From NCBI GenBank assembly GCA_035529375.1, contig DATKWU010000017.1, forward strand, positions 2,579 through 66,578: a stretch of 64,000 bases of DNA. The letters run 5' to 3'. Source of the stretch: Patescibacteria group bacterium (GTDB lineage Bacteria > Patescibacteriota > Microgenomatia > PFEM01 > JAHIFH01). Positions within the stretch are counted from its first letter, which is position 1; every line of letters begins with the position of its first letter. The notes under the pieces are model-generated. The model ran no database searches. It was not told where the DNA came from and saw nothing but the letters and a program-made list of their open reading frames with translations. Positions 1 through 64,000 of the stretch are shown piece by piece. A program made the position numbers and the translations under genes.

Positions 1-61
1 CTTGGTTTACTTAGTTTGAGGAAGAAATATGTTTTACAAATTTATAATCGCAGAAAAGAAA

Positions 62-1366
62 ATGAAACAAAACAATAACCAGGCGGTCATTGGTCTTGAA
101 ATCCATGTTGAGCTAAAAACAAAATCAAAGATGTTTTGTCATTGTTCGGCTGACTATTTTGGTCATCAGCCCAACACTCATGCTTGTCCAGTCTGTCTTG
201 GTTTACCTGGAGCTTTACCAGTAGCTAATAAACAAGCGATTGAATGGACGATAATGGCTGGTTTAGCTTTTGGTTGTCAAATTTCTTTGTTTTCTAAGTT
301 TGACCGAAAGAATTACTTTTACCCTGATTTGCCTAAAGGTTACCAAATTAGTCAGTATGATCTGCCTTTTTGTCTTGACGGCAAAATGGGGCGGATAGGG
401 ATCAAGAGAGTTCACCTTGAAGAAGATACGGCCAAACTTATCCACACTAAGGATTCGACCTTAATTGACTTTAATCGCTCTGGCGTGCCTTTAATGGAGA
501 TTGTGACTGAACCAGACATAGAGAGTGCCCAAGAAGCTAAAGAGTTTCTTAAACGAGTCCAACAAATTCTTCGCTATTTGGATATTTCTGACTGTGATAT
601 GGAAAAGGGCTCAATGAGATTAGAAGTTAATATCAGCGTCAGAAAAAAAGGAGATAAATTACCAGATTATAAAGTAGAGATTAAAAATTTGAATTCTTTT
701 CGTTTTGTTGAAAAAGCCATTAATTACGAGATCAAAAGACAACTTCAATTAATTAAAAAAGGTGAAAAACCGATTCAGGAGACCCGAGGGTGGAACGAAG
801 CCAAACAAAAAACCTATACTCAGCGTTGGAAAGAAGAAGCCCAAGATTATCGCTACTTTCCCGAGCCAGATTTACCACCAATTCGCTGGAAAAAATCAGA
901 GATTGAAAGAATTAAAAAACTTCTTCCTGAATTACCTGAGGCAAGAAAAAGACGATTTATGGAACAATACGGATTGTCTGATTATCAGGCAACTATCTCG
1001 ACAGCGTCGATAGCACAATCTGATTATTTCGAAGAAGCAGTTAATCTCGGCAAAGAAATGGGGCTTGATCCTATTGGAACAGCAAACATAATTATTAATA
1101 AAAGAGTTGATGTTGATAAAACCCCTCCGGCTAAATTGGTCCGGATTTTAGTCGAGAAGAAAGCTATTTCTAAAATTTCTGATAAACAATTAGGAAAGAT
1201 TGTTAAAGACGTCATCAAGAAAAACAAACAAGTGGTGGCTGACTTCAAAAAAGGCAAAACTCAGGCAGTTGAAGCCTTGCTTGGTCAGGTGATGCGAGAA
1301 ACAAAGGGAGCAGCTAACCCTAACCAAACCCGAAAAATCCTTCTTGAAAAGTTGAAGCGGTTGTAA
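62..1366 (+). CDS. gatB: Asp-tRNA(Asn)/Glu-tRNA(Gln) amidotransferase subunit B
   Basis: The N-terminal motif AVIGLEIHVEL matches GatB, with the CHCSADYF/CPVCLGLPG zinc motif and a C-terminal YqeY-like tail. The ORF in the track starts at 29, but the likely start is the ATG at 62. Confidence 0.9.
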   Translation: MKQNNNQAVIGLEIHVELKTKSKMFCHCSADYFGHQPNTHACPVCLGLPGALPVANKQAIEWTIMAGLAFGCQISLFSKFDRKNYFYPDLPKGYQISQYDLPFCLDGKMGRIGIKRVHLEEDTAKLIHTKDSTLIDFNRSGVPLMEIVTEPDIESAQEAKEFLKRVQQILRYLDISDCDMEKGSMRLEVNISVRKKGDKLPDYKVEIKNLNSFRFVEKAINYEIKRQLQLIKKGEKPIQETRGWNEAKQKTYTQRWKEEAQDYRYFPEPDLPPIRWKKSEIERIKKLLPELPEARKRRFMEQYGLSDYQATISTASIAQSDYFEEAVNLGKEMGLDPIGTANIIINKRVDVDKTPPAKLVRILVEKKAISKISDKQLGKIVKDVIKKNKQVVADFKKGKTQAVEALLGQVMRETKGAANPNQTRKILLEKLKRL

Positions 1367-1383
1367 TATCGTATTGATTAATA

Positions 1384-2031
1384 ATGGAAGAACCAAGAAA
1401 AGAATTTTCTCCTGAAGAAATTGCCTCGATTGTTAGAGAAAACGAGGCTCTTCGTGAAGAAAATGCTGGTTTAAAAGAACGATTAACTTATGATTCAAAT
1501 ACGGGTCTTTTGCGAACTGAAGATGAGGGGCGACAAACAATCTTAAGAAAAATTGAAACGATTCATGGTCAAGGAAAGAAAGTTTGTCTTTTAAGGCTAG
1601 ATGTTAATGGCCTTAAAGATTTGAATGAGGCTTCTAGTCATGAAGAAGTCGATGAAATTTTTTTTCCTGACTTAGGTAAAAGACTTTTAGAATTGACTGG
1701 GGAGCAAGACGGAGTTGCCATGAGGTACCATGGAGATGAATTGGGTATTTTGGTACCTCTTGATGACGTTAGTGATATGACTAAAGCTGATTCTTTGGTC
1801 CATCGACTTGATAATTTTTATGTTAAAACACCAGGAGGTGAAAAGAGATTTACTTTTACGATTGGTATTGCTCATGAAGACGAGCCGGAAGTCAAGGAAA
1901 AGATAGGAAAATTAGACAATAAAGAAGGTGAGCTCTCTGAAGAGGGAAATCTTTTTACAGCTCTCTGTAAAGTAGCTGATCAAAGAGAAAGACAAGCCGA
2001 GAGAAAGAAAAAGAAAGAAAGAAATGGCTAA
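1384..2031 (+). CDS. Degenerate GGDEF-like domain protein with an N-terminal coiled coil (RYHGDEL in place of RxGGDEF)
   Basis: YDSNTGLLRTED resembles the DxLTGLxNRR motif. LLRLDVNGLKDLNE resembles the LLxxDLDxFKxxND motif. RYHGDELGILVP resembles RxGGDEFxxLLP. The 3' end overlaps the dnaE start by 8 nt. Confidence 0.5.
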   Translation: MEEPRKEFSPEEIASIVRENEALREENAGLKERLTYDSNTGLLRTEDEGRQTILRKIETIHGQGKKVCLLRLDVNGLKDLNEASSHEEVDEIFFPDLGKRLLELTGEQDGVAMRYHGDELGILVPLDDVSDMTKADSLVHRLDNFYVKTPGGEKRFTFTIGIAHEDEPEVKEKIGKLDNKEGELSEEGNLFTALCKVADQRERQAERKKKKERNG

Positions 2032-5000
2032 GTTTACCCATCTCCATGTTCACACTGAATATTCCTTGCTTGATGGTCTTTGCAAGATAGACGAACTGCT
2101 TCTCAAGGCGATTGAGTTGGGGATGGATTCAATTGCCCTAACTGACCATGGGGTGATGTATGGCGCGATCAAGTTTTATCTGAAAGCCAGGGATTTTGGG
2201 ATCAAGCCGATTATTGGCATGGAGGCTTATGTGGCCAATCGATCTCGCTTTGATAAACAAGCTAAACTAGGTTCTGATCAATTCCATCTCCTCCTTTTAG
2301 CCAAAAACGAGAAGGGTTATAAGAATTTAATTGAGTTAACCACCAAAGCTCATCTAGAAGGTTTTTATTATCGACCCAGGATTGATTTGGAACTGCTGAA
2401 GAAACATGCCGAAGGTTTAGTTGTCAGTACTGCCTGTCTCCAAGGTCAGATTCCCCAGTTACTAATGGAAGATAATGAAGAAGAAGCCAAGAAAAAAGCC
2501 AAAGATTTTTTAGAGATTTTTGATAAGAATTTTTATCTTGAACTAATGAGCAACAAGGAAAAAGTTCAGGATAAGGTTAATAAGGGTCTGGTCAAATTAT
2601 CTCGGAAATTAGGTATTCCCCTAATTGCCACCAATGACGTTCATTATGTTGAGAAGGATGATGCTGAGGCCCAAGACGCTCTCTTGGCGGTTCAGACTCA
2701 GAGGATGATTAACGATAAGAATCGATTAACGATGATTAACTCGCCAACTTTCTATCTGCGGTCTCAGGAAGAAATGATGCGTCTTTTTAAAGAAGTTCCG
2801 GATGCCATTGAGAACACGAGAAAGATTTCCCGGGTTTGTAACTTAGAAATTCCGATTGGCAACTGGATTTTGCCTAATTATCCTCTACCGGCCGGGGAAA
2901 GCGCCGAAGAGCATTTAAGAAGTTTGGTTAAAGAAAGAATGGCTAATCGCTATCCTAAAGAAATAAAGGAAGTTAAGGAGAGAGTTGAGTACGAGCTCGA
3001 CATTATTTGTAAAAAAGGTTTTGCCACCTATTTTCTGATCGTCCAAGACTTTGTTAACTGGTCAAAGCAGCAAGGTATTAGAGTTGGCCCAGGCCGAGGT
3101 TCAGTCGCTGGTTCAATTATTTCCTATATTTTAAGAATCACTTCAATTGATCCTTTGAGACATAACATACCCTTTGAACGTTTTATGAATCCTCAAAGGC
3201 CAACACCACCGGATATTGATATGGATTTTGCTGATGATCGGAGAGACGAAGTTTTGGATTACGTTATCAATAAATACGGCAAAGATCGAGTGGCCCAGAT
3301 TATTACCTTCAACGTTATGAAGGCTAAAGAATCGGTTCGAGATATTGGTCGGGTTTTAGGCATGCCTTATTCTGAACCCGATAAGGTTGCCAAATTAATC
3401 CCTGTTGGAATGAAAATTGATGAAGCGATTAAAACCATTCCCGAATTGGCGAGCTTGTATCGTCAGGAGAAATATAAAAAATTGCTTAATCTAGCCAAAA
3501 AAGTTGAAGGTGTTTCCCGACACGCCTCGACCCATGCCGCTGGCGTTGTCATTAGTGATAAGGAACTAATCGAATATGTACCTCTCCAAAAAGAAACTAA
3601 AGGTGAAAACATTATCACTCAATATGATATGTATGACTTGGATTTGAATGCGGCCGTTAATGAAGGTGAAGCTTTAGGCCTTCTGAAAATAGACTTCTTA
3701 GGTTTAAGAAATCTTACCACTTTAGAGAAAACCCTGGAGTATTTGAAGCAGACCAGGGGTGAAGAAGTTGATTTATCAGAAATAAATATTGAAGATAGCG
3801 AAGCTTTGAAAATGATTGCCTCAGGCGAAACGACCGGTATTTTCCAGTTAGAAAGTGCCGGCATGCGCCGTTTGGCCAAAAAATTAAAACCAAATAAATT
3901 TTCTGATATTGCCGCGATGGTGGCTCTTTATCGACCTGGGCCGATGCAGTGGATTGACGAATTTATTGAATCTAAAAAAGATCCCCAGAAAATTCGCTAT
4001 CCCCACCCTGATTTAAAAACAATTCTAGCTGAGACTTATGGAATTGCTGTTTATCAGGAGCAGTGTATGCAGATTGCCAATATTATGGCCGGTTACACCA
4101 TGGCCGAAGCCGATCGGTTGCGTTTAGCCATTGGCAAAAAGAAAAAAGCGGTGATGACTAGAGAGAAGAACAAATTTATTCAGGGGGCAATTAAAAACGG
4201 CTATAAAAAAGAAACGGCCGAGAAGATTTTTGCCCTGATTGAAAAATTTGCCGGTTATGGTTTCAACAAAGCCCATTCTACTTCCTACGCCATGATTGCC
4301 TATCAAACTGCTTATTTAAAGGCTCATTATCCGGTGGAGTTTATGGCGGCGTTGCTGACGGCTGAATCCGGTCGTTCTTCTGGTCCAGATAAGGATGAAA
4401 AAGTGACCCAAGCCGTTGAAGAAACCCGGCGAATGGGTATTAGAGTCCTTCGGCCAGACATTAACAAATCTAAAGTTGGTTTTACGATCGAGGATGATCC
4501 TCAATCGCCAGGCGGCAAAGCGATTAGGTTTGGTTTATCAGCTATCAAGAACGTTGGCGAAGCGGCCGTCGAGGTGATTATTCCGTCTCGGGAAGTTGGC
4601 GGATCATTCAATTCCTTAGTTGATTTTTGTCAGCGAGTTGATACCCAAAAGGTCAACCGGAAAGTTTTAGAGAGCTTGATTAAAGCTGGAGCGATGGACA
4701 GTTTTGGTAAAAGAGCGGCGATGCTCTCTGGTTTAGATAAGGTAAGGGTTCAAGGAGCCAAAATCCAAAAAGAAAAGATTAATGGTCAGACAAATCTTTT
4801 TGACGGTCAGGAGGTTGAGGGAAAAGTAAGTTTGAATCCAACCGATCAGCTGCCAGAGATGGAAGAGTTTACTCGCCAAGAGCTTTTATCTTTAGAAAGA
4901 GAATTGCTTGGATTTTATCTAACTGAACATCCTTTAGCGCCTATTCTCAACCAATTACGTCAGCAAAGAACCCATCAGCTTCAACAAATTAATCAGGAAA

Positions 5001-5500
5001 TTGGGGCCGGCCAGCGAGTCAAAATTGGCGGGATTATTACTGATTTAAGGATTGTTTTAACTAAGGCGACTTCAAGAGAGATGGCTTTTGTTAAAATCGA
5101 GGACGAGAGCGGCAAATTAGAAGTCGTCGTTTTTCCTAAAATATATGGTCAAACTAAAGGGATTTGGGCCAAAGACAGAATTGTTTCGATTCGAGGTAGG
5201 ACCGATCTTCGTGAAGGCAGTCAGAGCCTTATTGTCGAATCAGCTTCTTTATTGGAAGAAGAAAGTCAAGAAAAGGACGAAGAAAAACCTTTTGATTTTG
5301 AGATTGAAATCCCCAACAGAATTTCCTCTAGGAAATTAGTTGAGTTAAACAAAGTTTTTAAACAGAACCAAGGCAAGAGCAAGATCGCTCTTTACTTTGT
5401 TGACAACCTAGGTAGAAGTCGAAGAATGATTTTGCCTTATGGTGTTGATTATACTGAAAAAGTTAAGGAGAAGGTTAAAGAAATTGTTAGCCAAGATTAA
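2024..5500 (+). CDS. dnaE: DNA polymerase III alpha subunit
   Basis: PHP-domain N-terminus (HLHVHTEYSLLDG), the GRGSVAGS motif, and an OB-fold C-terminus in an 1158-aa product. Confidence 0.95.
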   Translation: MAKFTHLHVHTEYSLLDGLCKIDELLLKAIELGMDSIALTDHGVMYGAIKFYLKARDFGIKPIIGMEAYVANRSRFDKQAKLGSDQFHLLLLAKNEKGYKNLIELTTKAHLEGFYYRPRIDLELLKKHAEGLVVSTACLQGQIPQLLMEDNEEEAKKKAKDFLEIFDKNFYLELMSNKEKVQDKVNKGLVKLSRKLGIPLIATNDVHYVEKDDAEAQDALLAVQTQRMINDKNRLTMINSPTFYLRSQEEMMRLFKEVPDAIENTRKISRVCNLEIPIGNWILPNYPLPAGESAEEHLRSLVKERMANRYPKEIKEVKERVEYELDIICKKGFATYFLIVQDFVNWSKQQGIRVGPGRGSVAGSIISYILRITSIDPLRHNIPFERFMNPQRPTPPDIDMDFADDRRDEVLDYVINKYGKDRVAQIITFNVMKAKESVRDIGRVLGMPYSEPDKVAKLIPVGMKIDEAIKTIPELASLYRQEKYKKLLNLAKKVEGVSRHASTHAAGVVISDKELIEYVPLQKETKGENIITQYDMYDLDLNAAVNEGEALGLLKIDFLGLRNLTTLEKTLEYLKQTRGEEVDLSEINIEDSEALKMIASGETTGIFQLESAGMRRLAKKLKPNKFSDIAAMVALYRPGPMQWIDEFIESKKDPQKIRYPHPDLKTILAETYGIAVYQEQCMQIANIMAGYTMAEADRLRLAIGKKKKAVMTREKNKFIQGAIKNGYKKETAEKIFALIEKFAGYGFNKAHSTSYAMIAYQTAYLKAHYPVEFMAALLTAESGRSSGPDKDEKVTQAVEETRRMGIRVLRPDINKSKVGFTIEDDPQSPGGKAIRFGLSAIKNVGEAAVEVIIPSREVGGSFNSLVDFCQRVDTQKVNRKVLESLIKAGAMDSFGKRAAMLSGLDKVRVQGAKIQKEKINGQTNLFDGQEVEGKVSLNPTDQLPEMEEFTRQELLSLERELLGFYLTEHPLAPILNQLRQQRTHQLQQINQEIGAGQRVKIGGIITDLRIVLTKATSREMAFVKIEDESGKLEVVVFPKIYGQTKGIWAKDRIVSIRGRTDLREGSQSLIVESASLLEEESQEKDEEKPFDFEIEIPNRISSRKLVELNKVFKQNQGKSKIALYFVDNLGRSRRMILPYGVDYTEKVKEKVKEIVSQD

Positions 5501-5546
5501 AAGTTTTAAGACTTGACAAAATTTTTCACAGTTGTTAAGCTGAAAA

Positions 5547-5570
5547 CCCAGAGGCACCTCTGGTTTTTTG
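5547..5570 (+). terminator. Rho-independent terminator downstream of dnaE
   Basis: GC-rich hairpin ccagagg-ca-cctctgg followed by a TTTTTT tract. Confidence 0.5.
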
Positions 5571-5728
5571 TTGTCAGAGAACTTTACAGAACAATAGGGT
5601 GAGTGGAAAAGAATTAGATAATTGTTGCGAAGATAAAAAGGAAGAAAACGGAGTTCATTGAAGTGTCTTAATTGCGGCGAATTTATTCTATTTTAAAAGA
5701 GCAGGAAATTATTTTTTCAAATTAAAAG

Positions 5729-7399
5729 ATGAAATTTATTTTTGTTTCAGGTGGCGTTATCTCTGGTTTAGGTAAAGGGATTACCACCTCTTCAATCGCT
5801 CTTCTGCTTAAATCGCGTGGTTTTAGAGTGGCGCCGATTAAGTGTGATGCCTATGTCAATATTGACGCTGGCACGATTCGGCCTCAAGAACATGGCGAGG
5901 TTTTTGTTTGTAATGATGGAATTGAATGCGACCAAGATCTGGGTAATTATGAGCGTTTTCTCGGTGAAACTCTTTCTCGGGCCAATTATGTAACCACTGG
6001 CCAAGTCTATCAGGAAGTAATTCGGAAAGAACGAGCTTTTGAGTATGAGGGTGAAGATGTAGAAGTCGTTCCCCATATCCCTGAAGAAATGATCAGGCGT
6101 TTTAAAGAAGCCGGTAAGAAAATGAAGGCTGATTTTGTTTTGATTGAAATTGGCGGCACGGTAGGTGAATACCAGAATATTCTGTTTATTGAAGCTAATA
6201 GAATCATGAAAGTTAGAGATGGGGAAGAAGTTATCCATGTTCATGTCGGTTATCTTCCCACACCACCGAGTATTGGCGAGATGAAATCCAAACCAGTCCA
6301 AAATTCAGTCCGAACTTTAAACGAAACTGGTATCCAGCCAGATCTTTTAGTTGGTCGCGCTGGTAAGGATTTGGATAAGTGGCGAAAAGAACGACTGGCT
6401 TTGTTCTGCAACATTCCGGTTGAGAATATTATTTCCAATCCAGATGTAGAGTCAATTTATGAAGTACCTCTAATCTTGGATAGACAAAAAGTCGCTGAAA
6501 AAATTCTTAGGAAATTCAAGATGAAACCCAGAAAGAATAAAGATTTAAAAGAATGGCGGCAAATAGTTAAGAAGATAAAAAAGATAAGTAGGAATAATAA
6601 AAGAAAGGTGAGAATTGGGATGGTAAGCAAGTATCAACAAGTCGGTGCTTTTGAATTGGACGATGCTTATGTCAGCGTGGTTGAAGCGATTAAGCACGCT
6701 GCCTGGGCTAGTGATGTTAAACCAGAGATAATTTGGATTAACAGTGAAAAAATAGAAAAATTAGGTAAAAGTTATCTAGAGAATAAGATGAGTTTAGTGG
6801 ACGGAGTGATTGTCCCCCAAGGGTGGGGCAGTCGGGGAGTCGAAGGCAAAATCAAGGCGATTCAATATGCTCGGGAAAAGAAAACCCCCTATCTTGGTCT
6901 TTGTTTTGGGATGCAAATGGCGGTGATTGAGTTTGGCCGAAACGTTGTTAATCTAAAAAAAGCCAATACCATGGAGGCCGATCCCAAAACCCCCTATCCG
7001 GTCATTCATATTATGCCGGACCAAAAAGAATATTTAGCCAAAAGACAGTATGGAGGAACAATTAGATTAGGCGGTTGGAAGTGTCGAGTTTTGGCCGGTA
7101 CGAGACTAGCCAAAATCTATGGCAATTCAGGGATTATCTCTGAAAGACACCGTCATCGCTATGAATTTAATAACAAATATAGAGATAGATATGAAAAGGC
7201 GGGTATGAGGATTTCCGGGGTTTCACCAGACGGCAAATTAGTTGAGGCTATCGAAATCCCTGACCATCCTTTTTTCATTGGCACCCAATTTCATCCCGAA
7301 TATCAATCAAGCCTGCTCAAACCTCACCCTCTTTTTGTTGAGCTTGTTAAAACTTCTTTAAAGGAGCAGGTAAAAAATAATGATATCAGAGAAACCTAA
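5729..7399 (+). CDS. pyrG: CTP synthase
   Basis: N-terminus FVSGGVISGLGKG, a glutamine amidotransferase domain (GLCFGMQ), 556 aa. Confidence 0.95.
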   Translation: MKFIFVSGGVISGLGKGITTSSIALLLKSRGFRVAPIKCDAYVNIDAGTIRPQEHGEVFVCNDGIECDQDLGNYERFLGETLSRANYVTTGQVYQEVIRKERAFEYEGEDVEVVPHIPEEMIRRFKEAGKKMKADFVLIEIGGTVGEYQNILFIEANRIMKVRDGEEVIHVHVGYLPTPPSIGEMKSKPVQNSVRTLNETGIQPDLLVGRAGKDLDKWRKERLALFCNIPVENIISNPDVESIYEVPLILDRQKVAEKILRKFKMKPRKNKDLKEWRQIVKKIKKISRNNKRKVRIGMVSKYQQVGAFELDDAYVSVVEAIKHAAWASDVKPEIIWINSEKIEKLGKSYLENKMSLVDGVIVPQGWGSRGVEGKIKAIQYAREKKTPYLGLCFGMQMAVIEFGRNVVNLKKANTMEADPKTPYPVIHIMPDQKEYLAKRQYGGTIRLGGWKCRVLAGTRLAKIYGNSGIISERHRHRYEFNNKYRDRYEKAGMRISGVSPDGKLVEAIEIPDHPFFIGTQFHPEYQSSLLKPHPLFVELVKTSLKEQVKNNDIRET

Positions 7400-8009
7400 T
7401 TGGCAGACGCCAGAAGCAGAAGCAATCATTAATAGTCTAAAAGAGACTTTTCTTCAAGAAGCTTGGGTGGCTGACCAAAATTTGATTATTGCTCCCTCTT
7501 TAGATCGAAAGATAGATCCTAGAATTTTAGAAGCGGCTGCCCAAGTGGTTGATTTGAGGTTTAAGGGAATGGGAGTTAATAAGGTTTTAGGCATTCCTAA
7601 TTTAGGTCTTCCTTTTGCCACGGCCGTAGCTCTTACAATGCCTGGTGTAAGATTAGTTCCTGCTTGTAAAGAAACGGAAAAACCGCGGGCTTGGCTAGAT
7701 AATCTTTCGGCAGAAAGAAGGACTTTGGCTCTTAATGTTGTTTCCTCAATCAGATTTTCTCTGGTTGAAACAGACGATAGGATTTTGCTAGTTGATAATG
7801 TTTGTGCTTATGGTCAAACGGCCAGTGAGGTGATTCAAACTTTAAATCAGCAAACTGAAGCGGAAGTAGTGGGCTTAGCTGTTTTGATGAGTAAAGACTT
7901 TCAGGGAGGTTTAAGAAGAATTGAGGAAAGATTTAAGATTCCTACTTTAGGTGTCATTAGAATCCAAGAAATTGGTCCCAATCAGGAAATAATTCTAGGA
8001 CAGACATAG
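7380..8009 (+). CDS. Type I phosphoribosyltransferase family protein
   Basis: PRPP-binding motif ILLVDNVCAYGQTASE. Confidence 0.55.
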   Translation: MISEKPNWQTPEAEAIINSLKETFLQEAWVADQNLIIAPSLDRKIDPRILEAAAQVVDLRFKGMGVNKVLGIPNLGLPFATAVALTMPGVRLVPACKETEKPRAWLDNLSAERRTLALNVVSSIRFSLVETDDRILLVDNVCAYGQTASEVIQTLNQQTEAEVVGLAVLMSKDFQGGLRRIEERFKIPTLGVIRIQEIGPNQEIILGQT

Positions 8010-8032
8010 CTTCTTTGTGTTAGAATGTTTCA

Positions 8033-8563
8033 ATGAACTACTATACCCTTAAGATTTGTGGTTTGACCAGAAAACTACCAATTGTTTCCCTCGGACCAAA
8101 ATTAAAGATTGCTTCCTTTAATCTTTTAGGTGATGGTGAATTGGTTGAGGCGGTGGCAAAGGATTTGTCTAAAGAAGTTAAAAAATTTGATTTTGATTAT
8201 TTAGTCGGACCTGAGGTTAAAGTTGTTCCTTTACTCCAAGTTCTTTCTCAAAAACTTAAAAAACCCCGCTATATTATTCTTAGAAAAAATATCATGGGCT
8301 ATATGACTAAACCAATCACTAATAAATTTAAACCTAATCTTGTTCTTAATGGTCCGGATGCTGAGCTTTTAAAAGGTAAGAAAGTGATTATTGTTGATGA
8401 CGTTGTTTCCACGGGTAGAACAATCAGAGTGGTTAGAGATTTAATGAGAATGGCTGAAGCCGAAGTGGTCGCTGCAGTAGCAGTTCTTAAACAAGGCGAA
8501 AAAGAAGAAGAAATAGAAATCCCCTTTTTTCATCTTGGCAGTCTGCCCCTTTTTGGTACTTGA
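8033..8563 (+). CDS. Phosphoribosyltransferase (adenine/xanthine PRT-like)
   Basis: PRPP-binding motif KVIIVDDVVSTGRTI, product of about 176 aa. Confidence 0.6.
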   Translation: MNYYTLKICGLTRKLPIVSLGPKLKIASFNLLGDGELVEAVAKDLSKEVKKFDFDYLVGPEVKVVPLLQVLSQKLKKPRYIILRKNIMGYMTKPITNKFKPNLVLNGPDAELLKGKKVIIVDDVVSTGRTIRVVRDLMRMAEAEVVAAVAVLKQGEKEEEIEIPFFHLGSLPLFGT

Positions 8564-8710
8564 CACGATTTTCACAGATTGATACTCTGAATTCGTCAGA
8601 ACAATATTCACCTTAGCCGGGTGAAGAAAGGACAGATGAATAAAGCGGCTTTAGTTTTTTTATTTTACTTAGAGAAACAATCCTATTTTAGTTTCAAGTT
8701 TTCCCTACAT

Positions 8711-8740
8711 CAGAAAGCACCAAGATAAGCGGTGCTTTTT
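8711..8740 (+). terminator. Rho-independent terminator after the PRTase genes
   Basis: Hairpin aaagcacc-aagataagc-ggtgcttt followed by a T tract. Confidence 0.45.
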
Positions 8741-8834
8741 TTAGTGCTCGAAAAAGATGGTGTGGAGAAACCTGCACCTTAACATATTGTGAATAGATTT
8801 TGTCATCACTAAATCTTGAGAAAGGAGAGTGAGG

Positions 8835-9578
8835 ATGTCATACGACGATATTAGACGGGATGTGTGGGAGGCATTGCGGAAGGTAGCTGTCCCAGACTCG
8901 AGATTCCATTTCAACTTCGGGGAATTTATCCCCGATTTTCAAGGAAGTGAACGAGCTCTGGGAAGATTGCTATCTGAACATTCGTATCTGGAGGCAAAGT
9001 TTATCTTTATTGCTCCAGACAACTGCCTTGAGAGACTAAGAGCAATAGCTCTTAGTGAGGGAAAGGCTCTTATCGTTCCAACTTACTCGATAAAGCGGGG
9101 CTTTGTCTATCTGGATCCAAAGACAATACCATCGGGTAAAGAAGAATATGCAGCCCTTCTCGATGCAATGGAGGGGGTAGGGCAGCATGTCTCCTTGAAG
9201 GAGATCCAGGATCTAGGTCCGGTCGACCTCATGGTGAGCGGCGCTAGTGTTGTTAATCGAGAGGGTGTACGTCTCGGGAAGGGACATGGCTTCTTTGATT
9301 TGGAATGGGCTATGTTCTACGCTATTGGTGCGGCGAACCTTGAGACACCAGTGGTTGCCTTTGTTCATAGCTGCCAAGTGGTAGATATGCCAATCAACAG
9401 TTCTCCCTATGATACTGTCTGTGACATCATCGTGACCAATAAGGAGACAATTCGCGTTTCTTCTCCTCAAAAACCTACCTGCGGTGTCATTTGGGAAAGA
9501 CTTAATCCTGAACTCTTTCAGACGATTCCGCCACTTCAAGAGTTGAAGTCAATGCAAGAGAAAGGAGGTGAAGCATAA
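8835..9578 (+). CDS. 5-formyltetrahydrofolate cyclo-ligase family protein
   Basis: GKGHGFFD motif (cf. GKGGGYYD of the 5-FCL family). The ATG at 8835 is preceded by the RBS aaaggagag. GC content is higher than in the flanking sequence. Confidence 0.65.
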   Translation: MSYDDIRRDVWEALRKVAVPDSRFHFNFGEFIPDFQGSERALGRLLSEHSYLEAKFIFIAPDNCLERLRAIALSEGKALIVPTYSIKRGFVYLDPKTIPSGKEEYAALLDAMEGVGQHVSLKEIQDLGPVDLMVSGASVVNREGVRLGKGHGFFDLEWAMFYAIGAANLETPVVAFVHSCQVVDMPINSSPYDTVCDIIVTNKETIRVSSPQKPTCGVIWERLNPELFQTIPPLQELKSMQEKGGEA

Positions 9579-9676
9579 GGTCTGTTTGGCTTCCCTTGTT
9601 AGCCGTAAAAGGAAACAAGGGTTCACCTTTTAGCAAGGTGAAAAGGAGTGATCTTCGGTAAAGATGAAAGGAGAGG

Positions 9677-10525
9677 ATGATGGCGGTAAGCGCTGAAGTG
9701 TATACGAGACCAAGATCGCAGACTCGATTGATGGTTGCCTCTGCTGTTTGGGGGGCGATCATCATCCCCCTGGCAATACTCAGCAGTTCGTTTCTGAGCA
9801 TTCCAGGTGCATTTGGGGCAGGTTACTTCTGGTTGCCCCAGATCATGATGGTCTCGGGGGTCGTTTTCTTCGGCCCCTGGGGCATGTTGGCCGCGGCAGT
9901 CGGGACGTTCTTGGGTGGCATGTTCGCTGGGTCACCACTGGCCATCAACATAGGCCAGAACCCGATACCGGCTTTCCTAGGGAACACCTTTCTCTTCTAC
10001 ATTCTCTGGTTCGGCTACAAGTACAAGGTTCATATATGGGAGGGCTATTCCAATGGCCTTGCTATCAAAGTAGTCGGAGGAGAGAGGAGACCAACGGCTG
10101 AAGTCAACTGGTCAAGGGTGGCTGTCACAGGTATCGTTTTCGCTCTCACCATCGTCTTCGCGGTGGTGGTGGGTTTCAAGCTGGGGCCATACCTGGACGC
10201 AATGGGCCTGAAGGCGTGGGGCTATCCCCTCATCTTCTTGCTTACTCTACCGTGGTGGTGGGTTATCAAGCAGCTTGGTGGCCTTCGAGTTGATGGCTAT
10301 ATCGTCCTGGCCCTCATCGCCGTGATTGTCTCCAGCATAGCGAGTGCTGCCTTGGGCGCTTTCGCCTGGCAGACAGTTGGAGGAATGGGAGCCAGTGCTT
10401 GGGTTGTCGTTTTCCCCGGCTGGGCTCTCGGCGATATAGTAGCTGGCAGCTTAGGCATTCCTTTGATCTGGAGCTTTGCGGATGTTTTGGAGCGAAAGGG
10501 AATGCTCTGGCGGCCGCTTCGGTAG
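9677..10525 (+). CDS. Polytopic membrane protein, likely ECF-transporter substrate-specific (S) component
   Basis: About six hydrophobic helices, Gly/Trp-rich. It sits between a folate-metabolism gene and the EcfT/A genes. The GC content is high. Confidence 0.45.
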   Translation: MMAVSAEVYTRPRSQTRLMVASAVWGAIIIPLAILSSSFLSIPGAFGAGYFWLPQIMMVSGVVFFGPWGMLAAAVGTFLGGMFAGSPLAINIGQNPIPAFLGNTFLFYILWFGYKYKVHIWEGYSNGLAIKVVGGERRPTAEVNWSRVAVTGIVFALTIVFAVVVGFKLGPYLDAMGLKAWGYPLIFLLTLPWWWVIKQLGGLRVDGYIVLALIAVIVSSIASAALGAFAWQTVGGMGASAWVVVFPGWALGDIVAGSLGIPLIWSFADVLERKGMLWRPLR

Positions 10526-10595
10526 TCGAAGGTACAGCATGGAGGCTGGATAGTCTCGGGATTGTTCAGCCTCCATCAATCAAATCGAAAAGGAA

Positions 10596-12953
10596 ATGAA
10601 GATGATTAGGAAACATGGTTTAGGCAGGTTGAATCCTACGGCTCGGCTGGTCTTTTTCGTTGTAGTCAGCCTGGCAGCAACAATCGTCCATTCGTGGCCA
10701 GGGGTAATCTTTTTCCTGCTTCTTGGAATCGTTCTTCTCGCTGCAGGAAGAAAGTGCCCTAAGTCATCGATCATCACCCTTGTCAACGTTTTCATCCTTA
10801 CGGTGGCAGGTAATGCCCTTTTTGCTAAAGAAGGCAAGATTCTCTTTTCTTTTTTCGCCTTTCGTCTGTCACCTGAGAGTCTCGAAAAAGGCCTTTTGTT
10901 GGGTTGTCGAATTGTGGCGATGATTCTAAGTGCGGTCGCCTTTGCAGTGGCTACCCCAATGTATGAGTTTCTTCCTGCCGTTCGTGGCCTGCGGATTCGT
11001 AATTGGAGGATTCCCTTAGTAGCTGAACTCTATCTAATGGTCTTGCTTAGGTACGTCGAGGTCACTTGGTATGAGATCAAGCAGACCATGAAAGCGATGC
11101 TTATCAGGGGTGTCCAATTTGAGGGTTCGCCAATCAAAAAAATAATGGCTTTCAGGCAATTGATGATTCCGATGTTCTACAGAATTATCAATCATATCAG
11201 TGGTCAGGCGCTGGCAATCGACAGCCGTGGTAGTGTGAGGGCGGTTTCCGCTAAAGGGAAAATCGAAAAACAAGATCCGGCAGTTTCTATGGAGCAGGTT
11301 TCAGTGACCTATGATCTTAGCGATATAGAGGGAGAGAAGCTTCTAGCCCTAAGAGGGATAAACCTGACCATTCGGTCAGGCGAGACTTGTGCCCTCATGG
11401 GAGAAACAGGATCAGGTAGATCAACGGCCTCACTTCTTTGCTGTGGTCTGATTCCAATGAGTATCGGTCGAATGGCCGGAGAAGTGAAAATCTTTGGCTA
11501 CGATACTAAGCGGGCAGATCCATCGCTTTTGTCTAACCTGAGTCGGATTGTCTTTCCTTCGGCAATCCAAGGATTGGTCGGTTTGACTGTGGAGGATGAG
11601 CTTCTCCTTAGCCTACGACCAACATCAATTCCAAAAGAAGAATATGGTCGGGTAATGATTGAAGCGCTTGAGAGAGTTGGCTTGGATTCAGTTTTCTTGA
11701 ATCGCTTGACGTTGAGTTTATCAGGTGGCGAGATGCAACGGGTTGCTTTAGCATCCGCTATCATTGCCCAACCACCAATCTTGGTGCTTGATGACGTTTC
11801 GGCTCAACTTGATCCCAGAGCAAGACGAGAGGTAGCAACAACTCTTCTAGCTCTTAGGGAAACAATTGAAACGATTATTCTGACAGATCCATCGATCACC
11901 GTCTTACCGATAAACAAGTATGTTTTCCTTGAAGGTGGTCGAGTCAACCAGATCGTTTCTAAAGCAGGATCTGAATTGCTAGAAAGGGCACATGTGAGAA
12001 TTCCCCAATTACAAAAACTTGGGGATGTCCTAGGAGAGTCATTCGGGAGTATGGAAGAGGCAGTTGAGATGTTGAAAGGAGGAAAATCAGAAATCTGTTT
12101 CCGTAAAGAAGCGGGTAACTCTCCGAAAAACAGAGTGGTTCTAGAAGCAAAAGACATAACCTTCTCGTACGAGGCTAGTCTCGAACCGGCCATTCGGGGT
12201 TTGAGCACAGAGTTTCGAGGTGGCGAATTAACAGCCATTCTCGGCGCAAATGGTTCGGGTAAAACCACATTGGGGTTGATTCTAGCTCAAGCATACAAGC
12301 CCGAAATTGGCCAGATCCTAATCAACGGTGAACAAGTGAATTCGAAGATGCGGGGAGAGATTGGTTACGTTTTCCAGGAGCCAATGAGCCAGATGCTCAC
12401 ATTGACTGTTTTAGACGAACTAGCTTTCGGACCACATCAACTTGGATGGAGGAAAGAGGAGATTAAGGAATCTGTTGATGACGTAGCTCAAATCTTCAGT
12501 CTTCCTCTGAAAGAGAATCTGATGGATCTTAGTCCGGCCCAGTCGCGGCAGTTGGCCATAGGCTCAATCCTGACCATGAAACCTAAGGTGCTCATCTTAG
12601 ATGAGCCGACTAACAGTCTTGACGAGATGGAAGCTGTTAGATTAATGAGGATTTTGGAGGATCTACGAGCGAATGGGATGACGATCATCCTCATCACCCA
12701 CGATGTTGAATTAGCAGTTCAGTACGCTGATCGCATTATGGTCATGAAAGAGGGATCAATTCTCATTGATGGTTCGACTCGTCAGGTGATGTCAAAACCA
12801 GAGATTCTTATTAGAAGCGAGGTAACAGTACCTGATATCACTGACCTTTCTTTAAGGCTTTGGCCTCAAGAATTGCCAGCCCTCACTGTTGAGGAGATGG
12901 TCCAGATGTTATCTATTCACAATCATGTGTTTAGCCCCAGTAATTCTCGATGA
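10596..12953 (+). CDS. Fused ECF transporter T component plus two ABC ATPase domains (EcfT-EcfA-EcfA')
   Basis: The N-terminal roughly 220 aa are a membrane domain resembling CbiQ/EcfT. Two complete nucleotide-binding domains follow. The first has Walker [10 protein letters not shown], signature LSGGEMQRV and Walker B LVLDDV. The second has Walker [10 protein letters not shown], signature LSPAQSRQL and Walker B LILDEPT. Confidence 0.75.
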
Positions 12954-13017
12954 CGAGACTCTTACTGGGGCTTTTTGTTTCTTCCTTTTTGTCTCTATTT
13001 CTGTTAGAATTCGCTAT

Positions 13018-13422
13018 ATGGCCAATCAAATTAAAATTGATAAGACAACTTTAAATGTTGGTGATACGATTGTTGTCTATCAGAAAATTCAAGAAGAAAA
13101 AAAGATGCGAACCCAGCCGTTTGAAGGGATTGTCATTCGCATCAAAGGGCAGGGAGATAACAAAACTTTTACGGTCAGAAAGATAGCCGCCGCCAATATC
13201 GGTGTGGAAAGAATTTGGCCAGTTAACTCTCCTTGGATTGAGAAGATTGAAATTAAGCGAAGAGGCAAAGTCAGACGAGCCAAGCTTTACTACTTAAGAG
13301 ACAGGATCGGGAAAAAAGCCGTTAAGGTGAAAGAGAGAAAAGAAAAGAAAACTGGCGCTGAACAGAAGAAAGTTCGAAAAACAGCAAGAAAAACTAACAA
13401 ACAAACTCTTAAAAAGAAATAA
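13018..13422 (+). CDS. rplS: 50S ribosomal protein L19 with a Lys-rich C-terminal extension
   Basis: [45 protein letters not shown] matches the L19 consensus. The track ORF at 12889 is over-extended upstream. Confidence 0.85.
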
Positions 13423-13458
13423 ATTTTAAAACTGGTTGCAAAGTTAGTTAGAATTGTT

Positions 13459-14640
13459 ATGATTAATCTTGTGAAAAAACTAAAATTTCTTATTGCCTTT
13501 TTTATAATTATCTCTACTTTTTTCTTTTTTGCTAATCCTGTTTTGGCTCAAGAGACTCAAGAATTCAGTAATATCGTGGTTAAAAAAGGGGAGGTAATTG
13601 ATCACGATTTTTTTGCTGCCGGTAGCACTGTCACTATTTCTGGTGTTGTTAATGGTGATGTTTTTGCGGCTGGAGGTATTCTTGTTGTTGACGGCATTAT
13701 TAATGGTGATCTTTTAGCTGGTGCCGGGACAATAAATCTCTTAGGCAGGGTTAGTGATGATGTCAGGGTCGGTGGTGGAACACTTTTTGTTAATGGCGAG
13801 ATTGGTAAAAATTTAACTGTTGGTGGTGGCAATATTAATATTGCTGAAGGAGCCAGAATCGGCGGAAGCTTACTAGGTTTTGGTGGTGCTTTTGATATTC
13901 GAGGACCAATCGGAAAAGATGTCAATCTTTTCGCTGGACAAGCGACGGTTACCAGTCAGATTAACGGTAATCTCAAAGGATCAATAGAAAAACTGGTTTT
14001 GAGTTCTGAAGCTCAAATTTTAGGGGATTTAGAATATGAAAGTCCTCAAAAAGCCGACATTGATGAGAGGGCCTTGATTATTGGCAAAACAACTTTCAAA
14101 CCTTCTGAAACAAGAAAGCCAGAGAGTTTTAAGTCCTGGACATTCAAAGGTTGGAAGATTTTTAATCTTTTTTGGTTGGGTTTTTATATTAAGTTATCGG
14201 CTTTCATTATTGCTTTTCTTTTTGGTCTAGTCTTTCTTTATTTGTTTCCTAAAAGGATTGAGGCGATTACTAAAATTCTTAAAAATCGGCCTTGGCCAAG
14301 CCTTGGTGCTGGTTTTTTAGCCTTAATTTTGTTTGTTCCTTCAGTCATTCTCCTAGCCATAAGTTTGATTGGTATTCCCTTAATTCTTATATTTATTCCG
14401 GTTTTTCTCTTTTTAATTTATTTCAGCAAGATTTTTACGGCTCTTTGTTTGGGTAGAGAAGTTCTTTTTCGCTTTAATTCAAAGAAAAGTCAAGTTTGGG
14501 CGCTCTTAATTGGTTTATTGATTTACTATTTTCTGAGATTAATTCCTATTGTTAGTCCAATAATTGCTTTTGGCTTTATCAGTGCTGGTTTAGGCGCCTT
14601 TCTCCTTGATCAAAAATCACTCCGAACTTCAAAAAAATAA
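13459..14640 (+). CDS. Secreted beta-helix (bactofilin/polymer-forming-like repeat) protein with a C-terminal multi-TM anchor
   Basis: Signal peptide, a run of GxVNGDV/GGG repeats, and three to four C-terminal TM helices. Confidence 0.5.
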   Translation: MINLVKKLKFLIAFFIIISTFFFFANPVLAQETQEFSNIVVKKGEVIDHDFFAAGSTVTISGVVNGDVFAAGGILVVDGIINGDLLAGAGTINLLGRVSDDVRVGGGTLFVNGEIGKNLTVGGGNINIAEGARIGGSLLGFGGAFDIRGPIGKDVNLFAGQATVTSQINGNLKGSIEKLVLSSEAQILGDLEYESPQKADIDERALIIGKTTFKPSETRKPESFKSWTFKGWKIFNLFWLGFYIKLSAFIIAFLFGLVFLYLFPKRIEAITKILKNRPWPSLGAGFLALILFVPSVILLAISLIGIPLILIFIPVFLFLIYFSKIFTALCLGREVLFRFNSKKSQVWALLIGLLIYYFLRLIPIVSPIIAFGFISAGLGAFLLDQKSLRTSKK

Positions 14641-14685
14641 GACTTTCTGTCTTTTGTTTTTTTATTTCTGTTATAATGAATCAAG

Positions 14686-14853
14686 ATGCTGCCTATTTTA
14701 ATCAAAGTCGTTATTCTAGTTATCATTCTTCTGGTTGCTTTAAAGGCGCTGAAGATTGTCTTTATTCCTGTTAAAATTCTTAAATTAATTATCTTGGCGA
14801 TTGTTGTCATTGTCTTATTACTTCTTACTCAGGATTTTTTTGGTATTTTTTAG
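14686..14853 (+). CDS. Small hydrophobic membrane peptide of 55 aa (below the ORF-track cutoff)
   Basis: ATG at 14686 preceded by ttataat. It translates to MLPILIKVVILVIILLVALKALK..., which is entirely hydrophobic. It was not in the supplied track. Confidence 0.3.
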   Translation: MLPILIKVVILVIILLVALKALKIVFIPVKILKLIILAIVVIVLLLLTQDFFGIF

Positions 14854-14870
14854 AGAAGAAAGAATAGAGC

Positions 14871-14907
14871 TTGACAAGGAATAGTTTTTCCTTTTATAAA
14901 TATAAAT
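14871..14907 (+). promoter_or_regulatory. Sigma70-like promoter (TTGACA, about 18 nt, TATAAA/TATAAAT)
   Basis: ttgaca at 14871-14876 and tataaa at 14895-14900, upstream of the ATG at 14914. Confidence 0.35.
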
Positions 14908-14913
14908 AGAGTA

Positions 14914-15540
14914 ATGAAGAAAATTGGTTTCCTTTTAATTGCTTTCCTTTTGTTTTTCTTTTTAAGCCCCCGGGTTCTGGCTGAATGTACTACTTGCGCT
15001 CCTGCTCAAGTTCAACAAGAAACCCAGGAAGAAGTAGGGAATCAAGAGATAGAAAACAATCCGTCTTTGGGTGAGTTAAGAAGGAATGTTATTGAGAAAA
15101 GAGAAACGATTAGGGAACGGATTGAGGAGCGTCGGGCAACCATGGCAGCTCGGTTAGCTGAGCAGAAAAGAGAAAGAGTGAGAACCTTTTTTGGTCGTTT
15201 AACCCAGAGATTTCAAACTGCTATTAACCGTTTGGAAAGGCTGATTGCCCGAATGGAATCAAGGTTAGCCAAGATAGAAGAGAATGACGAAGAAATTGAG
15301 ACAGTCGAGATAAGGGAAAGTCTGGATAAGGCTAAAGATAAACTAGCTGAAGCCAGTGCTGCTTTATCAGAAGCCAAAACAAGCGTTGAAGACATTCTTA
15401 ATGGTGGTAATCCTCAAGAAATGTTTCAAGAAGTAAGAGATTTGCTTAAGGGGATTAAGGATGAGTTAATCGAAGTCCACCGTATTTTAGTTCAGGTTAT
15501 TGGCGATATGAGAGGCCTGCGGGTTGGCCAAGGAGAATAA
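14914..15540 (+). CDS. Secreted coiled-coil protein
   Basis: Signal peptide ending VLA, followed by a long Glu/Arg-rich helical region. Confidence 0.5.
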   Translation: MKKIGFLLIAFLLFFFLSPRVLAECTTCAPAQVQQETQEEVGNQEIENNPSLGELRRNVIEKRETIRERIEERRATMAARLAEQKRERVRTFFGRLTQRFQTAINRLERLIARMESRLAKIEENDEEIETVEIRESLDKAKDKLAEASAALSEAKTSVEDILNGGNPQEMFQEVRDLLKGIKDELIEVHRILVQVIGDMRGLRVGQGE

Positions 15541-15916
15541 AATGGAACCAGAAGAAATCACTCAACCAGTTCAAGAACCAACAGTACCACCAGAGCCAGT
15601 GGAGGTCCAGGAAAAGCCAGGCTTAATCAAAAGATTTTGGTTTATTCCCTTAACTTTTATTCTTCTTTTTATTCTCCTAATGGTTGGTTACCTCTTTACT
15701 AATCAGAACTTAGATATTTTTAATTTAGATTTTTTCAAGAAAACACCTCAAGTTAGTCCTACTCCTTCACCGGCAACCGAAAGTGAAACCGCTTCTTTAG
15801 AAAAGCAGGGGACGTCAGATGAGATTTCCGAGATAGAGGCAGATTTAAGTAAAACTGACTTAAGTGATTTAGACAAAGAATTGACTGATATTGAAGAAGA
15901 GCTAACTTCTCCCTAG
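15541..15916 (+). CDS. Single-pass membrane protein with an acidic Ser/Thr-rich C-terminus
   Basis: One TM helix (FWFIPLTFILLFILLMVGYLF). The start may be 15524 or 15541. Confidence 0.4.
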
Positions 15917-15944
15917 TCTTTTAAAATCTGCTACAATACTATTA

Positions 15945-16313
15945 ATGGAGAAAACAACCAAGGATTTTTTCAAAGCCTTTCCTTTTGCCTTCAATGGCAT
16001 TCTTAGTGTCATTAGAAAAGAAAGAAATATTAAGTTTCACCTTTTAGCTACCTTTTTAGTTGTTCTCCTAGGCTTGTTTTTAGGAATTAGCAAAACCGAA
16101 TGGCTGATTATCGTTCTGATTATTGCTGCCGTTCTAGCCGCAGAGGTTTTTAATTCATCTCTAGAGGGTATTTGCGATCTCTTAAAAGAAGAAAATCATC
16201 TTGATTACCAGAGAACTAAATTTATGAGGGATGCTTCGGCCGGAGCGGTTTTAATCTTAGCCATGGCTTCAGTTGTTATTGGTTTAATTATCTTCCTACC
16301 CTATTTTTTATGA
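15945..16313 (+). CDS. dgkA: Diacylglycerol kinase / undecaprenol kinase family
   Basis: 122 aa with three TM helices. The NIKFHLLAT...AAEVFNSSLEGICD pattern is typical of prokaryotic DgkA. Confidence 0.7.
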   Translation: MEKTTKDFFKAFPFAFNGILSVIRKERNIKFHLLATFLVVLLGLFLGISKTEWLIIVLIIAAVLAAEVFNSSLEGICDLLKEENHLDYQRTKFMRDASAGAVLILAMASVVIGLIIFLPYFL

Positions 16314-16945
16314 GAATTGAGTGTTTAGTTGTTGGTCAACTCCAAACTAACTGTTATCTTATTTGGGACGAAGAAAGTAATAAAGCGATTATCATTGACC
16401 CGGCTGATGACGGCGACTACATTATTCAAAAAATTCGAGATTTTCAACTTAACCCAATTCTGATAGCCAATACCCATGGTCATGTTGACCATGTCTTGGC
16501 GATTACTGAACTTAAATTAGCTTTTAAAATTCCTTTTTTTATGCACCAAAAAGATTTGTTTCTTTTAAAAAATATGAAATCATCAGCCATGTATTGGTTC
16601 GAGATGAATGAGGTTGATCCGCCACCAGAAGTTGACAAGTTTATTAGAGAAGGTGATGAGATTAAATTTGGCAAAGAAAAATTAGAAGTGATTGAAACCC
16701 CAGGTCACTCCCCTGGCGGGGTATCATTTTACAGTAGGGAAGAGGGCGTGCTTTTTTCAGGCGACACTCTTTTCAAACAAGGTATTGGCCGCTATGATTT
16801 CTCCTATGCCTCGAGAGAAGATTTGTTCAAATCAATTAAAAAACTCTTAAAACTCCCGAGTAAAACAATTGTTTATTCAGGCCATGGACCAGAAACAGTA
16901 ATTAACAAAGAAAAAAAAGTTTTAGATTTTTTTAAAGTGTTTTAA
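16310..16945 (+). CDS. MBL-fold metallo-hydrolase (glyoxalase II-like)
   Basis: HGHVDHV motif, plus ETPGHSPG and GDTLF. Confidence 0.8.
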   Translation: MRIECLVVGQLQTNCYLIWDEESNKAIIIDPADDGDYIIQKIRDFQLNPILIANTHGHVDHVLAITELKLAFKIPFFMHQKDLFLLKNMKSSAMYWFEMNEVDPPPEVDKFIREGDEIKFGKEKLEVIETPGHSPGGVSFYSREEGVLFSGDTLFKQGIGRYDFSYASREDLFKSIKKLLKLPSKTIVYSGHGPETVINKEKKVLDFFKVF

Positions 16946-17002
16946 AAATAAAGAATATTTGTTACACTTAAAAGGATTATTTAGGAAAGGAGGTGAAGAT
17001 TA

Positions 17003-17284
17003 ATGGCTGATAATGACAAACCAGTCGATGACGTTAAACCAGTAAAAGAACTAAAAAAAGACGAAGAAGTAAAAGATGAAGAACCAGAAGTAACTGAAGA
17101 GCCTGCCAGTAGTCCTGCTGCCCCGGCAGACAAAGGAGCTACACCAGCTGGAACAGACCAATCTGGTCGCCAGCTTTACAGCGTAACTTGTGCTACTTGT
17201 GGTAAGCAAACAGAAGTTCCTTTTAAACCATCTGGAGATAGACCTGTTTATTGTCGAGACTGCTATATGAAGCAAAAAGGATAG
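17003..17284 (+). CDS. Small acidic protein with a C-terminal CxxC...CxxC zinc ribbon
   Basis: CATCGKQTEVPFKPSGDRPVYCRDCY, preceded by a disordered Lys/Glu/Pro-rich N-terminus. Confidence 0.5.
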   Translation: MADNDKPVDDVKPVKELKKDEEVKDEEPEVTEEPASSPAAPADKGATPAGTDQSGRQLYSVTCATCGKQTEVPFKPSGDRPVYCRDCYMKQKG

Positions 17285-17353
17285 AGACAGGACAGAGAAC
17301 TAAAAAAGTCCCTCAATCAAACCTTAAAAGGCAAAGGATTAAAGTAAATTAAC

Positions 17354-17377
17354 CTCGCTGCGCGGGCGAGTTTGTTG
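17354..17377 (+). terminator. Putative terminator after the zinc-ribbon gene
   Basis: Hairpin ctcgc-tgcgcgg-gcgag followed by tttgttg. The T tract is weak. Confidence 0.3.
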
Positions 17378-17495
17378 CATCCAAAGTAAATAAGAATAAA
17401 AGAGTTTGGAATACGGTCTTTTCTTTGTTGTGCTCGTCGCTTTCCTTGAAGAGTTTTCCACCTTTTGACTAAAGCCTCCCTAGGACAGACAGGAG

Positions 17496-17873
17496 CTATT
17501 TAATAGCAATCATGCTTATTTCGACTTTAGCTCCAAGCGGAAGTTCTTTTACGCAAACCACTTCTCTTGCAGGATAGGGAGTGGAGAAATAGCTCCCATA
17601 TATCTCGTTTATCTTCCCATAAACTGACATGTCAGTAACATAAACTGTTGACTTGACGACATTCGAAAAGGAAACATCTGCTTCTTCAAGAACGGCTTGA
17701 AGGTTTTTCATTATTTGACGCACTTGTTCCTCTAGGGTACCTTCAAGCAGCTTTCCCTCAGGGGTAAGGTAAATTTGTCCTGAAGTAAAAACTAAATTCC
17801 CATCAATAACAGCTTGAGAAAATGGACCTGTTCCTGGAGAGGCAGCCTTAGAAGTTTCAACCTTTACTTTCAT
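17496..17873 (-). CDS. ridA: RidA/YjgF family reactive-intermediate deaminase
   Basis: 125 aa containing GPFSQAVIDGNLVFTSGQI...PAREVVCVKELPLGAKVEI. Confidence 0.85.
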   Translation of the reverse strand: MKVKVETSKAASPGTGPFSQAVIDGNLVFTSGQIYLTPEGKLLEGTLEEQVRQIMKNLQAVLEEADVSFSNVVKSTVYVTDMSVYGKINEIYGSYFSTPYPAREVVCVKELPLGAKVEISMIAIK

Positions 17874-17896
17874 ATGTCTATTGTATCACATTAAAT

Positions 17897-17995
17897 AAGC
17901 CCTCTATTTCGGGCTTTTTAGAATGTGTGACCCTAAGGGGAGTTCAATTAAACACTTTGGAGTATGTGGTGAAGCTAAGAGAGGTGTTTCAAACT
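17897..17995 (+). repeat. Copy 1 of the ~100-bp tRNA-Glu-3'-end-derived repeat
   Basis: Hairpin aagccctctatttcgggctt followed by tttt, then gtgaccctaaggggagttcaattaaacactttggagtatgt. It shares the last ~15 nt of tRNA-Glu (copy 1 has one mismatch). Confidence 0.8.
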
Positions 17996-18059
17996 GATTA
18001 CGATTACAGTTTTCGGTATGATAAAATAAAGGCTAAAGGTTGTTTGTTATAATAAACCA

Positions 18060-18392
18060 ATGAAGAAAACTAGCCATACTTTAAAAGATTTGACTAAATT
18101 GATAATGCATCAAGCTAAAGAAAAAGGGTTCGGAACAAAACCTGAGGAAATAAATGTCCCTGAAAAAATTGCTTTGATTCACAGTGAAATTTCCGAAGCC
18201 TACGAAGCATATAGGAACAAAAAAATTGAAGGCAGGAACGGTTTTAAAGAAGAAATGGGCGATGCAATTCAGAGAATTCTTCATTTAGCAGGAACATTGG
18301 GGATAGATATTGAAGAGGTAATTATTAAGAAGATTAAGAAAAATAAAGGAAGAAAATGGAATTGGGAAAAACTAAATGAAAAGCATGTATAA
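18060..18392 (+). CDS. MazG-like nucleotide pyrophosphohydrolase (small all-alpha NTP-PPase)
   Basis: EKIALIHSEISEAYEAYR...EEMGDAIQRILHLAG is the EExxE/D metal-binding pattern of the MazG family. Confidence 0.65.
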   Translation: MKKTSHTLKDLTKLIMHQAKEKGFGTKPEEINVPEKIALIHSEISEAYEAYRNKKIEGRNGFKEEMGDAIQRILHLAGTLGIDIEEVIIKKIKKNKGRKWNWEKLNEKHV

Positions 18393-18438
18393 GTAACTTC
18401 AAAGTTGTTCTAAGTCGTTTTATAAGTTCTATAAACAA

Positions 18439-18520
18439 AAAGCCCTCTATTTCGGGCTTTTATTTGTTTGGTGACCCCGAGGGGAGTTCAATTAAACACT
18501 TTGGAGTATGTTATGAGATT
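18439..18520 (+). repeat. Copy 2 of the tRNA-Glu-end repeat
   Basis: aagccctctatttcgggcttt...gtgaccccgaggggagttcaattaaacactttggagtatgt. Confidence 0.8.
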
Positions 18521-18600
18521 CAAGAAAATTTTTCAGTCTCGTTCAAATGATGTTGCTGCTTTTTATTCTGTTTGTTGAAGTGCTAGTGTAAAATATTACT

Positions 18601-18987
18601 GTGTCTAAAGAAACCTGCTTGTTCTGCGATAGGAATAACCCAGAAAAACATACCATAATAAGTGAAAATGATTTGTTCTATGGAAGATGGGATAACTTCC
18701 CCGTCTCAGATGGGCATGCAGAAATTGTTCCCAAAAGACACGTTGAATCACTTTTCGAACTAACAGATAATGAGTTAGTTCAATTGTTTGATTTACTTAA
18801 AAAAGTAAAAGATATTATTCAAGATAAATACAGTCCTGATGCTTTTAATATTGGAATAAATGAAGGAGAAGAAGCGGGGAGAACTATTCACCATCTTCAT
18901 GTGCATATTATTCCAAGATATAAAGGTGACGTAGAAAACCCAAGAGGCGGTATAAGACACGTGATTTCAGGGAAAGGAAACTACTAA
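18601..18987 (+). CDS. HIT (histidine triad) family protein
   Basis: HHLHVHIIPR histidine triad. The start codon is GTG. Confidence 0.85.
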   Translation: MSKETCLFCDRNNPEKHTIISENDLFYGRWDNFPVSDGHAEIVPKRHVESLFELTDNELVQLFDLLKKVKDIIQDKYSPDAFNIGINEGEEAGRTIHHLHVHIIPRYKGDVENPRGGIRHVISGKGNY

Positions 18988-19095
18988 AAAGCCCTTTATT
19001 TCGGAATATTTTGATAGTGTGACCCCGAGGGGAGTTCAATTAAACACCTTGGAGTATGTAGTGAGGTTGAGGGAGGTGTTTCAAGTGAGTTCTGG
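18987..19095 (+). repeat. Copy 3 of the tRNA-Glu-end repeat
   Basis: aaagccctttatttcgg...gtgaccccgaggggagttcaattaaacaccttggagtatgtagtgaggttgagggaggtgtttcaa. Confidence 0.8.
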
Positions 19096-19132
19096 AGCCG
19101 AAGCCTTCTTTTTAGGTTAACAATAAAAACCA

Positions 19133-19669
19133 CTACTTTTTCGTGTTAAACCTACTTAGGATAGTATTTAATTCGGGTCTTAATAGGGCTATTGTATAAG
19201 CTCCCGTATGACCAGGAGACTTTACAAAGTAAATAGTTCTAACCTCTGCCTCACTGAAAAAAGGCCAAGGGAAGTCTCTTCTATTCCTTGTTAATATTAA
19301 AGAATTCGTTAATATTGATGTTGTGGCAATAATTATATCTCCCATATCAATATTACTCTTAAGCATTTTATCATTTCTGAACAAAGTGTATAGTTGAGCT
19401 GATCCAATCAAAACTTGTTCGCTAATGAAATATCTGTTGAAATTTTTAAGGAATTTAAATATCTCGTTTTCTTGTTTTTTGGTGGTATTCCTAAGTATTT
19501 CATGAACAGAAACATCTGAAATTGCCATCCCAAAGCCTCTCCTCATCAATTCAGTAATATATGCAATAAAACTAGTAGCGGTTGGCATTCTTCCGGTGTA
19601 TTGGAGGATGTTTGTATCTAAAATGACGAACTGATCTGGAAGTTTTGGTTGAGATGGCTTTTCATTCAT
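19133..19669 (-). CDS. PIN-domain (VapC-like) toxin
   Basis: FVILDTNIL at the N-terminus, then DIIIATTS and LTRNRRDF (conserved acidic residues). Confidence 0.65.
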   Translation of the reverse strand: MNEKPSQPKLPDQFVILDTNILQYTGRMPTATSFIAYITELMRRGFGMAISDVSVHEILRNTTKKQENEIFKFLKNFNRYFISEQVLIGSAQLYTLFRNDKMLKSNIDMGDIIIATTSILTNSLILTRNRRDFPWPFFSEAEVRTIYFVKSPGHTGAYTIALLRPELNTILSRFNTKK

Positions 19670-19898
19670 TTTGTTCTTGGTCAGGATGCTTGGGCTCTTG
19701 GGGTAAAGGAATTATTTCGTCTTCTACCGCTTTTTCCATTTCGCTAATAATTTCTTTAGATGGTGTTACCGTTCCACTACTCGGAATAGAAGTGCTATTT
19801 ATGTCTGTTTTCCCTTTTGGCGGAATAGAAATTGATGCCTCAGGGGGCTTTTCTGGAAATACTTTTTCGCCTTTTGGTTTTGGTTGTGTGTCGTCCAT
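19662..19898 (-). CDS. Putative cognate antitoxin (78 aa, Pro/Glu-rich)
   Basis: It lies immediately upstream of the PIN gene and overlaps it by 8 nt. It has no recognisable fold. Confidence 0.3.
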   Translation of the reverse strand: MDDTQPKPKGEKVFPEKPPEASISIPPKGKTDINSTSIPSSGTVTPSKEIISEMEKAVEDEIIPLPQEPKHPDQEQNE

Positions 19899-20037
19899 AA
19901 GTTAATTCTATCATAAATTAGTATAATTAGCCTGTGAAGTTGACCTTTAAGCAAAGACTGTTTATTGCGAATTATCTGAAGACTGGCAATGCTACTAAGG
20001 CAGCAGCCAGGGCCTACAATGTTAAAAGCAGGAACGT

Positions 20038-20070
20038 AGCTGGCGAGTATAGACGCTATTCGAACCTATT
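20038..20070 (+). repeat. Copy 1 (divergent) of the 32-nt cassette-boundary repeat
   Basis: tggcgagtatagacgctattcgaacctatt. Compare the copies at 21781 and 22861. Confidence 0.6.
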
Positions 20071-20483
20071 TAGTCAGTAATATTAGTTATTAATTTATCT
20101 ACTTTCCTTTTTATCAGAATAAAAATATTTTCTGAGAGTTTTAGGTATTCTATCTCCCTTTTTATGTCTAAGGGCTTCCCATTAAGATTAGCGTCATCAA
20201 AGTCAGGTAAATCCCAGATTTTATACTTCTTAGGGGTGGAAAGTTTGCTTCGGCAATACTCATAATTCTTTTTACCAATAAAAACAACAAGGTCAGCTTT
20301 TAAAAGTTGGTTATTGCTTGTTTCTTTCCATTCATTACTCATATAGGGAATTAATTTATTTCTGTTTGTCAATCGTTGGGCGTACCATGTTATCGGTCCC
20401 TTATGTTGGGCCGATGCTTGTGTACCACTGGAGGATACAAAGATACTAGGGATTTTTTTTAGAACGCAAATATGCTTCGGCAA
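20070..20483 (-). CDS. Hypothetical protein
   Basis: 137-aa ORF. The gene layout in this array is compact and codon usage is typical. Confidence 0.4.
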   Translation of the reverse strand: MPKHICVLKKIPSIFVSSSGTQASAQHKGPITWYAQRLTNRNKLIPYMSNEWKETSNNQLLKADLVVFIGKKNYEYCRSKLSTPKKYKIWDLPDFDDANLNGKPLDIKREIEYLKLSENIFILIKRKVDKLITNITD

Positions 20484-20571
20484 GCCTACTTCGGAATATA
20501 TTTCCCGTACAAACGAAGTGAATATGAAATGCTTTATTTTTCATAGGTTAAGTTTATAAGCTGAGCTCCTC

Positions 20572-20583
20572 GGTCTGGACCCG
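20572..20583 (+). repeat. Short repeat ggtctggacccg (copy 1)
   Basis: The same 12-mer recurs at 21173-21184 in the equivalent inter-cassette position. Confidence 0.4.
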
Positions 20584-20703
20584 TTTTATCCCGTAGCTAT
20601 TTCTTCTTTTTCTGGCTAGCTTTCGTACCATCAGAAAAGGTTGCTTCTAGCTTGGTAAAAACATTCGTAGGGTGCAAATCTCTTTGATCAAAAGCTAGTC
20701 TCT

Positions 20704-21126
20704 TTATGCCTGGCTCAACGAATATTTGTGTTTTTTTCTTTTCCCTTTTTCTCCGGCATATACGACGAGTCGTAAACCTACTTTTGATTTAGTCAGTAAA
20801 GAGGTAACAAAATATTTATTGTCTTTTGAGGATATTTTTTCCTCTGCTATTGGCAAAGCTTCATCGTCGAGATTGATAAATTTCATATTTTTATAAATTC
20901 TGGAGTTTAATTTTCTCTTTACATATTTTTTCTCATCATGATATTCCCTTGGAAGAGAGTAAATTTTTTTACACTCCTCGCACTTGAGTTTGTGTGTATA
21001 TATTTCTCCTTCTTCATAATAGGGTTCGAGTTGAAGAAAATCTTTTGGGCACAACGGCACGGGGTTTCGCGAAACCTTTCCGATAACCCATTTTATTTTG
21101 TCAATTATTATTCCTTGATCTGCCAT
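20704..21126 (-). CDS. Hypothetical protein with a CxxD...CEEC zinc-ribbon-like motif
   Basis: 140-aa ORF containing LCPKDF...KCEECKK. Confidence 0.4.
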   Translation of the reverse strand: MADQGIIIDKIKWVIGKVSRNPVPLCPKDFLQLEPYYEEGEIYTHKLKCEECKKIYSLPREYHDEKKYVKRKLNSRIYKNMKFINLDDEALPIAEEKISSKDNKYFVTSLLTKSKVGLRLVVYAGEKGKRKKHKYSLSQA

Positions 21127-21172
21127 TTATTAGTAAATAATAATTAATCTACCCGATTTTGCTGAACAGACT

Positions 21173-21184
21173 GGTCTGGACCCG
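21173..21184 (+). repeat. Short repeat ggtctggacccg (copy 2)
   Basis: Identical 12-mer. Confidence 0.4.
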
Positions 21185-21228
21185 CTTGGTTCCATAAGTT
21201 ACTTTTATTTTAGATTAGAATTGCTTTT

Positions 21229-21768
21229 CTACCCAAATCTAATAGCACCTTTATAGATATACCCTGGTTCGTGTATTTCTATTGTATTTTTCAATCTACC
21301 TTGAACTGCTAAGTTAGCTGACATAGAGTCTAGCCAAACTTCTACAGCTTTGCACACGTCCTTGCAAAAAACTTGAACATTCAGCTGCAAAAATGATTTT
21401 TTCTCACCGTTAAAAATGCAGTCCTTAATAAGATTACGGTGTGCACCTTTAGTCAAAAATACAAAATGCTCTAGAACCTCCTGTTTTTTTTGGTCGGAAA
21501 TATCATCCTTCCCTTGATGTAGAAGTGCACACCTCAAAGCATAGCAATCCTTGCCCGACAGAAAACCATTATATTGGGGTAAATTTTTTTCAACCCAATC
21601 AGAATATTTTTCACCTGAAGTTTTTTCGTGTTCAAGTGCAGCACAGATGTCTGGAAGGGTCAAAGAGACAAACAAAGCAACGTACCAGTTTTGGTTATCT
21701 AATGCTTTATAAACTGAATCAATAATTTTTTGCATATTTTTTTCTGAATTATGAGGGTAGGGTTGCAA
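21229..21768 (-). CDS. Hypothetical protein with an Rx4H motif (HEPN-like); paralog of the 23005-23547 product
   Basis: ALRCALLHQG fits Rx4H. The C-terminal FLQLNVQVFCKDVCKAVEVWL aligns with TLQLDMNLFCQDVLDSIDKLYEV of the paralog. Confidence 0.4.
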   Translation of the reverse strand: MQPYPHNSEKNMQKIIDSVYKALDNQNWYVALFVSLTLPDICAALEHEKTSGEKYSDWVEKNLPQYNGFLSGKDCYALRCALLHQGKDDISDQKKQEVLEHFVFLTKGAHRNLIKDCIFNGEKKSFLQLNVQVFCKDVCKAVEVWLDSMSANLAVQGRLKNTIEIHEPGYIYKGAIRFG

Positions 21769-21780
21769 GCCTACCCAATT

Positions 21781-21814
21781 TGGCTGGCGAGTGTGGACAC
21801 TATTCGAACCTATT
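21781..21814 (+). repeat. Copy 2 of the 32-nt cassette-boundary repeat
   Basis: tggctggcgagtgtggacactattcgaacctatt, followed by a conserved aagagaacctgtttttgttcc-like tail. Confidence 0.65.
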
Positions 21815-21864
21815 TTATCACAACAAGAGAACCTGTTTTTGTTCCTAATTTTAATTCTTAATTA

Positions 21865-22758
21865 TTATTGCTTAATTTTCGCGGCTACTTCGTTTTTATA
21901 TTGGAACTCTGGACAAAATGGAGGTATCAGATTTCTGTTTCGCATTAAATCTCTCATTCTCTTCATTACTTCAAAATCCGTATCAGAAGAAATCCAACGC
22001 TTCATTACTTCTTCATCCACCCAGAGTGTTTTTAGTTGATAAATGGAAGAATAATATTTTCTAAAAAAGTCTATGCCATTTTGGGGACTATCGAAAAAGA
22101 CAGTACAATATGAAGCAAAATACTCTTTGAAACCGTCAATTGTAAAGATGTTTCTTGCATAATAATATAGTTTGACTGTGTCAATATCGCTAAAATCTCC
22201 TTCAATCGGCTCACCATATTCATTCAACATGTCTGGGCTAATTAAAGGAACATCTGCAATATCCAGAGGAACAGCATGACCATCATTCGAAGCTATTTGA
22301 TATACTGCGCAGTTTTTTTCAACACTATCTAACAAGGCAAAACTTCGCGAAGGTAAAGCGGAACAGTTTGCAAAAACATAATTTAGATTTCCAATTTCTA
22401 AATCTAACTGACCAGACTGTTGTTTAAGTTCCTCTACAGGCTTACCCTGAATTGAGGCAAGGCAGATTGGACTATCAGGAACTACCTCTTCCCCCAATGG
22501 CTGTCTGGTTTTATGAACAATGTCATCAAATAAAGCAGAGTCGTAGTAATCACGGAATTCTCGTGCTTTTTTCTGAAAGTCTTCCTCAGTCTGACCTTGA
22601 CCTCGTTGAATATAAGCTTCACGAAGAACATCTACAGCCCTAGTTAAATTTTCCTGTAGTAGTCTTTGGGGCCTCTCAGCAACTTGCCGGACACTATCAC
22701 TTCGGATAAGTCTAGCTTGTTCTAGAATAGCATTTGTTTTTATCTCTTTATCATCCAT
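21865..22758 (-). CDS. Hypothetical protein (297 aa)
   Basis: Long ORF in the cassette-like array with no recognisable motif. Confidence 0.4.
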   Translation of the reverse strand: MDDKEIKTNAILEQARLIRSDSVRQVAERPQRLLQENLTRAVDVLREAYIQRGQGQTEEDFQKKAREFRDYYDSALFDDIVHKTRQPLGEEVVPDSPICLASIQGKPVEELKQQSGQLDLEIGNLNYVFANCSALPSRSFALLDSVEKNCAVYQIASNDGHAVPLDIADVPLISPDMLNEYGEPIEGDFSDIDTVKLYYYARNIFTIDGFKEYFASYCTVFFDSPQNGIDFFRKYYSSIYQLKTLWVDEEVMKRWISSDTDFEVMKRMRDLMRNRNLIPPFCPEFQYKNEVAAKIKQ

Positions 22759-22860
22759 TTCTCATATTTTACTCAAGTTGAAGAATTTTTTAAAGATTTT
22801 GTGAGGTTTAAAAGCTTCGAACCGTCCTACTTCGGTGGTAATTTTCAAGGCTAAAATTTT

Positions 22861-22894
22861 GGGCTGGCGAGTGTGGACACTATTCGAACCTATT
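22861..22894 (+). repeat. Copy 3 of the 32-nt cassette-boundary repeat
   Basis: gggctggcgagtgtggacactattcgaacctatt, followed by aagagccttgttttattccc. Confidence 0.65.
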
Positions 22895-23004
22895 GGTTAG
22901 GCAAGAAAGAGCCTTGTTTTATTCCCATCTATGCCTAATCCGAAAGGACTACTTGGTTTTACTGACAAATCGGTCTAGAATGTTTTAATCCTTATAACTA
23001 ACGT

Positions 23005-23547
23005 CTATTTTAATTCTTTAAAGAAATCAAAATCCGAAGCTTTAATATATTTCTTGTTTCTGTTAAGGATACTTGTCTTGTTTAGTGGAGTAGATTGTTG
23101 AGAAATCGCCTTAGCAAATTGTTCTTTATAAGATTCTGTCAACACTTCATAGAGCTTATCTATTGAATCAAGCACGTCTTGGCAAAAGAGATTCATATCT
23201 AATTGAAGTGTGCTGTCCACAAAATACAAGTGAAACTTCCTTTGTATATCTAGCGGATTATTTGTATGGGAAATGTTAAATATCCATCCAATATCTTTTT
23301 TCTTATACTTAAAGTTCTTAGGGAAGTGCTGATGTAGTAGTCCGTGTCGATAAACAAGCGTTATAAATACAGCATATTTAGCGTAACGAGGGTCGATTTT
23401 TGACAGAACTAATTTTAAATAGGTTGTAATATTTTCTGTAGTTGCGCGAGATTCGCCAGTTATAAAAGAACCAAGTCCATCAATTTCTGGGAATAGTAGT
23501 CTTGGAATCGCAAAAAATCCTGTCATGTTAGCAGAATACACTGGCAA
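23005..23547 (-). CDS. Hypothetical Rx4H-motif (HEPN-like) protein; paralog of the 21229-21768 product
   Basis: YRHGLLHQ fits Rx4H. The C-terminal region is shared with the paralog. Confidence 0.4.
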   Translation of the reverse strand: MPVYSANMTGFFAIPRLLFPEIDGLGSFITGESRATTENITTYLKLVLSKIDPRYAKYAVFITLVYRHGLLHQHFPKNFKYKKKDIGWIFNISHTNNPLDIQRKFHLYFVDSTLQLDMNLFCQDVLDSIDKLYEVLTESYKEQFAKAISQQSTPLNKTSILNRNKKYIKASDFDFFKELK

Positions 23548-23592
23548 TACAATTCCAACATCTTTCTCTATAGATTTTTTAATATTATCGAG

Positions 23593-23865
23593 ATGCTCTA
23601 TCCTCGTCCGCTCTCCACGGCCATCCTGGAAGTTGGGTTACCTTGGGTTTTCAGAGCGATATATGAAGGGAAAATGTCGGGATTAGTCATTGGTGTAATT
23701 TTCACCTTGGCGTCTGGCATCCCGGCACTTGTTTTTCTCTTCATGCTCCATGAGATGCAGGCAGGGCTATCTATGGCTTTCTTGTCCATAGGTATGGCTA
23801 TTTCCTGCATTGTGGGGACCTTAATAGACAGATGGGAAATCAAACAAGTCCTTGGACATCTGTAG
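23593..23865 (+). CDS. Small two-TM membrane protein (higher local GC)
   Basis: 90-aa hydrophobic ORF. It may be spurious. Confidence 0.25.
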   Translation: MLYPRPLSTAILEVGLPWVFRAIYEGKMSGLVIGVIFTLASGIPALVFLFMLHEMQAGLSMAFLSIGMAISCIVGTLIDRWEIKQVLGHL

Positions 23866-24041
23866 CGGTTTCAGCTATCTGGCTATCTCTACGATGGCAT
23901 AATAGACTCGCCACTATTGAGCCATCAGAACGAAGGTCCTAGATTAAGGAGGGACAAAACTATGCCTATTGGGTAGCGTTTTGTTCCTCCTAAACTCACT
24001 TTTTCCTTTCCACAAACCATCTCTGGGAATTTTACACAGAA

Positions 24042-24150
24042 AAAGCTCTCTATCTCTGGCTTTTTAGAATGTGTGACCCAGATGGGAGTTGAAACAAACA
24101 CTTTGGAGTATATAGTGAGGCTTCAGGAGATATTTCAGCCTGTGGACTCT
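24042..24150 (+). repeat. Copy 4 of the tRNA-Glu-end repeat (diverged)
   Basis: aaagctctctatctctggcttttt...gtgacccagatgggagttgaaacaaacactttggagtatatagtgaggcttcaggagatatttca. Confidence 0.7.
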
Positions 24151-24167
24151 GTGGTATACTATGGTCA

Positions 24168-25112
24168 ATGAAAATTGTGATTTTCAAACCTAAGTCGGGT
24201 TTTTCTCCAAAACAGCAAAAACAAATTGCCTCACTCGGCAAAGTTGTTTACACCAAAACAAACCAAGAACTTCCAATGAAAAAACTCCTAAAAATTGCTA
24301 AGGGTGCAGAAATCATTGGCGTTGACCCTGATCCCCTTGGTGGTTTTGAAAAGGCTAAAGAGAAGCTAACCAAAATAATGGAGTCTTTGCCCAAACTTAA
24401 GGGTGTCTGTCTTTCCACAACTTCTTTTGGCTGGATCGATTTAGATTATTGTAGTAAGCGGGGCATTACGGTTAGTAACGTTCCAGGCTATTCAAGAGAG
24501 TCTGTTGCTGAACACGCCTTAGCCCTATTGCTTTGTTTGGCTAAAGGAATTATTACCAGCGATCGGAAAACCCAAAGGGGAAAATACAAGCTAGAAATGG
24601 GTTTTGAACTAAAAGGAAAAACGCTTGGCATTATTGGTCTGGGTAATATTGGTAGCAGAATGGCCGAACTTGGCCAGGGAATAGGCATGAAAGTCATTGC
24701 TTATAATCGAAGTCCAAAGAAAATGAAGGGAGTCCAGATGAAATCTTTAAATGAATTATTAAAAAGATCAGATACAATTTCTCTGCACACCACACATGAG
24801 GAAAGTAATGATGAAATGGTTAATGAAAAAATGTTATCTAAAATGAAAGACTGTGTAATTATTGTGAATACAGTTGATAGAGAGATAGTTGATGAAAGCG
24901 CTATGGCAGAAGCCTTAAAGTCTGGAAAAGTCCGTGCCTATGCCTATGAGGGCGAAGATTTGACTCGTACACCTTTAGCTAAAATAGAAAACGCTATAGG
25001 GGTAAAGGCGTTTGCTTACTACACTAAAGAAGCGCTAGATAATTTATATGAAATTTGGGTTGGTAATCTTGTAGCCTTGCGTAAAAGTAAGCCTCGAAAC
25101 CTCGTAAGTTAA
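24168..25112 (+). CDS. D-isomer-specific 2-hydroxyacid dehydrogenase family (NAD-binding)
   Basis: Rossmann motif GIIGLGNIGSRMAELG plus a catalytic His/Glu region, 314 aa. Confidence 0.85.
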   Translation: MKIVIFKPKSGFSPKQQKQIASLGKVVYTKTNQELPMKKLLKIAKGAEIIGVDPDPLGGFEKAKEKLTKIMESLPKLKGVCLSTTSFGWIDLDYCSKRGITVSNVPGYSRESVAEHALALLLCLAKGIITSDRKTQRGKYKLEMGFELKGKTLGIIGLGNIGSRMAELGQGIGMKVIAYNRSPKKMKGVQMKSLNELLKRSDTISLHTTHEESNDEMVNEKMLSKMKDCVIIVNTVDREIVDESAMAEALKSGKVRAYAYEGEDLTRTPLAKIENAIGVKAFAYYTKEALDNLYEIWVGNLVALRKSKPRNLVS

Positions 25113-25131
25113 TTGGATCAATATCAATTGA

Positions 25132-25235
25132 AAAAAGTCCTCTATTTCGGTTTTTTTAGAATGTGTGACCCCAAGGGGAGTTCAATTAAACACTTTGAAA
25201 TATGTAATAATGGTTCAGGAGATATTTGAACCTCT
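25132..25235 (+). repeat. Copy 5 of the tRNA-Glu-end repeat
   Basis: aaaagtcctctatttcgg...gtgaccccaaggggagttcaattaaacactttgaaatatgtaataatggttcaggagatatttgaa. Confidence 0.75.
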
Positions 25236-25308
25236 AACTATTTATCAGTCGGTTTGTGCTTTTAAATGAGCATCATAGTTCTTTTGTAGTTATGTTAATA
25301 TAAAGTCA

Positions 25309-26112
25309 ATGGAGATAACGTTTTTAGGCACTGGTGGTGGTACAAACGAAGAAAGATTTAAAACTTGTATTTTTTTACCTCTTAATGAGAAGAACAATTT
25401 AATTTTGGACGTAGGTGGCGGAACCGAAATAATTAACCAATTCGCCAAGGCCAAGATTAATCCTGCTTGTGTAAATCACATTTTTATTAGTCATACTCAT
25501 TTTGACCACTGTTTAGGTTTGCCCGCCTTTTTGTTTTATCTTGTGACCGAAAAGAAAGAAGAAATGCCAGGAAAAATGGGGATTTACTCTAACAAAAGAA
25601 TAATCAGTGATTTAAAAGAAGTTTTGAGAATTACTGGGGCTGGCGCACTTAAGCGTTGGGGAGATAGATTAATCTGGATTGATACAGGATTAGAAAAACC
25701 AGTTAGAATAACAAGAGATTGCAGTTTGCTTGCCTTCCCTGCCAAAGGAGGGCAAGAATTGAAAGAACAAGATTTAAGCTGTTTAATTAAACTTTCTCGC
25801 CTCCAAAAATCCATTCTTTTTACAGGTGATACTACCCCAAATGAGTATTTAGAAAAATATGCTCGAGGTGTTGATACATTGATTCACGAAGCAATTCTTA
25901 CCCATAAAAATGTCGAGCTTGCTCATAGGCATGGTCATTCTACATCTCAAGATGCAGGTAAACTTGCTCAACAAGCAGGAGTAAAACAGTTAGTGTTAAC
26001 CCATATCTATCGGGAAAGTATTGTTAAAGAAAAATCTCTTCTTGAGGAGACTATGAAATATTATTCAGGACCTGTTCAACTAGCTCATGACTTTGAAACA
26101 ATTAATATTTAA
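25309..26112 (+). CDS. MBL-fold metallo-hydrolase (RNase Z / beta-lactamase-like)
   Basis: ISHTHFDHCLGLP motif, 267 aa. Confidence 0.75.
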   Translation: MEITFLGTGGGTNEERFKTCIFLPLNEKNNLILDVGGGTEIINQFAKAKINPACVNHIFISHTHFDHCLGLPAFLFYLVTEKKEEMPGKMGIYSNKRIISDLKEVLRITGAGALKRWGDRLIWIDTGLEKPVRITRDCSLLAFPAKGGQELKEQDLSCLIKLSRLQKSILFTGDTTPNEYLEKYARGVDTLIHEAILTHKNVELAHRHGHSTSQDAGKLAQQAGVKQLVLTHIYRESIVKEKSLLEETMKYYSGPVQLAHDFETINI

Positions 26113-26145
26113 AAAAGCCCTTTATTTCGGGCTTTTTGGAATGTG
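26112..26145 (+). repeat. Copy 6 of the hairpin module, fused directly to the genuine tRNA-Glu gene
   Basis: aaagccctttatttcgggcttttt ggaatgtgt runs straight into the tRNA 3' end. Confidence 0.75.
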
Positions 26146-26218
26146 TGACCCCGAGGGGAATCGAACCCCTGTTTTCAGGATGAAAACCTGACGTCCTAGA
26201 CCGCTAGACGACGGGGCC
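26146..26218 (-). tRNA. tRNA-Glu (anticodon UUC); CCA not encoded
   Basis: The reverse complement GGCCCCGTCGTCTAGCGGTCTAGGACGTCAGGTTTTCATCCTGAAAACAGGGGTTCGATTCCCCTCGGGGTCA folds as a cloverleaf with acceptor, D, anticodon (loop TTTTCAT) and T (TTCGATT) arms. Confidence 0.85.
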
Positions 26219-26230
26219 TGGTGAGCCCAA
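26215..26230 (+). repeat. 16-bp direct repeat ggcctggtgagcccaa (left copy, includes the first 4 nt of tRNA-Glu)
   Basis: An identical 16-mer recurs at 28365-28380. Confidence 0.6.
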
Positions 26231-26485
26231 GAGGGACTCCTACGAACACTTTTACCCTTATCTTCTAACTCTTTATCGTGGCTTTAATTATATCACAAAG
26301 GTTTATTCTTATCATATTGTCTAAGAAACCAAAAAATAAGAGATAGTATGAATGGAATCATTACTACTAAAACTTTATTCAATTGATTCAGAAAAATTGC
26401 CATCATTGAACAATGATAGTAACTTTTTTTAGTTTAAGGCAAATTAAATTTTTGCTAGTTCGTGATAAAATAAGGACAAAGTAAG

Positions 26486-27121
26486 ATGCCAAATAAGAAA
26501 GCGCCTGATCTCACTAAACGAACTAAACCACTTTTTGCCTTCTTTGATGTAGAAAACGTTCGAAACAGTGTAGAGGAATATGGATATATTGACCTTAACT
26601 ATCCTAAAATTATTGGCTGGTTGAAAAATAAAAGAAGTGTTAGTCGGATTTATCTCTATGCATCTGCAGAACCAGGAGATACAATTAAAAAGAAAAAGTA
26701 TTTAGATTTGCAGAAGATTCCTGGTTGTTATGTGTCCATTAAAAGGATTATGGCCTACAAGCAAAAACCATGGCCCCTCGAGACAATTTGCCCAAGTTGT
26801 CAACATTCATTTGTAAGAAAAATTTACATAAAAGATCACAAAAAGGGAAACTGCGATGCGGAGATGACTTTAGATATTGTTAGGTTTGGAGTTAGGAAAA
26901 AATATAGTGGAATTATTGTCTTTTCTGGTGACGGTGATTTTGCAAGAGTTTACGAATATGTTGCGGAAGAATTAAAAAAGCCCGTTATTCTTTTTGCACC
27001 AGATAAGGTGCCAGGTAAAAAAAGAACATCGTCGAGACTAAAGAAACTAGCGAATAACGGGACAATCAAACTAGAAAGCTTAAAGGGGTTGATGTTTCAT
27101 TATGGACAGAAAGAAGAATAA
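26486..27121 (+). CDS. NYN-domain (LabA/PIN-like) RNase family protein with an inserted CxxC...HxxxxxC zinc motif
   Basis: FFDVENV...YASAEPGD...GNCDAEMTLDIV...IIVFSGDGDF are the acidic residues typical of the NYN family. Confidence 0.65.
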   Translation: MPNKKAPDLTKRTKPLFAFFDVENVRNSVEEYGYIDLNYPKIIGWLKNKRSVSRIYLYASAEPGDTIKKKKYLDLQKIPGCYVSIKRIMAYKQKPWPLETICPSCQHSFVRKIYIKDHKKGNCDAEMTLDIVRFGVRKKYSGIIVFSGDGDFARVYEYVAEELKKPVILFAPDKVPGKKRTSSRLKKLANNGTIKLESLKGLMFHYGQKEE

Positions 27122-27280
27122 AAAAAGCCCCCCGAAGGCGACTTTTTTGATTGAGTGGATATACTTTATCACATTAAACTATCTTTGTCAACCTTATACC
27201 ACCTTATATTATCTTATCATATTTTGTGTTAGTTTAAATTGTATTAATGTCGTAAAAGTGCTAGAATTGGTTTCAAACAT

Positions 27281-27856
27281 ATGCCTCGAGAAATCATTTT
27301 CAGGTTAATGCCAGCCAATCTGAAGAGAAAACTAGAAAACTACCTTAATAAACCCTCAACTTCACGTCTCGAAGCCAGAAATAAACTTATTGTCAGTCTT
27401 TTTTATTATTGCGGTTTTAGAACATGGATGCTAACAGATCTAAAAAAGAAAAACTACGACCCAAAAAATAAAATGCTTTATTTTCGTCTTCGAACAAATT
27501 CTCTCAAAGAGAATAGTATACTTCTAGACGAATCTGTTTTTAAACTGATAGATTTTTTAACTAGATCATTTTCGAATCCAGAGTGGCCATTAATTATGAG
27601 TTTTAAAATTGATAGCCCGATAAATAAGCCACTATCTCCTCGCCAGATCCAAAGGGTTACCAAAAATATTTTGTTATCACTTGGTTTTAAAAAAAATATT
27701 CCACCAAGAATGTTGAGGCATAATGTTGGTATTAACTTAACCAAGGAAAAACTAAGACATAAATCGTTAAATAAATTAATTGGCAGAGTTTCTCCTTGGG
27801 TTTTTACAGAATACAAAAAAAGAGCGGGTAACTTTAAGAAAGTTGGGAAAATTTAA
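27281..27856 (+). CDS. Short tyrosine recombinase-like protein (catalytic domain only; no N-terminal core-binding domain)
   Basis: EARNKLIVSLFYYCGFRTWML resembles the box I Arg region. PRMLRHNVG resembles HxLRH. IGRVSPWVFTEY resembles LGHxxxxxTxxYTH with the Tyr. The product is only 191 aa. Confidence 0.5.
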   Translation: MPREIIFRLMPANLKRKLENYLNKPSTSRLEARNKLIVSLFYYCGFRTWMLTDLKKKNYDPKNKMLYFRLRTNSLKENSILLDESVFKLIDFLTRSFSNPEWPLIMSFKIDSPINKPLSPRQIQRVTKNILLSLGFKKNIPPRMLRHNVGINLTKEKLRHKSLNKLIGRVSPWVFTEYKKRAGNFKKVGKI

Positions 27857-28093
27857 AATTTAGAATTATTGGCTTATTGCCAATATTATTCAAAAAAAAG
27901 AGTAACTGTGTTCGATATTTGACGAAAAATTACATTGGGTAGGTTTTCATTATCGAACACTTAAATTAAATGAAATTTTTGAAGCGTTTAGGGCTGTAGA
28001 TAGGACTATTCAGAAGAAACCTTTTTCACAATTATCCACAGAAATAGTAAGATGTAAACCTGTCAGTAATCAGTTCGCACCAATTATTAAGCT

Positions 28094-28324
28094 TTATTGC
28101 TTTATACCACTGTCTATTACAACATCGCCTGTGTCTTCGTCAATATGACCCATAACTATTTCATATTCGCTATGCTCTACTATCCATTTAGCTCCTGGTG
28201 CTAATTCAGATAATTCAGGTGGAATACCCATTTCTTCTAGTTCTCTAGCATTTTGTTCAGCGCTAATTCTAGCAATTTCTCCTGTTGATTCCTCCGATGA
28301 CGTTGGTTTTATTGTTTCTGACAA
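28094..28324 (-). CDS. Hypothetical acidic protein (76 aa)
   Basis: ORF with no recognisable motif. Confidence 0.3.
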   Translation of the reverse strand: MSETIKPTSSEESTGEIARISAEQNARELEEMGIPPELSELAPGAKWIVEHSEYEIVMGHIDEDTGDVVIDSGIKQ

Positions 28325-28364
28325 TTTTATTCACCCCCTGTCAATTTTTCTTAATTCGCTTTTA

Positions 28365-28380
28365 GGCCTGGTGAGCCCAA
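28365..28380 (+). repeat. 16-bp direct repeat ggcctggtgagcccaa (right copy)
   Basis: Identical to 26215-26230. Confidence 0.6.
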
Positions 28381-28478
28381 CGTCCCGTGGGTGGAACACC
28401 TCTTCTCCAGTATTTTCAACACCTACGAGAAACTAAAAGAATTGGGCTTTACTTATTATAACGGAAAAGTCTCCGTAA

Positions 28479-28955
28479 TTGAAGTCGGTAATGAGGAGGA
28501 GAATGATTAAGTCTTCCTTGTACGACGAAAAAACCTTTTATCAAAAATTCATTGAAGATCTTTCCACCTGTCAAAAAGAGGTCATCATTGAGAGCCCCTT
28601 CATTTCAACGGAGAGAGCGAAAAGACTCTACCCGACTTTTGAAAAGTTAGTAAAACAAGGAGTCAGGGTTTACGTTTTGACCAGAGACCCGAGAGAACAT
28701 AGCCAGAGTTTCGAAGTCCAATCCGAGTTTGAAATTCGCAGATTTGAGGTTTTGGGGGTTCAGGTTTTCATCTGTACCGGCAACCATCACCGCAAGTTGG
28801 CTATTTTGGACCGGAAAATACTTTGGGAAGGAAGCTTGAACATTTTATCTCAAATTAAAAGCCGGGAAATAATGAGACGAATAGAGGGTAAAAAGTCAGC
28901 GTTAGAGATGTTTCGCTTCTTGAAATTAGGCAGGTTTATCAAAGAAGGGGTATAA
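28479..28955 (+). CDS. Phospholipase D / Nuc-family (HKD motif) nuclease
   Basis: GNHHRKLAILDRKILWEGSLNI is an HxK(x)4D(x)6GSxN motif. Confidence 0.7.
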   Translation: MKSVMRRRMIKSSLYDEKTFYQKFIEDLSTCQKEVIIESPFISTERAKRLYPTFEKLVKQGVRVYVLTRDPREHSQSFEVQSEFEIRRFEVLGVQVFICTGNHHRKLAILDRKILWEGSLNILSQIKSREIMRRIEGKKSALEMFRFLKLGRFIKEGV

Positions 28956-28956
28956 T

Positions 28957-29172
28957 ATGGAGGCAATGGCTAAAAAGAAAAGTCAGTTCGAAAAAGATAT
29001 CGAGAGCGTAATTAGGTTTTTAAAACAAACCGACCCCGAAAAGGCTACCCGGGCCAATGCCATCGAAATGCTGGGAAGCATGCAGACTTTGGCCCACCTG
29101 ATTGCCCATAAGGTAGTTGATAAGGAAAGGGGCGAAAAGCTTCGGAAAGAAATTAAGAAAAGGAAAAAGTAA
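28957..29172 (+). CDS. Small hypothetical protein (71 aa, helical)
   Basis: Tightly coupled ORF after the HKD nuclease. Confidence 0.3.
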   Translation: MEAMAKKKSQFEKDIESVIRFLKQTDPEKATRANAIEMLGSMQTLAHLIAHKVVDKERGEKLRKEIKKRKK

Positions 29173-29175
29173 TTC

Positions 29176-29388
29176 TTAATAAGGCAGGATTTTTGAAGAT
29201 TTTACTTTCAGAGCTTTAGTTACTCCAAAAAGTTTCTCTTGGGAAGGGTTGGCTTCGCCGCGCTCAATTCGGGCATAGTAATTGGGATGAATACCGGCTT
29301 TGTCGGCTACCTCCACCTGAGTCATTCCCGCTTTTAGCCTAGCCTCTTTAAGATTTTTTCCTAATTGTTTACGGATGATTTTAGTCAT
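29176..29388 (-). CDS. XRE-family helix-turn-helix transcriptional regulator
   Basis: LKEARLKAGMTQVEVADKAGIHPNYYARIERGEANPS is a Cro/C1-type HTH. Confidence 0.75.
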   Translation of the reverse strand: MTKIIRKQLGKNLKEARLKAGMTQVEVADKAGIHPNYYARIERGEANPSQEKLFGVTKALKVKSSKILPY

Positions 29389-29467
29389 TCCTGTCCATAT
29401 ATTAACAATATCCTATTGGGTTGTACAAGGTTTTTCTGGGTGACCAGTAAGGGAAAATAATTTTTGG

Positions 29468-29740
29468 CTAATCTATTCCCGCTCGTTGCTTTGCCTCTTC
29501 ATGGGACATTCCTTTGTCTCGCCAAAAATCGTACAACTGATCCAATAGCTCCGCTTCTCCTCGCTCGTATGCCTCAAGGCTTTCACCAGACAACTCCATT
29601 GACCCTGGAGGGCCGCCAGCTTCACCGGCAAATTTAACTATTCCTTCGTCGTCGATACCAATGCCACGCAAGGGAATTCGACGGACTCTTTGAGGCCGAG
29701 GGCCATGCCCTAGAGCTTGCTCAAAGTCTGGATTACTCAT
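29468..29740 (-). CDS. Hypothetical protein (90 aa, high GC)
   Basis: ORF between the M23 peptidase and XRE genes. Confidence 0.3.
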   Translation of the reverse strand: MSNPDFEQALGHGPRPQRVRRIPLRGIGIDDEGIVKFAGEAGGPPGSMELSGESLEAYERGEAELLDQLYDFWRDKGMSHEEAKQRAGID

Positions 29741-29843
29741 AAAATCTCACCCCCAATCAAAACTGTAACTCTTAATTGTTTTAGAGAATGTTTACGCGAT
29801 TATTTTATCTTAACGTTAGTAAATAAGCAAAAGTCAATGTTCA

Positions 29844-30455
29844 TTAACTTCCTCCCAAAAACACCCTCGGATTGACTGGTATGCCAAAGACGTTGATTTG
29901 AAAGTGCAAATGCGGTCCGGTTGCCCAACCGGTGCTGTCCTCGGTGCCGATGACATCGCCTGGTTTGACTTCCTGGCCCACTTCGACCCAGATGGTCTCC
30001 AAATGGGCGTAGATGGAAGCGAGATTATCGCCGTGATCGATGATGATGTGCTTGCCAAAACCCCAAGAGATTTGACCCGCGTAAACAACGGTTCCGGGCA
30101 TGAACGGGGTGATGAGGTCGCCTTTTTTGCCTTCGGGATTGGCAATGTCAATGCCGGTATGGAAAAGCTGCCAGCGGCTCGATTCGCCGAACTCGAGGGT
30201 AATGATTCCCGTCACCGGCCAGACGAAGGGGCCTTTGATGGTTTTGTAGACGCTGCCGTCAAACGGGTTTAAGATTTGAACCTCATTGGTGACTTCATTA
30301 ATCGCCACCAATCGTTCGGAAACAAAATCCAAACCCGTCCGGGTGAGAATGATCACCCCGATAAGGGGCATCAAGATGACCAGAAGAAAAGCCAGGAGGA
30401 CATAGAAGAACTCCTTTTTAAAAGAAAAAAAGGTCATTATTAAAAAGGGATTCAT
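29844..30455 (-). CDS. M23 family (LytM-like) peptidoglycan endopeptidase with an N-terminal TM anchor
   Basis: HTGIDIA...GTVVYAG...HLHFQ are the M23 motifs. It is the last gene of the T4SS operon. Confidence 0.85.
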   Translation of the reverse strand: MNPFLIMTFFSFKKEFFYVLLAFLLVILMPLIGVIILTRTGLDFVSERLVAINEVTNEVQILNPFDGSVYKTIKGPFVWPVTGIITLEFGESSRWQLFHTGIDIANPEGKKGDLITPFMPGTVVYAGQISWGFGKHIIIDHGDNLASIYAHLETIWVEVGQEVKPGDVIGTEDSTGWATGPHLHFQINVFGIPVNPRVFLGGS

Positions 30456-32212
30456 CGCAGGGAGTATCTTTCGGCCGGATCGGTCGTAATCAGGGGATGT
30501 TCTTTTTCCGAGGCAACCACTTTCAGGGCCACATGGTTTTGGTCGGCAATGACAATCGCCTCGCCCTTATCGCAGGTGAGCAGGAATTTCTGCTCGTATT
30601 CGCTTAGCTTGAACTCTTCGACCACTTTTTTAATGGTGGTCGTGTCCTGGCGCATTAGAATCCGCAGCGAGGCCTGGGAGGCAATCGCCTGACCGTATTC
30701 GTTGCCCAGGAAGTCGTTGGCCGCCTGGGAGATGATGTTGACACCCAGGTAGTATTTGCGCGCCCTTCTGGTCAAGCCGGCAATAAAGCGGGCGCTTTCC
30801 TCATGCTCCAAAAGAATCCAGGCCTCATCAATCACCAAGAGCCGTTTCTGGGGATTGGATTTGACCTGGTTGTAGACATAATTGGAAATGATCAGAATCA
30901 TGATTTGGCGCAGGGATTCGGGCAGGTCTTTGATATCAAAGACGATCAAGCGGTTGTCGAGCTTGATATTGGTTTGCTGGTTGAAGACATGAGCCAGCGA
31001 TCCCTTGACGTATTTCTCCAGCCGGACGCAGAGTTTTCTCTGCCGGTCTTTTTTCAAGGTTTGGTATAGGTCTTTCATCAACGGGTATCTTTGACCTTTT
31101 TTCCGGCCGTGGATTGCCCAGCCAAGGTTTTTGTAAGTTTTGACAATCGCTTTGTCAACAATCGCTTTTTCTTCCGAAGTCAAGCCTTCCACCATTAAGG
31201 AAACGATTTCCGTCAAATCCTGGATGTGCTCGACCAGGTTGTTGCCCTGGCCAAAGGAGCTGACTGAGAAGTCGAAAGGGTTGATTTTTTCCTTGGATTT
31301 GGCCGAGAGTTTGATGTAGGTGCCCTCTAAAGAGCGGGCAAGCTGCTGGTATTCCCGCTCCGGGTCAATGACGATCACTTTCGTCTTTTGAATCAGCTGG
31401 CGCAGGATTTCCACTTTGGCCGCGTAGCTTTTGCCGCAGCCGGATTGGGCAAAGACGATACTGTTGGCGTTATTGAGGCTGAAGCGGTCAATCATCACCA
31501 AGGAATTGTTGGAAAGATTGACCCCATACAAAATGCCGGTTTCCTGGACCAGTTCGGAGGAAGTAAAAGGAAAGGTTAAGGCCGTTGAGGAGCTGTCCAA
31601 ATTCCTTTTTTGGTCAAGGAGATTTTCCGCCCGGGGCAGGATGGATTGGAGGCCTTCAAGCTGCTGGAAAACCGCTGTTTTGGTGTAGAACAATCTCGTC
31701 GCCAGAACCGTCTCCGCCAGGGTGGTCAGCTTTTCCAATTCAACCAAAGAGTCGGCCGTCAGGTGGATATAGATGGAGACTTGGAAGAGCTTTTCCTGGC
31801 CCCGCAGGATTCTGTTTTTTAAATCAACCGCCGATTTTAAGGGGTCAAGCACTTCCGGGCCGATGATTTTTCCCTGCTGTTGGAGGACCCTTCGGGTTGA
31901 CTCCAATTCGGTAATCTTTCGATTAAGCTTGGGCAGGGAGATTTTCGAATCGATCTGTTCCAGGTGGTAAGCAATGTCGATGTCGTGGTTGAAATTAACC
32001 AGATTGTTCAGCCAGCCGGTAGTCGCCACGTAAGGATAACCGGAGACGAAGAGGGTCCGCAGGTATTTGCCGCCCAGATTGAGATAGTTTTGGTATTCCT
32101 TGAGGCCGTCATACGAGATTAAATCCACCTGGTCCTGTTCGCCGAACGAGAGCTCGATCGTTTTGAGACCTCGCTTTTTGTTTTTCTTAAAGTTTGGGAG
32201 TTTGAATAACAT
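30452..32212 (-). CDS. VirB4/TrbE/CagE-family conjugal transfer ATPase (ATPase portion)
   Basis: Walker A FAQSGCGKSYAAK and Walker B LLVIDEAW. The N-terminal YLRTLFVSGYPYVATTGWLNNL is typical of Gram-positive VirB4-like proteins. Confidence 0.8.
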   Translation of the reverse strand: MLFKLPNFKKNKKRGLKTIELSFGEQDQVDLISYDGLKEYQNYLNLGGKYLRTLFVSGYPYVATTGWLNNLVNFNHDIDIAYHLEQIDSKISLPKLNRKITELESTRRVLQQQGKIIGPEVLDPLKSAVDLKNRILRGQEKLFQVSIYIHLTADSLVELEKLTTLAETVLATRLFYTKTAVFQQLEGLQSILPRAENLLDQKRNLDSSSTALTFPFTSSELVQETGILYGVNLSNNSLVMIDRFSLNNANSIVFAQSGCGKSYAAKVEILRQLIQKTKVIVIDPEREYQQLARSLEGTYIKLSAKSKEKINPFDFSVSSFGQGNNLVEHIQDLTEIVSLMVEGLTSEEKAIVDKAIVKTYKNLGWAIHGRKKGQRYPLMKDLYQTLKKDRQRKLCVRLEKYVKGSLAHVFNQQTNIKLDNRLIVFDIKDLPESLRQIMILIISNYVYNQVKSNPQKRLLVIDEAWILLEHEESARFIAGLTRRARKYYLGVNIISQAANDFLGNEYGQAIASQASLRILMRQDTTTIKKVVEEFKLSEYEQKFLLTCDKGEAIVIADQNHVALKVVASEKEHPLITTDPAERYSLR

Positions 32213-32747
32213 CTTTGTTTTTAGATAAAAGCTGATAGGTTTTTTCTTTGATGGGCTGGGTTTTACAGACCCCGGGATTGTAAAAACTGTAAAAAAGCTC
32301 GAGAATTTCCAGGGTGTTGAGGCTTCTGGTTTTCATCCCCAGCCGCTCCAAGCCTTTGCTGATAATGTCCAGGCTGAGATTGATTTGTTCTTTAACCAAA
32401 TTGAAGTCGTTTTTTTCCGGTTCCGGCTCGTAGGGAATCACCAGGTAGAAGCGCCGGGAAAGGATTTTACTGCCCTTGACTAATTGCTTGACAAACTGGC
32501 CATAGTGCTTGATCTGCTGGCGGTAAAGCTTGTTGGTTTCGTGATTGTTTTTGTTGTTGAAAACCTCAAGATAGTTGTCAATCTCCACTTCGCGGACCCG
32601 AATCAAAATCTGGATGGGGCAAGGCAGGGCGTTGATGAAATTTTGGAAATTGTCAATCAAGGCGTCTTGCTCGGCCTCGCTTTTGAGCTCAAAGTTAATC
32701 GCCGAGGTTTCGACCACCACCCGATATTTATTTTCCGGCAGAACCAA
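32187..32747 (-). CDS. Putative N-terminal segment of VirB4, overlapping the downstream VirB4 ORF by 26 nt
   Basis: 186 + 586 aa is about 770 aa, a normal VirB4 length. The two ORFs overlap in different frames. Confidence 0.45.
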   Translation of the reverse strand: MVLPENKYRVVVETSAINFELKSEAEQDALIDNFQNFINALPCPIQILIRVREVEIDNYLEVFNNKNNHETNKLYRQQIKHYGQFVKQLVKGSKILSRRFYLVIPYEPEPEKNDFNLVKEQINLSLDIISKGLERLGMKTRSLNTLEILELFYSFYNPGVCKTQPIKEKTYQLLSKNKDVIQTPKL

Positions 32748-32803
32748 AATCCCGTCTCGGACTTCCTTGATTTTAATCTGTCTCCGGGAAGAGACTTTAT
32801 TGT

Positions 32804-33304
32804 TTAAAAGCGGTTTAATCTGAGCCTCCTTTTTTGACCGAACTTAATTAACATTTCGGTATTCCTGGCGTTAATCAGGTTTTCCAATTGAATCAAATTC
32901 AAAACTGATAAATGATTCTTTTTTTCTTTTTTGGCTGGGATTTGTTTATTGTTGACGGCGTTTTTGACTTCATTGTCCGGCTGGGGTTCTTCCTCCCGCA
33001 GATAATCATCGTTCTTGTCGAAGACAAAGAGATGGGGTCTCAAATAGTAAGCGACCAGTAAAATCAGCCAGTTTAAGACAATTCGTTCCTTGACCCTGAT
33101 GGCCAGGGTGAGGAAGATAACCAGGGAAAGAGCGATAAGAATAATCTTGTAAGGATTAAAGTACATCCTCTCCGGCAGAACGGCAAAAACAAAGACGCTG
33201 ATAAAAAGTGGGGCCAAAAGCAGGATTAGCTGGGTCAGGCTCAGGTTGGCGGCGATTTTATCCTCAACCGTGGTCACTTGAGCCGGGATGGGGGTCGTTT
33301 TCAT
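32804..33304 (-). CDS. Small two-TM membrane protein, VirB3-like by position
   Basis: 166 aa with two adjacent hydrophobic helices, lying between the VirB6-like and VirB4 genes. Confidence 0.35.
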   Translation of the reverse strand: MKTTPIPAQVTTVEDKIAANLSLTQLILLLAPLFISVFVFAVLPERMYFNPYKIILIALSLVIFLTLAIRVKERIVLNWLILLVAYYLRPHLFVFDKNDDYLREEEPQPDNEVKNAVNNKQIPAKKEKKNHLSVLNLIQLENLINARNTEMLIKFGQKRRLRLNRF

Positions 33305-34587
33305 GCGTTGACCACCTTTCTGGGCGTTTTAACTTGGGCTTCGCCGAGGACGGTCTCTTCGGTTTGTTTGGCCTGGAGAACATTGACAATCTGGCCGCCG
33401 ACTTTTTTAAGGACCGCCCGGCCGGTGTTGTAAAAAACCAGCTGGTAAACGACGGATTGGGTTTTGATTAAGGTAAACATCAGGCCAATACCGATTAAGA
33501 CCGCCATCAGGCCCGAGCCTTCCGATTCGCCTGGCAGGGTCAAAAAAGAGGCTGCCAGTTGGATGATCACCACATGGATAAAAACGGAAAAGATGGTGGT
33601 GAGATAGCTTTTAATGGCGATTTCGGAAAAATCAGCCAGTCTGGGAATCGCCCAGAGCATAAAGATTAAAGGCGAAAGGACCGCCCCCAGGGCAATGATA
33701 ATTAGTCGACTGATGTAAAAAAGGAGCAAAACAACGGTGGTGATAATGAAAAGAACGCCGAAAACCAGGGTGATTACCAAGACGCTTTCTAGGGTCATTA
33801 CCGGTGGGTTAAAGGCGTTTTCAATCCAGGCCTGGTTCAAGCCGCCGGTGGCATTGAGAACGGCCGAGACCAGGGCGTTGTTGCAGCGCAGCACCCAGTC
33901 CACCATGAAGATGGAGACATTGGCCAAGAGGAAAGCTAGAAGAATTCGAGGGAGCAGTTTTTTCAGTTCCACCTCTTCAAAACCGAAAGTGGTGGCGCTC
34001 ATGAGCTGAAAGCCGAGCAGGATAATTACCAGGACAAAGAGCGAATCGGTGATCCCCAAAATTATCAGCCAAAAGTTAAAAATGGAATGATTGGTCGCCA
34101 CTAAAGGAGTGGTGGTTAAAAAAGAAATGACGCTGTCGGTCAAGGGCTTGGTGGCGCTCTGGATGATATTCTTCAAAAAGCCGGCAATCGCCTCGGTCAA
34201 AACCTGGGTCAGGCCGTCTTCGGGCTCGACCGTTTCCAGAGGCGCCAGTTCGATTTGACTGGTCTCGGTGCCCGGTGAAGGCGTGGTGAAGGAAGTCGTC
34301 AGGATTGAAGAAAAAGTACTGGCCGAGAGAATTAAAACCAAACCAATGAGGGCATTCCTAATGGTTATTTTAGCGTCTTCTAAGGCTTCCGGATTGCCGC
34401 TGGAGGTGAGATACAGATAAGCGCCGCGGATTAAGAAAAAAAGGACAAAAACCGAAGCCAGGATGGAAAGGTTGGCGATCAGGTCGCTGGTAAAAGACTG
34501 GATTTCAGGATACTGGTCAAGAGCCAAGGCCAAAGGAGGATTGAGAAGGAAGATTAAGGCAGTCAATAAAACTGCTAGGACAACCAT
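33301..34587 (-). CDS. Polytopic membrane protein with an N-terminal pilin-like (VirB2-like) domain fused to a VirB6/TrbL-like multi-TM region
   Basis: The N-terminal IRGAYLYLTSSGNPEALEDAKITIRNALIGLVLIL aligns with GGVGYITSTGNPENLEKSKKTIFYSAIGLAVTL of the upstream pilin. Six or more TM helices follow. Confidence 0.5.
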   Translation of the reverse strand: MVVLAVLLTALIFLLNPPLALALDQYPEIQSFTSDLIANLSILASVFVLFFLIRGAYLYLTSSGNPEALEDAKITIRNALIGLVLILSASTFSSILTTSFTTPSPGTETSQIELAPLETVEPEDGLTQVLTEAIAGFLKNIIQSATKPLTDSVISFLTTTPLVATNHSIFNFWLIILGITDSLFVLVIILLGFQLMSATTFGFEEVELKKLLPRILLAFLLANVSIFMVDWVLRCNNALVSAVLNATGGLNQAWIENAFNPPVMTLESVLVITLVFGVLFIITTVVLLLFYISRLIIIALGAVLSPLIFMLWAIPRLADFSEIAIKSYLTTIFSVFIHVVIIQLAASFLTLPGESEGSGLMAVLIGIGLMFTLIKTQSVVYQLVFYNTGRAVLKKVGGQIVNVLQAKQTEETVLGEAQVKTPRKVVNA

Positions 34588-34604
34588 TGTTTTTAACTGT
34601 TAAT

Positions 34605-34931
34605 TTATTGACCAAAGGCGCTTTGCGCCGTCTGGGTGACAATATTAACCAGAACATAAGCTCCCAAGGTAACGGCCAAGCCGATCGCCGAATAAAAAAT
34701 CGTCTTTTTTGATTTTTCCAAATTCTCAGGGTTACCGGTGCTGGTAATGTAACCGACCCCGCCCCAGACAAAGAAAAGAGCGGCCAGGATCCCGGCCAGA
34801 GTGACCAAGATTTCGATAATGTTGGTCATGAAATTTTGGACTTTGGAAACGTCGTCAGCTTGGGCCTGAACTTGGGAAGCAAAAATTAAAGCAGTTAAAA
34901 CGAAAGATTGCAGCGTCAACAAGATTCTCAT
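34605..34931 (-). CDS. T4SS pilin-like protein (VirB2/TrbC-like)
   Basis: Signal peptide, two TM helices and a conserved TSTGNPENLEKSKKT loop. RBS aaaggaggtg. The ORF in the track starts at GTG 34934. Confidence 0.5.
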   Translation of the reverse strand: MRILLTLQSFVLTALIFASQVQAQADDVSKVQNFMTNIIEILVTLAGILAALFFVWGGVGYITSTGNPENLEKSKKTIFYSAIGLAVTLGAYVLVNIVTQTAQSAFGQ

Positions 34932-35105
34932 CACTCACCTCCTTTACTAATAGGCAGGCGATAAATAAAAAAACTGCCCTCTCGGGCAGCCAAACGCTGA
35001 ACTCTAACTATTTAGCTTATAGCAAATTGTAAAGTAAAAGTCAAATTTCACTCCAATTGAGTAAAAAACTCTTTTGGGGTAAAATACGAAGTATGAGGGG
35101 CTTTT

Positions 35106-35936
35106 ATGCCAGCAAGTACTGATCTCGTTAGCCGGGCTTTTGACCTGAAAGTTCGCTATTTGGTTAAACCTCTTCCCGAATATTTGGCCGATTTAGAGTC
35201 GGTTTTAACTAAAATTAAGTCGATCTATCCGGCCACTTATCAACTACATTTTAAAAGAATCAATATTGGCGCCCAACAGACCGCTGACTACCTCAATGAG
35301 AAAATTATTCGAGAGAAAAAAGTAAAAACCGTAGATTATGTTGGCGAAATTAATAAAGGCGTTAATGATATTGACTTGGTTATCAATTTTATTAGCGGTA
35401 AGAGATTTGATGTTTCCTTAAAATTCTATAAAAAGAAAGGGCGTGTTAATTACTGGAATCCCACCCTGGATAGTTTATTAAAACATTTAACAGATAAAAA
35501 ATTTAGGGAATATTTGGACGATCGAAAATTAAAAAAGTACCTTCAGGAAATGGCTAATCTTAAGGATATTAGTTTAGCCTCAAAAAAAATTACCCCTTAT
35601 TGGGTAGCGGAAGCGGTTAATATTTTAACTGCTTTTTCCCAAAAAAACCAGAAAGTTTTTAGAAATAGATTGGCGGAAAAATTAGGCTATATCAATTTAA
35701 GCCTTACTTGTATCGTTGATGAGAACGGAGTTTTTAAAGAACTAATTGATGTGCATCCTCTACTAATTGAGAAGCTGATTAAAGGAAAGGGAAAGTTGAA
35801 AATCAAAGCTCACGGAATCGCAATAAGAATTTTCCTGGATGACCAACTCCTGACCGATTTGGCTGTTTACGCGCAATCTGCCTCTGGTGGGAGAACTGGA
35901 GGCCTGAGGATCGCCGCTTGGACGCCCCACTCCTAA
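35106..35936 (+). CDS. Hypothetical protein, a candidate restriction endonuclease partner of the convergent methyltransferase
   Basis: It is convergent with the MTase gene and overlaps its 3' end by 4 nt. It has no clear motif. Confidence 0.3.
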   Translation: MPASTDLVSRAFDLKVRYLVKPLPEYLADLESVLTKIKSIYPATYQLHFKRINIGAQQTADYLNEKIIREKKVKTVDYVGEINKGVNDIDLVINFISGKRFDVSLKFYKKKGRVNYWNPTLDSLLKHLTDKKFREYLDDRKLKKYLQEMANLKDISLASKKITPYWVAEAVNILTAFSQKNQKVFRNRLAEKLGYINLSLTCIVDENGVFKELIDVHPLLIEKLIKGKGKLKIKAHGIAIRIFLDDQLLTDLAVYAQSASGGRTGGLRIAAWTPHS

Positions 35937-37750
35937 CGAAGATCAATTGGAAATAAATTCTCAAGTTCAGTTTTGGAAATTTGAGTGTTACCTGTGATAT
36001 ATTGAATGACTTTTAATTTGTCTTTCGATCTTAGCTGCTTGACGAGATTTTCAGTGGAGATTTTAGTTTTGTTCGGGAGAAAGATTACGTTGACGTGATT
36101 TTCACCAATAAATTTCATATTTGGAGGAACAACTGCCACTTTTAGCTTAGCTGAATTAACTGCGCCAGTGATTCTGTTAACGACAATCGCAGGCCCGGTA
36201 TCATAATTCTTTGTTTTGATGTATTGGGGTTTTTTAGGATTGTTTGTTAACCTTAAGCCCTTTGAAGTAATGTTATGAGCCCAGATTAGGGGAATTCCCT
36301 TTTTAGAATCTTTAGTTAGTAAATTTTTATTTTGATTCCAAACCAATCTTCCTGTTTTAACTTGAAAACCTAAGTTAGACAATGTTGTTTTTCCTTGAAA
36401 AGATTTCTTAAGATAAGCCGGATTTTCTGTAAAAATTGTAATGCCGTTTTTTTTGAAAATGTAATTGCCTTTGTTTTCCCCCTTTTTTAACACAAGCAAC
36501 ATTGTTGTTTGAAGAGCTTGATGAAATAGTTTTGGGCTATTTAAGATTGAGAGATACTCTATGTTTGAATGTTTAATAATATATTTTCTTAGGTCAGCAA
36601 AATAAGCCCCATTATTCATTGAAGGTGGAAGCACGAAAGCTAAATAACCTCCAGGCCTTAATAAATCTAGGCTAAGTTTGATAAAAAAGGCAAATATATT
36701 GGGTCGGCCACTGACGACTTCCTGGTATTTCTTTTTAATCATATTTTCAGGTTTGAATTCAAAATAAGGAGGATTACCGATTATAAAGTCAAACTTTTCT
36801 TTTGTTGTGTGCTTTAAGCTATCAACAGTCTCAAGATTTGCCCGGGGAACAACGACGCGAGCTCTTTTAATTAATTCTTCTTCGATATCCCAACCAAATA
36901 AAGAAGGGTTTTTAAAATATTTACTGGCTGTTAATAAAAATTCTCCAGTACCGCAGGCTGGGTCCAAAATTTTAAGACCCTTTTTATTTTTGGGCAATTT
37001 TTTAAATAGTTTTTCCCTTATTGAGCGGGGAGTAAAATATTGTCCCTTAGTTTTCCTATATTCACGATTTGTATTTTGAATATACTGGATTGTCAGTTCA
37101 TGGAATTCTTCTCTTAACCTGGAAAGAGAAAAGCCATTTGTTACTGATAAGTCAGTGGATTTTCTTATTAGACCACAGAATTTTCCTCTAATCTCTAGCT
37201 TTTTAGGAGAATATTTTTTGAATTTTTTGCTCCGAGGCTCCAAGAAAATTTTACCACCGCTTTTTCTAAAAATTTTCAGCGTGGCGCCTTTTTCCGTAAT
37301 AGCAACTACAGTATCCCCGGATTCAGCGGTTATTTGATGCCTAATAAGCACGATGTCGTTATCAATTATACCCATGTCAAACATGCTGTCTCCAACGACC
37401 TTTAAGGCGTAGTGAGGAAAGCGAGTATCAAGTTTGATATTTTGAGGAATTTCTATGTCTTCTGGATTTTCGATAGGTTCTATTGGTTTACCAGCGGCGA
37501 TATTTCCCAACAAAGGAATTGTTTTGGTTTTATTAGTGGGTATGATGCCGCGGTTTTTATAAGGAGCTCTTTTCAAGTAATCTTTTTTCTCTAGTTCCTC
37601 GACAAAATACTGGGCAGTGCTGAGGTTAGTAGCGCCGAGGAATTTGGCGATTTCCTTTAGCGAGGGAGAATATCCGTTTTTAGCGATAAACGAGGTGATG
37701 AAGTCGAGCGTTTTCTTTTGCTTTTTGGTTAAAGGTTTTAGCTCTTGCAT
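35933..37750 (-). CDS. Fusion protein: full-length LexA repressor (wHTH plus S24 self-cleaving peptidase) joined to a gamma-class N6-adenine DNA methyltransferase (TaqI-like)
   Basis: The LexA part includes NIAAGKPIEP (an Ala-Gly cleavage site), VVGDSMFDMGIIDNDIVL (catalytic Ser) and GDTVVAITEKGATLKIF (catalytic Lys). After a linker at about residue 200 come MTase motif I ILDPACGTGEFL and motif IV IIGNPPYF, then a TRD-like C-terminus. It is one uninterrupted 605-aa ORF. Confidence 0.7.
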   Translation of the reverse strand: MQELKPLTKKQKKTLDFITSFIAKNGYSPSLKEIAKFLGATNLSTAQYFVEELEKKDYLKRAPYKNRGIIPTNKTKTIPLLGNIAAGKPIEPIENPEDIEIPQNIKLDTRFPHYALKVVGDSMFDMGIIDNDIVLIRHQITAESGDTVVAITEKGATLKIFRKSGGKIFLEPRSKKFKKYSPKKLEIRGKFCGLIRKSTDLSVTNGFSLSRLREEFHELTIQYIQNTNREYRKTKGQYFTPRSIREKLFKKLPKNKKGLKILDPACGTGEFLLTASKYFKNPSLFGWDIEEELIKRARVVVPRANLETVDSLKHTTKEKFDFIIGNPPYFEFKPENMIKKKYQEVVSGRPNIFAFFIKLSLDLLRPGGYLAFVLPPSMNNGAYFADLRKYIIKHSNIEYLSILNSPKLFHQALQTTMLLVLKKGENKGNYIFKKNGITIFTENPAYLKKSFQGKTTLSNLGFQVKTGRLVWNQNKNLLTKDSKKGIPLIWAHNITSKGLRLTNNPKKPQYIKTKNYDTGPAIVVNRITGAVNSAKLKVAVVPPNMKFIGENHVNVIFLPNKTKISTENLVKQLRSKDKLKVIQYITGNTQISKTELENLFPIDLR

Positions 37751-37798
37751 CTACAGTAAGTTTATGATAGATTTACAGTATTGTCAAGTAGGACATAA

Positions 37799-39604
37799 TT
37801 GAAGATAAAAATTAAAATGAAAGAGGCAGAATACGACAAACTAATTTCCCAGTTGGAAGCGGAAGCATCATCCGTTAAATACGATTTTCAGATTGCTGAC
37901 GCGATCAATAAGATTATTGAGGAGCAAAAAGGCAAGCTAACCCCCAGGCAGGAACAGCAACTAAAATGGGAATACTTGCTATTTAGGCTTATGACCAAGA
38001 ATAGTTTTGCGTCCGATGGACTGAAAACTGAGCGGTTCAAGCCAATGGCAACATTTACAGATGGCTCGATCTTTCCTGACCCAGACGGGTTTCCTGATAC
38101 AGCACTTGGTTATTTTGAATCAAGAACGGTTTCTTCTACTAACCCCATCCTCAAAGCTAGATATTTGGACTTTCTGTGGGAAAAATCCAAATCAAAAAAT
38201 AAACACCTTTTTGCCCGCGAGTCTATCGATCAATATCTGTTAACTGTTGATGAGTATGACAACGAAGATGCCATTATGGAAAGGCTGGACGGACTTCAGA
38301 GAGCAACTGAACTCTGTCTAATTTTTGAGTCTAAACTTCCCAAGAGGCCCCTCACTAAGAAGGTAGTAGCCAAACTTGTTGAGCAAATTGATAAAACTGC
38401 TCAGACAGGTAATTATCGCTGGTTGATAGAGATGTTTGAGTTAGTGCTAGCGTTGCCGTCTTTCTTTTCCCAGAAGCAAATAAAAGATTACATTGCTTTA
38501 TGCAAGGCTGCTGCCGCTCACTACCATTCTGACCAAAACTTTCATCTTCAGCGTAGCTTCCTCGATCTTAAAGCAGAGATGACCAAATTGCTTAAAATCT
38601 CAGTAGTTAAACAAAAAGCGATTCAAGAGGAAATTGGGCAGTCCTTTATCGACGAAGCAGAGGCAAAGTCTGCGAGCGGTTTGGTTAAAATACACTTCCT
38701 CCAGGAGGCAATCCAGCATTACTCTAAACTTGGAAACAAACAAAAAGTCAATGAACTAATTGCTGAAGTAAAGGCTGCTACTAAACAGGCAATCGATAAT
38801 AAGGAATTTAAGGAACTTTCTTCTACCATCAAAATTGACTCAAAGGTTATCGAAAAAATGAAAGCTAGTCTTGGTACGGGCGAAGAAGTGCCAGAAAGAA
38901 TGGGAACACTTCCTACTTTTTTTCCCAACTGGGATCACGCAGTTAAGCTAACAGCAAAGCTCAGTAAAAAATATGTTTTTCAGCATTTGGTTGGAACGGT
39001 TCATTATGGCAGCCGATATCCTATTAGCCGTCCGCAGACTCCAGAGGAGGTACAAGAAGACCATGTTATGCAGAATTTCAAAATAGAAGCAGAACTTGCT
39101 TTAAAATGGCTTACTGGATTTCTTGCGGAATTGATAAAAGAAGGCAAAGTCTCGTTAACAGACTTCCAGAAATTTTTTTCTAAACTTCAAGTCGTTGATA
39201 AAGATACCTACGAGACGGTGTTGGTGGGTCTCGATTCTTATTTTAAGGGCGACCACTTCCATGCTGCCTATGTTCTTACATTGCAACTAGAGGATTTTTT
39301 AAGATACTTATTGGCTGTTTTTGGAGGTCAAACAACAGTTCCCGAAGCGGGTGCATTTAGAGAGAAAACTCTCGGCTCTGTGCTTGTGGAGCTAAAGCCT
39401 TATTTTTCAGATCTAGTTTATCATTACATCTCTTGGGTGACGGAAGATTATCGGGGATTTAATTTGCGCAATAACATTGCCCACGGGTTCTTTAAGAAAA
39501 AACATGCTAATCCGATTTACTCAACGGCTATATTACACATTTTCTGTCTCCTGATAGCCAATACCAAAATCTCAGTTAAGGAGCAAAAAAAAGATGAAAA
39601 ATGA
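37799..39604 (+). CDS. Large alpha-helical protein with a C-terminal HEPN-like Rx4HG motif (Abi-like defense candidate)
   Basis: C-terminal NLRNNIAHGFF fits Rx4HG. The product is 601 aa. Confidence 0.4.
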   Translation: MKIKIKMKEAEYDKLISQLEAEASSVKYDFQIADAINKIIEEQKGKLTPRQEQQLKWEYLLFRLMTKNSFASDGLKTERFKPMATFTDGSIFPDPDGFPDTALGYFESRTVSSTNPILKARYLDFLWEKSKSKNKHLFARESIDQYLLTVDEYDNEDAIMERLDGLQRATELCLIFESKLPKRPLTKKVVAKLVEQIDKTAQTGNYRWLIEMFELVLALPSFFSQKQIKDYIALCKAAAAHYHSDQNFHLQRSFLDLKAEMTKLLKISVVKQKAIQEEIGQSFIDEAEAKSASGLVKIHFLQEAIQHYSKLGNKQKVNELIAEVKAATKQAIDNKEFKELSSTIKIDSKVIEKMKASLGTGEEVPERMGTLPTFFPNWDHAVKLTAKLSKKYVFQHLVGTVHYGSRYPISRPQTPEEVQEDHVMQNFKIEAELALKWLTGFLAELIKEGKVSLTDFQKFFSKLQVVDKDTYETVLVGLDSYFKGDHFHAAYVLTLQLEDFLRYLLAVFGGQTTVPEAGAFREKTLGSVLVELKPYFSDLVYHYISWVTEDYRGFNLRNNIAHGFFKKKHANPIYSTAILHIFCLLIANTKISVKEQKKDEK

Positions 39605-40373
39605 TGCTCTGATTGCCAAAAGGCTCATTGAACAAACTTTGACCAACTGGGTCAATCCTGAGATTGAAAAAAGGAAGAGCGAAGATAAACTTCCATCGGA
39701 TTTTAGGATTAAGGCTGCTCAGGTAATTTTTTCAGTAGGCGGGCCACCTTTAGTCAGAATCAATAGCGAAGTTAAAGTTATTATAGAAGCCAAGTTTAAT
39801 CGTCCTATTGAGAAAGGCGAGGCGGTTTTGAATAAGGATATTGAGGATATACGCTCTTTTCGCCTTATTGATGAAGAAAAAGATTTTGGACATATCACCA
39901 TCGTAAAACTCACAAAAGGTTGGTTTGTGGGCTTTAGCTTTATTTATGATGTCTCGAAATCCAAAGAAATTTATGATATAGCCATTGAATTTATGAAGTC
40001 TGCTCACGCTGAACTTGAGGCCAAGAGATATCGTCCTTTTGTAGAAAGCGCTTTTGTTGCTGCCGAGAACCTTGCTAAGGCAAGAATTTATCTCCTTCCC
40101 GATCAAGAAATTAGGAAGACAAAGACCCACGGCCTCGTGCATGGAAAGGTAAATAGATATGCTCGGACGAGCAGTATCATAAAGACTGATCAAAAAGATG
40201 TCTTCAATGAACTGAAAAAATTAAGAGAGAGGGCTCGTTATGACCCAAGGTTTAGTATGGAACACAAAACTGCAGAGGAAATGTTCGAAGCGCTCAGGGA
40301 ATTAAGCAAGGAGGTTTTTCGCTATCTTGTTAGATTTGGTGAATTATCTGATAAAGCAAGCAGCGTTAGTTAA
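39594..40373 (+). CDS. Hypothetical protein with a possible Rx4HG motif, translationally coupled to the upstream HEPN-like gene
   Basis: IRKTKTHGLVHG contains R-KTKT-H-G, fitting Rx4HG. There is an 11-nt overlap with the upstream gene. Confidence 0.35.
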   Translation: MKNDALIAKRLIEQTLTNWVNPEIEKRKSEDKLPSDFRIKAAQVIFSVGGPPLVRINSEVKVIIEAKFNRPIEKGEAVLNKDIEDIRSFRLIDEEKDFGHITIVKLTKGWFVGFSFIYDVSKSKEIYDIAIEFMKSAHAELEAKRYRPFVESAFVAAENLAKARIYLLPDQEIRKTKTHGLVHGKVNRYARTSSIIKTDQKDVFNELKKLRERARYDPRFSMEHKTAEEMFEALRELSKEVFRYLVRFGELSDKASSVS

Positions 40374-40505
40374 CAAATACCAGAAGTTGTTGAGTTTGTT
40401 TGGCCGTGAACTCTGGGTATTCTCGGTAGTTTGCCCAATCTATTCTTCCGAAATCATACCATCGTTCGAGTTAACAACAAAACAACTTTCTTTCTAATGG
40501 TATAA

Positions 40506-41351
40506 TTGGGACAGAGCAAGTTCATGGAATTAGGGCAGGTAATCAAAAGAGTCCCGGGCTTCAGAAGTGGAAGCAAAATAAAGGCGGGAATAGCCTCAGT
40601 CTTCTACTTGCTCGCAATTTTTTTCATCTTGCTGATTGTTGTCCCTCCTCCTGAAACTGAAAAATCCCAGATTGAAGAACAAGCGGCTACGCCCACTGAA
40701 GGTATTCTGGAATCTGAGACTGAAGAAGAGAGAGAAGAAGTTTTAGTTGCCAGGGTTATTGACGGCGACACCATTGAGATAGAAGGGGGACAAAAGGTCC
40801 GCTACATTGGGATAGACGCACCGGAATCGGTTGACCCGAATGAGCCGGTCGGTTGTTATGCCCAGGAAGCTTCTGAGAAGAACAAAGAGCTGGTTTTGAA
40901 TAAAAAAGTCAGGCTTGAAAAAGATGTTTCTGAAATGGACCGATACGGAAGACTGCTCCGTTATGTCTGGGTTGGAGATTTGCTGGTCAATGAATATTTG
41001 GTCAGGGAAGGTTACGCTCAGTCGAGCACCTATCCGCCTGACGTCAAATATCAAGACAAATTCATTGAGGCTCAGAAAAAAGCGAGGGAGGAAGAAAAGG
41101 GCCTTTGGAGCATTGACTGTGATACTTGGGGTCAATTCACACCTACTCCAAGGCCAACTCTTAAGGCTACCCCGACACCGACTCCAATTTCCAAAAGCAC
41201 AATTTATACATGTGATTGTTCAAAAACTTGCACACAAATATCATCCTGCGAGGAGGCCCAATACCAACTTAATGTTTGTGGATGTTCAGCTAGAGATGGG
41301 GATAAAGATGGGATAGCTTGTGATGGCCCCCCTCTTAATTGCCAGAAATGA
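40506..41351 (+). CDS. Membrane-anchored thermonuclease (SNase-like) with a C-terminal Excalibur calcium-binding domain
   Basis: VIDGDTIEI...RYIGIDAPE...DRYGRLLRYV is the SNase fold. DGDKDGIACDG is an Excalibur DxDxDGxxC motif. There is an N-terminal TM helix and a Thr/Pro-rich linker. Confidence 0.8.
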   Translation: MGQSKFMELGQVIKRVPGFRSGSKIKAGIASVFYLLAIFFILLIVVPPPETEKSQIEEQAATPTEGILESETEEEREEVLVARVIDGDTIEIEGGQKVRYIGIDAPESVDPNEPVGCYAQEASEKNKELVLNKKVRLEKDVSEMDRYGRLLRYVWVGDLLVNEYLVREGYAQSSTYPPDVKYQDKFIEAQKKAREEEKGLWSIDCDTWGQFTPTPRPTLKATPTPTPISKSTIYTCDCSKTCTQISSCEEAQYQLNVCGCSARDGDKDGIACDGPPLNCQK

Positions 41352-41517
41352 AAACTGTATTTTATTTCAAGAGACCTTGCTAATTGTGTCACGATTATCA
41401 ATAAAGCGAAACAAGGTTCCTCGCAAAGCGAGGGTTCTTATCAAAAATTGAAGTTGTTCGTAGCGCAGGGCATTAAGCGCTGAAATCTTGGTGGCTCGTT
41501 TAGCGGGATAAATACCA

Positions 41518-42672
41518 GTGACGATTCCCACCAGAAGCGAAAGGAAAACAATGGCTAATCGTGCTTCAAAAAAGAAGATAAAAAAACCTCGGAATTACAA
41601 GAGAAGACGCGATATGAATAAAATAATTGCCTTTAGTGAAGAAAACCTAAAATCGATATTTTATGTAAGAAGAGGAGAAACAAAATATATCGGGTCGAGA
41701 GAGTCAACGATCCTAGAGTTTAAAGAAAATTTTAACTTTGGAAGTTTAGGAAAATATGCAAAGATAATGGCATCTTTTGCCAATACGAAGGGCGGGTACA
41801 TTGTTTTTGGGATCAAAAATAGTCCCAGAGAAATTATCGGAATAAATTTAACAAAATTTGAAAACATTGATATAGCAAAATTGACAGGAAGCCTTAATGA
41901 CATCTTCTCACCCGCGATTGAGTGGGATATAAGGTCGCACAGATGGAAAAGTAAAGATTTTGGGATCATATACACACACGAAAGCGATGAGAAGCCGATT
42001 ATTGCTACAAAAAATTATAAAGACATTATTAAGGAAGCAGAAATCTATTTTAGATACTATGGGAGAACGGAAACAATTAAATTTTCTGAGTTAAAGCAGA
42101 TTATACTTGAAAGGTCAGATCAGGAAAAAAGGGCATGGATGGAAGTTTTCAAGGAAGCCCTAGAAATTGGCCCTAAAAATGTGGCCCTACTAGACACTTT
42201 TAAAGGAAAGATTCAGGGTTTGGGTAAAACAGTTTTAATTGATGAAAAACTACTCCCAAAGCTTAAATTTATTAAGAAGGGAGAGTTTACTGAAAAGAAA
42301 GGCGAGCTTACCCTAAAGCTTGTAGGAGACTTAAAAACTGTTCCAGTTGGATTACTAAAAGAACGAAAGGTTATTTTGGGAGAAGATATTTACAGATATC
42401 GTGCAAGTAATGTTTGTAAGGTAGTTGAAAAAGAGATTAAAAAACAATTCAGAGTCGGGTCAGAGCATTTAAAAGCCTGGAGAGTCCATAAAATAAGAGA
42501 ATCTGGAAAACCATCAAAATTACCCTTTAGAAATGAATATTGTGAATATAAAGAGGCAGAAAGAGATTATCGCTACTCGAAGGCCTGGATAGATTTTCTA
42601 GTTGAAAAGTATTCTGACCAAAAAAAGTACAATGAACTAAAGAGACTACCGCAAAATCCACGTGTCAAATGA
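41518..42672 (+). CDS. AlbA_2 (Schlafen-like divergent AAA) domain protein with a Lys-rich N-terminus
   Basis: ESTILEFKENFN...KIMASFANTKGGYIVFGIK is the AlbA_2 signature. Confidence 0.55.
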   Translation: MTIPTRSERKTMANRASKKKIKKPRNYKRRRDMNKIIAFSEENLKSIFYVRRGETKYIGSRESTILEFKENFNFGSLGKYAKIMASFANTKGGYIVFGIKNSPREIIGINLTKFENIDIAKLTGSLNDIFSPAIEWDIRSHRWKSKDFGIIYTHESDEKPIIATKNYKDIIKEAEIYFRYYGRTETIKFSELKQIILERSDQEKRAWMEVFKEALEIGPKNVALLDTFKGKIQGLGKTVLIDEKLLPKLKFIKKGEFTEKKGELTLKLVGDLKTVPVGLLKERKVILGEDIYRYRASNVCKVVEKEIKKQFRVGSEHLKAWRVHKIRESGKPSKLPFRNEYCEYKEAERDYRYSKAWIDFLVEKYSDQKKYNELKRLPQNPRVK

Positions 42673-42700
42673 GTATACCAAACCATTTTTATAGCGAAAT

Positions 42701-43270
42701 ATGATTGATAATAAAGTCGGAAGTGATTGGCAGAAAAAATTTAGAAATCTATTTGAAAGTAAAGACTTGATTGTCGTTCCGCTCGATAAAAAGAGCAAGA
42801 ACAGAAGATGTGTGGATTTTTGGGTACACAAAAAGATAGACTATCAGGAAGGTTTTCTATGTGAAGTCAAATCTGTTAACGTCGTTGGATTTGATGAAGA
42901 AATAAAAGCGCAAATAAGTTCTCGGGATAATAAGTTTTGGGGTTCAGTTGGGAAAAATGTGCGCGAACATAACTATGATCATTATGGTGTTGAGAGTAAA
43001 GTCAGAGAACGGCTGATTGATGCTTTAAGCCAATATGAAGATTCATACTTAAGTCGCTTTAAAATAGTAAAAGAAGGAAAGCCTTTTGTAGTGGCTATCG
43101 GATTTGACTTTACCGCATTTCCCAATCAAGTAAATTTTTCTCAACTTCTTCAAGAGTTCCCGCTTGTTAGTGCCGTGTTGACACTTGAAGGGAATGATAT
43201 GGAAACCTTCAAGGTTTACACAAACAAAATTTCGAAAATCTCTTTTAGATCAGCCTGTTTTTTAAACTAA
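42701..43270 (+). CDS. Hypothetical protein with a possible PD-(D/E)xK nuclease motif
   Basis: VDFWVHKK...FLCEVKS contains D...EVK. This is weak evidence. Confidence 0.3.
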   Translation: MIDNKVGSDWQKKFRNLFESKDLIVVPLDKKSKNRRCVDFWVHKKIDYQEGFLCEVKSVNVVGFDEEIKAQISSRDNKFWGSVGKNVREHNYDHYGVESKVRERLIDALSQYEDSYLSRFKIVKEGKPFVVAIGFDFTAFPNQVNFSQLLQEFPLVSAVLTLEGNDMETFKVYTNKISKISFRSACFLN

Positions 43271-43294
43271 TAATATCTATTATAATCCAGACAG

Positions 43295-43777
43295 ATGTTT
43301 CCAAGAAGAAAAATCCTTACTGTTTTCTCAATTATTGCCGTTTTTTTCTTGATAGCCTTGGGTTTAAACGAAAGAGCAAGAAATCACCGAAGATTCGTTT
43401 CCACTTTTTCTGAAATGGTTATTAGCACCGATGAGGCCCTTTTAGACTTCTCTGAGGTAGATGTTAAATACTTGAAGGGTGAAGAAACTGAAGAGAACTA
43501 TAAAACAGCCTGGCTTGACCTTAATTACAAACTAGAACAGGTTAAGCAACAGGATGATAGGCTTCAAAGCCCACCAAAGGAGCTAGAAGAGCTTGTTTCC
43601 ACCTATCGGGCGGGATTATATCGGGTGCTTTCGGTAACTAATGACGTGGTGGACTACCTTAGTGGAGAGACAGAAGACCCAGTTATCATCATCAAAAACA
43701 GAGAAACATTTGAAGAGGGACTGAAACTATTAAGGGAAGTGAAGGATAAACTACAGCCCCCAGGGAAGATAGTTTAA
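43295..43777 (+). CDS. N-terminally anchored hypothetical protein
   Basis: One TM helix followed by a helical or coiled region. Confidence 0.35.
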   Translation: MFPRRKILTVFSIIAVFFLIALGLNERARNHRRFVSTFSEMVISTDEALLDFSEVDVKYLKGEETEENYKTAWLDLNYKLEQVKQQDDRLQSPPKELEELVSTYRAGLYRVLSVTNDVVDYLSGETEDPVIIIKNRETFEEGLKLLREVKDKLQPPGKIV

Positions 43778-43853
43778 TTTCTTTAAACAAAACACCCCCT
43801 TCGCATAAATATTTCATTATGCTCCCAAGCTACCTGAAAAATTCCATCATTGC

Positions 43854-44453
43854 CTATGGTATGTAGTAACCAAATCCAGGACTAGCCGGACTCTTGTATA
43901 TCAGGCCATGTTCATCAAGTGCTGGGTCGTTGGATACCTGCTGGATGATAGCGAATGCGCCCCAAATTGCTGGTCCGATTTCGACTCCATCGGCCGTATA
44001 CCAAGTTCCACCTATGTTTTCTGCGTCGGCAGGAGCGGCTACAATCTTAACAAAGTATTCCCAGTGTGAACCGTCTTCGTTAACTCCCGTTTGATGGTTA
44101 GTAAGCCATGCCCCAGAGCCAATGTAGGATGTGTAACCATAGTAGCGATCCAACAAATAGTCATCATTACAGTCTGTATTTGACAGCCAAGCATCATTCC
44201 ACTTCATCACTAGATCGACGTCACAGTAGTCACCTCCAATAACTCGGTCGTAGTCACAGTAGCGGCCATTGAACATGTGGGCCTGATAGTTGTAACCATA
44301 TTCATCGTATCCTGTTGTTAATAGTTCTCCCGTCGAGGCATATAGTTCTCCACTTTGAATGGTTTTGCAAGCTGGATCTGGCTTAGCTCCAAACACTGGG
44401 ACTGCGGCTAAAAGCAGGGCGGCGCCAGCGGCTAAAATTGCCCATTTCTTCAT
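43854..44453 (-). CDS. Secreted Cys-rich protein (signal peptide; Tyr/Asp/Gly-rich)
   Basis: Signal peptide MKKWAILAAGAALLLAAVPVFGA. Strong RBS aaaggaggtg. Higher GC than the surroundings. Confidence 0.45.
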   Translation of the reverse strand: MKKWAILAAGAALLLAAVPVFGAKPDPACKTIQSGELYASTGELLTTGYDEYGYNYQAHMFNGRYCDYDRVIGGDYCDVDLVMKWNDAWLSNTDCNDDYLLDRYYGYTSYIGSGAWLTNHQTGVNEDGSHWEYFVKIVAAPADAENIGGTWYTADGVEIGPAIWGAFAIIQQVSNDPALDEHGLIYKSPASPGFGYYIP

Positions 44454-44646
44454 TCTTTTTCACCTCCTTTCTTTATAAAAAAACCAGCCCTAAAGCTGGT
44501 TGTTATTAATAATTGGGCAGGAAATAGAGAAGAATTTCCTTTTCACTTCCTCTACCATAACAAACGCTATAAGTCTTGTCAATAACTCAAAATACATGGC
44601 ACATCTGTCTTCGCTCGTCAAGGGTTTTCAATAAACTGCGCTTCGC

Positions 44647-44931
44647 TTGCCCTTGACTTCACTTCGCCAGCTGTGCGGTTGGACATCTATCGGAGGCAAG
44701 GCCTCCACAAAAAAAATTATTAAAATGACCATCACTCAAATCCAAACCGCTATTTTAGGCTCACCGGAGTTTGAAATAAAACCAGAAGCGAATTACAAGC
44801 CCAGGGTTTCCGCTGAGCACCTCTGCCTGCTTTGGCTTCTGAAGAGAAAGACCGGCAAGCCGATTACCAAGCTGGTGGCCGAGGCGATTGACCTTTATTT
44901 AGAAACGGTTGACTGGCCGGAAAGGAGGTGA
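44647..44931 (+). CDS. Small hypothetical protein upstream of the DUF2958 gene
   Basis: 94-aa ORF. The true start may lie internally. Confidence 0.3.
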   Translation: MPLTSLRQLCGWTSIGGKASTKKIIKMTITQIQTAILGSPEFEIKPEANYKPRVSAEHLCLLWLLKRKTGKPITKLVAEAIDLYLETVDWPERR

Positions 44932-44937
44932 GACTAG

Positions 44938-45270
44938 ATGGAGCTATTGACCAGAGAGCTTGAAAAAAGATTTGCCAAAGTTGGCCGCCAGGAAAACAAA
45001 GAGGACCCGTTGGTGATTGCCAAGTTTTTTAATCCGGCCGGAGCCGGCAGCTGGTACGCCACCGAATACGACCCGAGAAAGAAAATGTTTTTCGGGTATG
45101 TGTCACTCTATGGCGACGGGAACGACGATTGGGGCTATTTTTCCTTAAAAGAACTGGAAGATTTCGAAAGCCCGTATGGAACCGGCATTGAAAGGGATCT
45201 TGAATTTGGGGAATGCCGGTCAAGTAAGATTGTCACCAAAGTTTGGCCAAATATTGAAATCGCAGAATAA
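44938..45270 (+). CDS. DUF2958-family protein (plasmid/ICE-associated)
   Basis: MELLTRELEKRF...DPLVIAKFFNPAGAGSWYATEYDP...FGYVSL...GYFSLKELE is the DUF2958 consensus pattern. Confidence 0.6.
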   Translation: MELLTRELEKRFAKVGRQENKEDPLVIAKFFNPAGAGSWYATEYDPRKKMFFGYVSLYGDGNDDWGYFSLKELEDFESPYGTGIERDLEFGECRSSKIVTKVWPNIEIAE

Positions 45271-45290
45271 GAAAGACTTCTCTCGTTAAA

Positions 45291-45569
45291 TTACGGCATA
45301 AATGGTTTTTTCCAGGTTGAGGGTTCAAACATGAGGTCAACAATACGAGGATCAACGTCAAGGGTGTCAGCGAGTTGATTTCTGAACTTGGGATAATCCT
45401 CGTCAGTTGTCAGAATAACGTATAATTGTGTTATGAGAGAAAGGGTTAAACAGGCAATAGCAAAAAGGTTTTTGGATTTTTCCATGCGCGGCAGTCTCGA
45501 TGAATACCTTAATCCTACCCAAGAACTTAGCAACTTTGGAAAATGTTTGGTTAAAAAAGTAGTCCCCAT
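45291..45569 (-). pseudogene. Gene fragment duplicating the 3' end of the 46060-46806 gene
   Basis: Its C-terminal FRNQLADTLDVDPRIVDLMFEPST matches RDQLANALDVDPRIVDLMFEPST of the longer gene. About 75 nt are nearly identical (45305-45380 versus 46090-46165). Confidence 0.4.
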
Positions 45570-45921
45570 TGAGAATCTAGACCGAGAGCTAGTAATACTT
45601 GACTGGCCCTGGCTGGAGAAAGAGCATCAAGTCGACATGGCAATCTATTCAAAGAAAGGAAAATACCAAGAAGGCAGTCCTGTTCAAGTCATTGAGGCAA
45701 GAAGTGATTTTGATAAAGAAATAGAGGGATTCACCTCGACATTAAAAAATCCACTGACGGGAAACTACACTACTGTTACCCATATTTATTTAGCCCGGCC
45801 AATGGAAGGACAAAAGGATTTACTAACAGATATGCAATTAAAACCAGTAAATTCCCAACTAGTTTCTGGGTTAGACCCGGTAATAGTCGGAAGTCTTGAA
45901 GGCTTTCCTGGCTATACTTAA
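45433..45921 (+). CDS. Hypothetical protein (162 aa)
   Basis: This ORF overlaps the fragment on the opposite strand. It is uncertain which of the two is real. Confidence 0.3.
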   Translation: MRERVKQAIAKRFLDFSMRGSLDEYLNPTQELSNFGKCLVKKVVPIENLDRELVILDWPWLEKEHQVDMAIYSKKGKYQEGSPVQVIEARSDFDKEIEGFTSTLKNPLTGNYTTVTHIYLARPMEGQKDLLTDMQLKPVNSQLVSGLDPVIVGSLEGFPGYT

Positions 45922-46059
45922 TCCTCCGCAGAGACTGTGATTACCTCATTCAGGCCTTAAAATTATAATTCCCTCATCTCTCCTACCCTAGAATGTCGAA
46001 GTAAGACTAAGGCCTGTAACTTCATTCTCAGGTGTCAATAGGATCCCACCTAGAGGGTT

Positions 46060-46806
46060 TTAGCTAAAATTTGGATGCTGGAAAAGAAAATAGGTTGAGG
46101 GTTCAAACATGAGGTCGACAATACGTGGGTCAACATCAAGAGCGTTCGCTAGCTGATCCCTCTTTTTAGGGTAAATCTCATCAAGAGAAACGAGACCGTT
46201 TTCCAAAAAAGCGATGAAGCCGGGTTCAACATCAAGGTAGGCGGCGGCAACCTCTGGGGCTATCCCTTGACCCTGACGAAGAGCTTTAATAATCACACCT
46301 GCCTTACATACTAGTTCAGCTTCCTGCCGTTCCGCTTCGCTACCTTGCAACTTTTCGTACAGATTTCCAGAGCGTTCCACAAGCTCATCATTCCATTCGC
46401 GAGTGAAACCGTCTTCTTCACCGCCTGCTAAGAGAATTTCAAAAAGATCGGATCCTATGCCAAGTTCCAGAAGCTCCACTACTTCCTCTGGCTCATATAC
46501 CCTTTCTGAAATAGCAATTTCGCTTAATTCTAAAAGTTTCGTTTGGTCTAAAAAACTCGCTTCCTTAATTGAGTCCAGAAGTTGAATGGCTGTTTCTTGA
46601 TCGGAAGAAGCAATGATTCCTAAAAGGCTGGATTCTCCGCTAGACTGGGCTTCATCCATTTCACGCACCCTACTTTTTAGCTTCGATAATATTGGCTGCT
46701 TTTCGGCATTAATTTTTTGCTGCTCCAGGCGCCGCCCTTGCCAGACTTCGGCAATTTCTTTTGGCAGTTCGGCAGGAGGTCTCAATTCTTCGGGATTGAT
46801 AGCCAT
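46060..46806 (-). CDS. Acidic hypothetical protein (248 aa)
   Basis: Glu/Leu-rich helical ORF lying between the conjugation-module genes. Confidence 0.45.
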   Translation of the reverse strand: MAINPEELRPPAELPKEIAEVWQGRRLEQQKINAEKQPILSKLKSRVREMDEAQSSGESSLLGIIASSDQETAIQLLDSIKEASFLDQTKLLELSEIAISERVYEPEEVVELLELGIGSDLFEILLAGGEEDGFTREWNDELVERSGNLYEKLQGSEAERQEAELVCKAGVIIKALRQGQGIAPEVAAAYLDVEPGFIAFLENGLVSLDEIYPKKRDQLANALDVDPRIVDLMFEPSTYFLFQHPNFS

Positions 46807-46867
46807 GTAGCTTATTATATCAGATAGATCAATTTATCTTTATAAAAATTTAAATAATCCTCAATGG

Positions 46868-47647
46868 TTAAATAATTGCCTGCCAAACCTTCTTGCCTAC
46901 TCCCTCTTTTTTTATTTTCCCTGCCGTGGTTAAAAAGAACTGAATTTCGTAATTTTCTTCATCTTCCTGGGTTTCCCTGATGAATTTGTTTAAATATGCT
47001 TGCATGTATCTGTCCGAGCAGACTAGGAGAATGGTCGGGAAGGGGTGGCGGGTGGTTTTCTCCCAAAAATTGGATTGATAATAATTAAAAAATCTAAAAA
47101 GACGATGCCGCAAGGCATAACGGGGCGTTTTCCTGACAAACATTTCCAAAAAATATCTTTTGGTTTCACCCTGCGGCTCTTTGATGACGAAATACAAATC
47201 CGGCAGGGGTTCGGGGAGATAATCGTGTTTAGCCAAATCGGTCCGGTGGAAAAATTGGAGTTCGGCCTTGTCTTCCAAGCATAACTTGACCAGATGAAAA
47301 TAGATATCAGCTAGGAAAAGGCAGTGGTTGATGAATTTTCTTGAGCGTAAGTTTTCGCGATAGATTCGGTTAAGCAAGGCCTGGTTAATTTCTGGTTCTT
47401 TTCTCAAAACACCAGCCGCCTTTGACTTCAGGTAATAAATGGCTGGCTGGATGTTTTCTCCAAATTTTCGGGAGTAGATTCGACCAAGATACTTTTTCTC
47501 GGTTAATTCTTTCAGCCAGGCATTGATTCGCCCGGGGTTTTGGTGGTTGAGGAATTTTTGAAGATGATGACGATTGAGAAAGCGGAAGCGATATAAAAGA
47601 GTGAGGATTTCTATTTGCTTTGAGGTTGGTTTTTTTGTTTGATTCAT
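46868..47647 (-). CDS. Replication-relaxation family-like protein (putative plasmid/ICE replication or relaxase accessory factor)
   Basis: The N-terminal wHTH-like KQIEILTLLYRFRFLNRHHLQKFL is typical of the replication-relaxation family. 259 aa. Confidence 0.45.
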   Translation of the reverse strand: MNQTKKPTSKQIEILTLLYRFRFLNRHHLQKFLNHQNPGRINAWLKELTEKKYLGRIYSRKFGENIQPAIYYLKSKAAGVLRKEPEINQALLNRIYRENLRSRKFINHCLFLADIYFHLVKLCLEDKAELQFFHRTDLAKHDYLPEPLPDLYFVIKEPQGETKRYFLEMFVRKTPRYALRHRLFRFFNYYQSNFWEKTTRHPFPTILLVCSDRYMQAYLNKFIRETQEDEENYEIQFFLTTAGKIKKEGVGKKVWQAII

Positions 47648-47791
47648 AAGGTCGTTGGTGTTGGTTTATTTCCCCCAACTTTTGGCTGTTGACGTTTCTC
47701 CTCCTTATTTATAAGGGATAAGGGGTAGTGGTTATCGTCATTTTTAAGGCTAAATTCATTGATTTTTTGTGGTAGAGCGCTACGACAATTT

Positions 47792-50443
47792 TCAGGGCAG
47801 GATGTTCCCCGTTTGAGTCTCAGTGATTAATTTCGGTTGTAACTTTTTGTTTATCTCTTTGCTTTTCACTGCTTGTTTTTTATAAGGCAAGGTATAAAGT
47901 TTTCTTGACCGCTCGATGATTTGATTGGTTCTTTGATTGTCGAGGCTGGCAACCACGGGCGTGGTCACTCCAGAAAAAGGCTCTTCCGGATTAAGGGCGC
48001 TGATTTTGATATAGAAGTTAAACGAAGGCAGACTGGCAATTTCCCCTTTTTCGACGTAAGGCGAGAATTGGGGCAGAATCAATTTTTCGTCTTCTGGGTT
48101 GGCGGTTCGGAAGCAAATCACCGTCCCGGTGTTGGCCAGAGTAACGTTGACCAACGACCTGTCTTCAATCTGAGAAGTGGTCTGGTGAGCCATAATGGCA
48201 TTCAGGCGGTATTTTCTGGCTTCTGACAGGATTTCCGCAAAAGCGGTGGTGGCAAAATTCTGAAACTCATCAACGTAAAGATAAAAGTCCTTTCTCTCCT
48301 TGTCGGTTACTCTGGCTCTTTTTAAAGCCGCCAGCTGGATTTTGGTCATGATGAGGATCCCGAAAACCTCGGAAGAGTCTTCACCAATCCTGCCCTTGGA
48401 AACGTTGCAGAGCAGGATTTTTCCGGAAGATAAAATCTCGTCAAAGTTGATGCTGGATTTTTCCTGCTCTAGAATTCTTTTGGCGGTCGGCGAAAAGAGG
48501 AAGCGGCCGATCTTATTGGTAATCGGCGAAATCATTTTCACCTTCTGGTAATCACCGGCTTTGGCAAACTCATAGCGCCAAAAATCTTTCAAGTTTTCAT
48601 CATCCAAACTTCGGACAACCCTTTTGCGGTAAGGAGTGTTAATCAGCAGTTTGTAAACCGTAAACAGGGTTGGGTTTTCGGTGGCAAAAGCGGTGTGGAT
48701 GGTGTTTCTTAGGATATATTCCATTCTCGGTCCGGAATACTTTTCCGAATAGATTTTGTGAAACAGGGAAATAATGCTTTCCGTCAAAAATTCTTTTTCC
48801 CGGAGGGCATCATCTTCGTTCAAATCGGGTGTTAGCTCCAACAGGTTGAGACCAATCGGGTGGCTGACGTCATCCGGGTTAAAATAAATAACGTCGTTGA
48901 CCCTTTCCTGGGGAATGGCAGGTAAAATTTGGTCGATTAAATCTCCGTGAGGGTCAATCACGCATAATCCCTTTTTGTTTTTAATATCCTGCAAAATCAT
49001 CGACAAAAGCAAAGTCGATTTGCCGGTGCCGGTGGCCCCGAGGATATAAATATGCCTTCTTCTTTCGTCTGCGGTTAAACCGATTTTAGTGTCCGTCCCG
49101 CCATAAGTGTTTTTGGCAAAGACAACATCAAAGCCATCTGCCTTTTTTAAGGAAAGCGGCGCGGGCAGTTGCTTGCTGTGCTGTTTGACCAAATCTTCGG
49201 TTTTAGTCTTGATTGTAAAGGGCAAATGGTAAATATCGGCTACTTCTGAGGCTGACAGAACCGAGTTGCCCAATAAACCAAGTAATCTGTTTCTAAACAA
49301 ATAAGCTTTGGTTTGTTTAATTAAACCGTGTTTAAAGTTGAAAAAAGAGACCAACGACTGGTAATGGGAATTATTAAACGAAGAAAGGGCGGAAACAAAG
49401 CCCTTAATCCGTTTATTTTGCTTGGGGCGATTTTTACTGACAACCAGCAGACGCAAAGAAGTCTTAAAAAGCTGCTGGTCTAGCTTGTCTTTGATCATCT
49501 CTTCCAGTTCCTTTTGGTAAGCGTCGCCTGCTCTGCTGTCATGTTTTAATCCCTCAAGATGCAAAAGCGGCCCTTCCTTGCCGCCAGTGACTAAAAATAT
49601 CAAAAACCCAAAAGGAATAAGGAATAAATAAAGAATAAATCTCAGCAATAATTTAAATGAGCTGATTGCTTGCTGGTTTAATTTCAAGTTTTTTAAACCG
49701 GTTAGCAAGTCGCTTCTGGTGGAAATCAGACCGGTGATTGTTCTTGCCTGTTTTAAATCGCGTCTGTTGGCCGGAGAAGCAACGATTTGAAAAGAAATTA
49801 GTTCGTCTCTGTCCAGCTTGGTCATACTGCCGGTAATATAAGCAATGGGGTCGTGTTCTTGAAGCAGTCTTTGATTTTTTAAGGGATAAGCAAAGTGGTT
49901 TGATTGTTTAAAGCTAGCAATCTTAAATTGGTTGTTTTTAAATTTTTTTGGCAAATAGTCGCCAACCCGATTGATACTAATTCCCGGAAGGTAGGAAAGA
50001 AGACTTTTTTTAACCAATTCTGCGTCTTCATCGTTAATTCTCAGCAGATACCTGATACCCTCTTTTTTGGTGGAAACAATTTCAAAGGCATAGTTTTTGT
50101 AGCTATCCATCAGTTTGTAAAATAGGGATCGCTGTCTGGCCAAACCATGAATAAGATTAAAAAGCTGCTGGGTGGAAAGCGGGCTTTGCAGGGTTTCGGT
50201 TAATGGTCTAATCTCGAACAAGACAGACTTTTGCTTTAGCTCTAGTCTAATCAGCAGGAATCTTAATAAGGCATAGATAGTCAGAAGGAGGATGAAGGTT
50301 GAGGCTAAGATAATAAGTAAGTTGCCAAGGAAGGAAACTGGTAGGAGTCTTAGGATTTTATTAAAGGAAAAGTCGATTTGAAGAAAAGAACTAAAAACAA
50401 GGCTGTTCTTAAAAAAATCTACTGATTCACCAAAAATCCTCAT
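47792..50443 (-). CDS. Type IV coupling protein (VirD4/TraG/TraD/TcpA-like, FtsK-HerA superfamily ATPase) with an N-terminal membrane domain
   Basis: N-terminal TM helices, Walker A IYILGATGTGKSTLL and Walker B LYVDEFQNF, 883 aa. Confidence 0.7.
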   Translation of the reverse strand: MRIFGESVDFFKNSLVFSSFLQIDFSFNKILRLLPVSFLGNLLIILASTFILLLTIYALLRFLLIRLELKQKSVLFEIRPLTETLQSPLSTQQLFNLIHGLARQRSLFYKLMDSYKNYAFEIVSTKKEGIRYLLRINDEDAELVKKSLLSYLPGISINRVGDYLPKKFKNNQFKIASFKQSNHFAYPLKNQRLLQEHDPIAYITGSMTKLDRDELISFQIVASPANRRDLKQARTITGLISTRSDLLTGLKNLKLNQQAISSFKLLLRFILYLFLIPFGFLIFLVTGGKEGPLLHLEGLKHDSRAGDAYQKELEEMIKDKLDQQLFKTSLRLLVVSKNRPKQNKRIKGFVSALSSFNNSHYQSLVSFFNFKHGLIKQTKAYLFRNRLLGLLGNSVLSASEVADIYHLPFTIKTKTEDLVKQHSKQLPAPLSLKKADGFDVVFAKNTYGGTDTKIGLTADERRRHIYILGATGTGKSTLLLSMILQDIKNKKGLCVIDPHGDLIDQILPAIPQERVNDVIYFNPDDVSHPIGLNLLELTPDLNEDDALREKEFLTESIISLFHKIYSEKYSGPRMEYILRNTIHTAFATENPTLFTVYKLLINTPYRKRVVRSLDDENLKDFWRYEFAKAGDYQKVKMISPITNKIGRFLFSPTAKRILEQEKSSINFDEILSSGKILLCNVSKGRIGEDSSEVFGILIMTKIQLAALKRARVTDKERKDFYLYVDEFQNFATTAFAEILSEARKYRLNAIMAHQTTSQIEDRSLVNVTLANTGTVICFRTANPEDEKLILPQFSPYVEKGEIASLPSFNFYIKISALNPEEPFSGVTTPVVASLDNQRTNQIIERSRKLYTLPYKKQAVKSKEINKKLQPKLITETQTGNILP

Positions 50444-50535
50444 AATTTATCCCTCAGGCAGGATGATTATGAGGCAGGTTGCTTATTAGTATACTACATC
50501 TAACAAGGAATCTAAACCCCTTTTCTTTTTACTAC

Positions 50536-50580
50536 TTGACAAGCTGTTTTACCCTTGTTATACTATCCATATATGGATAG
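50536..50580 (+). promoter_or_regulatory. Promoter (TTGACA, 17 nt, TATACT) overlapped by a perfect 18-bp palindrome ctatccatatatggatag (likely operator)
   Basis: ttgaca at 50536-50541 and tatact at 50559-50564. The palindrome at 50563-50580 is perfectly self-complementary. Confidence 0.45.
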
Positions 50581-50629
50581 TTAATAAACTAAAGATATAA
50601 GATTCGAGGCTAGGTTAAGAGTAAAATCC

Positions 50630-50764
50630 ATGAGTAAAGAGCAATTTTCAAGAAATAACAAGAAGGAAAAGGGTAAAAAAGAGGACCGGATGAAGATATT
50701 TGCCAACTTCCTCGTCGACAGAATTATCGAAGAGCAGAATAAGGCTAAATTAATTGGGGAATAG
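50630..50764 (+). CDS. Small basic protein (44 aa) between the promoter/operator and the serine recombinase gene
   Basis: MSKEQFSRNNKKEKGKKEDRMKIFANFLVDRIIEEQNKAKLIGE. It is below the ORF-track cutoff. Confidence 0.3.
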   Translation: MSKEQFSRNNKKEKGKKEDRMKIFANFLVDRIIEEQNKAKLIGE

Positions 50765-50768
50765 TCAA

Positions 50769-52493
50769 ATGGGTAACCTGCCAAAACCTGAAAATGCCGT
50801 TGCCGCGATCAGAATCTCTTCTTTAAAACAAGGGCTTCAGGGCGATTCACCGGAAGACCAAAAAGAGCAAATCGAAAGGTTTGCGGAAAACCACAATATC
50901 AAGATTAAAAAGTTCTTCATCTTCATGGAGAGCGCTTCTAAAGAAGAGCAGCCGGTCCAGGAAGCGATTGATTACTGTAAAAAGCCAAAAAACGACATCC
51001 AGCTATTCATTGTCAAATCGATTGACCGCTTTACCAGAGGCGGGTCTTATCTCTATGACCATCTTAAAATGCAGCTGGTTAAATATGAGGTCAAACTGGT
51101 TGATATTTACGGGGTTATCAGCAGTCAGGAAGTAAACACTTTAGAGCATTTAAACATCAAATACGATTGGAGCGTCTACAACCCCACTAAAAAAACGGAA
51201 ATTTTGGAAGCAGAGCGGGCCAAAGACGAAATGAGAGATATCATGACCAGGATGATTGGCGCCGAGATTAGGTACGTGAGAATGGGCTACCGGGTGCGAC
51301 AAGCCCCCTTTGGCTATGTCAATGAGAAAGTGGAAACCGCTCATGGCAAGAGAGTCATCTTAAAACCCCATCCTAAAGAGTCAAAATGGATTATCAGAAT
51401 GTTTGAGCTTCGGGCCAACAGCAGCTTAAGCGATCAGGAAATTGTTGACAAGCTAAACAAGTTGGGCTTTAAAACCAGGAGGCGCTATCGCCGCGACCCT
51501 AAAGACAGAACCAAAATAATCGGCCAGACGGGAGAGTGCCCGCTGTCTTTAAAAGCTCTCTGGAAATATATTCGAAGTCCTATTTATGCCGGCGTCAACA
51601 TTGAAAAATGGACTAAGGACAAACCAGTAAAAGCCAAATTTAAGGGTTTAGTATCGGTTGAGACTTTTAATAAAGCTAATAAAGGCAAGGTTATCATTTC
51701 CGAAGAAAACGGCCAGATAGAATTCTGGAAGAAAAAGCCCCCCGACCATTTGCTTTACAAATCGGTTAGAAATCCCAAATTTCCCTACAAAAGATATGTT
51801 TTGTGCCCGATTTGCGAAAAACCTTTATATGGCAGCGCTTCCCGGGGAAGGCTTGGCAAATATTATCCTGCCTATCATTGTAATAAGCGGGGCCATTATT
51901 TCCGGGTGCCAAAGCAGGAATTTGAAGAAACGATTGCTGGTTTTGTCAGCAATTTGGGCATCAAACCAAAGTGCGTCAAAGACTTGAAAAAGTATGTCAT
52001 TGATTTATGGCAGAAAAAAATGGAAAACAGTCAAAAGGACAATAAGCAGATAGACCGGAAAATCAAAGAACTGAAATCTTTAGCCGAGATAACCGCTGAT
52101 AAGATTAAATACCTTGAGTCTGCTACCGCCATTAAGTACATGGAAGAAGAGCTGGTTAAAACCGAAAAAGAGATTAGAAACCTCCAAGCAGGCAAAATAG
52201 AAAACAAAGAAAAAGACGTCAATATGGAACGAGTAATGGAGTTTGTCGGTTACTTTCTGGAACACTTGGAAGAACTGATTCTCGGAGGCTCAAATCCTCT
52301 GAAAAGAGCTGATTATTTTGGGCTTATCTTTGAGAAACCGCCTACCTACGAAGAATTGGTTTCTGGAACACCAAAATTGGCTCCATTTATCGAACTAAAA
52401 GACGATTTTGGCTCCTCTTTAGTCCCAATGTGTGAGCCCGGAAGGAATCGAACCTTCGACACCCTGCTTAAAAGGCAGGTGCTCTACCGCTGA
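50769..52493 (+). CDS. Large serine recombinase (resolvase/invertase catalytic domain, recombinase domain, zinc ribbon, coiled coil)
   Basis: N-terminal AVAAIRISSLKQ...SIDRFTRG is the serine-recombinase catalytic region. A zinc ribbon CPICEKP...YHCNKRGHY and a C-terminal coiled coil follow. The ORF in the track starts at TTG 50754. The 3' end runs 61 nt into tRNA-Lys on the opposite strand. Confidence 0.8.
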   Translation: MGNLPKPENAVAAIRISSLKQGLQGDSPEDQKEQIERFAENHNIKIKKFFIFMESASKEEQPVQEAIDYCKKPKNDIQLFIVKSIDRFTRGGSYLYDHLKMQLVKYEVKLVDIYGVISSQEVNTLEHLNIKYDWSVYNPTKKTEILEAERAKDEMRDIMTRMIGAEIRYVRMGYRVRQAPFGYVNEKVETAHGKRVILKPHPKESKWIIRMFELRANSSLSDQEIVDKLNKLGFKTRRRYRRDPKDRTKIIGQTGECPLSLKALWKYIRSPIYAGVNIEKWTKDKPVKAKFKGLVSVETFNKANKGKVIISEENGQIEFWKKKPPDHLLYKSVRNPKFPYKRYVLCPICEKPLYGSASRGRLGKYYPAYHCNKRGHYFRVPKQEFEETIAGFVSNLGIKPKCVKDLKKYVIDLWQKKMENSQKDNKQIDRKIKELKSLAEITADKIKYLESATAIKYMEEELVKTEKEIRNLQAGKIENKEKDVNMERVMEFVGYFLEHLEELILGGSNPLKRADYFGLIFEKPPTYEELVSGTPKLAPFIELKDDFGSSLVPMCEPGRNRTFDTLLKRQVLYR

Positions 52494-52504
52494 GCTACGG
52501 GCCC
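52433..52504 (-). tRNA. tRNA-Lys (anticodon UUU)
   Basis: The reverse complement GGGCCCGTAGCTCAGCGGTAGAGCACCTGCCTTTTAAGCAGGGTGTCGAAGGTTCGATTCCTTCCGGGCTCA folds as a cloverleaf with T loop TTCGATT and anticodon loop CTTTTAA. Confidence 0.85.
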
Positions 52505-52560
52505 TCGTTGCTTATTTTAGCAAATTTGTGGGTCTCCTACAAGCGTGCTATACTGACTCT

Positions 52561-53037
52561 ATGCTCATTTTAGGAATTGATCCAGGTACAGCCGATACGG
52601 GTTTTGGGGTAATTAAATGTAGTCGAACCGAAATCAAATTGGTTGATTACGGTAAAATTCAAACTTCTAATAAAGATTCATCTTCTAAAAGACTTGATTT
52701 GATTTATGAACAAGCCACTACCATCATTCGAAAACATAAACCTCAAGTTTTAGCCATCGAAAGTCTTTTTTTTAATGCTAATGCTAAATCCGCTTCAGCT
52801 GTTGGCCAAGCTATCGGGGTGATTAAATTAGCGGCCGCCAAAAAGAAAATTGAAGTTTTTGAGTATGCCCCCTTAAAAGTAAAAATGTCTCTAACTAAAA
52901 ATGGTCGGGCTGAAAAAAGACAGGTTCAGTCTGAAGTCAGAAAAGCCTTGCGAGTCAGAAAAATTCCTCGACCAACTCATGCGGCTGACGCTCTAGCCGT
53001 TGCTATTTGTCACTGGCAAGAAACTAGGAAAAAATGA
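52561..53037 (+). CDS. ruvC: Holliday junction resolvase RuvC
   Basis: MLILGIDPGTADTGFGV...LAIESLFF...THAADALAVAICH are the RuvC catalytic motifs. The track ORF at 52432 is over-extended. Confidence 0.85.
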   Translation: MLILGIDPGTADTGFGVIKCSRTEIKLVDYGKIQTSNKDSSSKRLDLIYEQATTIIRKHKPQVLAIESLFFNANAKSASAVGQAIGVIKLAAAKKKIEVFEYAPLKVKMSLTKNGRAEKRQVQSEVRKALRVRKIPRPTHAADALAVAICHWQETRKK

Positions 53038-53076
53038 TAGAATATTATTTAGGAAGGGGGTGAATCATAAAACAGA

Positions 53077-53325
53077 ATGGCTAATACTAAATTAGGTACC
53101 ATTACCCACTATTACGATAAAATTGGCGTGGGCGTAGTTGATGTCCTAGCCTCAATTAAGGTGGGTGACAAAGTTAAAATCACTGGTAGTAATGAATTTG
53201 AACAGGAAATTACTTCAATGCAAATAGAACACGAGAATATTGATAGCGCCAAAAAGGGTGATCAGATTGGTCTTAAAATTGACCAGTCAGTCAAAGAGGG
53301 AGACGAACTTTATAAAGTAGGTTAA
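53077..53325 (+). CDS. Small hypothetical beta-rich protein (82 aa)
   Basis: ORF with an RBS gaaggggg. Confidence 0.35.
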   Translation: MANTKLGTITHYYDKIGVGVVDVLASIKVGDKVKITGSNEFEQEITSMQIEHENIDSAKKGDQIGLKIDQSVKEGDELYKVG

Positions 53326-53326
53326 G

Positions 53327-53710
53327 ATGGATTGGCAACTAGCCCCCGAACTTCATCGAAGGGTTAAAAAATTAGTCAAAGCCCTTCAGTTTTCTCATAT
53401 TGATTCGAAGAAAATCGTGGTTTTTCGAAGTTATGGTTCTAAATCAAGAGCCAGGGCCAGAATTTGGAGTTTACCCAGGATCTGGCAAAAAGCCCTCAAA
53501 GTTAAACCCCATTACTGCTTAGAAGTTCTTTCTGAAAAGTTTGATAATCTTTCTATTAAAGACCAAGATAAAATTTTGATTCACGAGCTCCTTCATATCC
53601 CCAAAACCTTTTCTGGCGCCCTCCTTTCTCACCGCGGCCGAAAAAGAAGAATTGACAATCGAACCGTAGATAAGTTATATAAGGCTATCAATGCTCATTA
53701 TTCACGGTGA
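53327..53710 (+). CDS. HExxH-motif putative zinc metallopeptidase-like protein
   Basis: ILIHELLHIP carries the HExxH motif. 127 aa. Confidence 0.4.
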   Translation: MDWQLAPELHRRVKKLVKALQFSHIDSKKIVVFRSYGSKSRARARIWSLPRIWQKALKVKPHYCLEVLSEKFDNLSIKDQDKILIHELLHIPKTFSGALLSHRGRKRRIDNRTVDKLYKAINAHYSR

Positions 53711-54365
53711 CAATCAGGTTGAAAGTCGGCAATTTTTAAGCTCTCAAATAGAAAGTGCCAAATCCAGGGATAAAGAAATCATTCATTTTGAGGGCAAGAA
53801 CGTAGATTTGGAAGCAATTCAAACAGTTTTGGAAACAAAGTCACTTCTAGGTAGGGAAAATTTGATCGTGATTGAGAATTTACTGGCCGAAACACCTTCA
53901 AAACTAATAATTGATTATTTAAACAAAAATAATCCCCAAAACTTGATTATTTGGGAAGAAAAAGAACTTAGCCAGGCAAAATTAAAACAAATCAAGGCTA
54001 AAGTCCAGGTTTTTAAACTACCAACAATTATTTTTAAATTCCTTGATTCTTTTCTTCCAGGCAACAGTCGTTTTTCTCTTCAGCTTTTAAGACAAGCCGT
54101 CAATCAATCTTCAGCCGAAGGTGTTTTTTACATGCTTGCTAGGCAAGTCCGTTATCTGATTATCGCTAACCAACTAGATAAGGAAGGCTTAACTGGTCTT
54201 CATCCTTTTCAAGTCCAAAAAATAGCAAATCAGACCAAAAAATTTAAATTAGGCGAGCTTTTAACCATTCACCGAAAACTGCTTTACATTGATTGGCAAC
54301 AGAAAACTGGTCAGGCACCCATGGATTTAGCTGGTCAGCTTGACCTTTTAATAGCTTCTCTCTAG
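53691..54365 (+). CDS. holA: DNA polymerase III delta subunit-like (short HolA)
   Basis: N-terminal MLIIHGDNQVESRQFL...LLGRENLIVIENLL resembles the delta N-terminal domain. At 224 aa it is a short form. Confidence 0.5.
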   Translation: MLIIHGDNQVESRQFLSSQIESAKSRDKEIIHFEGKNVDLEAIQTVLETKSLLGRENLIVIENLLAETPSKLIIDYLNKNNPQNLIIWEEKELSQAKLKQIKAKVQVFKLPTIIFKFLDSFLPGNSRFSLQLLRQAVNQSSAEGVFYMLARQVRYLIIANQLDKEGLTGLHPFQVQKIANQTKKFKLGELLTIHRKLLYIDWQQKTGQAPMDLAGQLDLLIASL

Positions 54366-54374
54366 AATGAAAGT

Positions 54375-55712
54375 ATGGCTGTCCAAAGCTTATTTGGTAC
54401 AAGTGGTATTAGAGGCGAAGGCGAGAAGCTTTTTACCAATCAATTTTGTTTTGATATCGGCCGAGCCTTTGCTCAATTTCTTGATAAATATAGTCAGAGA
54501 GGTCCGGTGGCCGTGGGCATGGATCCCCGTGGTTCCAGCCCAAGAATCTTAGAGGCTCTTGAAGTTGGTCTGAATCACGCTGGTCATCAAATAGTTGACC
54601 AGGGAACAGTCCCGGTCCCGGCGATGAATTGGGTTCTAAAAATTGCTCCTTATGCCGGTAGTGTGATGGTTACCGGCAGTCATATTGCCGCTGATCTTAA
54701 TGGTCTCAAATTTTTTGCCTTCAAAGAGGAAATCTCCAAAAAACACGAAAAGGAAATCAGCGAAATTTACCATCAAATCAAGAATAAAGTTAGGTATCAA
54801 AGAAAAAAACCCGTGGTTGAGGAAGAAGAAAGAGCCGATGAGTCCTACCAGGAAATGCTTATTAATTTAGCTGATGTTCCTTACCCTAAATGGAAAATGG
54901 TGGTTGTTGACCCGGGCAATGGCGGTCAGTCTGACACTATGCCTCAAGTATTAACCAGACTGGGTATTACGGTTAAGGAAATAAACGCTTCAATTCAGGG
55001 TGATTTCATCTCAAGAGATACGGAAACAGAGGGTGTTTTAAAAGACTTGCAAACATTAGTAAAAAGAGAAAAAGCGGATTTGGCGATTGCCTTTGATTAC
55101 GACGGCGACAGGGTAATTTTTATTGATGAAAAAGGTAGATTTATTCCTGGTGATTATGCTGGCTCTCTAATAGCTCAAGATTCTGAAACGCCAGTGATTG
55201 TTACCCCAATAAACACTTCCCAAGTAGTTGATTGTTTAAAAAAACCAGTTATTCGGACTCGGGTTGGTTCGCCTTTTGTCGTTGAAGCTATGAAAAAAAA
55301 TAAGGCCACTTTTGGGTTTGAGGCCAATGGAGGTGGTATTTCCGCCGAAATCATGATGAGCCGCGATGGTGGTTCAACCGCTGTCAAAATGCTTAATTTA
55401 CTTAAGAAACACCAGGGAACTTTAGGCAGTTTGGTTGATACTTTACCTAGGTTTTATGTTCACAGATTGAAGGTTGATTGCCCTCGCAGATTTAATCAGG
55501 TTATAATTAAAAAAGCAAAAGCAGAATTTAAGGGTATCAAGACGGAGGAAATTGACGGACTAAAGATTTGGCTTGATAAGAATGCCTGGATTCTTTTCCG
55601 TCCTTCAAGCAACGCACCCGAATTTCGAGTTTTTGCTGAGGCTAAAGACAAGAATCAAGTGAAAAAACTAGCAAAAAAAGGGATTGAATTTGTTAAAAAA
55701 GAGATTAAATAA
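54375..55712 (+). CDS. Phosphohexomutase (phosphoglucosamine/phosphomanno/phosphoglucomutase family)
   Basis: GTSGIRG, an active-site loop VTGSHIAADLNG, and the FDYDGDR metal-binding motif. Confidence 0.8.
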   Translation: MAVQSLFGTSGIRGEGEKLFTNQFCFDIGRAFAQFLDKYSQRGPVAVGMDPRGSSPRILEALEVGLNHAGHQIVDQGTVPVPAMNWVLKIAPYAGSVMVTGSHIAADLNGLKFFAFKEEISKKHEKEISEIYHQIKNKVRYQRKKPVVEEEERADESYQEMLINLADVPYPKWKMVVVDPGNGGQSDTMPQVLTRLGITVKEINASIQGDFISRDTETEGVLKDLQTLVKREKADLAIAFDYDGDRVIFIDEKGRFIPGDYAGSLIAQDSETPVIVTPINTSQVVDCLKKPVIRTRVGSPFVVEAMKKNKATFGFEANGGGISAEIMMSRDGGSTAVKMLNLLKKHQGTLGSLVDTLPRFYVHRLKVDCPRRFNQVIIKKAKAEFKGIKTEEIDGLKIWLDKNAWILFRPSSNAPEFRVFAEAKDKNQVKKLAKKGIEFVKKEIK

Positions 55713-55729
55713 AGAGATTAAATAAGAAA

Positions 55730-56806
55730 ATGAAAACTTTGGATAATCCAAAAGAAATCAGAAAACTAGATAAAAGCTCAGTTTTTAATTCCATTATTCT
55801 TTTTCCTGATCAGATGGAACAAGCCTGGCAGGAAGTCAGCAAAATAAAAATCCCTTTAGAAAAGTTTAAAGAGGTTAAAAATATTATTGTTACCGGCATG
55901 GGTGGTTCGGCTTTAGGAGCAAGAATCATTGACTCTTTAAATTTTGAAGTTTTAGACGTACCCATGGAAATAATCAACGGTTACCATCTGCCTGCCTACG
56001 CTAACCAGGAAACCTTAGCGATTATCTCAAGTTATTCTGGCAATACTGAAGAGACTTTGTCTTGTCTTGACGAAGCTATCAGGCAAAAATGTCAACTTTT
56101 CGCGATTACCAACGGTGGTCGATTAGCTGAACTAGCCAAAGACAAAGAAATCCCGGCCTATATCTTTAAATCCAGATACAATCCTTCTGGCCAGCCTCGA
56201 TTAGGACTAGGTTATTCGATCACGGCTCAACTAGCCTTGCTTTCAAGGTTAAAATTTCTTCGCCTAACCGAAGCCCAGATAACCGAAGTAATTCATTATC
56301 TTAATCAGATCAGAGATAATTTATTAATTGACTCACCAACAGCGAAAAATGAGGCTAAAAAGATAGCCGTTGACTTTAAAGAAAAAATTATTATTGTCGT
56401 TTCCGGTGAGCATTTGATTGGCGCCGCCCATACCTTCAAAAACATGCTTAATGAGAACAGTAAAACTTTTGCTGTTAGATTCAGTTTACCGGAATTAAAC
56501 CACCATTTACTAGAAGGATTAGCTTTCCCAAAAGAAAACAGCGAAGTCGTCAAAGTCATGTTTTTGGAATCGAAAATCTATGATGAAGAAATTAAGAAAA
56601 GAATTAGAGTAACTAAAGAGGTTCTCAAGGAAAACAAAATTCCTTATGATTCCCTTGTCTTAAAAGGAAGGACAAGAGTAATTCAAGCTTTTGAAACCGT
56701 TTATCTCGGCAGTCTTATTAGCTATTATTTAGCAATTTTGAATAAAGTTGATCCAGCCACGATTCCCTGGGTTGATTTTTTTAAAAAAGAATTAGAAAAA
56801 GCCTGA
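55730..56806 (+). CDS. Bifunctional phosphoglucose/phosphomannose isomerase (SIS domain, archaeal type)
   Basis: SIS motifs IIVTGMGGSALGARI and IISSYSGNTEET. 358 aa. Confidence 0.7.
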   Translation: MKTLDNPKEIRKLDKSSVFNSIILFPDQMEQAWQEVSKIKIPLEKFKEVKNIIVTGMGGSALGARIIDSLNFEVLDVPMEIINGYHLPAYANQETLAIISSYSGNTEETLSCLDEAIRQKCQLFAITNGGRLAELAKDKEIPAYIFKSRYNPSGQPRLGLGYSITAQLALLSRLKFLRLTEAQITEVIHYLNQIRDNLLIDSPTAKNEAKKIAVDFKEKIIIVVSGEHLIGAAHTFKNMLNENSKTFAVRFSLPELNHHLLEGLAFPKENSEVVKVMFLESKIYDEEIKKRIRVTKEVLKENKIPYDSLVLKGRTRVIQAFETVYLGSLISYYLAILNKVDPATIPWVDFFKKELEKA

Positions 56807-56819
56807 ATAAAACCTGCCC

Positions 56820-59111
56820 ATGAAGAAAAAAGACAAAAATCTGCTTTGGTTTAATGAAGTTGACAAAGATGATATAAATTTGGTTGGTGGCAAGGGCGCT
56901 AACCTTGGTGAAATGGCTTCAACTGATCTGCCAGTGCCTAATGGTTTTATTGTTACCGCAGGTGCCTACTTCCAATTTATTAAAGAAAATAATTTAGAAA
57001 AAGAATTAGAAAAAGCCTATCAATTAGTCGATTTAGAAAGACCGGAAACAGTTGATCAAGTCTCCAAAATAATTAAACCTAAGATTGAAAAAGCAAGAAT
57101 TTCTGAGGAACTAGCCAAAGAAATAGTCTTTGCTTACGCTAAATTAGGCGGTCTTTTTAAAGACAGTTATGTGGCAATTCGTTCTTCAGCCACGGCTGAA
57201 GATTTACCAACCGCTTCTTTTGCTGGTCAGCAAGAAACTTTTTTGAATGTTAAAGGCGAAACCAACGTCGTTCATCGAGTTAGGGATTGTTGGGCCTCTT
57301 TGTTTGAACCAAGATCAATTTTCTACAGGGAGCAAAATAAATTCGATCACCTTAAAGTCGGTATCGCGGTTGTGGTTCAAAAAATGATTGGTTGTGATAT
57401 TTCTGGGGTAATGTTTACCATTAATCCTGTTACCAATGAAAAAAATCGAATTGTAATCGAAGCCATCTATGGCCTAGGTGAATTAATTGTCCAAGGAAAA
57501 GTAATTCCTGATAACTATGTTGTTAACAGAAATAATCTAGATATTATTAGTCGAGATATTAATAAACAAACAGTTCAATTAACTAAAGTAGGCACTTTAA
57601 ATAAACAAACTAAAGTTCCCAGTAAATTACAGGCTAAAAGAAAACTCAATGATAAGCAAATAGTTGAGTTAGCTAAATTGGGTAAAAAAATCCATCAACA
57701 TTATTTCTTCCCTCAAGATATCGAATGGGTTTTAATCAAAAATAAATTCTTTATTGTTCAAACAAGACCAGTAACCACCATTAAAGAAGAAAAGAAAAAA
57801 GAAAAAATTGAAGAAGAAGTAAAAAGAAAACCAATTCTCAAAGGTATTGCCGCTAGTCCAGGCATAGCTTCAGGTCCAGCTAAAATTATCAAATCGTCTA
57901 AAGAGATTAACAAAATCGCTTCAGGTGAAATTTTGGTGACAGCCATGACTACGCCTGATTTTGTCCCCGCCATGAAAAAAGCGGTGGCCATTGTTACTGA
58001 TAAAGGTGGTCAAACTTCCCACGCCGCCATTGTCAGTCGTGAGTTAGGTGTTCCTTGCGTTGTTGGTGCCAAAGAAGCCACCAAAAAATTAAAAACTGGT
58101 CAAGTCTTTACGGTTAATGGTAGTAATGGTGAAATCTATCAAGGCGGTTATCTTAACCAAACTCAATCTTCGCTTGAACCTAAAAAAGAACCAAAAAAAG
58201 CTTACCAACCAGCCTTAAAAACAGCTACTAAAATTTACGTTAATCTAGGCGAACCCCAATTAGCCGGAAAGATGGCGACAAGAAATGTTGATGGGGTTGG
58301 CCTTTTAAGAGCCGAATTTATGATGGCCCAGCTTGGCACTCACCCTAAAAAGATCATCAAAGATAAAAAGCAAAAAGATTTTATCAATAAAGTAAGCGAT
58401 GACATCAGTCAGATTTGCCACGCCTTTTATCCTCGACCAGTGGTTTACCGAGCAACTGACTTTAAAACCAATGAATACCGCAATTTAACTGGAGGTAAAG
58501 CCTACGAACCAGAAGAAGAAAACCCTTTACTAGGCTATCGGGGTGCCTTTCGTTATATCAGCGATGAAACTGTTTTTGAAATGGAATTAGAGGCTATTAA
58601 ACAAGTCAGAAAAAAACGAAGCCTTGATAACCTTTGGCTAATGATTCCTTTTGTTCGAACACCAGATGAACTCCAAAAAGTAAAAAAGATTATTGTTGCC
58701 AACGATTTATCTAGAAGTCCAAGCTTTCAACTTTGGCTAATGGTCGAAATTCCCTCAAACGTGATTCTCCTTGAGGAGTTTATCAAAGTGGGCATTGACG
58801 GCATTTCCATTGGCTCAAATGACCTGACGATGCTTCTTTTAGGTGTCGACCGAGACAGCGCCGAACTGGCTCAAGCTTTTAATGAACAAGATCCGGCTGT
58901 CAGTTGGGCTTTGGAAAAAACGATTAAAACCTGCCAAAAAAACAAAATAACGAGCTCAATTTGTGGTCAAGCCCCATCAGTCTATCCTGATTTGGTAGAA
59001 AACCTGATTAAGTGGGGAATTACCAGTATTTCCGTTAATCCAGACGCGATTGAAAGAACCAGGGAATTAGTTTACGAAGCGGAAAAAAGATTAGTAAAAA
59101 AAGATGGCTAA
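56820..59111 (+). CDS. ppsA: Phosphoenolpyruvate synthase / pyruvate, water dikinase
   Basis: N-terminal GGKGANLGEM, phospho-His domain GGQTSHAAIVSRELGVPCVVG, and a C-terminal PEP-utilising TIM barrel. Confidence 0.8.
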   Translation: MKKKDKNLLWFNEVDKDDINLVGGKGANLGEMASTDLPVPNGFIVTAGAYFQFIKENNLEKELEKAYQLVDLERPETVDQVSKIIKPKIEKARISEELAKEIVFAYAKLGGLFKDSYVAIRSSATAEDLPTASFAGQQETFLNVKGETNVVHRVRDCWASLFEPRSIFYREQNKFDHLKVGIAVVVQKMIGCDISGVMFTINPVTNEKNRIVIEAIYGLGELIVQGKVIPDNYVVNRNNLDIISRDINKQTVQLTKVGTLNKQTKVPSKLQAKRKLNDKQIVELAKLGKKIHQHYFFPQDIEWVLIKNKFFIVQTRPVTTIKEEKKKEKIEEEVKRKPILKGIAASPGIASGPAKIIKSSKEINKIASGEILVTAMTTPDFVPAMKKAVAIVTDKGGQTSHAAIVSRELGVPCVVGAKEATKKLKTGQVFTVNGSNGEIYQGGYLNQTQSSLEPKKEPKKAYQPALKTATKIYVNLGEPQLAGKMATRNVDGVGLLRAEFMMAQLGTHPKKIIKDKKQKDFINKVSDDISQICHAFYPRPVVYRATDFKTNEYRNLTGGKAYEPEEENPLLGYRGAFRYISDETVFEMELEAIKQVRKKRSLDNLWLMIPFVRTPDELQKVKKIIVANDLSRSPSFQLWLMVEIPSNVILLEEFIKVGIDGISIGSNDLTMLLLGVDRDSAELAQAFNEQDPAVSWALEKTIKTCQKNKITSSICGQAPSVYPDLVENLIKWGITSISVNPDAIERTRELVYEAEKRLVKKDG

Positions 59112-60357
59112 GATAAAAACAATCCAAGCCAGAGAAATTCTTGATTCCCGAGGCAATCCTACTGTCGAAACAACCGTCATCCTCGATGACGATTCTCAGG
59201 CTGTTAATTCGGTGCCTTCAGGTGCTTCTCTAGGTAAATATGAGGCACTTGAACTCAGAGATGGTGATTCTAAACGGTATCAGGGTATGGGTGTTCTAAC
59301 CGCTGTTAATAATGTTAATACGATTATTGCTCCCAAACTCAAGGGAAAGGAAGCAACCGAGCAAATCAAAATAGACAAGTTCTTAATTGAACTCGATGGT
59401 ACTCCCAATAAATCTAAGTTAGGCGCCAATGCCATTCTTAGCGTTTCCCAAGGAATTGTCGAAGCCGCGGCTGTTAGTAAAAAGATACCCACCTACCAGT
59501 ATATTAATTCTCTCTATGGCTTTAAAAAAACCCAAAAATTGCCTGGTCCAACCTTTAACTTAATTAATGGTGGCAAACATGGGGCTGGTAATCTTGAGTT
59601 TCAGGAATTTCACATCATCCCTTCAACCTCTAAAACCTACAGTGAGGCTTTAAGAACGGCCGAAGAAATTTACCAAACGCTAGAGGATGTTTTAGTCAGT
59701 CATGGTGCGATTCACAGTGTTGGCGATGAGGGTGGTTATGCGCCTAATCTCTTCACCAATGCCGACGCTTTAGAACTTTTGGTTAGTGCCATTAAACAAG
59801 CTGATTATGTTCTTAATCGTGACGTTTTTCTGGGCTTAGATGTAGCGGCTGGCTCCTTTTACAAAGACGACAAATATCAAATAAAAGACCGCACGATGCC
59901 GATGCAAGTTGACGATTTGGTTGTCTTTTACGAAGAACTTAATCAACAATATCCTTTGTTTTCTCTAGAGGATGGTTTTTATGAAGATGATTGGGAAGGT
60001 TGGATTAAAATCACCCAATCCCTTACTAAAACAATCATTGTGGGCGATGATCTTTTAGCTACTAACAAAGAACGAGTGAGAGAAGCGATTAAAAAGAAAG
60101 CTTGTAATGGTATTTTGGTTAAACCTAATCAAATTGGGACGATATCAGAAACAATCTACGTTATTATGGAAGCCCGTGAAGCTGGATGGAAAATTATTGT
60201 TTCTCATCGAAGCGGTGAAACCAACGAAGATTTTATTGCCGATTTTGCGGTTGGGGTTAACGCTGATTTTACTAAATTTGGTTCACCGGCCCGAGGCGAA
60301 AGAGTGGCTAAATATAATCGTTTATTAGCAATTGAAAGTGAGATTAAAGAAAAATGA
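59104..60357 (+). CDS. eno: Enolase
   Basis: AREILDSRGNPTVE and SHRSGETED-type motifs. Confidence 0.95.
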   Translation: MAKIKTIQAREILDSRGNPTVETTVILDDDSQAVNSVPSGASLGKYEALELRDGDSKRYQGMGVLTAVNNVNTIIAPKLKGKEATEQIKIDKFLIELDGTPNKSKLGANAILSVSQGIVEAAAVSKKIPTYQYINSLYGFKKTQKLPGPTFNLINGGKHGAGNLEFQEFHIIPSTSKTYSEALRTAEEIYQTLEDVLVSHGAIHSVGDEGGYAPNLFTNADALELLVSAIKQADYVLNRDVFLGLDVAAGSFYKDDKYQIKDRTMPMQVDDLVVFYEELNQQYPLFSLEDGFYEDDWEGWIKITQSLTKTIIVGDDLLATNKERVREAIKKKACNGILVKPNQIGTISETIYVIMEAREAGWKIIVSHRSGETNEDFIADFAVGVNADFTKFGSPARGERVAKYNRLLAIESEIKEK

Positions 60358-62003
60358 ATGGTTTTAAATCAACCAGACCAAAGTCAGTCGTTTTAATTAT
60401 TATGGATGGTTGGGGAATGACTGCTGAAACTAGAGGTAACGCGATCGCCTTGGCCAAGACGCCTAACTTTGATCGTTTTTGGGCGGTCTATCCCCGAACT
60501 TTATTAGATGCTTCCGGAGAAATGGTTGGTCTGCCTAAAGATGATGATGGTAATTCAGAAACAGGCCATTTAAATATTGGTGCTGGTGGGATTGTTTTTC
60601 AGGAATTACCTGTAATTAATCTTTCCATTACTGATGGTTCCTTTTTTACTAACCCTGCTTTTTTCGAGACAGTCGATCATGTCAAAAAACAAAGTTCTCA
60701 ACTCCACTTGATGGGTTTGCTGGGAGCAGGTGGTGTCCATTCCAGTATGGCTCATATCTTCGCCCTTCTTAAATTAGCTAAAAATCAGAATCTTAATCAA
60801 GTTTATCTTCATCTTTTCACTGATGGTCGTGATTCACCACCAACCGCTGCCCCAATTTATATTAACCAGCTTCAGGCAGAAATAGAAAAAATTGGCATCG
60901 GTAAAATTGCTTCAATCATGGGCCGCTATTTTGCCATGGATCGTGATCAACGTTGGCAAAGAACGGAAAAAGCCTACAACGCTCTTGTTCTGGGAGAAGG
61001 AGCCAAATTCAAATCAGCCATTGAAGGCATTAATGCTTCCTACCAAGCTGATAAAACTGATGAATTCATTGAACCGTTTCTGGTTTTAGATGAAAACAAA
61101 ACTAATTTTATTAAAGACAACGATAGCGTTATCTTCTTTAATTTTCGAATTGATCGACCTCGTCAATTAACTAGAGCTTTTGTTCTGCCTGATTTTGAAA
61201 GATTGGTAATCGAAAAAACTGCTTTTGACCCTTATGCAGAAAGATATGGTATTAAGCAATATCATCCGTCTCAAACAAAAACAACCACTTTTCAAAGAAA
61301 AAAAATCCTCCAGAATCTTTTTTTTGTGACCATGACTGAATATGAACCCGATATGCCGGTTAAAGTTGCTTTTATTCCTGAAAAGGTCAAAATGCCGCTT
61401 GGTCGAGTCTTAGCCGAAAAAAACTTAAGACAATTTCATCTGGCTGAGACAGAAAAGGAACGCCACGTTACTTATTTCTTTAACGGCCGACGCGAAAGAC
61501 CATTTTTAGGTGAAGATCGAGCAGAGATTCCTTCGCCTAAAGTCAAAACCTATGATCTTCAACCAGAAATGTCTGCCTATGGAGTCACCGAAGAACTACT
61601 GAAGAGAATTAAAACTGGCTTTTATGATTTTATTATCGTCAATTACGCCAATCCTGATATGGTTGGTCATACTGGTGTTTTAGAGGCCGGGATTAAAGCC
61701 TGTGAAGTAGTTGATGATTGCATTGGCAAAGTTGCCCAAACAGTCTTCAATCTTGATGGTGTTTGTTTAATCACTGCCGACCATGGTAACGTAGAAGAAA
61801 TGATTGATTTGGAAACAAACAAACCGGACACAAAACACTCCACCAACCCGGTCCCTTTCATTGTTCTCCATAAGAAGTTTAATCAAGGCGGTCGAGTTTT
61901 ACCCAGAGGTATTTTAGCTGATATCGCTCCCACCATTCTCGAACTTTTGCAAATTGAAAAACCTGGCTTGATGACTGGCAGGAATTTGCTCAAAATATTA
62001 TGA
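60354..62003 (+). CDS. gpmI: 2,3-bisphosphoglycerate-independent phosphoglycerate mutase
   Basis: VVLIIMDGWG at the N-terminus and ADHGN near the C-terminus. Confidence 0.9.
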   Translation: MNGFKSTRPKSVVLIIMDGWGMTAETRGNAIALAKTPNFDRFWAVYPRTLLDASGEMVGLPKDDDGNSETGHLNIGAGGIVFQELPVINLSITDGSFFTNPAFFETVDHVKKQSSQLHLMGLLGAGGVHSSMAHIFALLKLAKNQNLNQVYLHLFTDGRDSPPTAAPIYINQLQAEIEKIGIGKIASIMGRYFAMDRDQRWQRTEKAYNALVLGEGAKFKSAIEGINASYQADKTDEFIEPFLVLDENKTNFIKDNDSVIFFNFRIDRPRQLTRAFVLPDFERLVIEKTAFDPYAERYGIKQYHPSQTKTTTFQRKKILQNLFFVTMTEYEPDMPVKVAFIPEKVKMPLGRVLAEKNLRQFHLAETEKERHVTYFFNGRRERPFLGEDRAEIPSPKVKTYDLQPEMSAYGVTEELLKRIKTGFYDFIIVNYANPDMVGHTGVLEAGIKACEVVDDCIGKVAQTVFNLDGVCLITADHGNVEEMIDLETNKPDTKHSTNPVPFIVLHKKFNQGGRVLPRGILADIAPTILELLQIEKPGLMTGRNLLKIL

Positions 62004-63733
62004 AACAAAAAATCATTAGCGTTAAACAAAAGAAACTGAAAGTCAAACCTAATTTGGTTGATTACCAAAAAACCTATAATCATTTTGGTTGGCAAGAAGC
62101 CGAAAAAGAACTTGAATGGTTCCCTCAAAAGAAATTAAATGCCGCCTACAATGCGGTTGATCGTCATCTGGAAGGACCGAGAAAAAATAAAGTCGCTCTT
62201 TATTGGCAAGGAGAAAACGGTCAAAAACAAAAATATACTTTTAGAGAATTAAGCCAATTGTCAAACCAGTTTGGTAATGTTCTCAAGAAACTAGGAGTTA
62301 AAAAAGGCGAACGAGTTTTTTTCTTTCTGCCCCGCGTTCCCGAACTTTACTTTGGTTTTTTAGGCACCTTGAAAATTGGCGCCATTGCTGGTACTCTTTT
62401 CTCGGCTTTTGGACCCCAAGCCCTACTTGATCGTCTTCAAAACTCTGACGCCAAAGTTTTGGTCACCAACAAAGAACTTTACCAACGGGTGGCGAAAATC
62501 GAAAAGCAAACCAGTCTTAAAAAAATTCTTCTGATCGATACCGAGACTAAACAAAAAAAAGGCAAATATCCTCTCTCCGAATTAATCAAAAAGGCTTCCA
62601 ATAAATTAAGATGTGCTCGTATGGACCCAAGTGAACCGGCTTTCATGCTTTACACTTCAGGCACAACCGGCAAGCCTAAGGGTGTCGTTCACCGCCATCT
62701 TGCCATTCTTCAGGAACACCTGACCGCCAAATGGGTTTTAGATTTAAAAGAGAATGACGTTTATTGGTGCACGGCTGACCCTGGCTGGGTCACTGGTATT
62801 GCCTATGAAATCTTAGGTTCGTGGTCAAATGGAGCTTCGACTCTGGTTTATGAAGGTCGTTTTGATCCAGCTCAATGGTATCAACTTATTCAAGATTATA
62901 AAGTGACTGTTTGGTACACTGCCCCCACTGCCATTCGAATGTTAGCGGCTAAAGATACAAAAATTGTTAAAAAATATGATTTATCTTCTCTTCGTCATTT
63001 AGCTTCAGTAGGCGAGCCTCTAAACCCAGAAGCGGTCTACTGGGGTTTAAAAGCCTTTGGTTTGCCCTTTCATGATAATTGGTGGCAAACCGAAACCGGA
63101 GGTATTCTGATTGCTAATTATCCTAGTCTCCCAATTAAACCAGGCTCAATGGGCAAGCCCGTCCCTGGAATAAAAGCCGCTATTGTCAACGACCAAGGCA
63201 AGAAAATAGATACTAAGAAAATCGGCAATTTAGCTATCAAACCACCTTGGCCTTCAATGATGGCCAAGGTTTGGCACCGACCCAAGAAATATAAGAGCTA
63301 TTTTATCAATGGTTGGTACCTTAGTGGTGATTTAGCCTATAAAGATAAAGATGACTATTTCTGGTTTGTCGGTCGAGCTGATGATGTTATTAAAACCTCA
63401 GGTGAAAGAGTCGGTCCTTTTGAGGTTGAATCAGCTTTAGTCGCTCATCCAGCTGTAGCTGAAGCTGGTGTCATTGGTAAACCTGATCCTCTTCGGGGCG
63501 AGATAATCAAGGCCTTTATTAGTCTAAAACCCGGCCACAGGGGCTCTGAGAGCCTTAAAAAGGCTATCCAGAGCTTTGTTAGGAAAGAATTGGCTGGTCA
63601 CGCCTATCCAAGAGAAATTGAGTTCATGGACAGACTTCCCAAAACTAGGTCAGGTAAGATTGTTAGACGCTTACTCAAAGCCAAAGAATTAGATTTACCA
63701 ACAGGTGATGTTTCTACTTTGGAGGAATTTTAA
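62000..63733 (+). CDS. acs: AMP-forming acyl-CoA synthetase (acetyl-CoA synthetase-like)
   Basis: MLYTSGTTGKPKGV AMP-binding motif, YWCTADPGWVTG, and a C-terminal SGKIVRR. Confidence 0.8.
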   Translation: MKQKIISVKQKKLKVKPNLVDYQKTYNHFGWQEAEKELEWFPQKKLNAAYNAVDRHLEGPRKNKVALYWQGENGQKQKYTFRELSQLSNQFGNVLKKLGVKKGERVFFFLPRVPELYFGFLGTLKIGAIAGTLFSAFGPQALLDRLQNSDAKVLVTNKELYQRVAKIEKQTSLKKILLIDTETKQKKGKYPLSELIKKASNKLRCARMDPSEPAFMLYTSGTTGKPKGVVHRHLAILQEHLTAKWVLDLKENDVYWCTADPGWVTGIAYEILGSWSNGASTLVYEGRFDPAQWYQLIQDYKVTVWYTAPTAIRMLAAKDTKIVKKYDLSSLRHLASVGEPLNPEAVYWGLKAFGLPFHDNWWQTETGGILIANYPSLPIKPGSMGKPVPGIKAAIVNDQGKKIDTKKIGNLAIKPPWPSMMAKVWHRPKKYKSYFINGWYLSGDLAYKDKDDYFWFVGRADDVIKTSGERVGPFEVESALVAHPAVAEAGVIGKPDPLRGEIIKAFISLKPGHRGSESLKKAIQSFVRKELAGHAYPREIEFMDRLPKTRSGKIVRRLLKAKELDLPTGDVSTLEEF

Positions 63734-63734
63734 A

Positions 63735-64000
63735 ATGAAACAATTCCTAATGGGTAATTATGTTTTAGCTCAAGCAGCTAAAGAAGCTGGGGCTAAAGTG
63801 ATGTTTGGTTATCCAATTACACCAGCTTCTGAAATCTTGGAAAAATGGACTGATTTTTGTTCTGAAAATAAAAATCTTTCCTATCTTCAAGCTGAAGATG
63901 AAATGGCCGCTGGTTTTGGCACCATTGGCGCTTGTTTGGCCGGTATACCAGCCTTTACGGCCACGGCTGGTCCAGGTAATGTTTTAATGCAAGATGCTTT
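63735..64000 (+). CDS. 2-oxoacid (pyruvate):ferredoxin oxidoreductase alpha subunit-like, 5' partial (runs off the window)
   Basis: MKQFLMGNYVLAQAAKEAGAKVMFGYPITPASEI...ATAGPGNVLMQDA resembles the PFOR/KOR alpha N-terminal domain. Confidence 0.65.
   Translation, partial: MKQFLMGNYVLAQAAKEAGAKVMFGYPITPASEILEKWTDFCSENKNLSYLQAEDEMAAGFGTIGACLAGIPAFTATAGPGNVLMQDA

Follow-up and report, generated by a model that had tools for sequence, protein, structure and literature searches.

What does a GC-rich island of ~4.25 kb contribute to a Patescibacteria bacterium with a tiny genome, and how did it come to lie there? The island occupies positions 8746..12995 of the 64-kb stretch of DNA that was analysed (the window; all features below are on the forward strand), and alignment, GC and GC3 delimit it as a replaceable, self-contained unit: three genes in one operon, preceded by a box and closed by a terminator of their own. 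In order, the genes of this cassette encode a protein of the 5-formyl-THF cyclo-ligase (5-FCL) family PF01812 (ORF1), an orphan membrane protein (ORF2) and a 785-aa EcfT-ABC-ABC fusion (ORF3). We favour, with a probability of about 0.55, the explanation that the cassette specifies a dedicated, group-I-style ECF-type system that takes up an adenine-type purine, or a precursor of one, and is coupled to an ATP-dependent MTHFS-like enzyme; the S-component role, the direction of transport, the enzyme chemistry and the substrate are the elements of this reading that we infer.

A replaceable island with its own signals

The GC content of the block 8829-12953 is 48.3% compared with 39.5% in the remaining window (~48% over ~8746-12995). 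Among 4.1-kb windows without overlap (mean 39.7%, sd 3.0), the block is equalled only by a T4SS/ICE-like region near 30 kb. GC3 values of ORF1, ORF2 and ORF3 are 0.45, 0.65 and 0.45 against a window median of 0.33, and the remaining high-GC3 blocks of the window are conjugation and integration genes. The GC jump at 8.8-12.95 kb that an earlier sequence-only reading had noticed is borne out by windowed GC and GC3, and the block is compositionally foreign-looking. Flanking direct repeats and an integrase or recombinase were sought as signatures of mobility in or beside the block, and none was found.

Both edges emerge from comparison with the closest relative, contig L070, whose flanks share ~89% nucleotide identity with the host. 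Alignment to L070 at 88-92% identity covers window positions 1-8665, 13003-13432 and 14624-16185 and leaves out the interior, which places the left edge at ~8746, just past the terminator of the upstream phosphoribosyltransferase (PRTase) gene, and the right edge at ~12995. In the same slot between the APRT-like gene and rplS, L070 carries different genes (another ECF system, a PRTase-like gene, an IMP-cyclohydrolase-only PurH fragment and PurA), and the island is therefore replaceable. The earlier proposal of a horizontal insert holds in this respect.

At 8707..8745, the APRT-like gene upstream is followed by an intrinsic terminator (AAGCACC...GGTGCTTTTTTT) that belongs to the host side and marks the left edge of the island; it is kept in the cassette-less L070, with a compensatory stem change, and in the cassette-bearing contigs L001, L028 and L029. 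Immediately inside the island, the box TGGTGTGG-N-GCACCTTRACATTGTGAATAG (8757..8797) hardly varies among the four Patescibacteria contigs that carry the cassette and is lacking in L070; it is a candidate promoter or operator of the cassette. The ORF1-ORF2 spacer encodes two conserved RNA hairpins (9593..9641), the first with the invariant loop AGCCGUAAAAG and a covarying 8-bp stem; across five sequences (the four Patescibacteria contigs and L009), RNAalifold finds that seven of 16 pairs keep their pairing via double changes. The motif occurs only in these loci and has no match in Rfam. The ORF2-ORF3 spacer holds a further hairpin that lacks a T-run (10539..10576, inverted repeat I3, read from the sequence), and the cassette ends in an intrinsic terminator (AGCCCCAGTAA...TTACTGGGGCTTTTT; 12933..12977), likewise read from the sequence, which overlaps the ORF3 stop codon. 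L001 and L028 have an equivalent hairpin whose stem differs in sequence; L070 has none.

The three gene products

ORF1 (247 aa, 8835..9578, with an alternative GTG start at 8829 and the ribosome-binding site AGGAG at 8823-8827) matches PF01812 with 54 bits, above the gathering score, and carries the motif GKGHGFFD, so that its assignment to the 5-FCL family in the sequence-only reading stands. Its AF2 model (pLDDT 88) retrieves MTHFS structures from the PDB with Foldseek (2jcb, 1ydm, 1sou, 1wkc, 3hy3-6; E 6e-11 to 2e-8), the best fold matches being 2jcb, 1ydm, 1sou and 3hy6 (E 1e-10 to 1e-8) at 16-19% identity. In human MTHFS, the segment aligned to the GKGHGFFD loop reads RGKGYYD; R9 and G-x-R-x-GKGHGFFD-x-EW, ATP loop included, are invariant across the ORF1 family; the model and the motifs indicate that ORF1 is probably an ATP-dependent enzyme. 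It scores under the 5-FCL equivalog cut-offs (TIGR02727, 30.2 bits versus 84.9; NF007661, 16.4 versus 343), and its family profile reaches the sequences of solved MTHFS proteins at E ~0.4-1 only. Orthology to 5-formyl-THF cyclo-ligase was accordingly rejected. In Alphaproteobacteria, members of the ORF1 family flank a second type of high-affinity importer, an ABC system with an NMT1-type binding protein that lies between two paralogues, from which it follows that the enzyme travels with uptake systems.

ORF2 (282 aa, 9677..10525) is a polytopic membrane protein with ~8 predicted helices and both termini inside, and not the six transmembrane helices of the sequence-only reading. It matches nothing in Pfam or NCBIfam, the folate and other Pfam S-component families included, and its relatives amount to only 16 cluster representatives at E<=1e-3 among 1.84 billion; by these searches it is a very small new family with no known relatives. 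Its AF2 model (pLDDT 76) finds no fold match in the PDB, solved S components included (best Foldseek E 0.25). The ORF2 gene always lies between ORF1 and the T-A-A' gene, and its position beside T and A genes recurs in ~60 loci from five phyla, wherever the locus is long enough; distant relatives at the detection limit (L065 to L067) also adjoin CbiQ/ABC genes. In helix 1, A23 is nearly invariant and A27 invariant within V20-A-S22-A23-x-W25-x-A27, an AxxxA motif of the type through which S components reportedly dock on EcfT (PMC11109136). Genomic context and motif together suggest that ORF2 is the substrate-capture subunit, a putative S component.

ORF3 (10596..12953) does combine an EcfT domain and two ABC domains in one polypeptide, as had been read from the sequence. 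The T domain (EcfT/CbiQ, 10596..11300) matches PF02361 over aa 11-212 with 65.7 bits (cut-off 25) and contains the x-R-G coupling motifs LIRG and DSRG, which are kept in 14 aligned family members; in SAR11 the second motif is NLG. Two stretches match PF00005 (ABC_tran), and the best NCBIfam hits are the ECF ATPase models TIGR04520/04521 at ~297 bits, slightly under their whole-protein cut-offs of 315 and 330, with TIGR01166 (cbiO) at 222 bits against 212. These profile matches support the assignment of ORF3 as a predicted ECF-type uptake module. The nucleotide-binding domains (NBDs) are not both complete, contrary to the sequence-only reading. NBD1 (11313..12005) has a canonical LSGGE signature, a Walker A of GSGRST, a Walker B of LDDV, with DD instead of DE, and no H-loop histidine, in the motif alignment of 14 family members. 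NBD2 (12138..12953; PF00005 and TIGR04520/04521 over aa 517-771) has canonical Walker A, Walker B (DE) and H-loop motifs and a degenerate signature, LSPAQ. From the alignment, one consensus ATP site is predicted to be formed by the Walker motifs and H-loop of NBD2 with the signature of NBD1, the other site being degenerate. Nor is the fusion an oddity of this genome, since T-A-A' is the norm of the family.

A proposed model for uptake and a probable link to purines

In the model that we favour, ORF2 would capture the substrate at the outer face of the membrane and dock through the AxxxA motif of its helix 1 on the T domain of ORF3, which unites T, A and A' in one chain and whose NBD pair, with one catalytic and one degenerate ATP site, would power inward movement. 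ORF1, which keeps the ATP/Mg loop and not the sequence signature of the folate enzyme, would use ATP to convert or trap the imported compound. The most likely cargo is a purine of the adenine type or a precursor of such a purine, ring-opened or formylated. Enzymes that consume adenine would then take over the product; in this host these would be the APRT-like and XPRT-like phosphoribosyltransferases, and in other phyla deaminases of adenine or adenosine.

The gene neighbourhoods lend this proposal its substrate. Directly upstream of the island lie an XPRT-like (7380-8009) and an APRT-like (8033-8563) gene, both kept in L070; the latter reaches 181 bits on the adenine PRTase subfamily model NF005592 (cut-off 143), the former scores weakly on XPRT models. 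An APRT-like gene precedes the cassette in 4/4 Patescibacteria contigs, and the purine neighbour varies by phylum. Adenine deaminases that pass the TIGR01178 cut-off adjoin the cassette on its downstream side in three Chloroflexota lineages and occur ~1 kb upstream of it in an Actinomycetota genome. In SAR11-type contigs (n=10), a divergently oriented COG1816 deaminase (NF006850, 504-525 bits, cut-off 419), which is not homologous to adenine deaminase, is found upstream, and an NCS2 nucleobase permease adjoins the distant relative L065. The purine theme extends to L070, a sister genome, where PRTase-like, PurH and PurA genes accompany the ECF system that occupies the slot. Deaminase adjacency is missing from several Chloroflexota (L013, L015, L017, L019), the cyanobacteria and some SAR11 loci. 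Adjacency is in any case a circumstantial pointer to the substrate, and since the cassette is its own terminator-bounded unit in this host, it could have come to lie beside the APRT-like gene by chance of insertion.

Alternative explanations

The sequence-only reading had proposed folate uptake and salvage, with ORF2 as a FolT-like S component for the import of 5-formyl-THF or folate and ORF1 as a genuine cyclo-ligase that makes 5,10-methenyl-THF. The PF01812 score, the MTHFS fold and the retained GxGxGxxD ATP loop of ORF1 count for it, and ECF systems are classical folate importers (PMC4525288). The equivalog scores of ORF1, the faint match of its family profile to solved MTHFS sequences and the lack of similarity of ORF2 to any Pfam S-component family speak against it, and the recurrent neighbours of the cassette include no folate-related gene in any lineage surveyed. 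Nor do the leaders 8564-8834 and 9579-9676 contain the suggested THF riboswitch even at E<=10: a permissive Rfam scan of 8400-10700 at this threshold returned one chance-level match unrelated to any riboswitch, the gathering scan of the whole window detected only two tRNAs and neither a THF nor a TPP riboswitch, and neither riboswitch was found in 28 related loci, three alphaproteobacterial operons included. If ORF1 is one of the 5-FCL paralogues that others assayed and found devoid of 5-FCL activity (PMC3223725), this too tells against a folate module, which we regard as highly improbable. Salvage of the thiamin pyrimidine is a better candidate, if still an unlikely one; in this reading HMP, aminomethyl-HMP, formylamino-HMP or a damaged thiamin fragment would be imported, with ORF1 as the 'COG0212' paralogue of 5-FCL. 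SAR11 bacteria are auxotrophic for HMP, aminopyrimidines are similar to adenine, and the binding protein of the alphaproteobacterial ABC importer flanked by the ORF1 family is of the NMT1/THI5 type. In addition, a nucleobase carrier is able to move HMP (PMC5874261), and COG0212 paralogues are reported not to be 5-FCLs and to be associated with thiamin metabolism (PMC3223725, PMC4120688, PMC5041015). That literature on 5-FCL paralogues points to thiamin (PMC3223725, PMC4120688) weighs against the purine reading, as does the consideration that plain adenine as cargo would make an obligatory ATP-dependent partner enzyme unnecessary. Thiamin salvage has in turn to contend with the missing TPP riboswitch, with annotated neighbours of the cassette and of the alphaproteobacterial loci that include no thiamin biosynthesis or salvage gene, and with recurrent neighbours that pass curated cut-offs for adenine/adenosine deaminase and adenine PRTase.

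The composition of the island could also stem from amino-acid content, or from selection, in an operon that has been resident since ancient times and is passed on vertically. In Chloroflexota, Cyanobacteria, Actinomycetota, SAR11 and a few Patescibacteria, the three genes form a constant set. The nearest relatives had been expected outside the host lineage; the best homologues (65-76%; L001, L028, L029) are from the same lineage and in the same arrangement, contrary to this expectation, so that the outcome which the sequence-only reading had named as counting against it is partly observed. The nearest homologues outside Patescibacteria are indeed from Chloroflexota. The hosts of L001, L028 and L029 are only ~62% identical in DnaE to the present one and their cassettes show the same GC anomaly at the same locus, an observation that vertical inheritance would accommodate. 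Some deep phylogenies unite Patescibacteria with Chloroflexota, and in a neighbour-joining tree the two clades are sisters, the Patescibacteria not being nested inside Chloroflexota. In SAR11, moreover, ORF2 has a GC content of 0.39 compared with 0.27-0.30 in adjoining genes, so that part of its GC is due to composition. Against purely vertical descent, GC3 is independent of amino-acid content and is raised in all three genes, and ORF1 and ORF3 of SAR11 have host-like GC, which means that amelioration happens. The cassette is missing from the same slot in L070, the family is present in only 17/185,579 species genomes, for many contigs whose APRT homologues are closer (82-92%) there is no ORF2 cluster match at 76-100% identity, and the other high-GC3 blocks of the window consist of conjugation and integration genes. 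We consider a vertically inherited operon quite improbable. The low DnaE identity together with the shared GC anomaly implies that the acquisition would be old, or the cassette exchanged among these lineages; a recent one-off event is therefore not what the sequences suggest.

Comparison with known systems

YkoEDC of Bacillus subtilis is a thiamine group I ECF transporter in which YkoD is a fused A-A' ATPase (PMC5037267). With group I systems (YkoEDC, BioMNY, CbiMNQO) the cassette shares the fusion of the ATPase domains, as in YkoD, and a small-xxx-small motif in helix 1 of ORF2. It differs from them in that T, A and A' form one 750-800-aa chain in the order T-A-A', in the asymmetry of the NBD pair with its one degenerate site, and in the ~8 helices of ORF2, which has no detectable sequence relation to S-component families and no structural match. 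The cassette lacks a riboswitch, and the gene for the MTHFS-fold enzyme is an obligatory third member of the operon.

That enzyme shares with 5-FCL (MTHFS/YgfA, EC 6.3.3.2; 2jcb, 1ydm, 1sou, 3hy3) the fold, the Pfam family, the N-terminal arginine and the glycine-rich ATP/Mg loop. Unlike 5-FCL, ORF1 is ~50 residues longer at 16-19% identity, falls below the equivalog models, has no folate context and displays invariant motifs of its own (PDSRFH, TPDN, YxIxRG, LDGxE and HDCQ). The 'COG0212' paralogue (At1g76730 and prokaryotic homologues) is, like ORF1, a PF01812 member that is not a 5-FCL and is often clustered with transport genes. The alphaproteobacterial operons with two paralogues and an ABC importer fit what Pribat et al. 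2011 reportedly described for COG0212. Whereas the literature links that paralogue to thiamin, the recurrent neighbours here are enzymes of adenine metabolism, with neither a TPP riboswitch nor a thiamin gene detected.

The heterodimeric ABC exporters TM287/288, TAP and CFTR, which have type IV folds, possess one degenerate nucleotide-binding site, and their consensus site is built from the Walker A/B motifs and H-loop of one NBD with the LSGGx of the other. ORF3 resembles them in having a second site without catalytic residues and a degenerate signature; in contrast to these exporters, the asymmetry of ORF3 sits in a predicted ECF-type importer module that is fused to its T domain.

A foreign and replaceable block

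The interval between the APRT-like gene and rplS (window ~8746-12995) holds a three-gene operon that stands out from its surroundings in base composition. In 500-nt windows the GC content rises from 0.36-0.40 to 0.46-0.55 over ~8.75-12.95 kb and drops again beyond, and the block as a whole reaches 48.3% against 39.5% in the remaining window. Among non-overlapping 4.1-kb windows (mean GC 39.7%, sd 3.0) a single other region, near 30 kb, is equally high. GC3 amounts to 0.45, 0.65 and 0.45 in ORF1, ORF2 and ORF3, respectively, compared with a window median of 0.33. The remaining high-GC3 stretches are made up of conjugation and integration genes, encoding a VirB4/TraG-like ATPase, VirB2-type pilins, PrgI, an M23 peptidase, a relaxase, a coupling protein and a serine recombinase beside a tRNA, which argues that raised GC3 is a mark of imported DNA in this host genome. 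The compositional jump noted in the sequence-only reading is thus real and sharp, and the foreign nature ascribed to the block holds as well, given its atypical composition and the replacement of its interior in the closest relative; to this we add that the block is swappable.

Two of the high-GC3 regions (0.48-0.67) jointly resemble an integrative conjugative element. One (window 28479-34934) encodes a PLD-like nuclease, the M23 peptidase, the VirB4/TraG-type ATPase, PrgI and two VirB2-type pilins, the other (window 46868-52504) a Replic_Relax relaxase, the type IV coupling protein and the large serine recombinase, whose ORF call (50754-52493) overlaps a tRNA gene (52433-52504).

The closest relative found, the cassette-less contig L070 (GCA_964653685.1), shares 88-92% nucleotide identity over window 1-8665, 13003-13432 and 14624-16185, and the content of its slot between the APRT-like gene and rplS (L070 10847-18545) is wholly unlike that of the window. 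It comprises a 275-aa membrane protein unrelated to ORF2 (GC3 0.66), a separate CbiQ-type T component (GC3 0.49), a fused A-A' ATPase, a PRTase-like protein, a PurH fragment that consists of the IMP-cyclohydrolase domain only, an FAD oxidoreductase and PurA. A cyclohydrolase devoid of its transformylase domain is odd in itself. The alignments place the left edge of the island directly past the upstream-gene terminator (8707-8745), which L070 also has, and the right edge near 12995; a search for mobile-element borders of the island found neither flanking repeats nor a recombinase. L070 differs from the window by a second indel as well, at window 13433-14623. The ORF here (13459-14640, 393 aa), which L070 lacks, encodes a protein with Gly-rich repeats, a hydrophobic C-terminal half and no Pfam match; in L070 the homologue of window 14624 onward directly follows rplS.

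Database entries list the encoded proteins under 'Patescibacteria group bacterium' and homologues of the upstream PRTase under Microgenomates, Shapirobacteria and Woesebacteria. Three more distant Patescibacteria contigs (L001/L027, L028 and L029) carry this cassette as well, likewise at this position and with this GC excess; their identity to the window is only ~62% for DnaE and ~58% for rplS but 69-76% for ORF2 and ORF3. Many contigs with closer APRT homologues (82-92%) yielded no ORF2 cluster at 76-100% identity. Since the L070 slot differs, distant contigs share the cassette and many contigs with closer APRT genes are devoid of the ORF2 cluster, the cassette is a patchily distributed, replaceable unit whose arrival was no single recent event. 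Two histories would account for this: long residence at this locus with replacement in the L070 lineage, or movement among related lineages via recombination in the conserved flanks. The locus reveals the swapping of alternative ECF cassettes at one site among close Patescibacteria relatives.

Distribution and gene order

The ORF2 family has very few members: a profile search against 1.84 billion cluster representatives returned 16 matches at E<=1e-3. Scanning 185,579 species genomes identified 17 loci (10 in Chloroflexota, one in Actinomycetota, three in Cyanobacteria and three in Pelagibacteraceae), and a scan of metagenomes brought 38 more, many of which are marine and SAR11-like. The order 5-FCL-like, ORF2-like, T-A-A' is kept in every locus of sufficient length, and even relatives at the detection limit adjoin CbiQ and ABC genes, one of them (P0205) with a 5-FCL-like neighbour. 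The fusion of T, A and A' had been regarded as unusual; a single chain of 750-800 aa turns out to be the family norm, split only in loci L005/L010 (T-A + A') and L021 (T + A-A'). Neighbour-joining analysis of ORF3 unites the Patescibacteria in a single clade that is sister to a Chloroflexota clade, with Cyanobacteria, SAR11 and Actinomycetota outside. The cassette is a compact and portable uptake-plus-processing unit found across five phyla.

The transporter subunits

ORF3 (10596-12953, 785 aa) consists of a CbiQ/EcfT domain and two ABC domains, with ECF ATPase models as its best NCBIfam matches, and the T domain retains both x-R-G coupling motifs. Together with the 5-FCL-family gene this bears out the earlier suggestion of an ECF-type uptake-plus-processing module. 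The same reading had credited the chain with two complete nucleotide-binding domains; two are indeed present, but they are not equivalent, and the pair is asymmetric family-wide (window 11313-12953 and 13 homologues). NBD1 carries a canonical LSGGE signature, has no H-loop histidine and usually an Asp in place of the catalytic Glu (LDDV), and its Walker A Lys is changed to Arg in the Patescibacteria members and also in the cyanobacterial locus L022. In NBD2 the Walker A, Walker B and H-loop are canonical and the signature is degenerate (LxPAxxR). In a head-to-tail dimer this pattern predicts one consensus and one degenerate ATP site.

ORF2 (9677-10525) has no Pfam or NCBIfam match and no meaningful sequence match among PDB chains. 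It is predicted to form ~8 helices with both ends inside, instead of the six membrane spans proposed at first. The first helix contains a conserved A23-x3-A27, the motif through which S components are reported to dock on EcfT (PMC11109136). A relationship to MASE1 was rejected (17-18 bits against a cut-off of 29.8, with inconsistent registers), and hhalign put the probability of an internal duplication, N half against C half, at 0.3%.

The partner enzyme

ORF1 (8835-9578, RBS 8823-8827) is a member of PF01812 (54 bits). An AF2 model (pLDDT 88) matches MTHFS structures best (E 1e-10 to 1e-8, 16-19% identity), followed by eIF2B and ribose-1,5-bisphosphate isomerase, and the ATP/Mg loop GxRxGKGHGFFDxEW is invariant throughout the family. 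Sequence matches of ORF1 to PDB chains are marginal only, and matches of the family profile to designed PPR proteins were rejected as a repeat artefact. The identification as the folate enzyme 5-FCL did not survive closer comparison: ORF1 reaches 30 bits on TIGR02727, where the cut-off is 85, the family profile reaches the sequences of solved MTHFS proteins at E 0.4-1 only, and the family has its own set of invariant motifs. Judged by these sequence criteria ORF1 is not a 5-FCL. The COG0212 paralogues of 5-FCL have been described as devoid of 5-FCL activity, of unassigned function and associated with thiamin metabolism (PMC3223725, PMC4120688). The obligatory partner of the transporter is a putative member of this group, which is routinely mis-annotated as a folate enzyme and whose reaction has been an orphan from 2011 at the latest.

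Members of the ORF1 family are widespread at 53-61% identity. Alphaproteobacteria (Labrys, Martelella and Falsirhodobacter; L008 4849-10747, L068 3924-9750 and L069 4054-9759) have an operon under an RpiR-type regulator in which two paralogues lie on either side of an ABC importer whose binding protein is of the NMT1 type. The order is a divergent RpiR/SIS regulator, a 5-FCL-like protein, the binding protein, an ABC ATPase, a permease of double length and another 5-FCL-like protein, and no riboswitches are present in these operons. The enzyme family is thus tied to two unrelated kinds of uptake system, the ECF cassette and the alphaproteobacterial ABC importer. In Chloroflexota the gene directly upstream of the cassette encodes a fusion of a GntR DNA-binding domain and a 5-FCL-like one (L002 6000-7046, with homologues in L013, L015, L017, L019 and L037/L038), a predicted regulator whose sensor domain is paralogous to the enzyme of the operon. 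L005/L010 instead encode a second 5-FCL-like paralogue that is apparently inactive (GKGHG to SQGPS).

Non-coding elements

All cassette-bearing Patescibacteria share a conserved 41-nt box upstream of ORF1 (8757-8797) that L070 lacks. The spacer between ORF1 and ORF2 contains a hairpin whose loop AGCCGUAAAAG is invariant and whose stem covaries, and behind it a second hairpin (window 9593-9641, L001 7943-7990, and in L028 and L029); both recur in the metagenomic contig L009 (10780-10815), and the window pair has no Rfam match. A terminator (12933-12977) closes the cassette unit. A regulatory leader or riboswitch upstream of ORF1 was considered and rejected: a promoter-like site, a hairpin (8607-8625) and the terminator at 8707-8745 are shared with the cassette-less L070 and so belong to the 3' region of the upstream gene, and the fold of the region upstream of ORF1 is unexceptional (z = -1.4).

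The hairpin at 8607-8625 (UUCACC-UUAGCCGG-GUGAA), in the 3' region of the APRT-like gene, is kept in L070 and shows compensatory stem changes in L001, L028 and L029; its loop is similar to that of the intergenic hairpin of the cassette (AGCCG). On the Anaerolineales contig L015 a c-di-GMP-I riboswitch (9905-9994, minus strand, 76.6 bits) lies ~2.4 kb downstream of the cassette, next to a 502-aa ORF that has no annotation; it probably has no connection with the cassette.

What the cassette imports

The folate uptake and salvage initially envisaged finds no echo in the neighbourhood. Rfam scans of the window at the gathering threshold, of 8400-10700 at E<=10, which includes the leaders where a THF riboswitch had been anticipated, and of 28 related loci detected neither THF nor TPP riboswitches; no folate or thiamin genes recur near the cassette, and ORF1 itself does not appear to be a 5-FCL. 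The genes that do gather around the cassette point elsewhere. In three divergent lineages of Chloroflexota an adenine deaminase gene (TIGR01178, 525-639 bits against a cut-off of 472.5) follows ORF3 at a distance of 11-55 nt, and in the Actinomycetota genome a deaminase of this kind is encoded ~1 kb upstream of the cassette. On ten SAR11-type contigs the gene ~75 nt upstream, in divergent orientation, encodes a COG1816 deaminase of a non-homologous family (NF006850, 504-525 bits against 419), and an APRT-like gene (NF005592, 181 bits against 143) precedes the cassette in all four Patescibacteria contigs. An NCS2 nucleobase permease adjoins a distant relative, and the same slot in L070 holds another ECF system with purine-nucleotide enzymes. 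Chance can hardly explain why two unrelated deaminase families and a PRTase meet at one cassette in four phyla, and this convergence favours an adenine-type purine, or a precursor yielding one, as the cargo. Confidence in the purine reading is only moderate because the adjacency of adenine enzymes is missing from several loci and the cassette forms a separate transcription unit in this host. The convergent neighbourhood nevertheless provides a concrete, testable substrate class for transporter and enzyme. Patescibacteria and SAR11 rely on scavenged building blocks, so that their imports set ecological dependencies. The 'purine ABC transporter' of a study of SAR11 purine use (PMC11698098) is apparently not this cassette; the text and supplements mention no cyclo-ligase, ECF or cobalt-type annotations.

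Since an ATP-dependent enzyme is an obligatory part of the set, a compound in need of conversion is a more satisfying cargo than plain adenine. One speculative possibility, to which we assign a probability of about 0.15, is that the three genes serve to salvage ring-opened or formylated precursors of purines, by a route not recognised before. Uptake through the ECF system would bring in a formamidopyrimidine-type base such as 4,6-diamino-5-formamidopyrimidine (FapyAde), or alternatively a formamidoimidazole carboxamide. The MTHFS-fold enzyme would then activate the N-formyl group at the expense of ATP, a neighbouring amine would attack and re-close the imidazole ring, and the resulting adenine could enter metabolism via APRT or adenine deaminase. 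Such a ring closure fits MTHFS chemistry, as 5-formyl-THF is itself a 5-formamidopyrimidine, and so does the pairing, in the L070 slot, of an ECF system with an IMP-cyclohydrolase-only protein, likewise an enzyme of ring closure on a formamide, fit the proposed route. If true, a reaction could be assigned to a long-orphan family of 5-FCL paralogues, and SAR11 and Patescibacteria would have a new source of purines.

Comparison with known ECF systems

The cassette is best placed among the ECF transporters. Its membrane subunit is novel and without known relatives, its energising module is asymmetric and fully fused into a single chain with, as the motifs suggest, one active ATP site, and an MTHFS-like enzyme is its obligatory partner. 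No description of the three-gene set was found in the accessible literature, and an earlier listing as an ECF system of unassigned specificity is possible. The predicted architecture of ORF2 and ORF3 is that of a dedicated, group-I-style ECF importer. In this it is akin to YkoEDC, likewise a dedicated group-I ECF importer, in which YkoD is an A-A' fusion (PMC5037267); ORF3 goes one step beyond by combining T, A and A' in a single chain.

Follow-up and report, generated by a model that had tools for sequence, protein, structure and literature searches.

The 64,000-nucleotide stretch of DNA analysed here (the window) comes from a member of the Patescibacteria, which are tiny-celled bacteria. Next to its tRNA-Glu gene lies an array of units, most of them with one gene, bounded by a repeat of approximately 100 bp in which the final 15 bases of the tRNA gene recur. 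The repeat family noticed in the preliminary description is real, and consists of five modules of about 105 bp and the tRNA-Glu(UUC) gene as the sixth copy. Alignment of the copies shows that a hairpin, a spacer and a 15-nt core are common to the five modules and tRNA-Glu. According to the alignment and a profile search, a module is composed of an A-tract, the hairpin, a T-tract, a spacer of 9–11 nt, the 15-nt core, and a segment of approximately 55 nt named X. The hairpins score as bidirectional intrinsic terminators.

The core, GTGACCCCGAGGGGA, has six matches with at most two mismatches, compared with 0.03 expected. The matches start at positions 17927, 18471, 19019, 24073, 25165, and 26145, and all six are on the forward strand. 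The core is indeed the 3′ end of tRNA-Glu, as had been proposed: it is the reverse complement of tRNA positions 60–74, and spans the last base of the T-loop, the 3′ strands of the T-stem and the acceptor stem, the discriminator, and one additional base. The divergence after the core in copies 1–5, also described earlier, is due to the common X that replaces the tRNA body. X starts with 26 nt, GTTCAATTAAACACTTTGGAGTATGT, that have four matches with at most three mismatches (0 expected), and the fifth X copy, at 24088, is more diverged than the other four. The repeats are far above chance and confined to the array. In the tRNA copy (26110–26159, + strand), the terminator and the 3′ end of the real tRNA share with the modules the hairpin, spacer, and core, but not X. 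Therefore, X has its origin outside the tRNA. Within X is an imperfect palindrome of 16 bp, GAGTTCAA/TTAAACAC, with a third half-site, GTGTTTCAA, located approximately 30 bp beyond it. Conservation is higher in X than in the core; nearly all of the approximately 25 copies have an unchanged TTCAATTAAACAC, across genomes with flanks only about 72% identical. In many copies, decay has affected the CG at the center of the core (CCCTAAGGGG and similar sequences), which indicates that many joints may be inactive.

The outermost, seventh module of the array is truncated (about 17385–17437, +) and is formed of a degenerate hairpin and the spacer CTTTTCTTTGTTGTG, broken after the GTG of the core. Its spacer is identical in 15 of 15 nt to that of module L026_5565 from a related contig, and the homology of the window to another relative, L004, stops at 17401, the site of the first, degenerate module of L004. 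The gene of cassette 0, of the RidA/L-PSP family (17496–17873, −; Pfam PF01042, E 3.7e-35), is positioned between the truncated module and module 1 and thus also belongs to the array. Module 1 (17892–17997, +) has the hairpin, the spacer, a tRNA-Glu 3′ core with two mismatches, and X. It is followed by cassette 1, encoding a MazG-like pyrophosphatase (18060–18392, +; PF03819; phrog_3301 pyrophosphatase, E 1.6e-20). Module 2 (18435–18542, +), with a core that matches the tRNA exactly and a left half of the type found in L032 and L026, precedes cassette 2, which encodes a HIT-family hydrolase (18601–18987, +; PF01230, E 3.5e-22). The core of module 3 (18984–19088, +) is also an exact match to the tRNA, and its hairpin is degenerate. 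Copies 3 and 4 are approximately 5 kb apart and enclose a large unit of seven genes (19133–23547, −). Two of these are a PIN/VapC-like gene and its partner of 78 aa, and the other five are of unknown function; the genes are separated by the repeat families D3 (20041, 21782, 22862) and E (20572, 21173).

A remnant of a membrane-protein gene (23590–24004, +) precedes module 4. Intact counterparts exist in relatives, and the nucleotide identity of the remnant to L026 1389–1837 and L032 9545–9985 is about 70–73%. Module 4 (24038–24143, +) is the most diverged copy, with the core GTGACCCAGATGGGA. It is followed by a D-2-hydroxyacid dehydrogenase cassette (24168–25112, +; PF02826, E 1.4e-40), module 5 (25130–25235, +; core match at 25165), and the tRNA-proximal cassette, which encodes an MBL-fold hydrolase similar to RNase Z and Apyc1 (25309–26112, +; PF12706). 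Homologs of this hydrolase that are 70–79% identical are in ordinary chromosomal contexts without modules. The array is anchored by tRNA-Glu(UUC) (26145/6–26218, −; ARAGORN and Rfam), which resembles an attB. The earlier claim that each repeat immediately follows a stop codon on the forward strand does not hold for all copies: copy 1 adjoins the start of the minus-strand RidA gene, and copy 4 the membrane-protein remnant. Cassette genes are in both orientations and appear to bring their own −10-like elements.

Modules of the same family were found in independent contigs of other Patescibacteria: L004/L028, L011 (the same as L032), L026/L029, L034, L036, L039, L054, and L056. The preliminary description proposed a comparison of the locus among relatives, in which the same genes in the same order without repeats would point to local terminator duplications. 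The comparison gave the opposite result, because the relatives keep the repeats at the tRNA-Glu locus and differ in the genes between them. In L032, RuvC, tRNA-Lys, and tRNA-Glu are followed by six modules, with cassettes encoding a methyltransferase, SET, SnoaL, glyoxalase, 2-thiouracil desulfurase, and NUDIX proteins. The flank of L004, with DAGK, MBL, and Zn-finger genes, is 90.5% identical to the window, whereas the cassettes beyond it are entirely different. Completely different content at about 90% flank identity implies fast turnover. The orientation of the modules is uniform within every locus, and they point towards tRNA-Glu in the loci whose retrieved sequence includes the tRNA (the window and L011/L032), whereas genes inside the units run both ways. 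The uniform direction of the modules despite the mixed orientation of the genes suggests a directional recombination site rather than a function as promoter, untranslated region, or terminator.

The core and X are kept next to unrelated left sequence, with the break at the edge of the core, in L036_706, L034, L039, and L004_5435. The halves formed of hairpin and spacer are lineage-specific, whereas the X subtypes are common to several lineages. The left half of module 2 is 91–94% identical to the L032 and L026 copies, compared with 70–76% to other copies in the window. The lineage-specific left halves, the shared X, and the foreign left half of module 2 indicate that modules are chimeric about the core. 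Gene conversion could alternatively have produced the lineage-specific left halves. A glyoxalase gene common to L026 and L032 is 88% identical, compared with 78% for the flanking genes; its neighbors differ between the two contigs, and both have relics of the X side and the hairpin side of modules next to it. Among the sequences compared, no circular junction, junction variant, or empty array site was seen, nor a pair of genomes with the same cassettes in different order. The Logan contigs L003, which corresponds to window positions 26145–28378, and L062 break at the end of the tRNA. The breaks could be due to co-occurring relatives with the same tRNA sequence.

Two elements separate tRNA-Glu from the functional tRNA-Lys(UUU) (52432–52504, −). 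Element A (28381–52431) is a conjugative-element-like island of about 24 kb in the tRNA-Lys 3′ end, with genes for type IV secretion, a relaxase, a coupling protein, defence, and a large serine recombinase (50754–52493). It is adjoined by element B, which is 2.1 kb long, inserted at the tRNA-Lys 3′ end, and bordered by a 16-bp direct repeat, GGCCTGGTGAGCCCAA. The left copy (26215–26230, +), the left att of element B, is a remnant of the tRNA-Lys 3′ end that abuts tRNA-Glu, at the position where L011/L032 has an intact tRNA-Lys. The right copy (28365–28380, +) is the right att and forms the junction with element A. Element B encodes an NYN-domain protein (26486–27121, +; PF01936) and a tyrosine recombinase of 191 aa with a catalytic domain only (27281–27856, +; PF00589, 41.6 bits compared with the cut-off of 27.1). 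The recombinase, suggested earlier as a candidate for an integron-type or other tyrosine recombinase that recognises the core, is Xer-like: it aligns to residues 110–244 of XerA and to XerA and XerH structures from the PDB, and scores far below every NCBIfam cut-off. An integron-type integrase is thus not supported.

The recombinase is a candidate for the enzyme of the array, but not an obvious one, as its own element is positioned between repeats of the tRNA-Lys end. Its family is very rare, with nine clusters found and four representatives at E ≤ 1e-30, whereas the modules are present in at least eight contig lineages. No recombinase was found within 14 kb of the L032 array. The links between the recombinase and the array are indirect. 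Alignment of the attP reconstructed for element B with the module consensus extends over approximately 55 nt and scores 30, compared with 15 ± 2.5; none of 2000 shuffles reached a score of 30, and this likeness is in part the resemblance of the 3′ ends of tRNA-Lys and tRNA-Glu. In L059, the homolog P0003 (45% identical) adjoins a lone GIY-YIG gene, which has tRNA-Glu(CUC) on one side and an exact 15-nt copy of the tRNA 3′ end on the other. In L063, the homolog P0005 is part of an array of its own, in which 27-nt repeats separate single genes.

We propose, with a probability of roughly 55%, that the region of approximately 17.4–26.2 kb is a hypervariable array anchored at tRNA-Glu that arose by serial site-specific integration of small units without integrases. 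The conserved locus, uniform direction, and breaks at the core edge are as expected if units with one attP were integrated serially into the 3′ end of the tRNA; this part of the preliminary interpretation is supported, and its integron-like attC alternative is unsupported. A unit, read on the forward strand, would consist of the core and X, one or a few genes, the terminator hairpin, and the spacer, so that a circular unit would have the attachment site hairpin–spacer–core–X. A crossover within the 15-nt core would regenerate the tRNA, and the incoming unit would supply the tRNA terminator. Each integration would push older units outward and leave a hybrid module at the junction, formed of the hairpin of the previous unit, the core, and the X of the new unit. 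X may be the binding arm of the recombinase. The units are probably mobilized in trans, possibly up to the present, and the best candidate for the enzyme is the rare family of tyrosine recombinases with a catalytic domain only, which includes 27281–27856.

The attC-like imperfect hairpin that had been suggested for the repeat was not found on either DNA strand, with fold z-scores ranging from 0 to −1.8 and carried by the terminator hairpin. RNAalifold detected no covarying structure on the plus or minus strand of the module; on both strands, the covariation term is positive and the consensus structure negligible. X is thus conserved as primary sequence, without a significant fold or covariation, and is not attC-like. 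The same results, together with the lack of an Rfam family matching the module, make it very improbable that the module is an expression or RNA element, in which a terminator is combined with a conserved regulatory sequence, small RNA, or open reading frame and the tRNA match is secondary. In favor of this reading, the hairpin scores well as an intrinsic terminator in both directions, and the AAACAC/GTGTTT arms of the minus strand could pair through G-U wobble. However, the module direction tracks the tRNA and not the adjacent genes, and no convincing promoter was found. The frame from the GTG of the core is open for 31–41 codons in most copies (VTPRGVQLNTLEYVVRLREVFQ...), but the bias among codon positions is weak (45/28/55), synonymous changes make up 17/52 compared with 12/49 and 11/50 in the other frames, and the openness past the conserved part is at the level of chance for AT-rich DNA.

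It is also possible, but unlikely, that the array is a graveyard of conventional tRNA islands or prophage-like elements and no longer a working cassette system. Each element would once have had its own integrase, entered tRNA-Glu in tandem with the others, and been whittled down by deletion to one gene or a few and its attR. Tandem islands with partial tRNA copies and degraded remnants are documented (10.1101/2020.12.28.424599), and the window contains two tandem elements at tRNA-Lys. Truncated or decayed modules (17385–17437, L004_3115, L032_6259, and the L026 relics) and the decayed CG sites of the core are consistent with such decay. However, integrase pseudogenes and fragments of mobility genes are absent between the modules of three arrays of six to seven units each; what these units contain are single genes for small enzymes that are intact and seem functional; and a unit size of 0.5–1.1 kb recurs. 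An invariant 13-mer in X is unexpected in dead remnants at about 72% flank identity, and the wholly different content at about 90% indicates fast turnover. Still somewhat less probable is a hotspot of homologous recombination, in which modules seeded once, by an integration event, would provide portable homology for exchange, deletion, and duplication through RecA and for the uptake of foreign DNA, without a dedicated site-specific recombinase. The modules are direct repeats 75–95% identical over approximately 100 bp, their left halves are homogenized per genome as under gene conversion, the vicinity of the L032 array lacks a recombinase, and genes seem to have been shuffled within units without intact repeats (L026 compared with L032). 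Nevertheless, homologous exchange has no need of the 13-mer and palindrome of X and would not preserve them while the core and spacer drift, several copies break exactly at the core edge, and the left and right halves are discordant in their relationships. The strict anchoring at the tRNA 3′ end and the att likeness to an integrase-bearing element point to site-specific chemistry, at least at the origin of the array.

Judged from its sequence, the array is best read as tandem islands anchored at a tRNA, in the form of mini-cassettes, and not as an integron. It nevertheless shares several properties with sedentary chromosomal integrons, such as the Vibrio superintegron with its VCR-type attC sites: a uniform repeat typical of the lineage lies between units that mostly have one gene; gene content changes quickly among close relatives; the cargo consists of small enzymes, unknowns, and a toxin–antitoxin-like pair; and a tyrosine recombinase gene lies just past one fixed anchor at the array end. 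Unlike in integrons, there is no IntI-type integrase here, and the 191-aa candidate has a catalytic domain only; the repeat lacks an attC-like fold and includes an intrinsic terminator; the anchor is a tRNA gene instead of attI; and cassette genes are in both orientations. In pdif (XerC/D-site) modules of Acinetobacter plasmids and in IMEX, single-gene modules are moved by a Xer-type recombinase encoded elsewhere. Putative short recombination sites bound single genes here as well, and the candidate recombinase is Xer-like. However, no recognizable dif-like 11-6-11 site is present in the array, and its sites are direct repeats of about 70–105 nt derived from a tRNA end, chromosomal and tRNA-anchored. 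CIMEs, which take part in streptococcal accretion with ICEs and IMEs, are att-flanked segments without integrases, in tandem with an integrase-bearing element with related att sites. Usually they derive from ICEs or IMEs by decay, are several kb long, and number one or two at each site. The array similarly contains att-flanked segments without integrases, presumed to be mobilized in trans, but it is formed of multiple single-gene units, and the integrase-bearing element B is at the adjacent tRNA-Lys and not at the same att.

The ssrA islands of Dehalococcoides are known to carry a recombinase each. They are multi-gene and tmRNA-anchored, whereas the units here have mostly one gene and a tRNA-Glu anchor. 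As proposed for the array, these ssrA-specific islands come from successive insertions into the 3′ end of one small RNA gene, which produce tandem islands with direct repeats (PMC3146451). Tycheposons of Prochlorococcus, which has a streamlined genome, integrate into tRNA genes and push older elements outward; partial tRNAs separate the elements in their islands, and remnants and extra partial tRNAs are scattered (Hackl et al., 10.1101/2020.12.28.424599). The array has in common with them the tRNA anchoring, the proposed outward stacking, partial tRNA copies between units, degraded remnants, and a streamlined host genome. However, tycheposons are several kb long and carry their own integrase and replication or packaging modules (10.1101/2020.12.28.424599), whereas the array units of 0.5–1.1 kb have no mobility gene, number up to six or seven at one tRNA, and share the conserved arm of approximately 55 nt (X) beyond the tRNA identity. 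With different genes between the same repeats in related genomes, the array resembles an integron-like site for gene capture at the end of a tRNA.

The array extends from approximately 17.4 to 26.2 kb of the window and is anchored at one end by a tRNA-Glu(UUC) gene (26145-26218, minus strand). The last 15 nucleotides of the tRNA, which read GTGACCCCGAGGGGA on the plus strand, occur six times in the 64-kb window when up to two mismatches are allowed, all of them on the plus strand between 17.9 and 26.2 kb, whereas 0.03 occurrences are expected. Alignment and profile searches identify five full modules of about 105 nucleotides on the plus strand (17892-17997, 18435-18542, 18984-19088, 24038-24143, and 25130-25235) and a truncated seventh module at ~17385-17437. 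Each full module is composed of a hairpin with an A-tract and a T-tract, predicted to be an intrinsic terminator in both directions, a spacer of 9-11 nucleotides, the 15-nucleotide tRNA core, and a segment of about 55 nucleotides, called X, with the sequence GTTCAATTAAACACTTTGGAGTATGT.GTGAGGCT.CAGGAGGTGTTTCAA. The hairpin, spacer, and core are also present at the real tRNA (26110-26159), where the tRNA body replaces X. Starts of consecutive copies, including the one at the tRNA, are separated by 544, 548, 5054, 1092, and 980 nucleotides. The units of the array are, in order, a RidA gene on the minus strand, a MazG-like pyrophosphatase, a HIT hydrolase, a 5-kb block of seven minus-strand genes followed by a remnant of a membrane-protein gene, a 2-hydroxyacid dehydrogenase, and an MBL-fold hydrolase. 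Contigs from JGI and ENA assemblies match the window with 100% identity over 20.6 kb, indicating that the arrangement is not an artefact of a single assembly.

X is absent from the tRNA copy; therefore, it is not derived from the tRNA and must have arrived with the inserted DNA. The most invariant stretch across all copies, TTCAATTAAACAC, is positioned immediately after the core and belongs to a 16-bp imperfect palindrome, GAGTTCAA/TTAAACAC. About 30 bp past the palindrome, X contains a third half-site of similar sequence, GTGTTTCAA. The core drifts among the copies, with CG changed to TG, CA, or TA. Several module copies from comparison contigs (L036_706, L034, L039, and L004_5435) have unrelated sequence to the left of GTGACCC, which places a homology break at the edge of the core. 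The halves containing the hairpin and spacer group by genome (TTTTTAGAATGT in the window, TTTTCTTTGTTTT in L032 and L026, and TTTTTAGGTATCG in L004), unlike the two subtypes of X (..TGAGGGAGGTG.. and ..TTCAGGAGATA..), which are found across genomes. Furthermore, the left half of window module 2 is 91-94% identical to copies from L032 and L026, but 70-76% identical to its neighbours in the window. The modules are therefore chimeras with the core as their joint, as expected if the unit consists of core-X, genes, hairpin, and spacer, with exchange taking place in the core. A glyoxalase gene common to L026 and L032 supports such a putative unit: it is 88% identical between the two contigs, compared to 78% for the flanking genes, and it has different neighbours, yet in both contigs an X-side relic remains at one of its ends and a hairpin-side relic at the opposite end.

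The preliminary description considered an attC-like imperfect hairpin. However, the single-strand DNA folds of both strands of the five modules have z-scores of 0 to -1.8 and, beyond the terminator hairpin, which is the only stable one, are no better than those of shuffled sequences. RNAalifold detects no covarying helix in either strand of 21 copies, where the consensus structures are negligible and the covariation term is positive, and Rfam contains no module match at gathering or E-value thresholds. In most copies, a reading frame that begins at the core GTG (for example, window 17927-18050) and encodes VTPRGVQLNTLEYVVRLREVFQ... has no stop for 31-41 codons, and its substitutions look conservative. 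Variation by codon position is 45/28/55, and 17/52 alleles are synonymous, compared to 12/49 and 11/50 in the other frames. The open length past the conserved part corresponds to the chance expectation for AT-rich sequence. A small ORF in the module was not adopted, as the codon-position and synonymous-change tests are weak and the open length is chance-like. A promoter role of X was rejected, because promoter-like sites are less frequent in a consensus scan than in shuffled sequences, and the diverged copy 4 is the only one to score. Since X shows no convincing fold, RNA, or coding signal, it is conserved as primary sequence, and most simply it may be a protein-binding site.

To recover related loci, species-representative genomes and JGI metagenomes were scanned with a degenerate 20-mer taken from the beginning of X, and many contigs were returned. 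A profile of the five window copies confirms about 25 further distinct module copies in L004/L028, L011 (=L032), L026/L029, L034, L036, L039, L054, and L056. Three arrays, those of the window, L004, and L032, can be placed against conserved genes. In L032, RuvC is followed by tRNA-Lys and tRNA-Glu, which abut each other, by six modules within 6 kb, and then by the DAGK and MBL genes that also flank the window array. The identity of L032 to the window flank is ~72%, while L004 is 90.5% identical to the left flank of the window over 2.8 kb, and the homology ends at the first, degenerate module of L004. Despite the same locus and the same modules, no cassettes are shared among the three arrays: those of L032 encode a methyltransferase, SET, SnoaL, glyoxalase, 2-thiouracil desulfurase, NUDIX, and unknown proteins, and those of L004 encode unknowns. 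Both the window and L026 encode a 2-hydroxyacid dehydrogenase, but the two are only 36% identical. The finding of the same genes in the same order without repeats in relatives had been named as evidence against integration; the opposite is seen, as the repeats are kept and the genes differ. Dispersed intergenic repeats of the REP or MITE type were rejected, since the module copies in the 64-kb window are confined to 17.4-26.2 kb and those in other contigs are clustered and co-oriented rather than scattered.

At the strain level, exact-protein look-ups for the NYN, MazG, and MBL proteins returned only contigs identical to the window and no junction variants. Two short Logan contigs stop precisely at the tRNA 3' end, with a k-1 overlap, which is explicable by relatives that share the tRNA. 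In L054 (104-782 and 4471-4543), the two modules are directed away from tRNA-Lys, which has no abutting tRNA-Glu; this implies an inversion or a rearrangement between the two tRNA loci in that lineage. L004 and L011 were deposited as 'uncultured Gammaproteobacteria' MAGs; the former is 90% identical to the window flank and the latter is syntenic with the window, and both are likely mis-binned epibiont contigs.

Within 19900-23000, the seven minus-strand genes of the 5-kb unit are separated by two further repeat families. Family D3, GGCTGGCGAGTGTGGACACTATTCGAACCTATT, has three copies (20041, 21782, and 22862), two of which are identical over 33 nucleotides, and family E, GGTCTGGACCCG, has two copies (20572 and 21173) with weakly similar flanks. 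The reverse complements of both resemble tRNA 3' ends (GGTTCGAAT...CTCGCCA; GGGTCCAGACCA), and both families may be att remnants left by different tRNA-targeting units. No other fetched locus contains either of them. A -10-like element, TGnTAnAAT, read by eye, ends 6-8 nucleotides before the starts of the MazG (18045-18053), HIT, 2-hydroxyacid dehydrogenase, and MBL genes (upstream of starts 18601, 24168, and 25309, respectively). No Shine-Dalgarno sequence lies between these elements and the start codons, which suggests that the four transcripts may be leaderless. The tRNA-proximal MBL-fold gene (25309-26112) also matches the Pfam Apyc1 anti-Pycsar family. Its homologs in L066, L067, and L068, which are 70-79% identical, occur in ordinary operon-like surroundings, such as upstream of TldD/PmbA, and lack modules; no second array with this cassette was found. 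The L066 homolog is located in an islet beside tRNA-Val, which also contains methyltransferase and MazG-like genes. These contexts hint at a route from chromosomal gene to cassette. Annotation of the unknown genes with PADLOC and PHROGs for defence functions returned nothing useful.

Beyond tRNA-Glu, the 16-bp direct repeat GGCCTGGTGAGCCCAA is present at 26215-26230 and 28365-28380. Comparison with L011/L032, which contain the empty site with tRNA-Lys abutting tRNA-Glu, identifies TGGTGAGCCC as the 3' end of tRNA-Lys. The repeated tRNA-Lys end and the functional tRNA-Lys gene at 52432-52504 indicate that the region 26231-52431 is formed by two tandem elements in the 3' end of tRNA-Lys. Element B (26231-28364, 2.1 kb) contains an NYN-domain gene, a gene for a 191-residue tyrosine recombinase (27281-27856), and a 76-residue ORF. 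Element A (28381-52431, ~24 kb) is conjugative-element-like, with type IV secretion genes, a relaxase, a coupling protein, and defence genes; it also encodes MmeI-like restriction-modification, HEPN, SNase, and Schlafen/AlbA_2 proteins. Its large serine recombinase ORF (50754-52493) is positioned next to tRNA-Lys and runs into the tRNA-Lys gene. One Logan contig corresponds exactly to window 26145-28378 and ends inside the right-hand repeat, two bases short of the right boundary of element B, which suggests population variation at the junction of the two elements.

The recombinase of element B is the sole tyrosine recombinase near the array and consists of a catalytic domain only. It matches PF00589 with 41.6 bits (gathering threshold 27.1), and its L-R-H motif (R146, H147) and Y178 are invariant in the alignment of homologs. 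The first arginine position, R47, is occupied by arginine in the window protein and by lysine in two homologs. The protein aligns to residues 110-244 of XerA, its PDB matches are XerA and XerH, and its best NCBIfam match, XerA/'integron integrase' NF040815, reaches 47 bits against a cut-off of 220. It has the size of FimB-type invertases. The family comprises nine clusters in a set of 5.8 billion proteins and four representatives at E<=1e-30 among 1.84 billion, and a scan of viral contigs found no relatives.

The preliminary description put this recombinase forward as a candidate for the enzyme that recognises the core, but it belongs to element B, which has a different att site, the tRNA-Lys end. 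The circular junction of element B, an attP rebuilt from both ends, nevertheless aligns with the module consensus over about 55 nucleotides: TTC..GCTTTTAG, then TG.GTGA.CCC..AG.GGGA, then AACACTTT, with the spacing preserved. The alignment score is 30, compared to 15 +/- 2.5 for shuffles, of which 0/2000 reach 30, and part of the score reflects the likeness of the tRNA-Lys and tRNA-Glu ends. Pairwise alignment with shuffles was used here because a nhmmer profile search of the reconstructed att sites gave no match. Contexts of the recombinase homologs are informative in L059 and L063/L064 only, as most of the contigs are 1-2.5 kb long. In L059, a lone GIY-YIG gene (906-1354) is situated between tRNA-Glu(CUC) and an exact 15-nucleotide copy of its 3' end, the inner ends of this unit are inverted repeats of each other, and a 45% identical homolog of the short recombinase is encoded directly beyond it. 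In L063 (1640-4260) and also L064, the homolog P0005, 39% identical, is part of its own single-gene array, in which the 27-nucleotide repeat AAACCTRCNTAACCCGTCGGGTTG, containing a 13-nucleotide palindrome, separates the integrase gene, a 91-residue gene, and a DUF6602+111-residue gene pair. The attP likeness and these two contexts may connect the recombinase family to the array.

We propose that the array was probably formed by repeated site-specific integration of small non-autonomous units, which share an attP, at the 3' end of tRNA-Glu, and assign this reading a probability of roughly 0.55. The shared attP would comprise the hairpin, spacer, core, and X. Each integration would regenerate tRNA-Glu, provide it with the terminator of the incoming unit, and push the older units outward. 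The enzyme would act in trans, and the short recombinase family is its best candidate. A more tentative proposal, which we consider doubtful, is that integron-like capture is working in this lineage, with the tRNA-Glu 3' end serving as attI, the double-stranded core and X of ~70 nucleotides as attC, and a minimal, catalytic-domain-only tyrosine recombinase of a very rare family, acting in trans from the small autonomous element at tRNA-Lys, inserting and excising single-gene cassettes.

Other origins of the array were considered. In the window and in L011/L032, an intact tRNA at one end and same-orientation direct repeats of its 3' end at the junctions correspond to the layout of tandem tRNA-targeting elements, and no recombinase domain was found in any gene between the modules of the window, L032, L004, and L026. 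The array might be a graveyard of decayed conventional islands, which we regard as unlikely. Homologous recombination between the repeats could also have exchanged the genes that they enclose, but we judge it distinctly improbable; the chimerism of the modules is centred on the core, where site-specific exchange is expected. Finally, it is very improbable that the module is a regulatory or RNA element. The terminator hairpin scores in both directions, but each locus has a single module orientation, towards tRNA-Glu wherever this tRNA is in view (window and L032), whereas the genes between the modules run in either direction in all arrays, which argues against a role in the expression of neighbouring genes.

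Patescibacteria (CPR) are bacteria with very small genomes and a presumed dependence on hosts, and little is known of how they acquire and lose accessory functions. If repeated integration at tRNA-Glu is correct, the locus would be a dedicated, compact landing pad for single accessory enzymes, at which close relatives swap cargo (nucleotide-housekeeping hydrolases, dehydrogenases, methyltransferases, and a toxin-antitoxin pair) while their core genome is left undisturbed, and the tRNA would also receive its terminator from each arriving unit. If the small recombinase moves the cassettes, the system would be a second, independently evolved answer to the integron problem, with a tRNA end and a double-stranded site as its components, and a very small recombinase with a ~70-nucleotide site would be directly testable. 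Even as a graveyard of decayed islands, the array would be a clear marker of a CPR recombination hotspot.

Integrons have an adjacent IntI-type tyrosine recombinase of ~320 residues with an IntI-specific additional domain, and attC sites that are imperfect palindromes folding as single strands (R''-L''...L'-R'). Most of their cassettes lack promoters, share one orientation, and depend for expression on a common promoter located at the attI end. The array resembles a sedentary chromosomal integron in outline, and its content varies among close relatives while the repeats persist (window, L004, and L032). However, its nearest tyrosine recombinase has 191 residues and is not of the IntI type, the modules do not have an attC-like fold, and the gene orientation is mixed, with a bidirectional terminator in each module. 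Membership among integrons was therefore rejected on integrase, attC structure, and cassette orientation. Tandem tRNA-targeting elements each carry their own integrase, which the array units lack. CIME-like elements contain no mobility genes, their att sites are related to the ones that an autonomous element carries in the same genome, and the integrase of this element catalyses their excision or integration in trans; the array units are likewise devoid of mobility genes, and the module consensus aligns with the attP of the recombinase-bearing element B. Tycheposons of Prochlorococcus form stacks separated by partial tRNAs, and their hallmark is an integrase plus a replication or packaging module (Hackl et al., bioRxiv 10.1101/2020.12.28.424599). 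The array units lack the hallmark integrase and the replication or packaging genes and are set apart by this description. A literature search found no description of such an arrangement in Patescibacteria; a paper on 'hypervariation' in Gracilibacteria concerns a protein repeat and is unrelated to the array. The nearest counterparts of the array are tRNA-anchored tandem islands, including tycheposon stacks, and CIME-type elements. The array differs from them in that its units are single-gene and free of mobility genes, up to seven of them occupy one site, and the site has a conserved arm of ~55 nucleotides beyond the tRNA identity and a built-in terminator.

Follow-up and report, generated by a model that had tools for sequence, protein, structure and literature searches.

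Candidate single-gene cassettes with tRNA-Gln-like boundary sites nested in a tRNA-Glu-anchored array of a Patescibacteria genome

The genomes of Patescibacteria are tiny, and few mobile elements have been recognised in them, so that it is poorly understood how these bacteria gain accessory genes. The locus analyzed here raises this question in a concrete form. In a 64-kb stretch of Patescibacteria DNA (the whole stretch analyzed, hereafter the window), a block of minus-strand genes with short repeated elements at their 3' sides lies within the 5054-nt interval between two 112-nt repeats at 18976 and 24030. The initial annotation of this DNA likened the layout to integron cassettes. What are these repeats, and how might genes come to be stacked between them?

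Two repeat families in the block proved to be real (Table 1). A 33-mer occurs three times in the window, compared with 0 occurrences expected by chance (100 shuffles), and its 28-nt core, GCTGGCGAGTRTRGACRCTATTCGAACC, lies on the plus strand at 20039-20066, 21783-21810 and 22863-22890. Copies 2 and 3 agree at all 33 positions, and copy 1 carries three substitutions. The second family is represented by a 12-mer, GGTCTGGACCCG, at 20572-20583 and 21173-21184 (2 occurrences, 0.06 expected). Each element is directly 3' of a minus-strand gene: 33-mer copies 1, 2 and 3 follow cargo genes 3, 6 and 7, and the 12-mers at 20572 and 21173 follow cargo genes 4 and 5, respectively. The cassette-like arrangement of one gene plus one 3' site in a single repeated orientation thus held for five ORFs. 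An extra conserved tail previously noticed on copies 2 and 3 was also present and is alike in both (aagagaacctgtttttgttcc and aaagagccttgttttattccc, respectively); the 33-mer and tail together form a unit of ~80 nt. The DNA on either side of the 33-mer is diverged among the window copies. Copy 3 and its left extension form an imperfect palindrome of ~80 nt, but the inverted arm is absent from copies 1 and 2 and from most family members, and only a left-arm subfamily is palindromic.

Table 1. Features of the nested block and of the outer array, in window positions
Feature	Position	Strand	Remarks
Outer 112-nt repeat, left bound	18976-19087	+	hairpin, 16 nt of tRNA-Glu 3' end, micro-ORF starting with GTG
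PIN-like ORF (19133-19669) and 78-aa upstream ORF (19662-19898)	19133-19898	-	putative toxin-antitoxin pair
Terminase small subunit, N-terminal fragment	19934-20038	+	truncated exactly at edge of copy 1
Copy 1, boundary unit	20038-20093	+	core intact; tail degenerate (LASIDAIRTYLVSNISY, stop)
Cargo gene 3, low-molecular-weight phosphatase/ArsC-like	20070-20544	-	frameshift in T8 run
23-mer GGGTCCAGACCGAGGAGCTCAGC	20560-20582	-	second orphan tRNA-Gln-3'-like site
Cargo gene 4 (140 aa, Cys-rich)	20704-21126	-	no family match
23-mer GGGTCCAGACCAGTCTGTTCAGC	21161-21183	-	orphan tRNA-Gln 3' end copy: T-loop, T-stem, acceptor strand, G73, C74
Cargo gene 5 (168 aa from ATG)	21229-21735	-	matches phrog_18591; 136 homologues; RCALLH
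Copy 2, boundary unit	21781-21861	+	micro-ORF 21784-21861: LASVDTIRTYFITTREPVFVPNFNS, stop
Cargo gene 6 (297 aa)	21865-22758	-	no family match
Copy 3 left extension	22816-22860	+	TTCGAACCGTCCTACTTCGGTGG plus spacer; inverted tRNA-3'-like arm
Copy 3, ~80-nt boundary unit	22861-22938	+	minus-strand reading is a tRNA-Gln-3'-end-like core, ending ..AATAGGTTCGAATAGTGTCCACACTCGCCAGC
Copy 3 micro-ORF	22864-22938	+	no start codon; LASVDTIRTYWLGKKEPCFIPIYA, stop
Cargo gene 7 (180 aa)	23005-23547	-	distant relative of gene 5 family; RHGLLH
Outer 112-nt repeat, right bound	24030-24141	+	micro-ORF stop overlaps ATG of dehydrogenase gene at 24168
tRNA-Glu, outer array anchor	26145-26218	-	
2.15-kb unit	26215-28380	+	bracketed by perfect 16-nt direct repeat GGCCTGGTGAGCCCAA; carries NYN gene
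Tyrosine recombinase, 191 aa	27281-27856		in 2.15-kb unit, beside tRNA-Glu

The ~80-nt unit was found in 33 metagenome contigs and in one Patescibacteria single-cell genome, at equivalent gene boundaries and beside unrelated genes. Judged by sequence, the repeats are members of families spread over many Patescibacteria. In nearly all contigs the unit has a sharp edge after GCT, and the left flanks are unrelated. Units are mostly co-oriented with the upstream gene and lie directly past its stop codon, the stop codon of the neighbouring gene being about -4 to +20 nt from the unit end. Co-oriented arrays are frequent, in which diverged copies occupy successive intergenic regions, one unit in each; about 7 units occur in 8 kb of one contig (L004) and 4 in another (L029). 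The copy 3 unit recurs in three contigs as an ~80-nt block at about 90% identity, and the genes flanking it on either side are unrelated; about 90% of its left extension is conserved in L004 and L029, where flanking genes are unrelated. Homologues of gene 5 in other contigs had no 33-mer unit flanking them. No cassette showed presence/absence polymorphism, and contigs with identical proteins keep one gene order.

Along the gene strand, the unit has a tRNA-Gln-like end (GGTTCGAAT…CTCGCCA-G-C), and the terminus of the core (..GGTTCGAAT..CTCGCCAGC) is the terminus of real tRNA-Gln genes. Conservation of the unit ends exactly at the mimicked tRNA end. In 6 of approximately 30 loci, the unit is preceded at a distance of 0.3-1.3 kb by a co-oriented tRNA-Gln gene; the order in these six is tRNA-Gln, then cargo, then unit, all in one orientation. 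Among the tRNAs of element-bearing loci (L004-L037), 6 of 10 are tRNA-Gln; the 64-kb window contains none. Identity between the resident tRNA-Gln and the unit is confined to the T-loop and the terminal CAGC, so that simple displacement of the resident tRNA end does not account for the units. The 33-mer core is also 5 nt longer than true tRNA geometry. The 12-mer, in turn, is the centre of a 23-mer with exact tRNA-Gln geometry from the T-loop to C74. The pattern GG[GT]TCnnG[AT]nC-N8-CAGC, which fits this family, gave 9 hits versus 0 in 20 shuffles. In one contig (L042), a real tRNA-Gln, itself among the 9 hits, is followed by three orphan copies, each after a successive gene.

The reading that we favour, and hold with middling confidence, is that the repeats are att-type sites bounding single-gene cassettes, which are nested in an array anchored at tRNA-Glu. 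Each cassette would end, on the gene strand, in a mimic of the tRNA-Gln 3' end that includes the T-loop, the acceptor 3' strand, G73 and C74. What the sequences show directly is the repeat families, their sharp edge, the arrays and the tie to tRNA-Gln. We infer both the cause, recombination, and the kind of enzyme: the sites would be traces of, or substrates for, recombination at tRNA-Gln by a tyrosine recombinase, and successive events would pile cassettes downstream of the tRNA in one orientation. The window would then hold a block of tRNA-Gln-type cassettes, without a tRNA-Gln of its own, inside one interval of a second, similar array, which would be anchored at tRNA-Glu beside a small tyrosine recombinase. 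The terminase fragment, whose breakpoint coincides with the edge of copy 1, counts in favour of a cassette boundary. The outer repeats have 16 nt in common with the tRNA-Glu 3' end, and the tRNA-like core of this outer family is antisense to the cargo genes. The recombinase is separated from the nested block by 3.3 kb and by the tRNA-Glu gene, and does not adjoin the array; neither the nested block nor the arrays of L004, L029 and L042 contained a recombinase gene. Stacked integrations and scattered partial tRNAs have been described in the tRNA-anchored islands of tycheposons (bioRxiv 10.1101/2020.12.28.424599).

One property of the unit is not accounted for by att function, namely protein-level constraint on its arm. 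The ~50-nt arm of the larger unit codes for a peptide of ~25 codons on the opposite strand. In the coding frame, the micro-ORF tail has a synonymous fraction of 0.21, a mean BLOSUM62 score of differing codons of +1.19 and 2 stops, and the other five frames have mean scores of -0.18 to -1.04 and 12-51 stops. The peptide persists in diverged copies whose DNA varies (synonymous CTA/CTG and CGA/CGT), and conservation starts within one codon of the micro-ORF and stops at its stop codon. These features speak for an alternative that we regard as unlikely, in which the unit is a gene for a micro-protein of ~26-30 aa ((M)LAS[VI]D[AT]IRTYF...K[EQ]P.FIP.Y.), multiplied and dispersed in Patescibacteria islands. 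The sharp edge would then be the coding start, and startless copies, including all three in the window, would be decaying pseudogenes. The codon before the micro-ORF is ATG, GTG or TTG in 17 of 36 copies, and intact tails are commoner among these (our own tally over the examined copies). However, about half of the copies carry TAG, TGG or GGG where a start codon would be expected, and conservation opens with a codon for Leu (CTG, TTG or CTA). Upstream of the micro-ORF, neither a promoter nor a ribosome-binding site is conserved, and searches of 5.8 billion predicted proteins and of 1.8 billion representatives did not find the peptide, although proteins of such size are seldom called. In L004, the core outlasts the peptide tail, being kept in all copies versus about half. 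A dispersed micro-protein gene would also leave the tRNA-Gln-like core and the linkage to tRNA-Gln unaccounted for. The micro-ORF may be a real micro-protein or, as with the short ORFs of integron attI sites, a translated pad.

The remaining alternatives to att-type cassette boundaries are less probable still. That the repeats are RNA-level 3'-end signals (terminators, stabilisers, or tRNA-like sites processed by RNase P or RNase Z) would fit their position past stop codons and their usual co-orientation with the upstream gene; the limit of conservation, at the mimicked tRNA 3' end, would also be the RNase Z cut position, as inferred from tRNA maturation. We nevertheless consider such a role quite improbable. 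Folding of the repeats with their tails, which had been proposed as a check, gave no conserved structure over 20 units (RNAalifold, -2.3 kcal/mol, 3 pairs, no covariation), single-sequence folds of copies 2 and 3 were no better than shuffles, and no Rfam covariance model matched. The acceptor 5' strand that should pair with the 3' strand is absent, and the outer-family core is antisense to the genes. The resemblance to integrons extends to the layout and to a few further points: copy 3 and its left arm are palindromic, the L004 equivalent folds at -31 kcal/mol (z -4.8), and a tyrosine recombinase is nearby, whose best NCBIfam match is to the XerA / 'integron integrase' model. But this protein has only 191 aa, its best match scores 47 bits versus a cut-off of 220, and the integron-integrase model was not hit. 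Moreover, the sites are sequence-conserved across many genomes and tRNA-like, in contrast to attC. Because there is no conserved RNA hairpin, no RYYYAAC/GTTRRRY core and no IntI, the locus is not an integron, and attC sites recombined by an IntI integrase are a very improbable, largely refuted explanation; only the layout of the earlier comparison survives. Finally, the repeats could be remnants of recent local duplication, that is, copied UTRs of duplicated genes, as the identity of copies 2 and 3 and the distant relationship of genes 5 and 7 might suggest. Yet the genes beside copies 1, 2 and 3 are mutually unrelated and the DNA around the 33-mer is diverged. More than 30 other contigs have the same elements beside unrelated genes, so that an origin as UTRs of recently duplicated genes is refuted by the cross-genome data and has a probability of next to nil; the cassette-like layout withstood the refuting condition named in the initial annotation.

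Some cargo genes could be assigned to families. Cargo gene 3, after repair of its frameshift, matches Pfam LMWPc (E 6.5e-9). A PIN toxin-antitoxin pair, as annotated initially, is plausible, with weak support: the PIN-like ORF overlaps its 78-aa partner by 8 nt and matches NCBIfam VapC with an E value of 0.001, but its match to Pfam PIN (E 0.0017, 19.4 bits) is under the 23.6 cut-off. Genes 5 and 7 had been described as diverged paralogs with an Rx4H motif that might encode a HEPN-like defence effector. In gene 5, R68-C69...H73 is invariant, R68 and H73 being present in 46 homologues, and RHGLLH of gene 7 aligns with this motif in a profile comparison (72.6% probability, E 3e-5). Pairwise BLASTP aligned only 19 residues (E 0.001); the two proteins are probably distant relatives sharing an invariant Rx4H motif. 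Membership in HEPN is not demonstrated by sequence or by the predicted model. Neither protein had Pfam, NCBIfam or PADLOC hits. The model of gene 5 (pLDDT 96) had no significant best PDB matches; HEPN protein 2hsb ranked 3 (probability 0.23) and Csx1 ranked 7, and good structural matches were only to uncharacterised phage proteins. Like HEPN RNases, these proteins are mainly helical, place an invariant Rx4H in a helix and have defence-island-like surroundings with toxin-antitoxin genes; unlike them, they have no sequence-profile match, and the model contains an inserted three-stranded sheet.

Candidate cassettes of this kind share properties with several known systems. As in tRNA islands (Islander-type elements and tycheposons), arrays lie downstream of a tRNA gene, co-oriented copies of tRNA 3' ends mark unit ends, units pile up with accessory-gene cargo, and a tyrosine recombinase is nearby. 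In contrast to these islands, most units consist of one gene (0.5-1.1 kb) and lack an integrase or replication module of their own, the repeat is a conserved mimic common to many genomes rather than a copy of the resident tRNA end, one array is nested in another of different tRNA specificity, and the arm contains a selected micro-ORF. In the E. coli tyrT locus, each of the 178-bp repeats opens with the 3'-terminal 19 nt of tRNA-Tyr and codes for Tpr, a small peptide. These repeats also lie downstream of a tRNA gene and contain a tRNA 3' end and a small ORF, but they are tandem, have no genes between them, and their ORF is on the tRNA strand. With integron arrays, the locus shares promoter-poor genes in one orientation, each with a 3' recombination-type site whose far end is the unit edge; it differs in that arrays begin at tRNA genes, not at attI beside intI, and in that the sites are conserved in sequence and tRNA-derived. 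We know of no clear precedent for a selected antisense micro-ORF in a recombination-type site besides the non-conserved ORF-11 of attI1. Short ORFs in att sites, such as ORF-11 of attI1, aid cassette translation (PMC8876359). The overlap of the outer micro-ORF with the start codon of the following gene resembles this arrangement.

Tentatively, and with some doubt, we suggest that Patescibacteria possess a lineage-wide system of cassette capture that is integron-like in working and differently built, in which recombination at conserved tRNA-3'-mimic sites would stack single accessory genes downstream of tRNA genes, the arm of each site carrying a selected, startless antisense peptide. Completion of the peptide, or its translation by coupling, might be restricted to certain array positions, or the peptide might be a new micro-protein for cassette maintenance. 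A recurring, sequence-defined boundary element offers a concrete entry point to gene gain in these organisms, and searches for boundary sites could uncover their flexible gene pool. Whether genes can be captured in an integron-like manner in the absence of an integron can now be tested directly. Units downstream of tRNA-Glu are bounded by similar families, as are, apparently, units next to tRNA-Ser and tRNA-Leu genes.

The initial annotation had described five genes of the nested block, the minus-strand genes inside the largest interval of the outer repeat array, as each being followed by a short repeat, in a layout resembling integron cassettes. The repeats and this arrangement were confirmed by the positions of a 28-nt core, GCTGGCGAGTRTRGACRCTATTCGAACC, and of a 12-mer (0 and 0.06 occurrences expected by chance, respectively) and by the ORF map, in which the five minus-strand ORFs from 20070 on have one repeat each at the 3' side. 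The conserved tail common to copies 2 and 3 of the 33-mer unit (an ~80-nt boundary element consisting of a 33-mer core and a tail) is also real. JGI metagenome contig Ga0307378_10000604 matches the window, and the sequences related to the window come from Patescibacteria.

Coordinates of the repeats, genes and neighboring features in the window
Feature	Position	Strand	Remarks
Outer 112-nt unit	17884-26218 (array)		hairpin + 16 nt of tRNA-Glu 3' end + 32-41-codon micro-ORF from GTG
Outer repeat, five full copies	17884-25233
Outer repeat, partial copy	26145-26218	minus	fused to tRNA-Glu
Nested block	between outer copies at 18976 and 24030		5054 nt
ORFs of the nested block	19133-19669, 19662-19898, 20070-20544 (gene 3), 20704-21126, 21229-21735 (gene 5), 21865-22758 (gene 6), 23005-23547 (gene 7)	minus
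28-nt core	20039, 21783, 22863		copies 1, 2 and 3 of the 33-mer unit
12-mer	20572, 21173
23-mer	20560-20582, 21161-21183	minus	12-mer at its center
T8 run	20440-20470		in gene 3
Two strong hairpins	23896-23993		between gene 7 and next outer unit
Hairpin with ACTCGCCA in loop	~23896-23929
Hairpin with ~14-bp stem	23945-23993
Perfect 16-nt direct repeat, GGCCTGGTGAGCCCAA	26215-26230, 28365-28380		spacing 2150 nt
Genes past the recombinase	28479-32747
92-nt direct repeat	45314-45405, 46092-46183		77% identity

A degenerate pattern was used to search for the core, and matches were found in one Patescibacteria single-cell genome (L004) and 33 metagenome contigs. All real matches have a sharp conservation edge after GCT: leftward of it the DNA is unrelated between loci, with no conserved promoter found upstream of the edge, and rightward the conservation extends for ~75 nt. 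A DNA profile of the unit picked up additional, diverged copies within these contigs, co-oriented without exception. The single-cell genome has approximately seven copies in 8 kb, one per successive intergenic region, the metagenome contig L029 has four, and several other contigs have two. In the window plus-strand orientation, the right-hand neighbor is usually a convergent gene whose stop codon lies a few nt from the unit end; the unit therefore follows a gene. The layout of a gene plus a 3' site is real and general, and holds in many genomes beside unrelated genes. The window, L004 and L029 share the ~80-nt block of copy 3 at ~90% identity despite different genes on either side. Two units of L004 (476-747 and 4936-5275) carry a ~29-nt insertion, TTGAAAATGGTGAGCCAAGTCGAACCA, that breaks the micro-ORF described below and resembles a tRNA 3' end with CCA; these units may be nested sites.

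The boundary sites are mimics of tRNA 3' ends, not integron attC sites. Read on the gene strand, the 33-mer unit has the terminus ...AAAATAGGTTCGAATAGYGTCYAYRCTCGCCAGC, contains the T-loop motif GGTTCGAAT, and includes CTCGCCA-G-C, which is arranged like an acceptor 3' strand followed by a discriminator G and C74. In the retrieved loci, every real tRNA-Gln gene ends in ...CAGC, beyond which the DNA is unconserved. Of the 10 tRNAs detected in loci that carry the element (L004-L037), 6 are tRNA-Gln. In six loci (L010, L017, L025, L030, L031 and L037), ARAGORN placed a tRNA-Gln gene 0.3-1.3 kb upstream of a unit, in the same orientation, with one or two cargo genes between them. In the second repeat family, the 12-mer is the center of a 23-mer, GG[GT]TCnnG[AT]nC-N8-CAGC, that has the exact tRNA-Gln spacing from T-loop to C74. 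This pattern has 9 matches in ~330 kb of scanned sequence, the two window copies among them, versus 0 in 20 shuffles; in one contig (L042), its matches are a genuine tRNA-Gln 3' end and three orphan copies after successive downstream genes. In another Patescibacteria contig (L038, 5398-11311), a different repeat family, AAAAAGTTCCA...CACGCTCTCCGC, occurs in short and long forms after nearly every gene; it adjoins two tRNA-Ser genes and one tRNA-Leu gene and, by eye, resembles their 3' ends. Directly after the tRNA-Gln gene of L030 (736-770) is an inverted T-loop-like fragment, AGGTTAGGATTCGAACC, so an array head can have sites in both orientations. In the window, the loop of one of two strong hairpins near gene 7 displays ACTCGCCA, a heptamer also present in the acceptor-like portion of the 33-mer unit.

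The integron comparison made in the initial annotation holds for the layout but not for the sites, for which secondary structure prediction gave no conserved hairpin. A structured RNA or attC-type hairpin was rejected because Rfam had no match at either gathering or relaxed thresholds, RNAalifold on 20 units yielded -2.3 kcal/mol with three invariant pairs and no covariation, and single-sequence folds of copies 2 and 3 were no better than those of shuffles. The exception is a subfamily with a left arm (copy 3, L004 and L029), which alone forms an imperfect ~80-nt palindrome (fold z-scores: L004, -4.8; window, -0.7); its left arm resembles an inverted tRNA-3'-like fragment. A tmRNA-like element was also rejected, as ARAGORN and Rfam were negative and the ORF lies on the strand opposite to the tRNA-like part. 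Could the whole unit be a decayed tRNA-Gln? Comparison of the tail with the 5' 50 nt of tRNA-Gln was not significant (mean z 0.22), and this possibility was rejected. Where a unit and a tRNA-Gln lie in one locus, they are identical only in the T-loop and CAGC, and the core exceeds tRNA geometry by 5 nt; together with the unlike tail, these features indicate that the units are conserved mimics, not simply displaced ends of resident tRNAs. A phage origin of the unit was rejected, since pattern scans of IMG/VR viral contigs detected zero copies.

The unit has an open frame on the window plus strand, the strand antisense to its tRNA-like reading, CTG GCG AGY RTR GAC RCT ATT CGA ACY TAT ..., encoding LAS[VI]D[AT]IRTYF...K[EQ]P.F[IV]P.Y. 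and then a stop. We compared frames over the tail of 22 sequences chosen by DNA similarity only. The micro-ORF frame stood apart from the other five in a way that indicates coding constraint: it had the highest synonymous fraction of differing codons (0.21, versus 0.08 to 0.19 in the other five frames), a mean BLOSUM62 score of differing codons of +1.19 (versus -0.18 to -1.04) and 2 stop codons (versus 12 to 51). The peptide is kept in diverged copies, e.g., LRTVDRVRTFLIVAKEPIFIPN. In 17 of 36 copies, CTG is preceded by ATG, GTG or TTG, and in most others by TAG, TGG or GGG; most copies also have an in-frame stop no more than a few codons upstream. Searches with the peptide found no predicted protein among 5.8 billion (word-indexed, with doubled peptides and a profile), only repeat-protein noise among 1.8 billion representatives (HMMER), and no match in Pfam or PDB. 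The frame could have been the C-terminus of a larger protein, such as a split integrase, an interrupted host gene or a repressor with an internal attP; this was rejected because of these empty searches and because all of the more than 35 copies lack an in-frame upstream ORF. A recombinase catalytic-tyrosine motif was rejected because several copies have Phe or His in place of Tyr. Short ORFs of integron attI sites help translate the first cassette (PMC8876359) and offer a partial precedent, but they are not conserved as peptides.

The outer array terminates at tRNA-Glu. Each outer unit lies ahead of an accessory gene on the plus strand (MazG-like, HIT, 2-hydroxyacid dehydrogenase or metallo-beta-lactamase fold) and has a micro-ORF analogous to that of the 33-mer unit, with the GTG start inside the tRNA-Glu-like part (VTPRGVQLNTLEYV[VI]RL[RQ]E[VI]FQ...). 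Differences between copies of its peptide, GVQLNTLEYVVRLREVFQ, are synonymous (Leu, Val) and conservative, and the end of the micro-ORF at 24073 overlaps the following gene in ATGA. Beside tRNA-Glu, a perfect 16-nt direct repeat has the appearance of a CCA-bearing tRNA 3' end and directly adjoins the tRNA-Glu 5' end. It brackets an NYN-domain gene and a tyrosine recombinase of 191 aa, the latter consisting of the catalytic domain only. Past the recombinase, the genes encode a PLD-like nuclease, an HTH protein, an M23 peptidase, and VirB4/TraG-like and TraC-like proteins; they may form a conjugation- or competence-type module adjoining the island.

For these arrays, the best-supported mechanism is that single-gene cassettes accreted through site-specific recombination at tRNA genes; we infer the mobility of the cassettes. 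The nested block is of tRNA-Gln type and sits in a tRNA-Glu-anchored array. Tycheposon-type islands are similar in their stacked integrations, but the units described here are much smaller, integrase-less and have conserved mimic sites. An empty site or polymorphism was sought via gene 6 and the dehydrogenase, and the same arrangement was found each time.

Among the cargo, the 168-aa product of gene 5 matches phrog_18591 (E 6.5e-38) and has 136 homologues across bacteria, archaea and phages, with invariant residues P28, D29, I30, W47, R68, C69, H73 and F123. Elsewhere, these homologues occur among toxin-antitoxin and other accessory genes; the 33-mer unit was present in 0 of 7 such contexts, and a gene and its site moving as a fixed pair was therefore rejected. 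AlphaFold modeled gene 5 with high confidence (pLDDT 96), and the only good structural matches are uncharacterized phage proteins; against PDB there was no significant neighbor, a HEPN protein ranking third (probability 0.23). Gene 7 matches the gene 5 family profile (72.6% probability, E 3e-5) over the RxxLLHQ and LQL..FC.D blocks. The proposed paralogs therefore share the Rx4H motif and are probably related, though distantly; their HEPN membership is putative, and PADLOC found nothing. For the PIN toxin-antitoxin pair also suggested, the PIN match of the ORF was below threshold. Gene 3, an LMW phosphatase/ArsC-like gene, is split into two frames by a frameshift in a T8 run; possible explanations are an assembly error, a pseudogene and a slippery run. 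An N-terminal fragment of a terminase small subunit stops precisely where copy 1 has its edge. Elsewhere in the window, a 92-nt direct repeat lies inside two neighboring minus-strand ORFs, which are probably paralogous genes.
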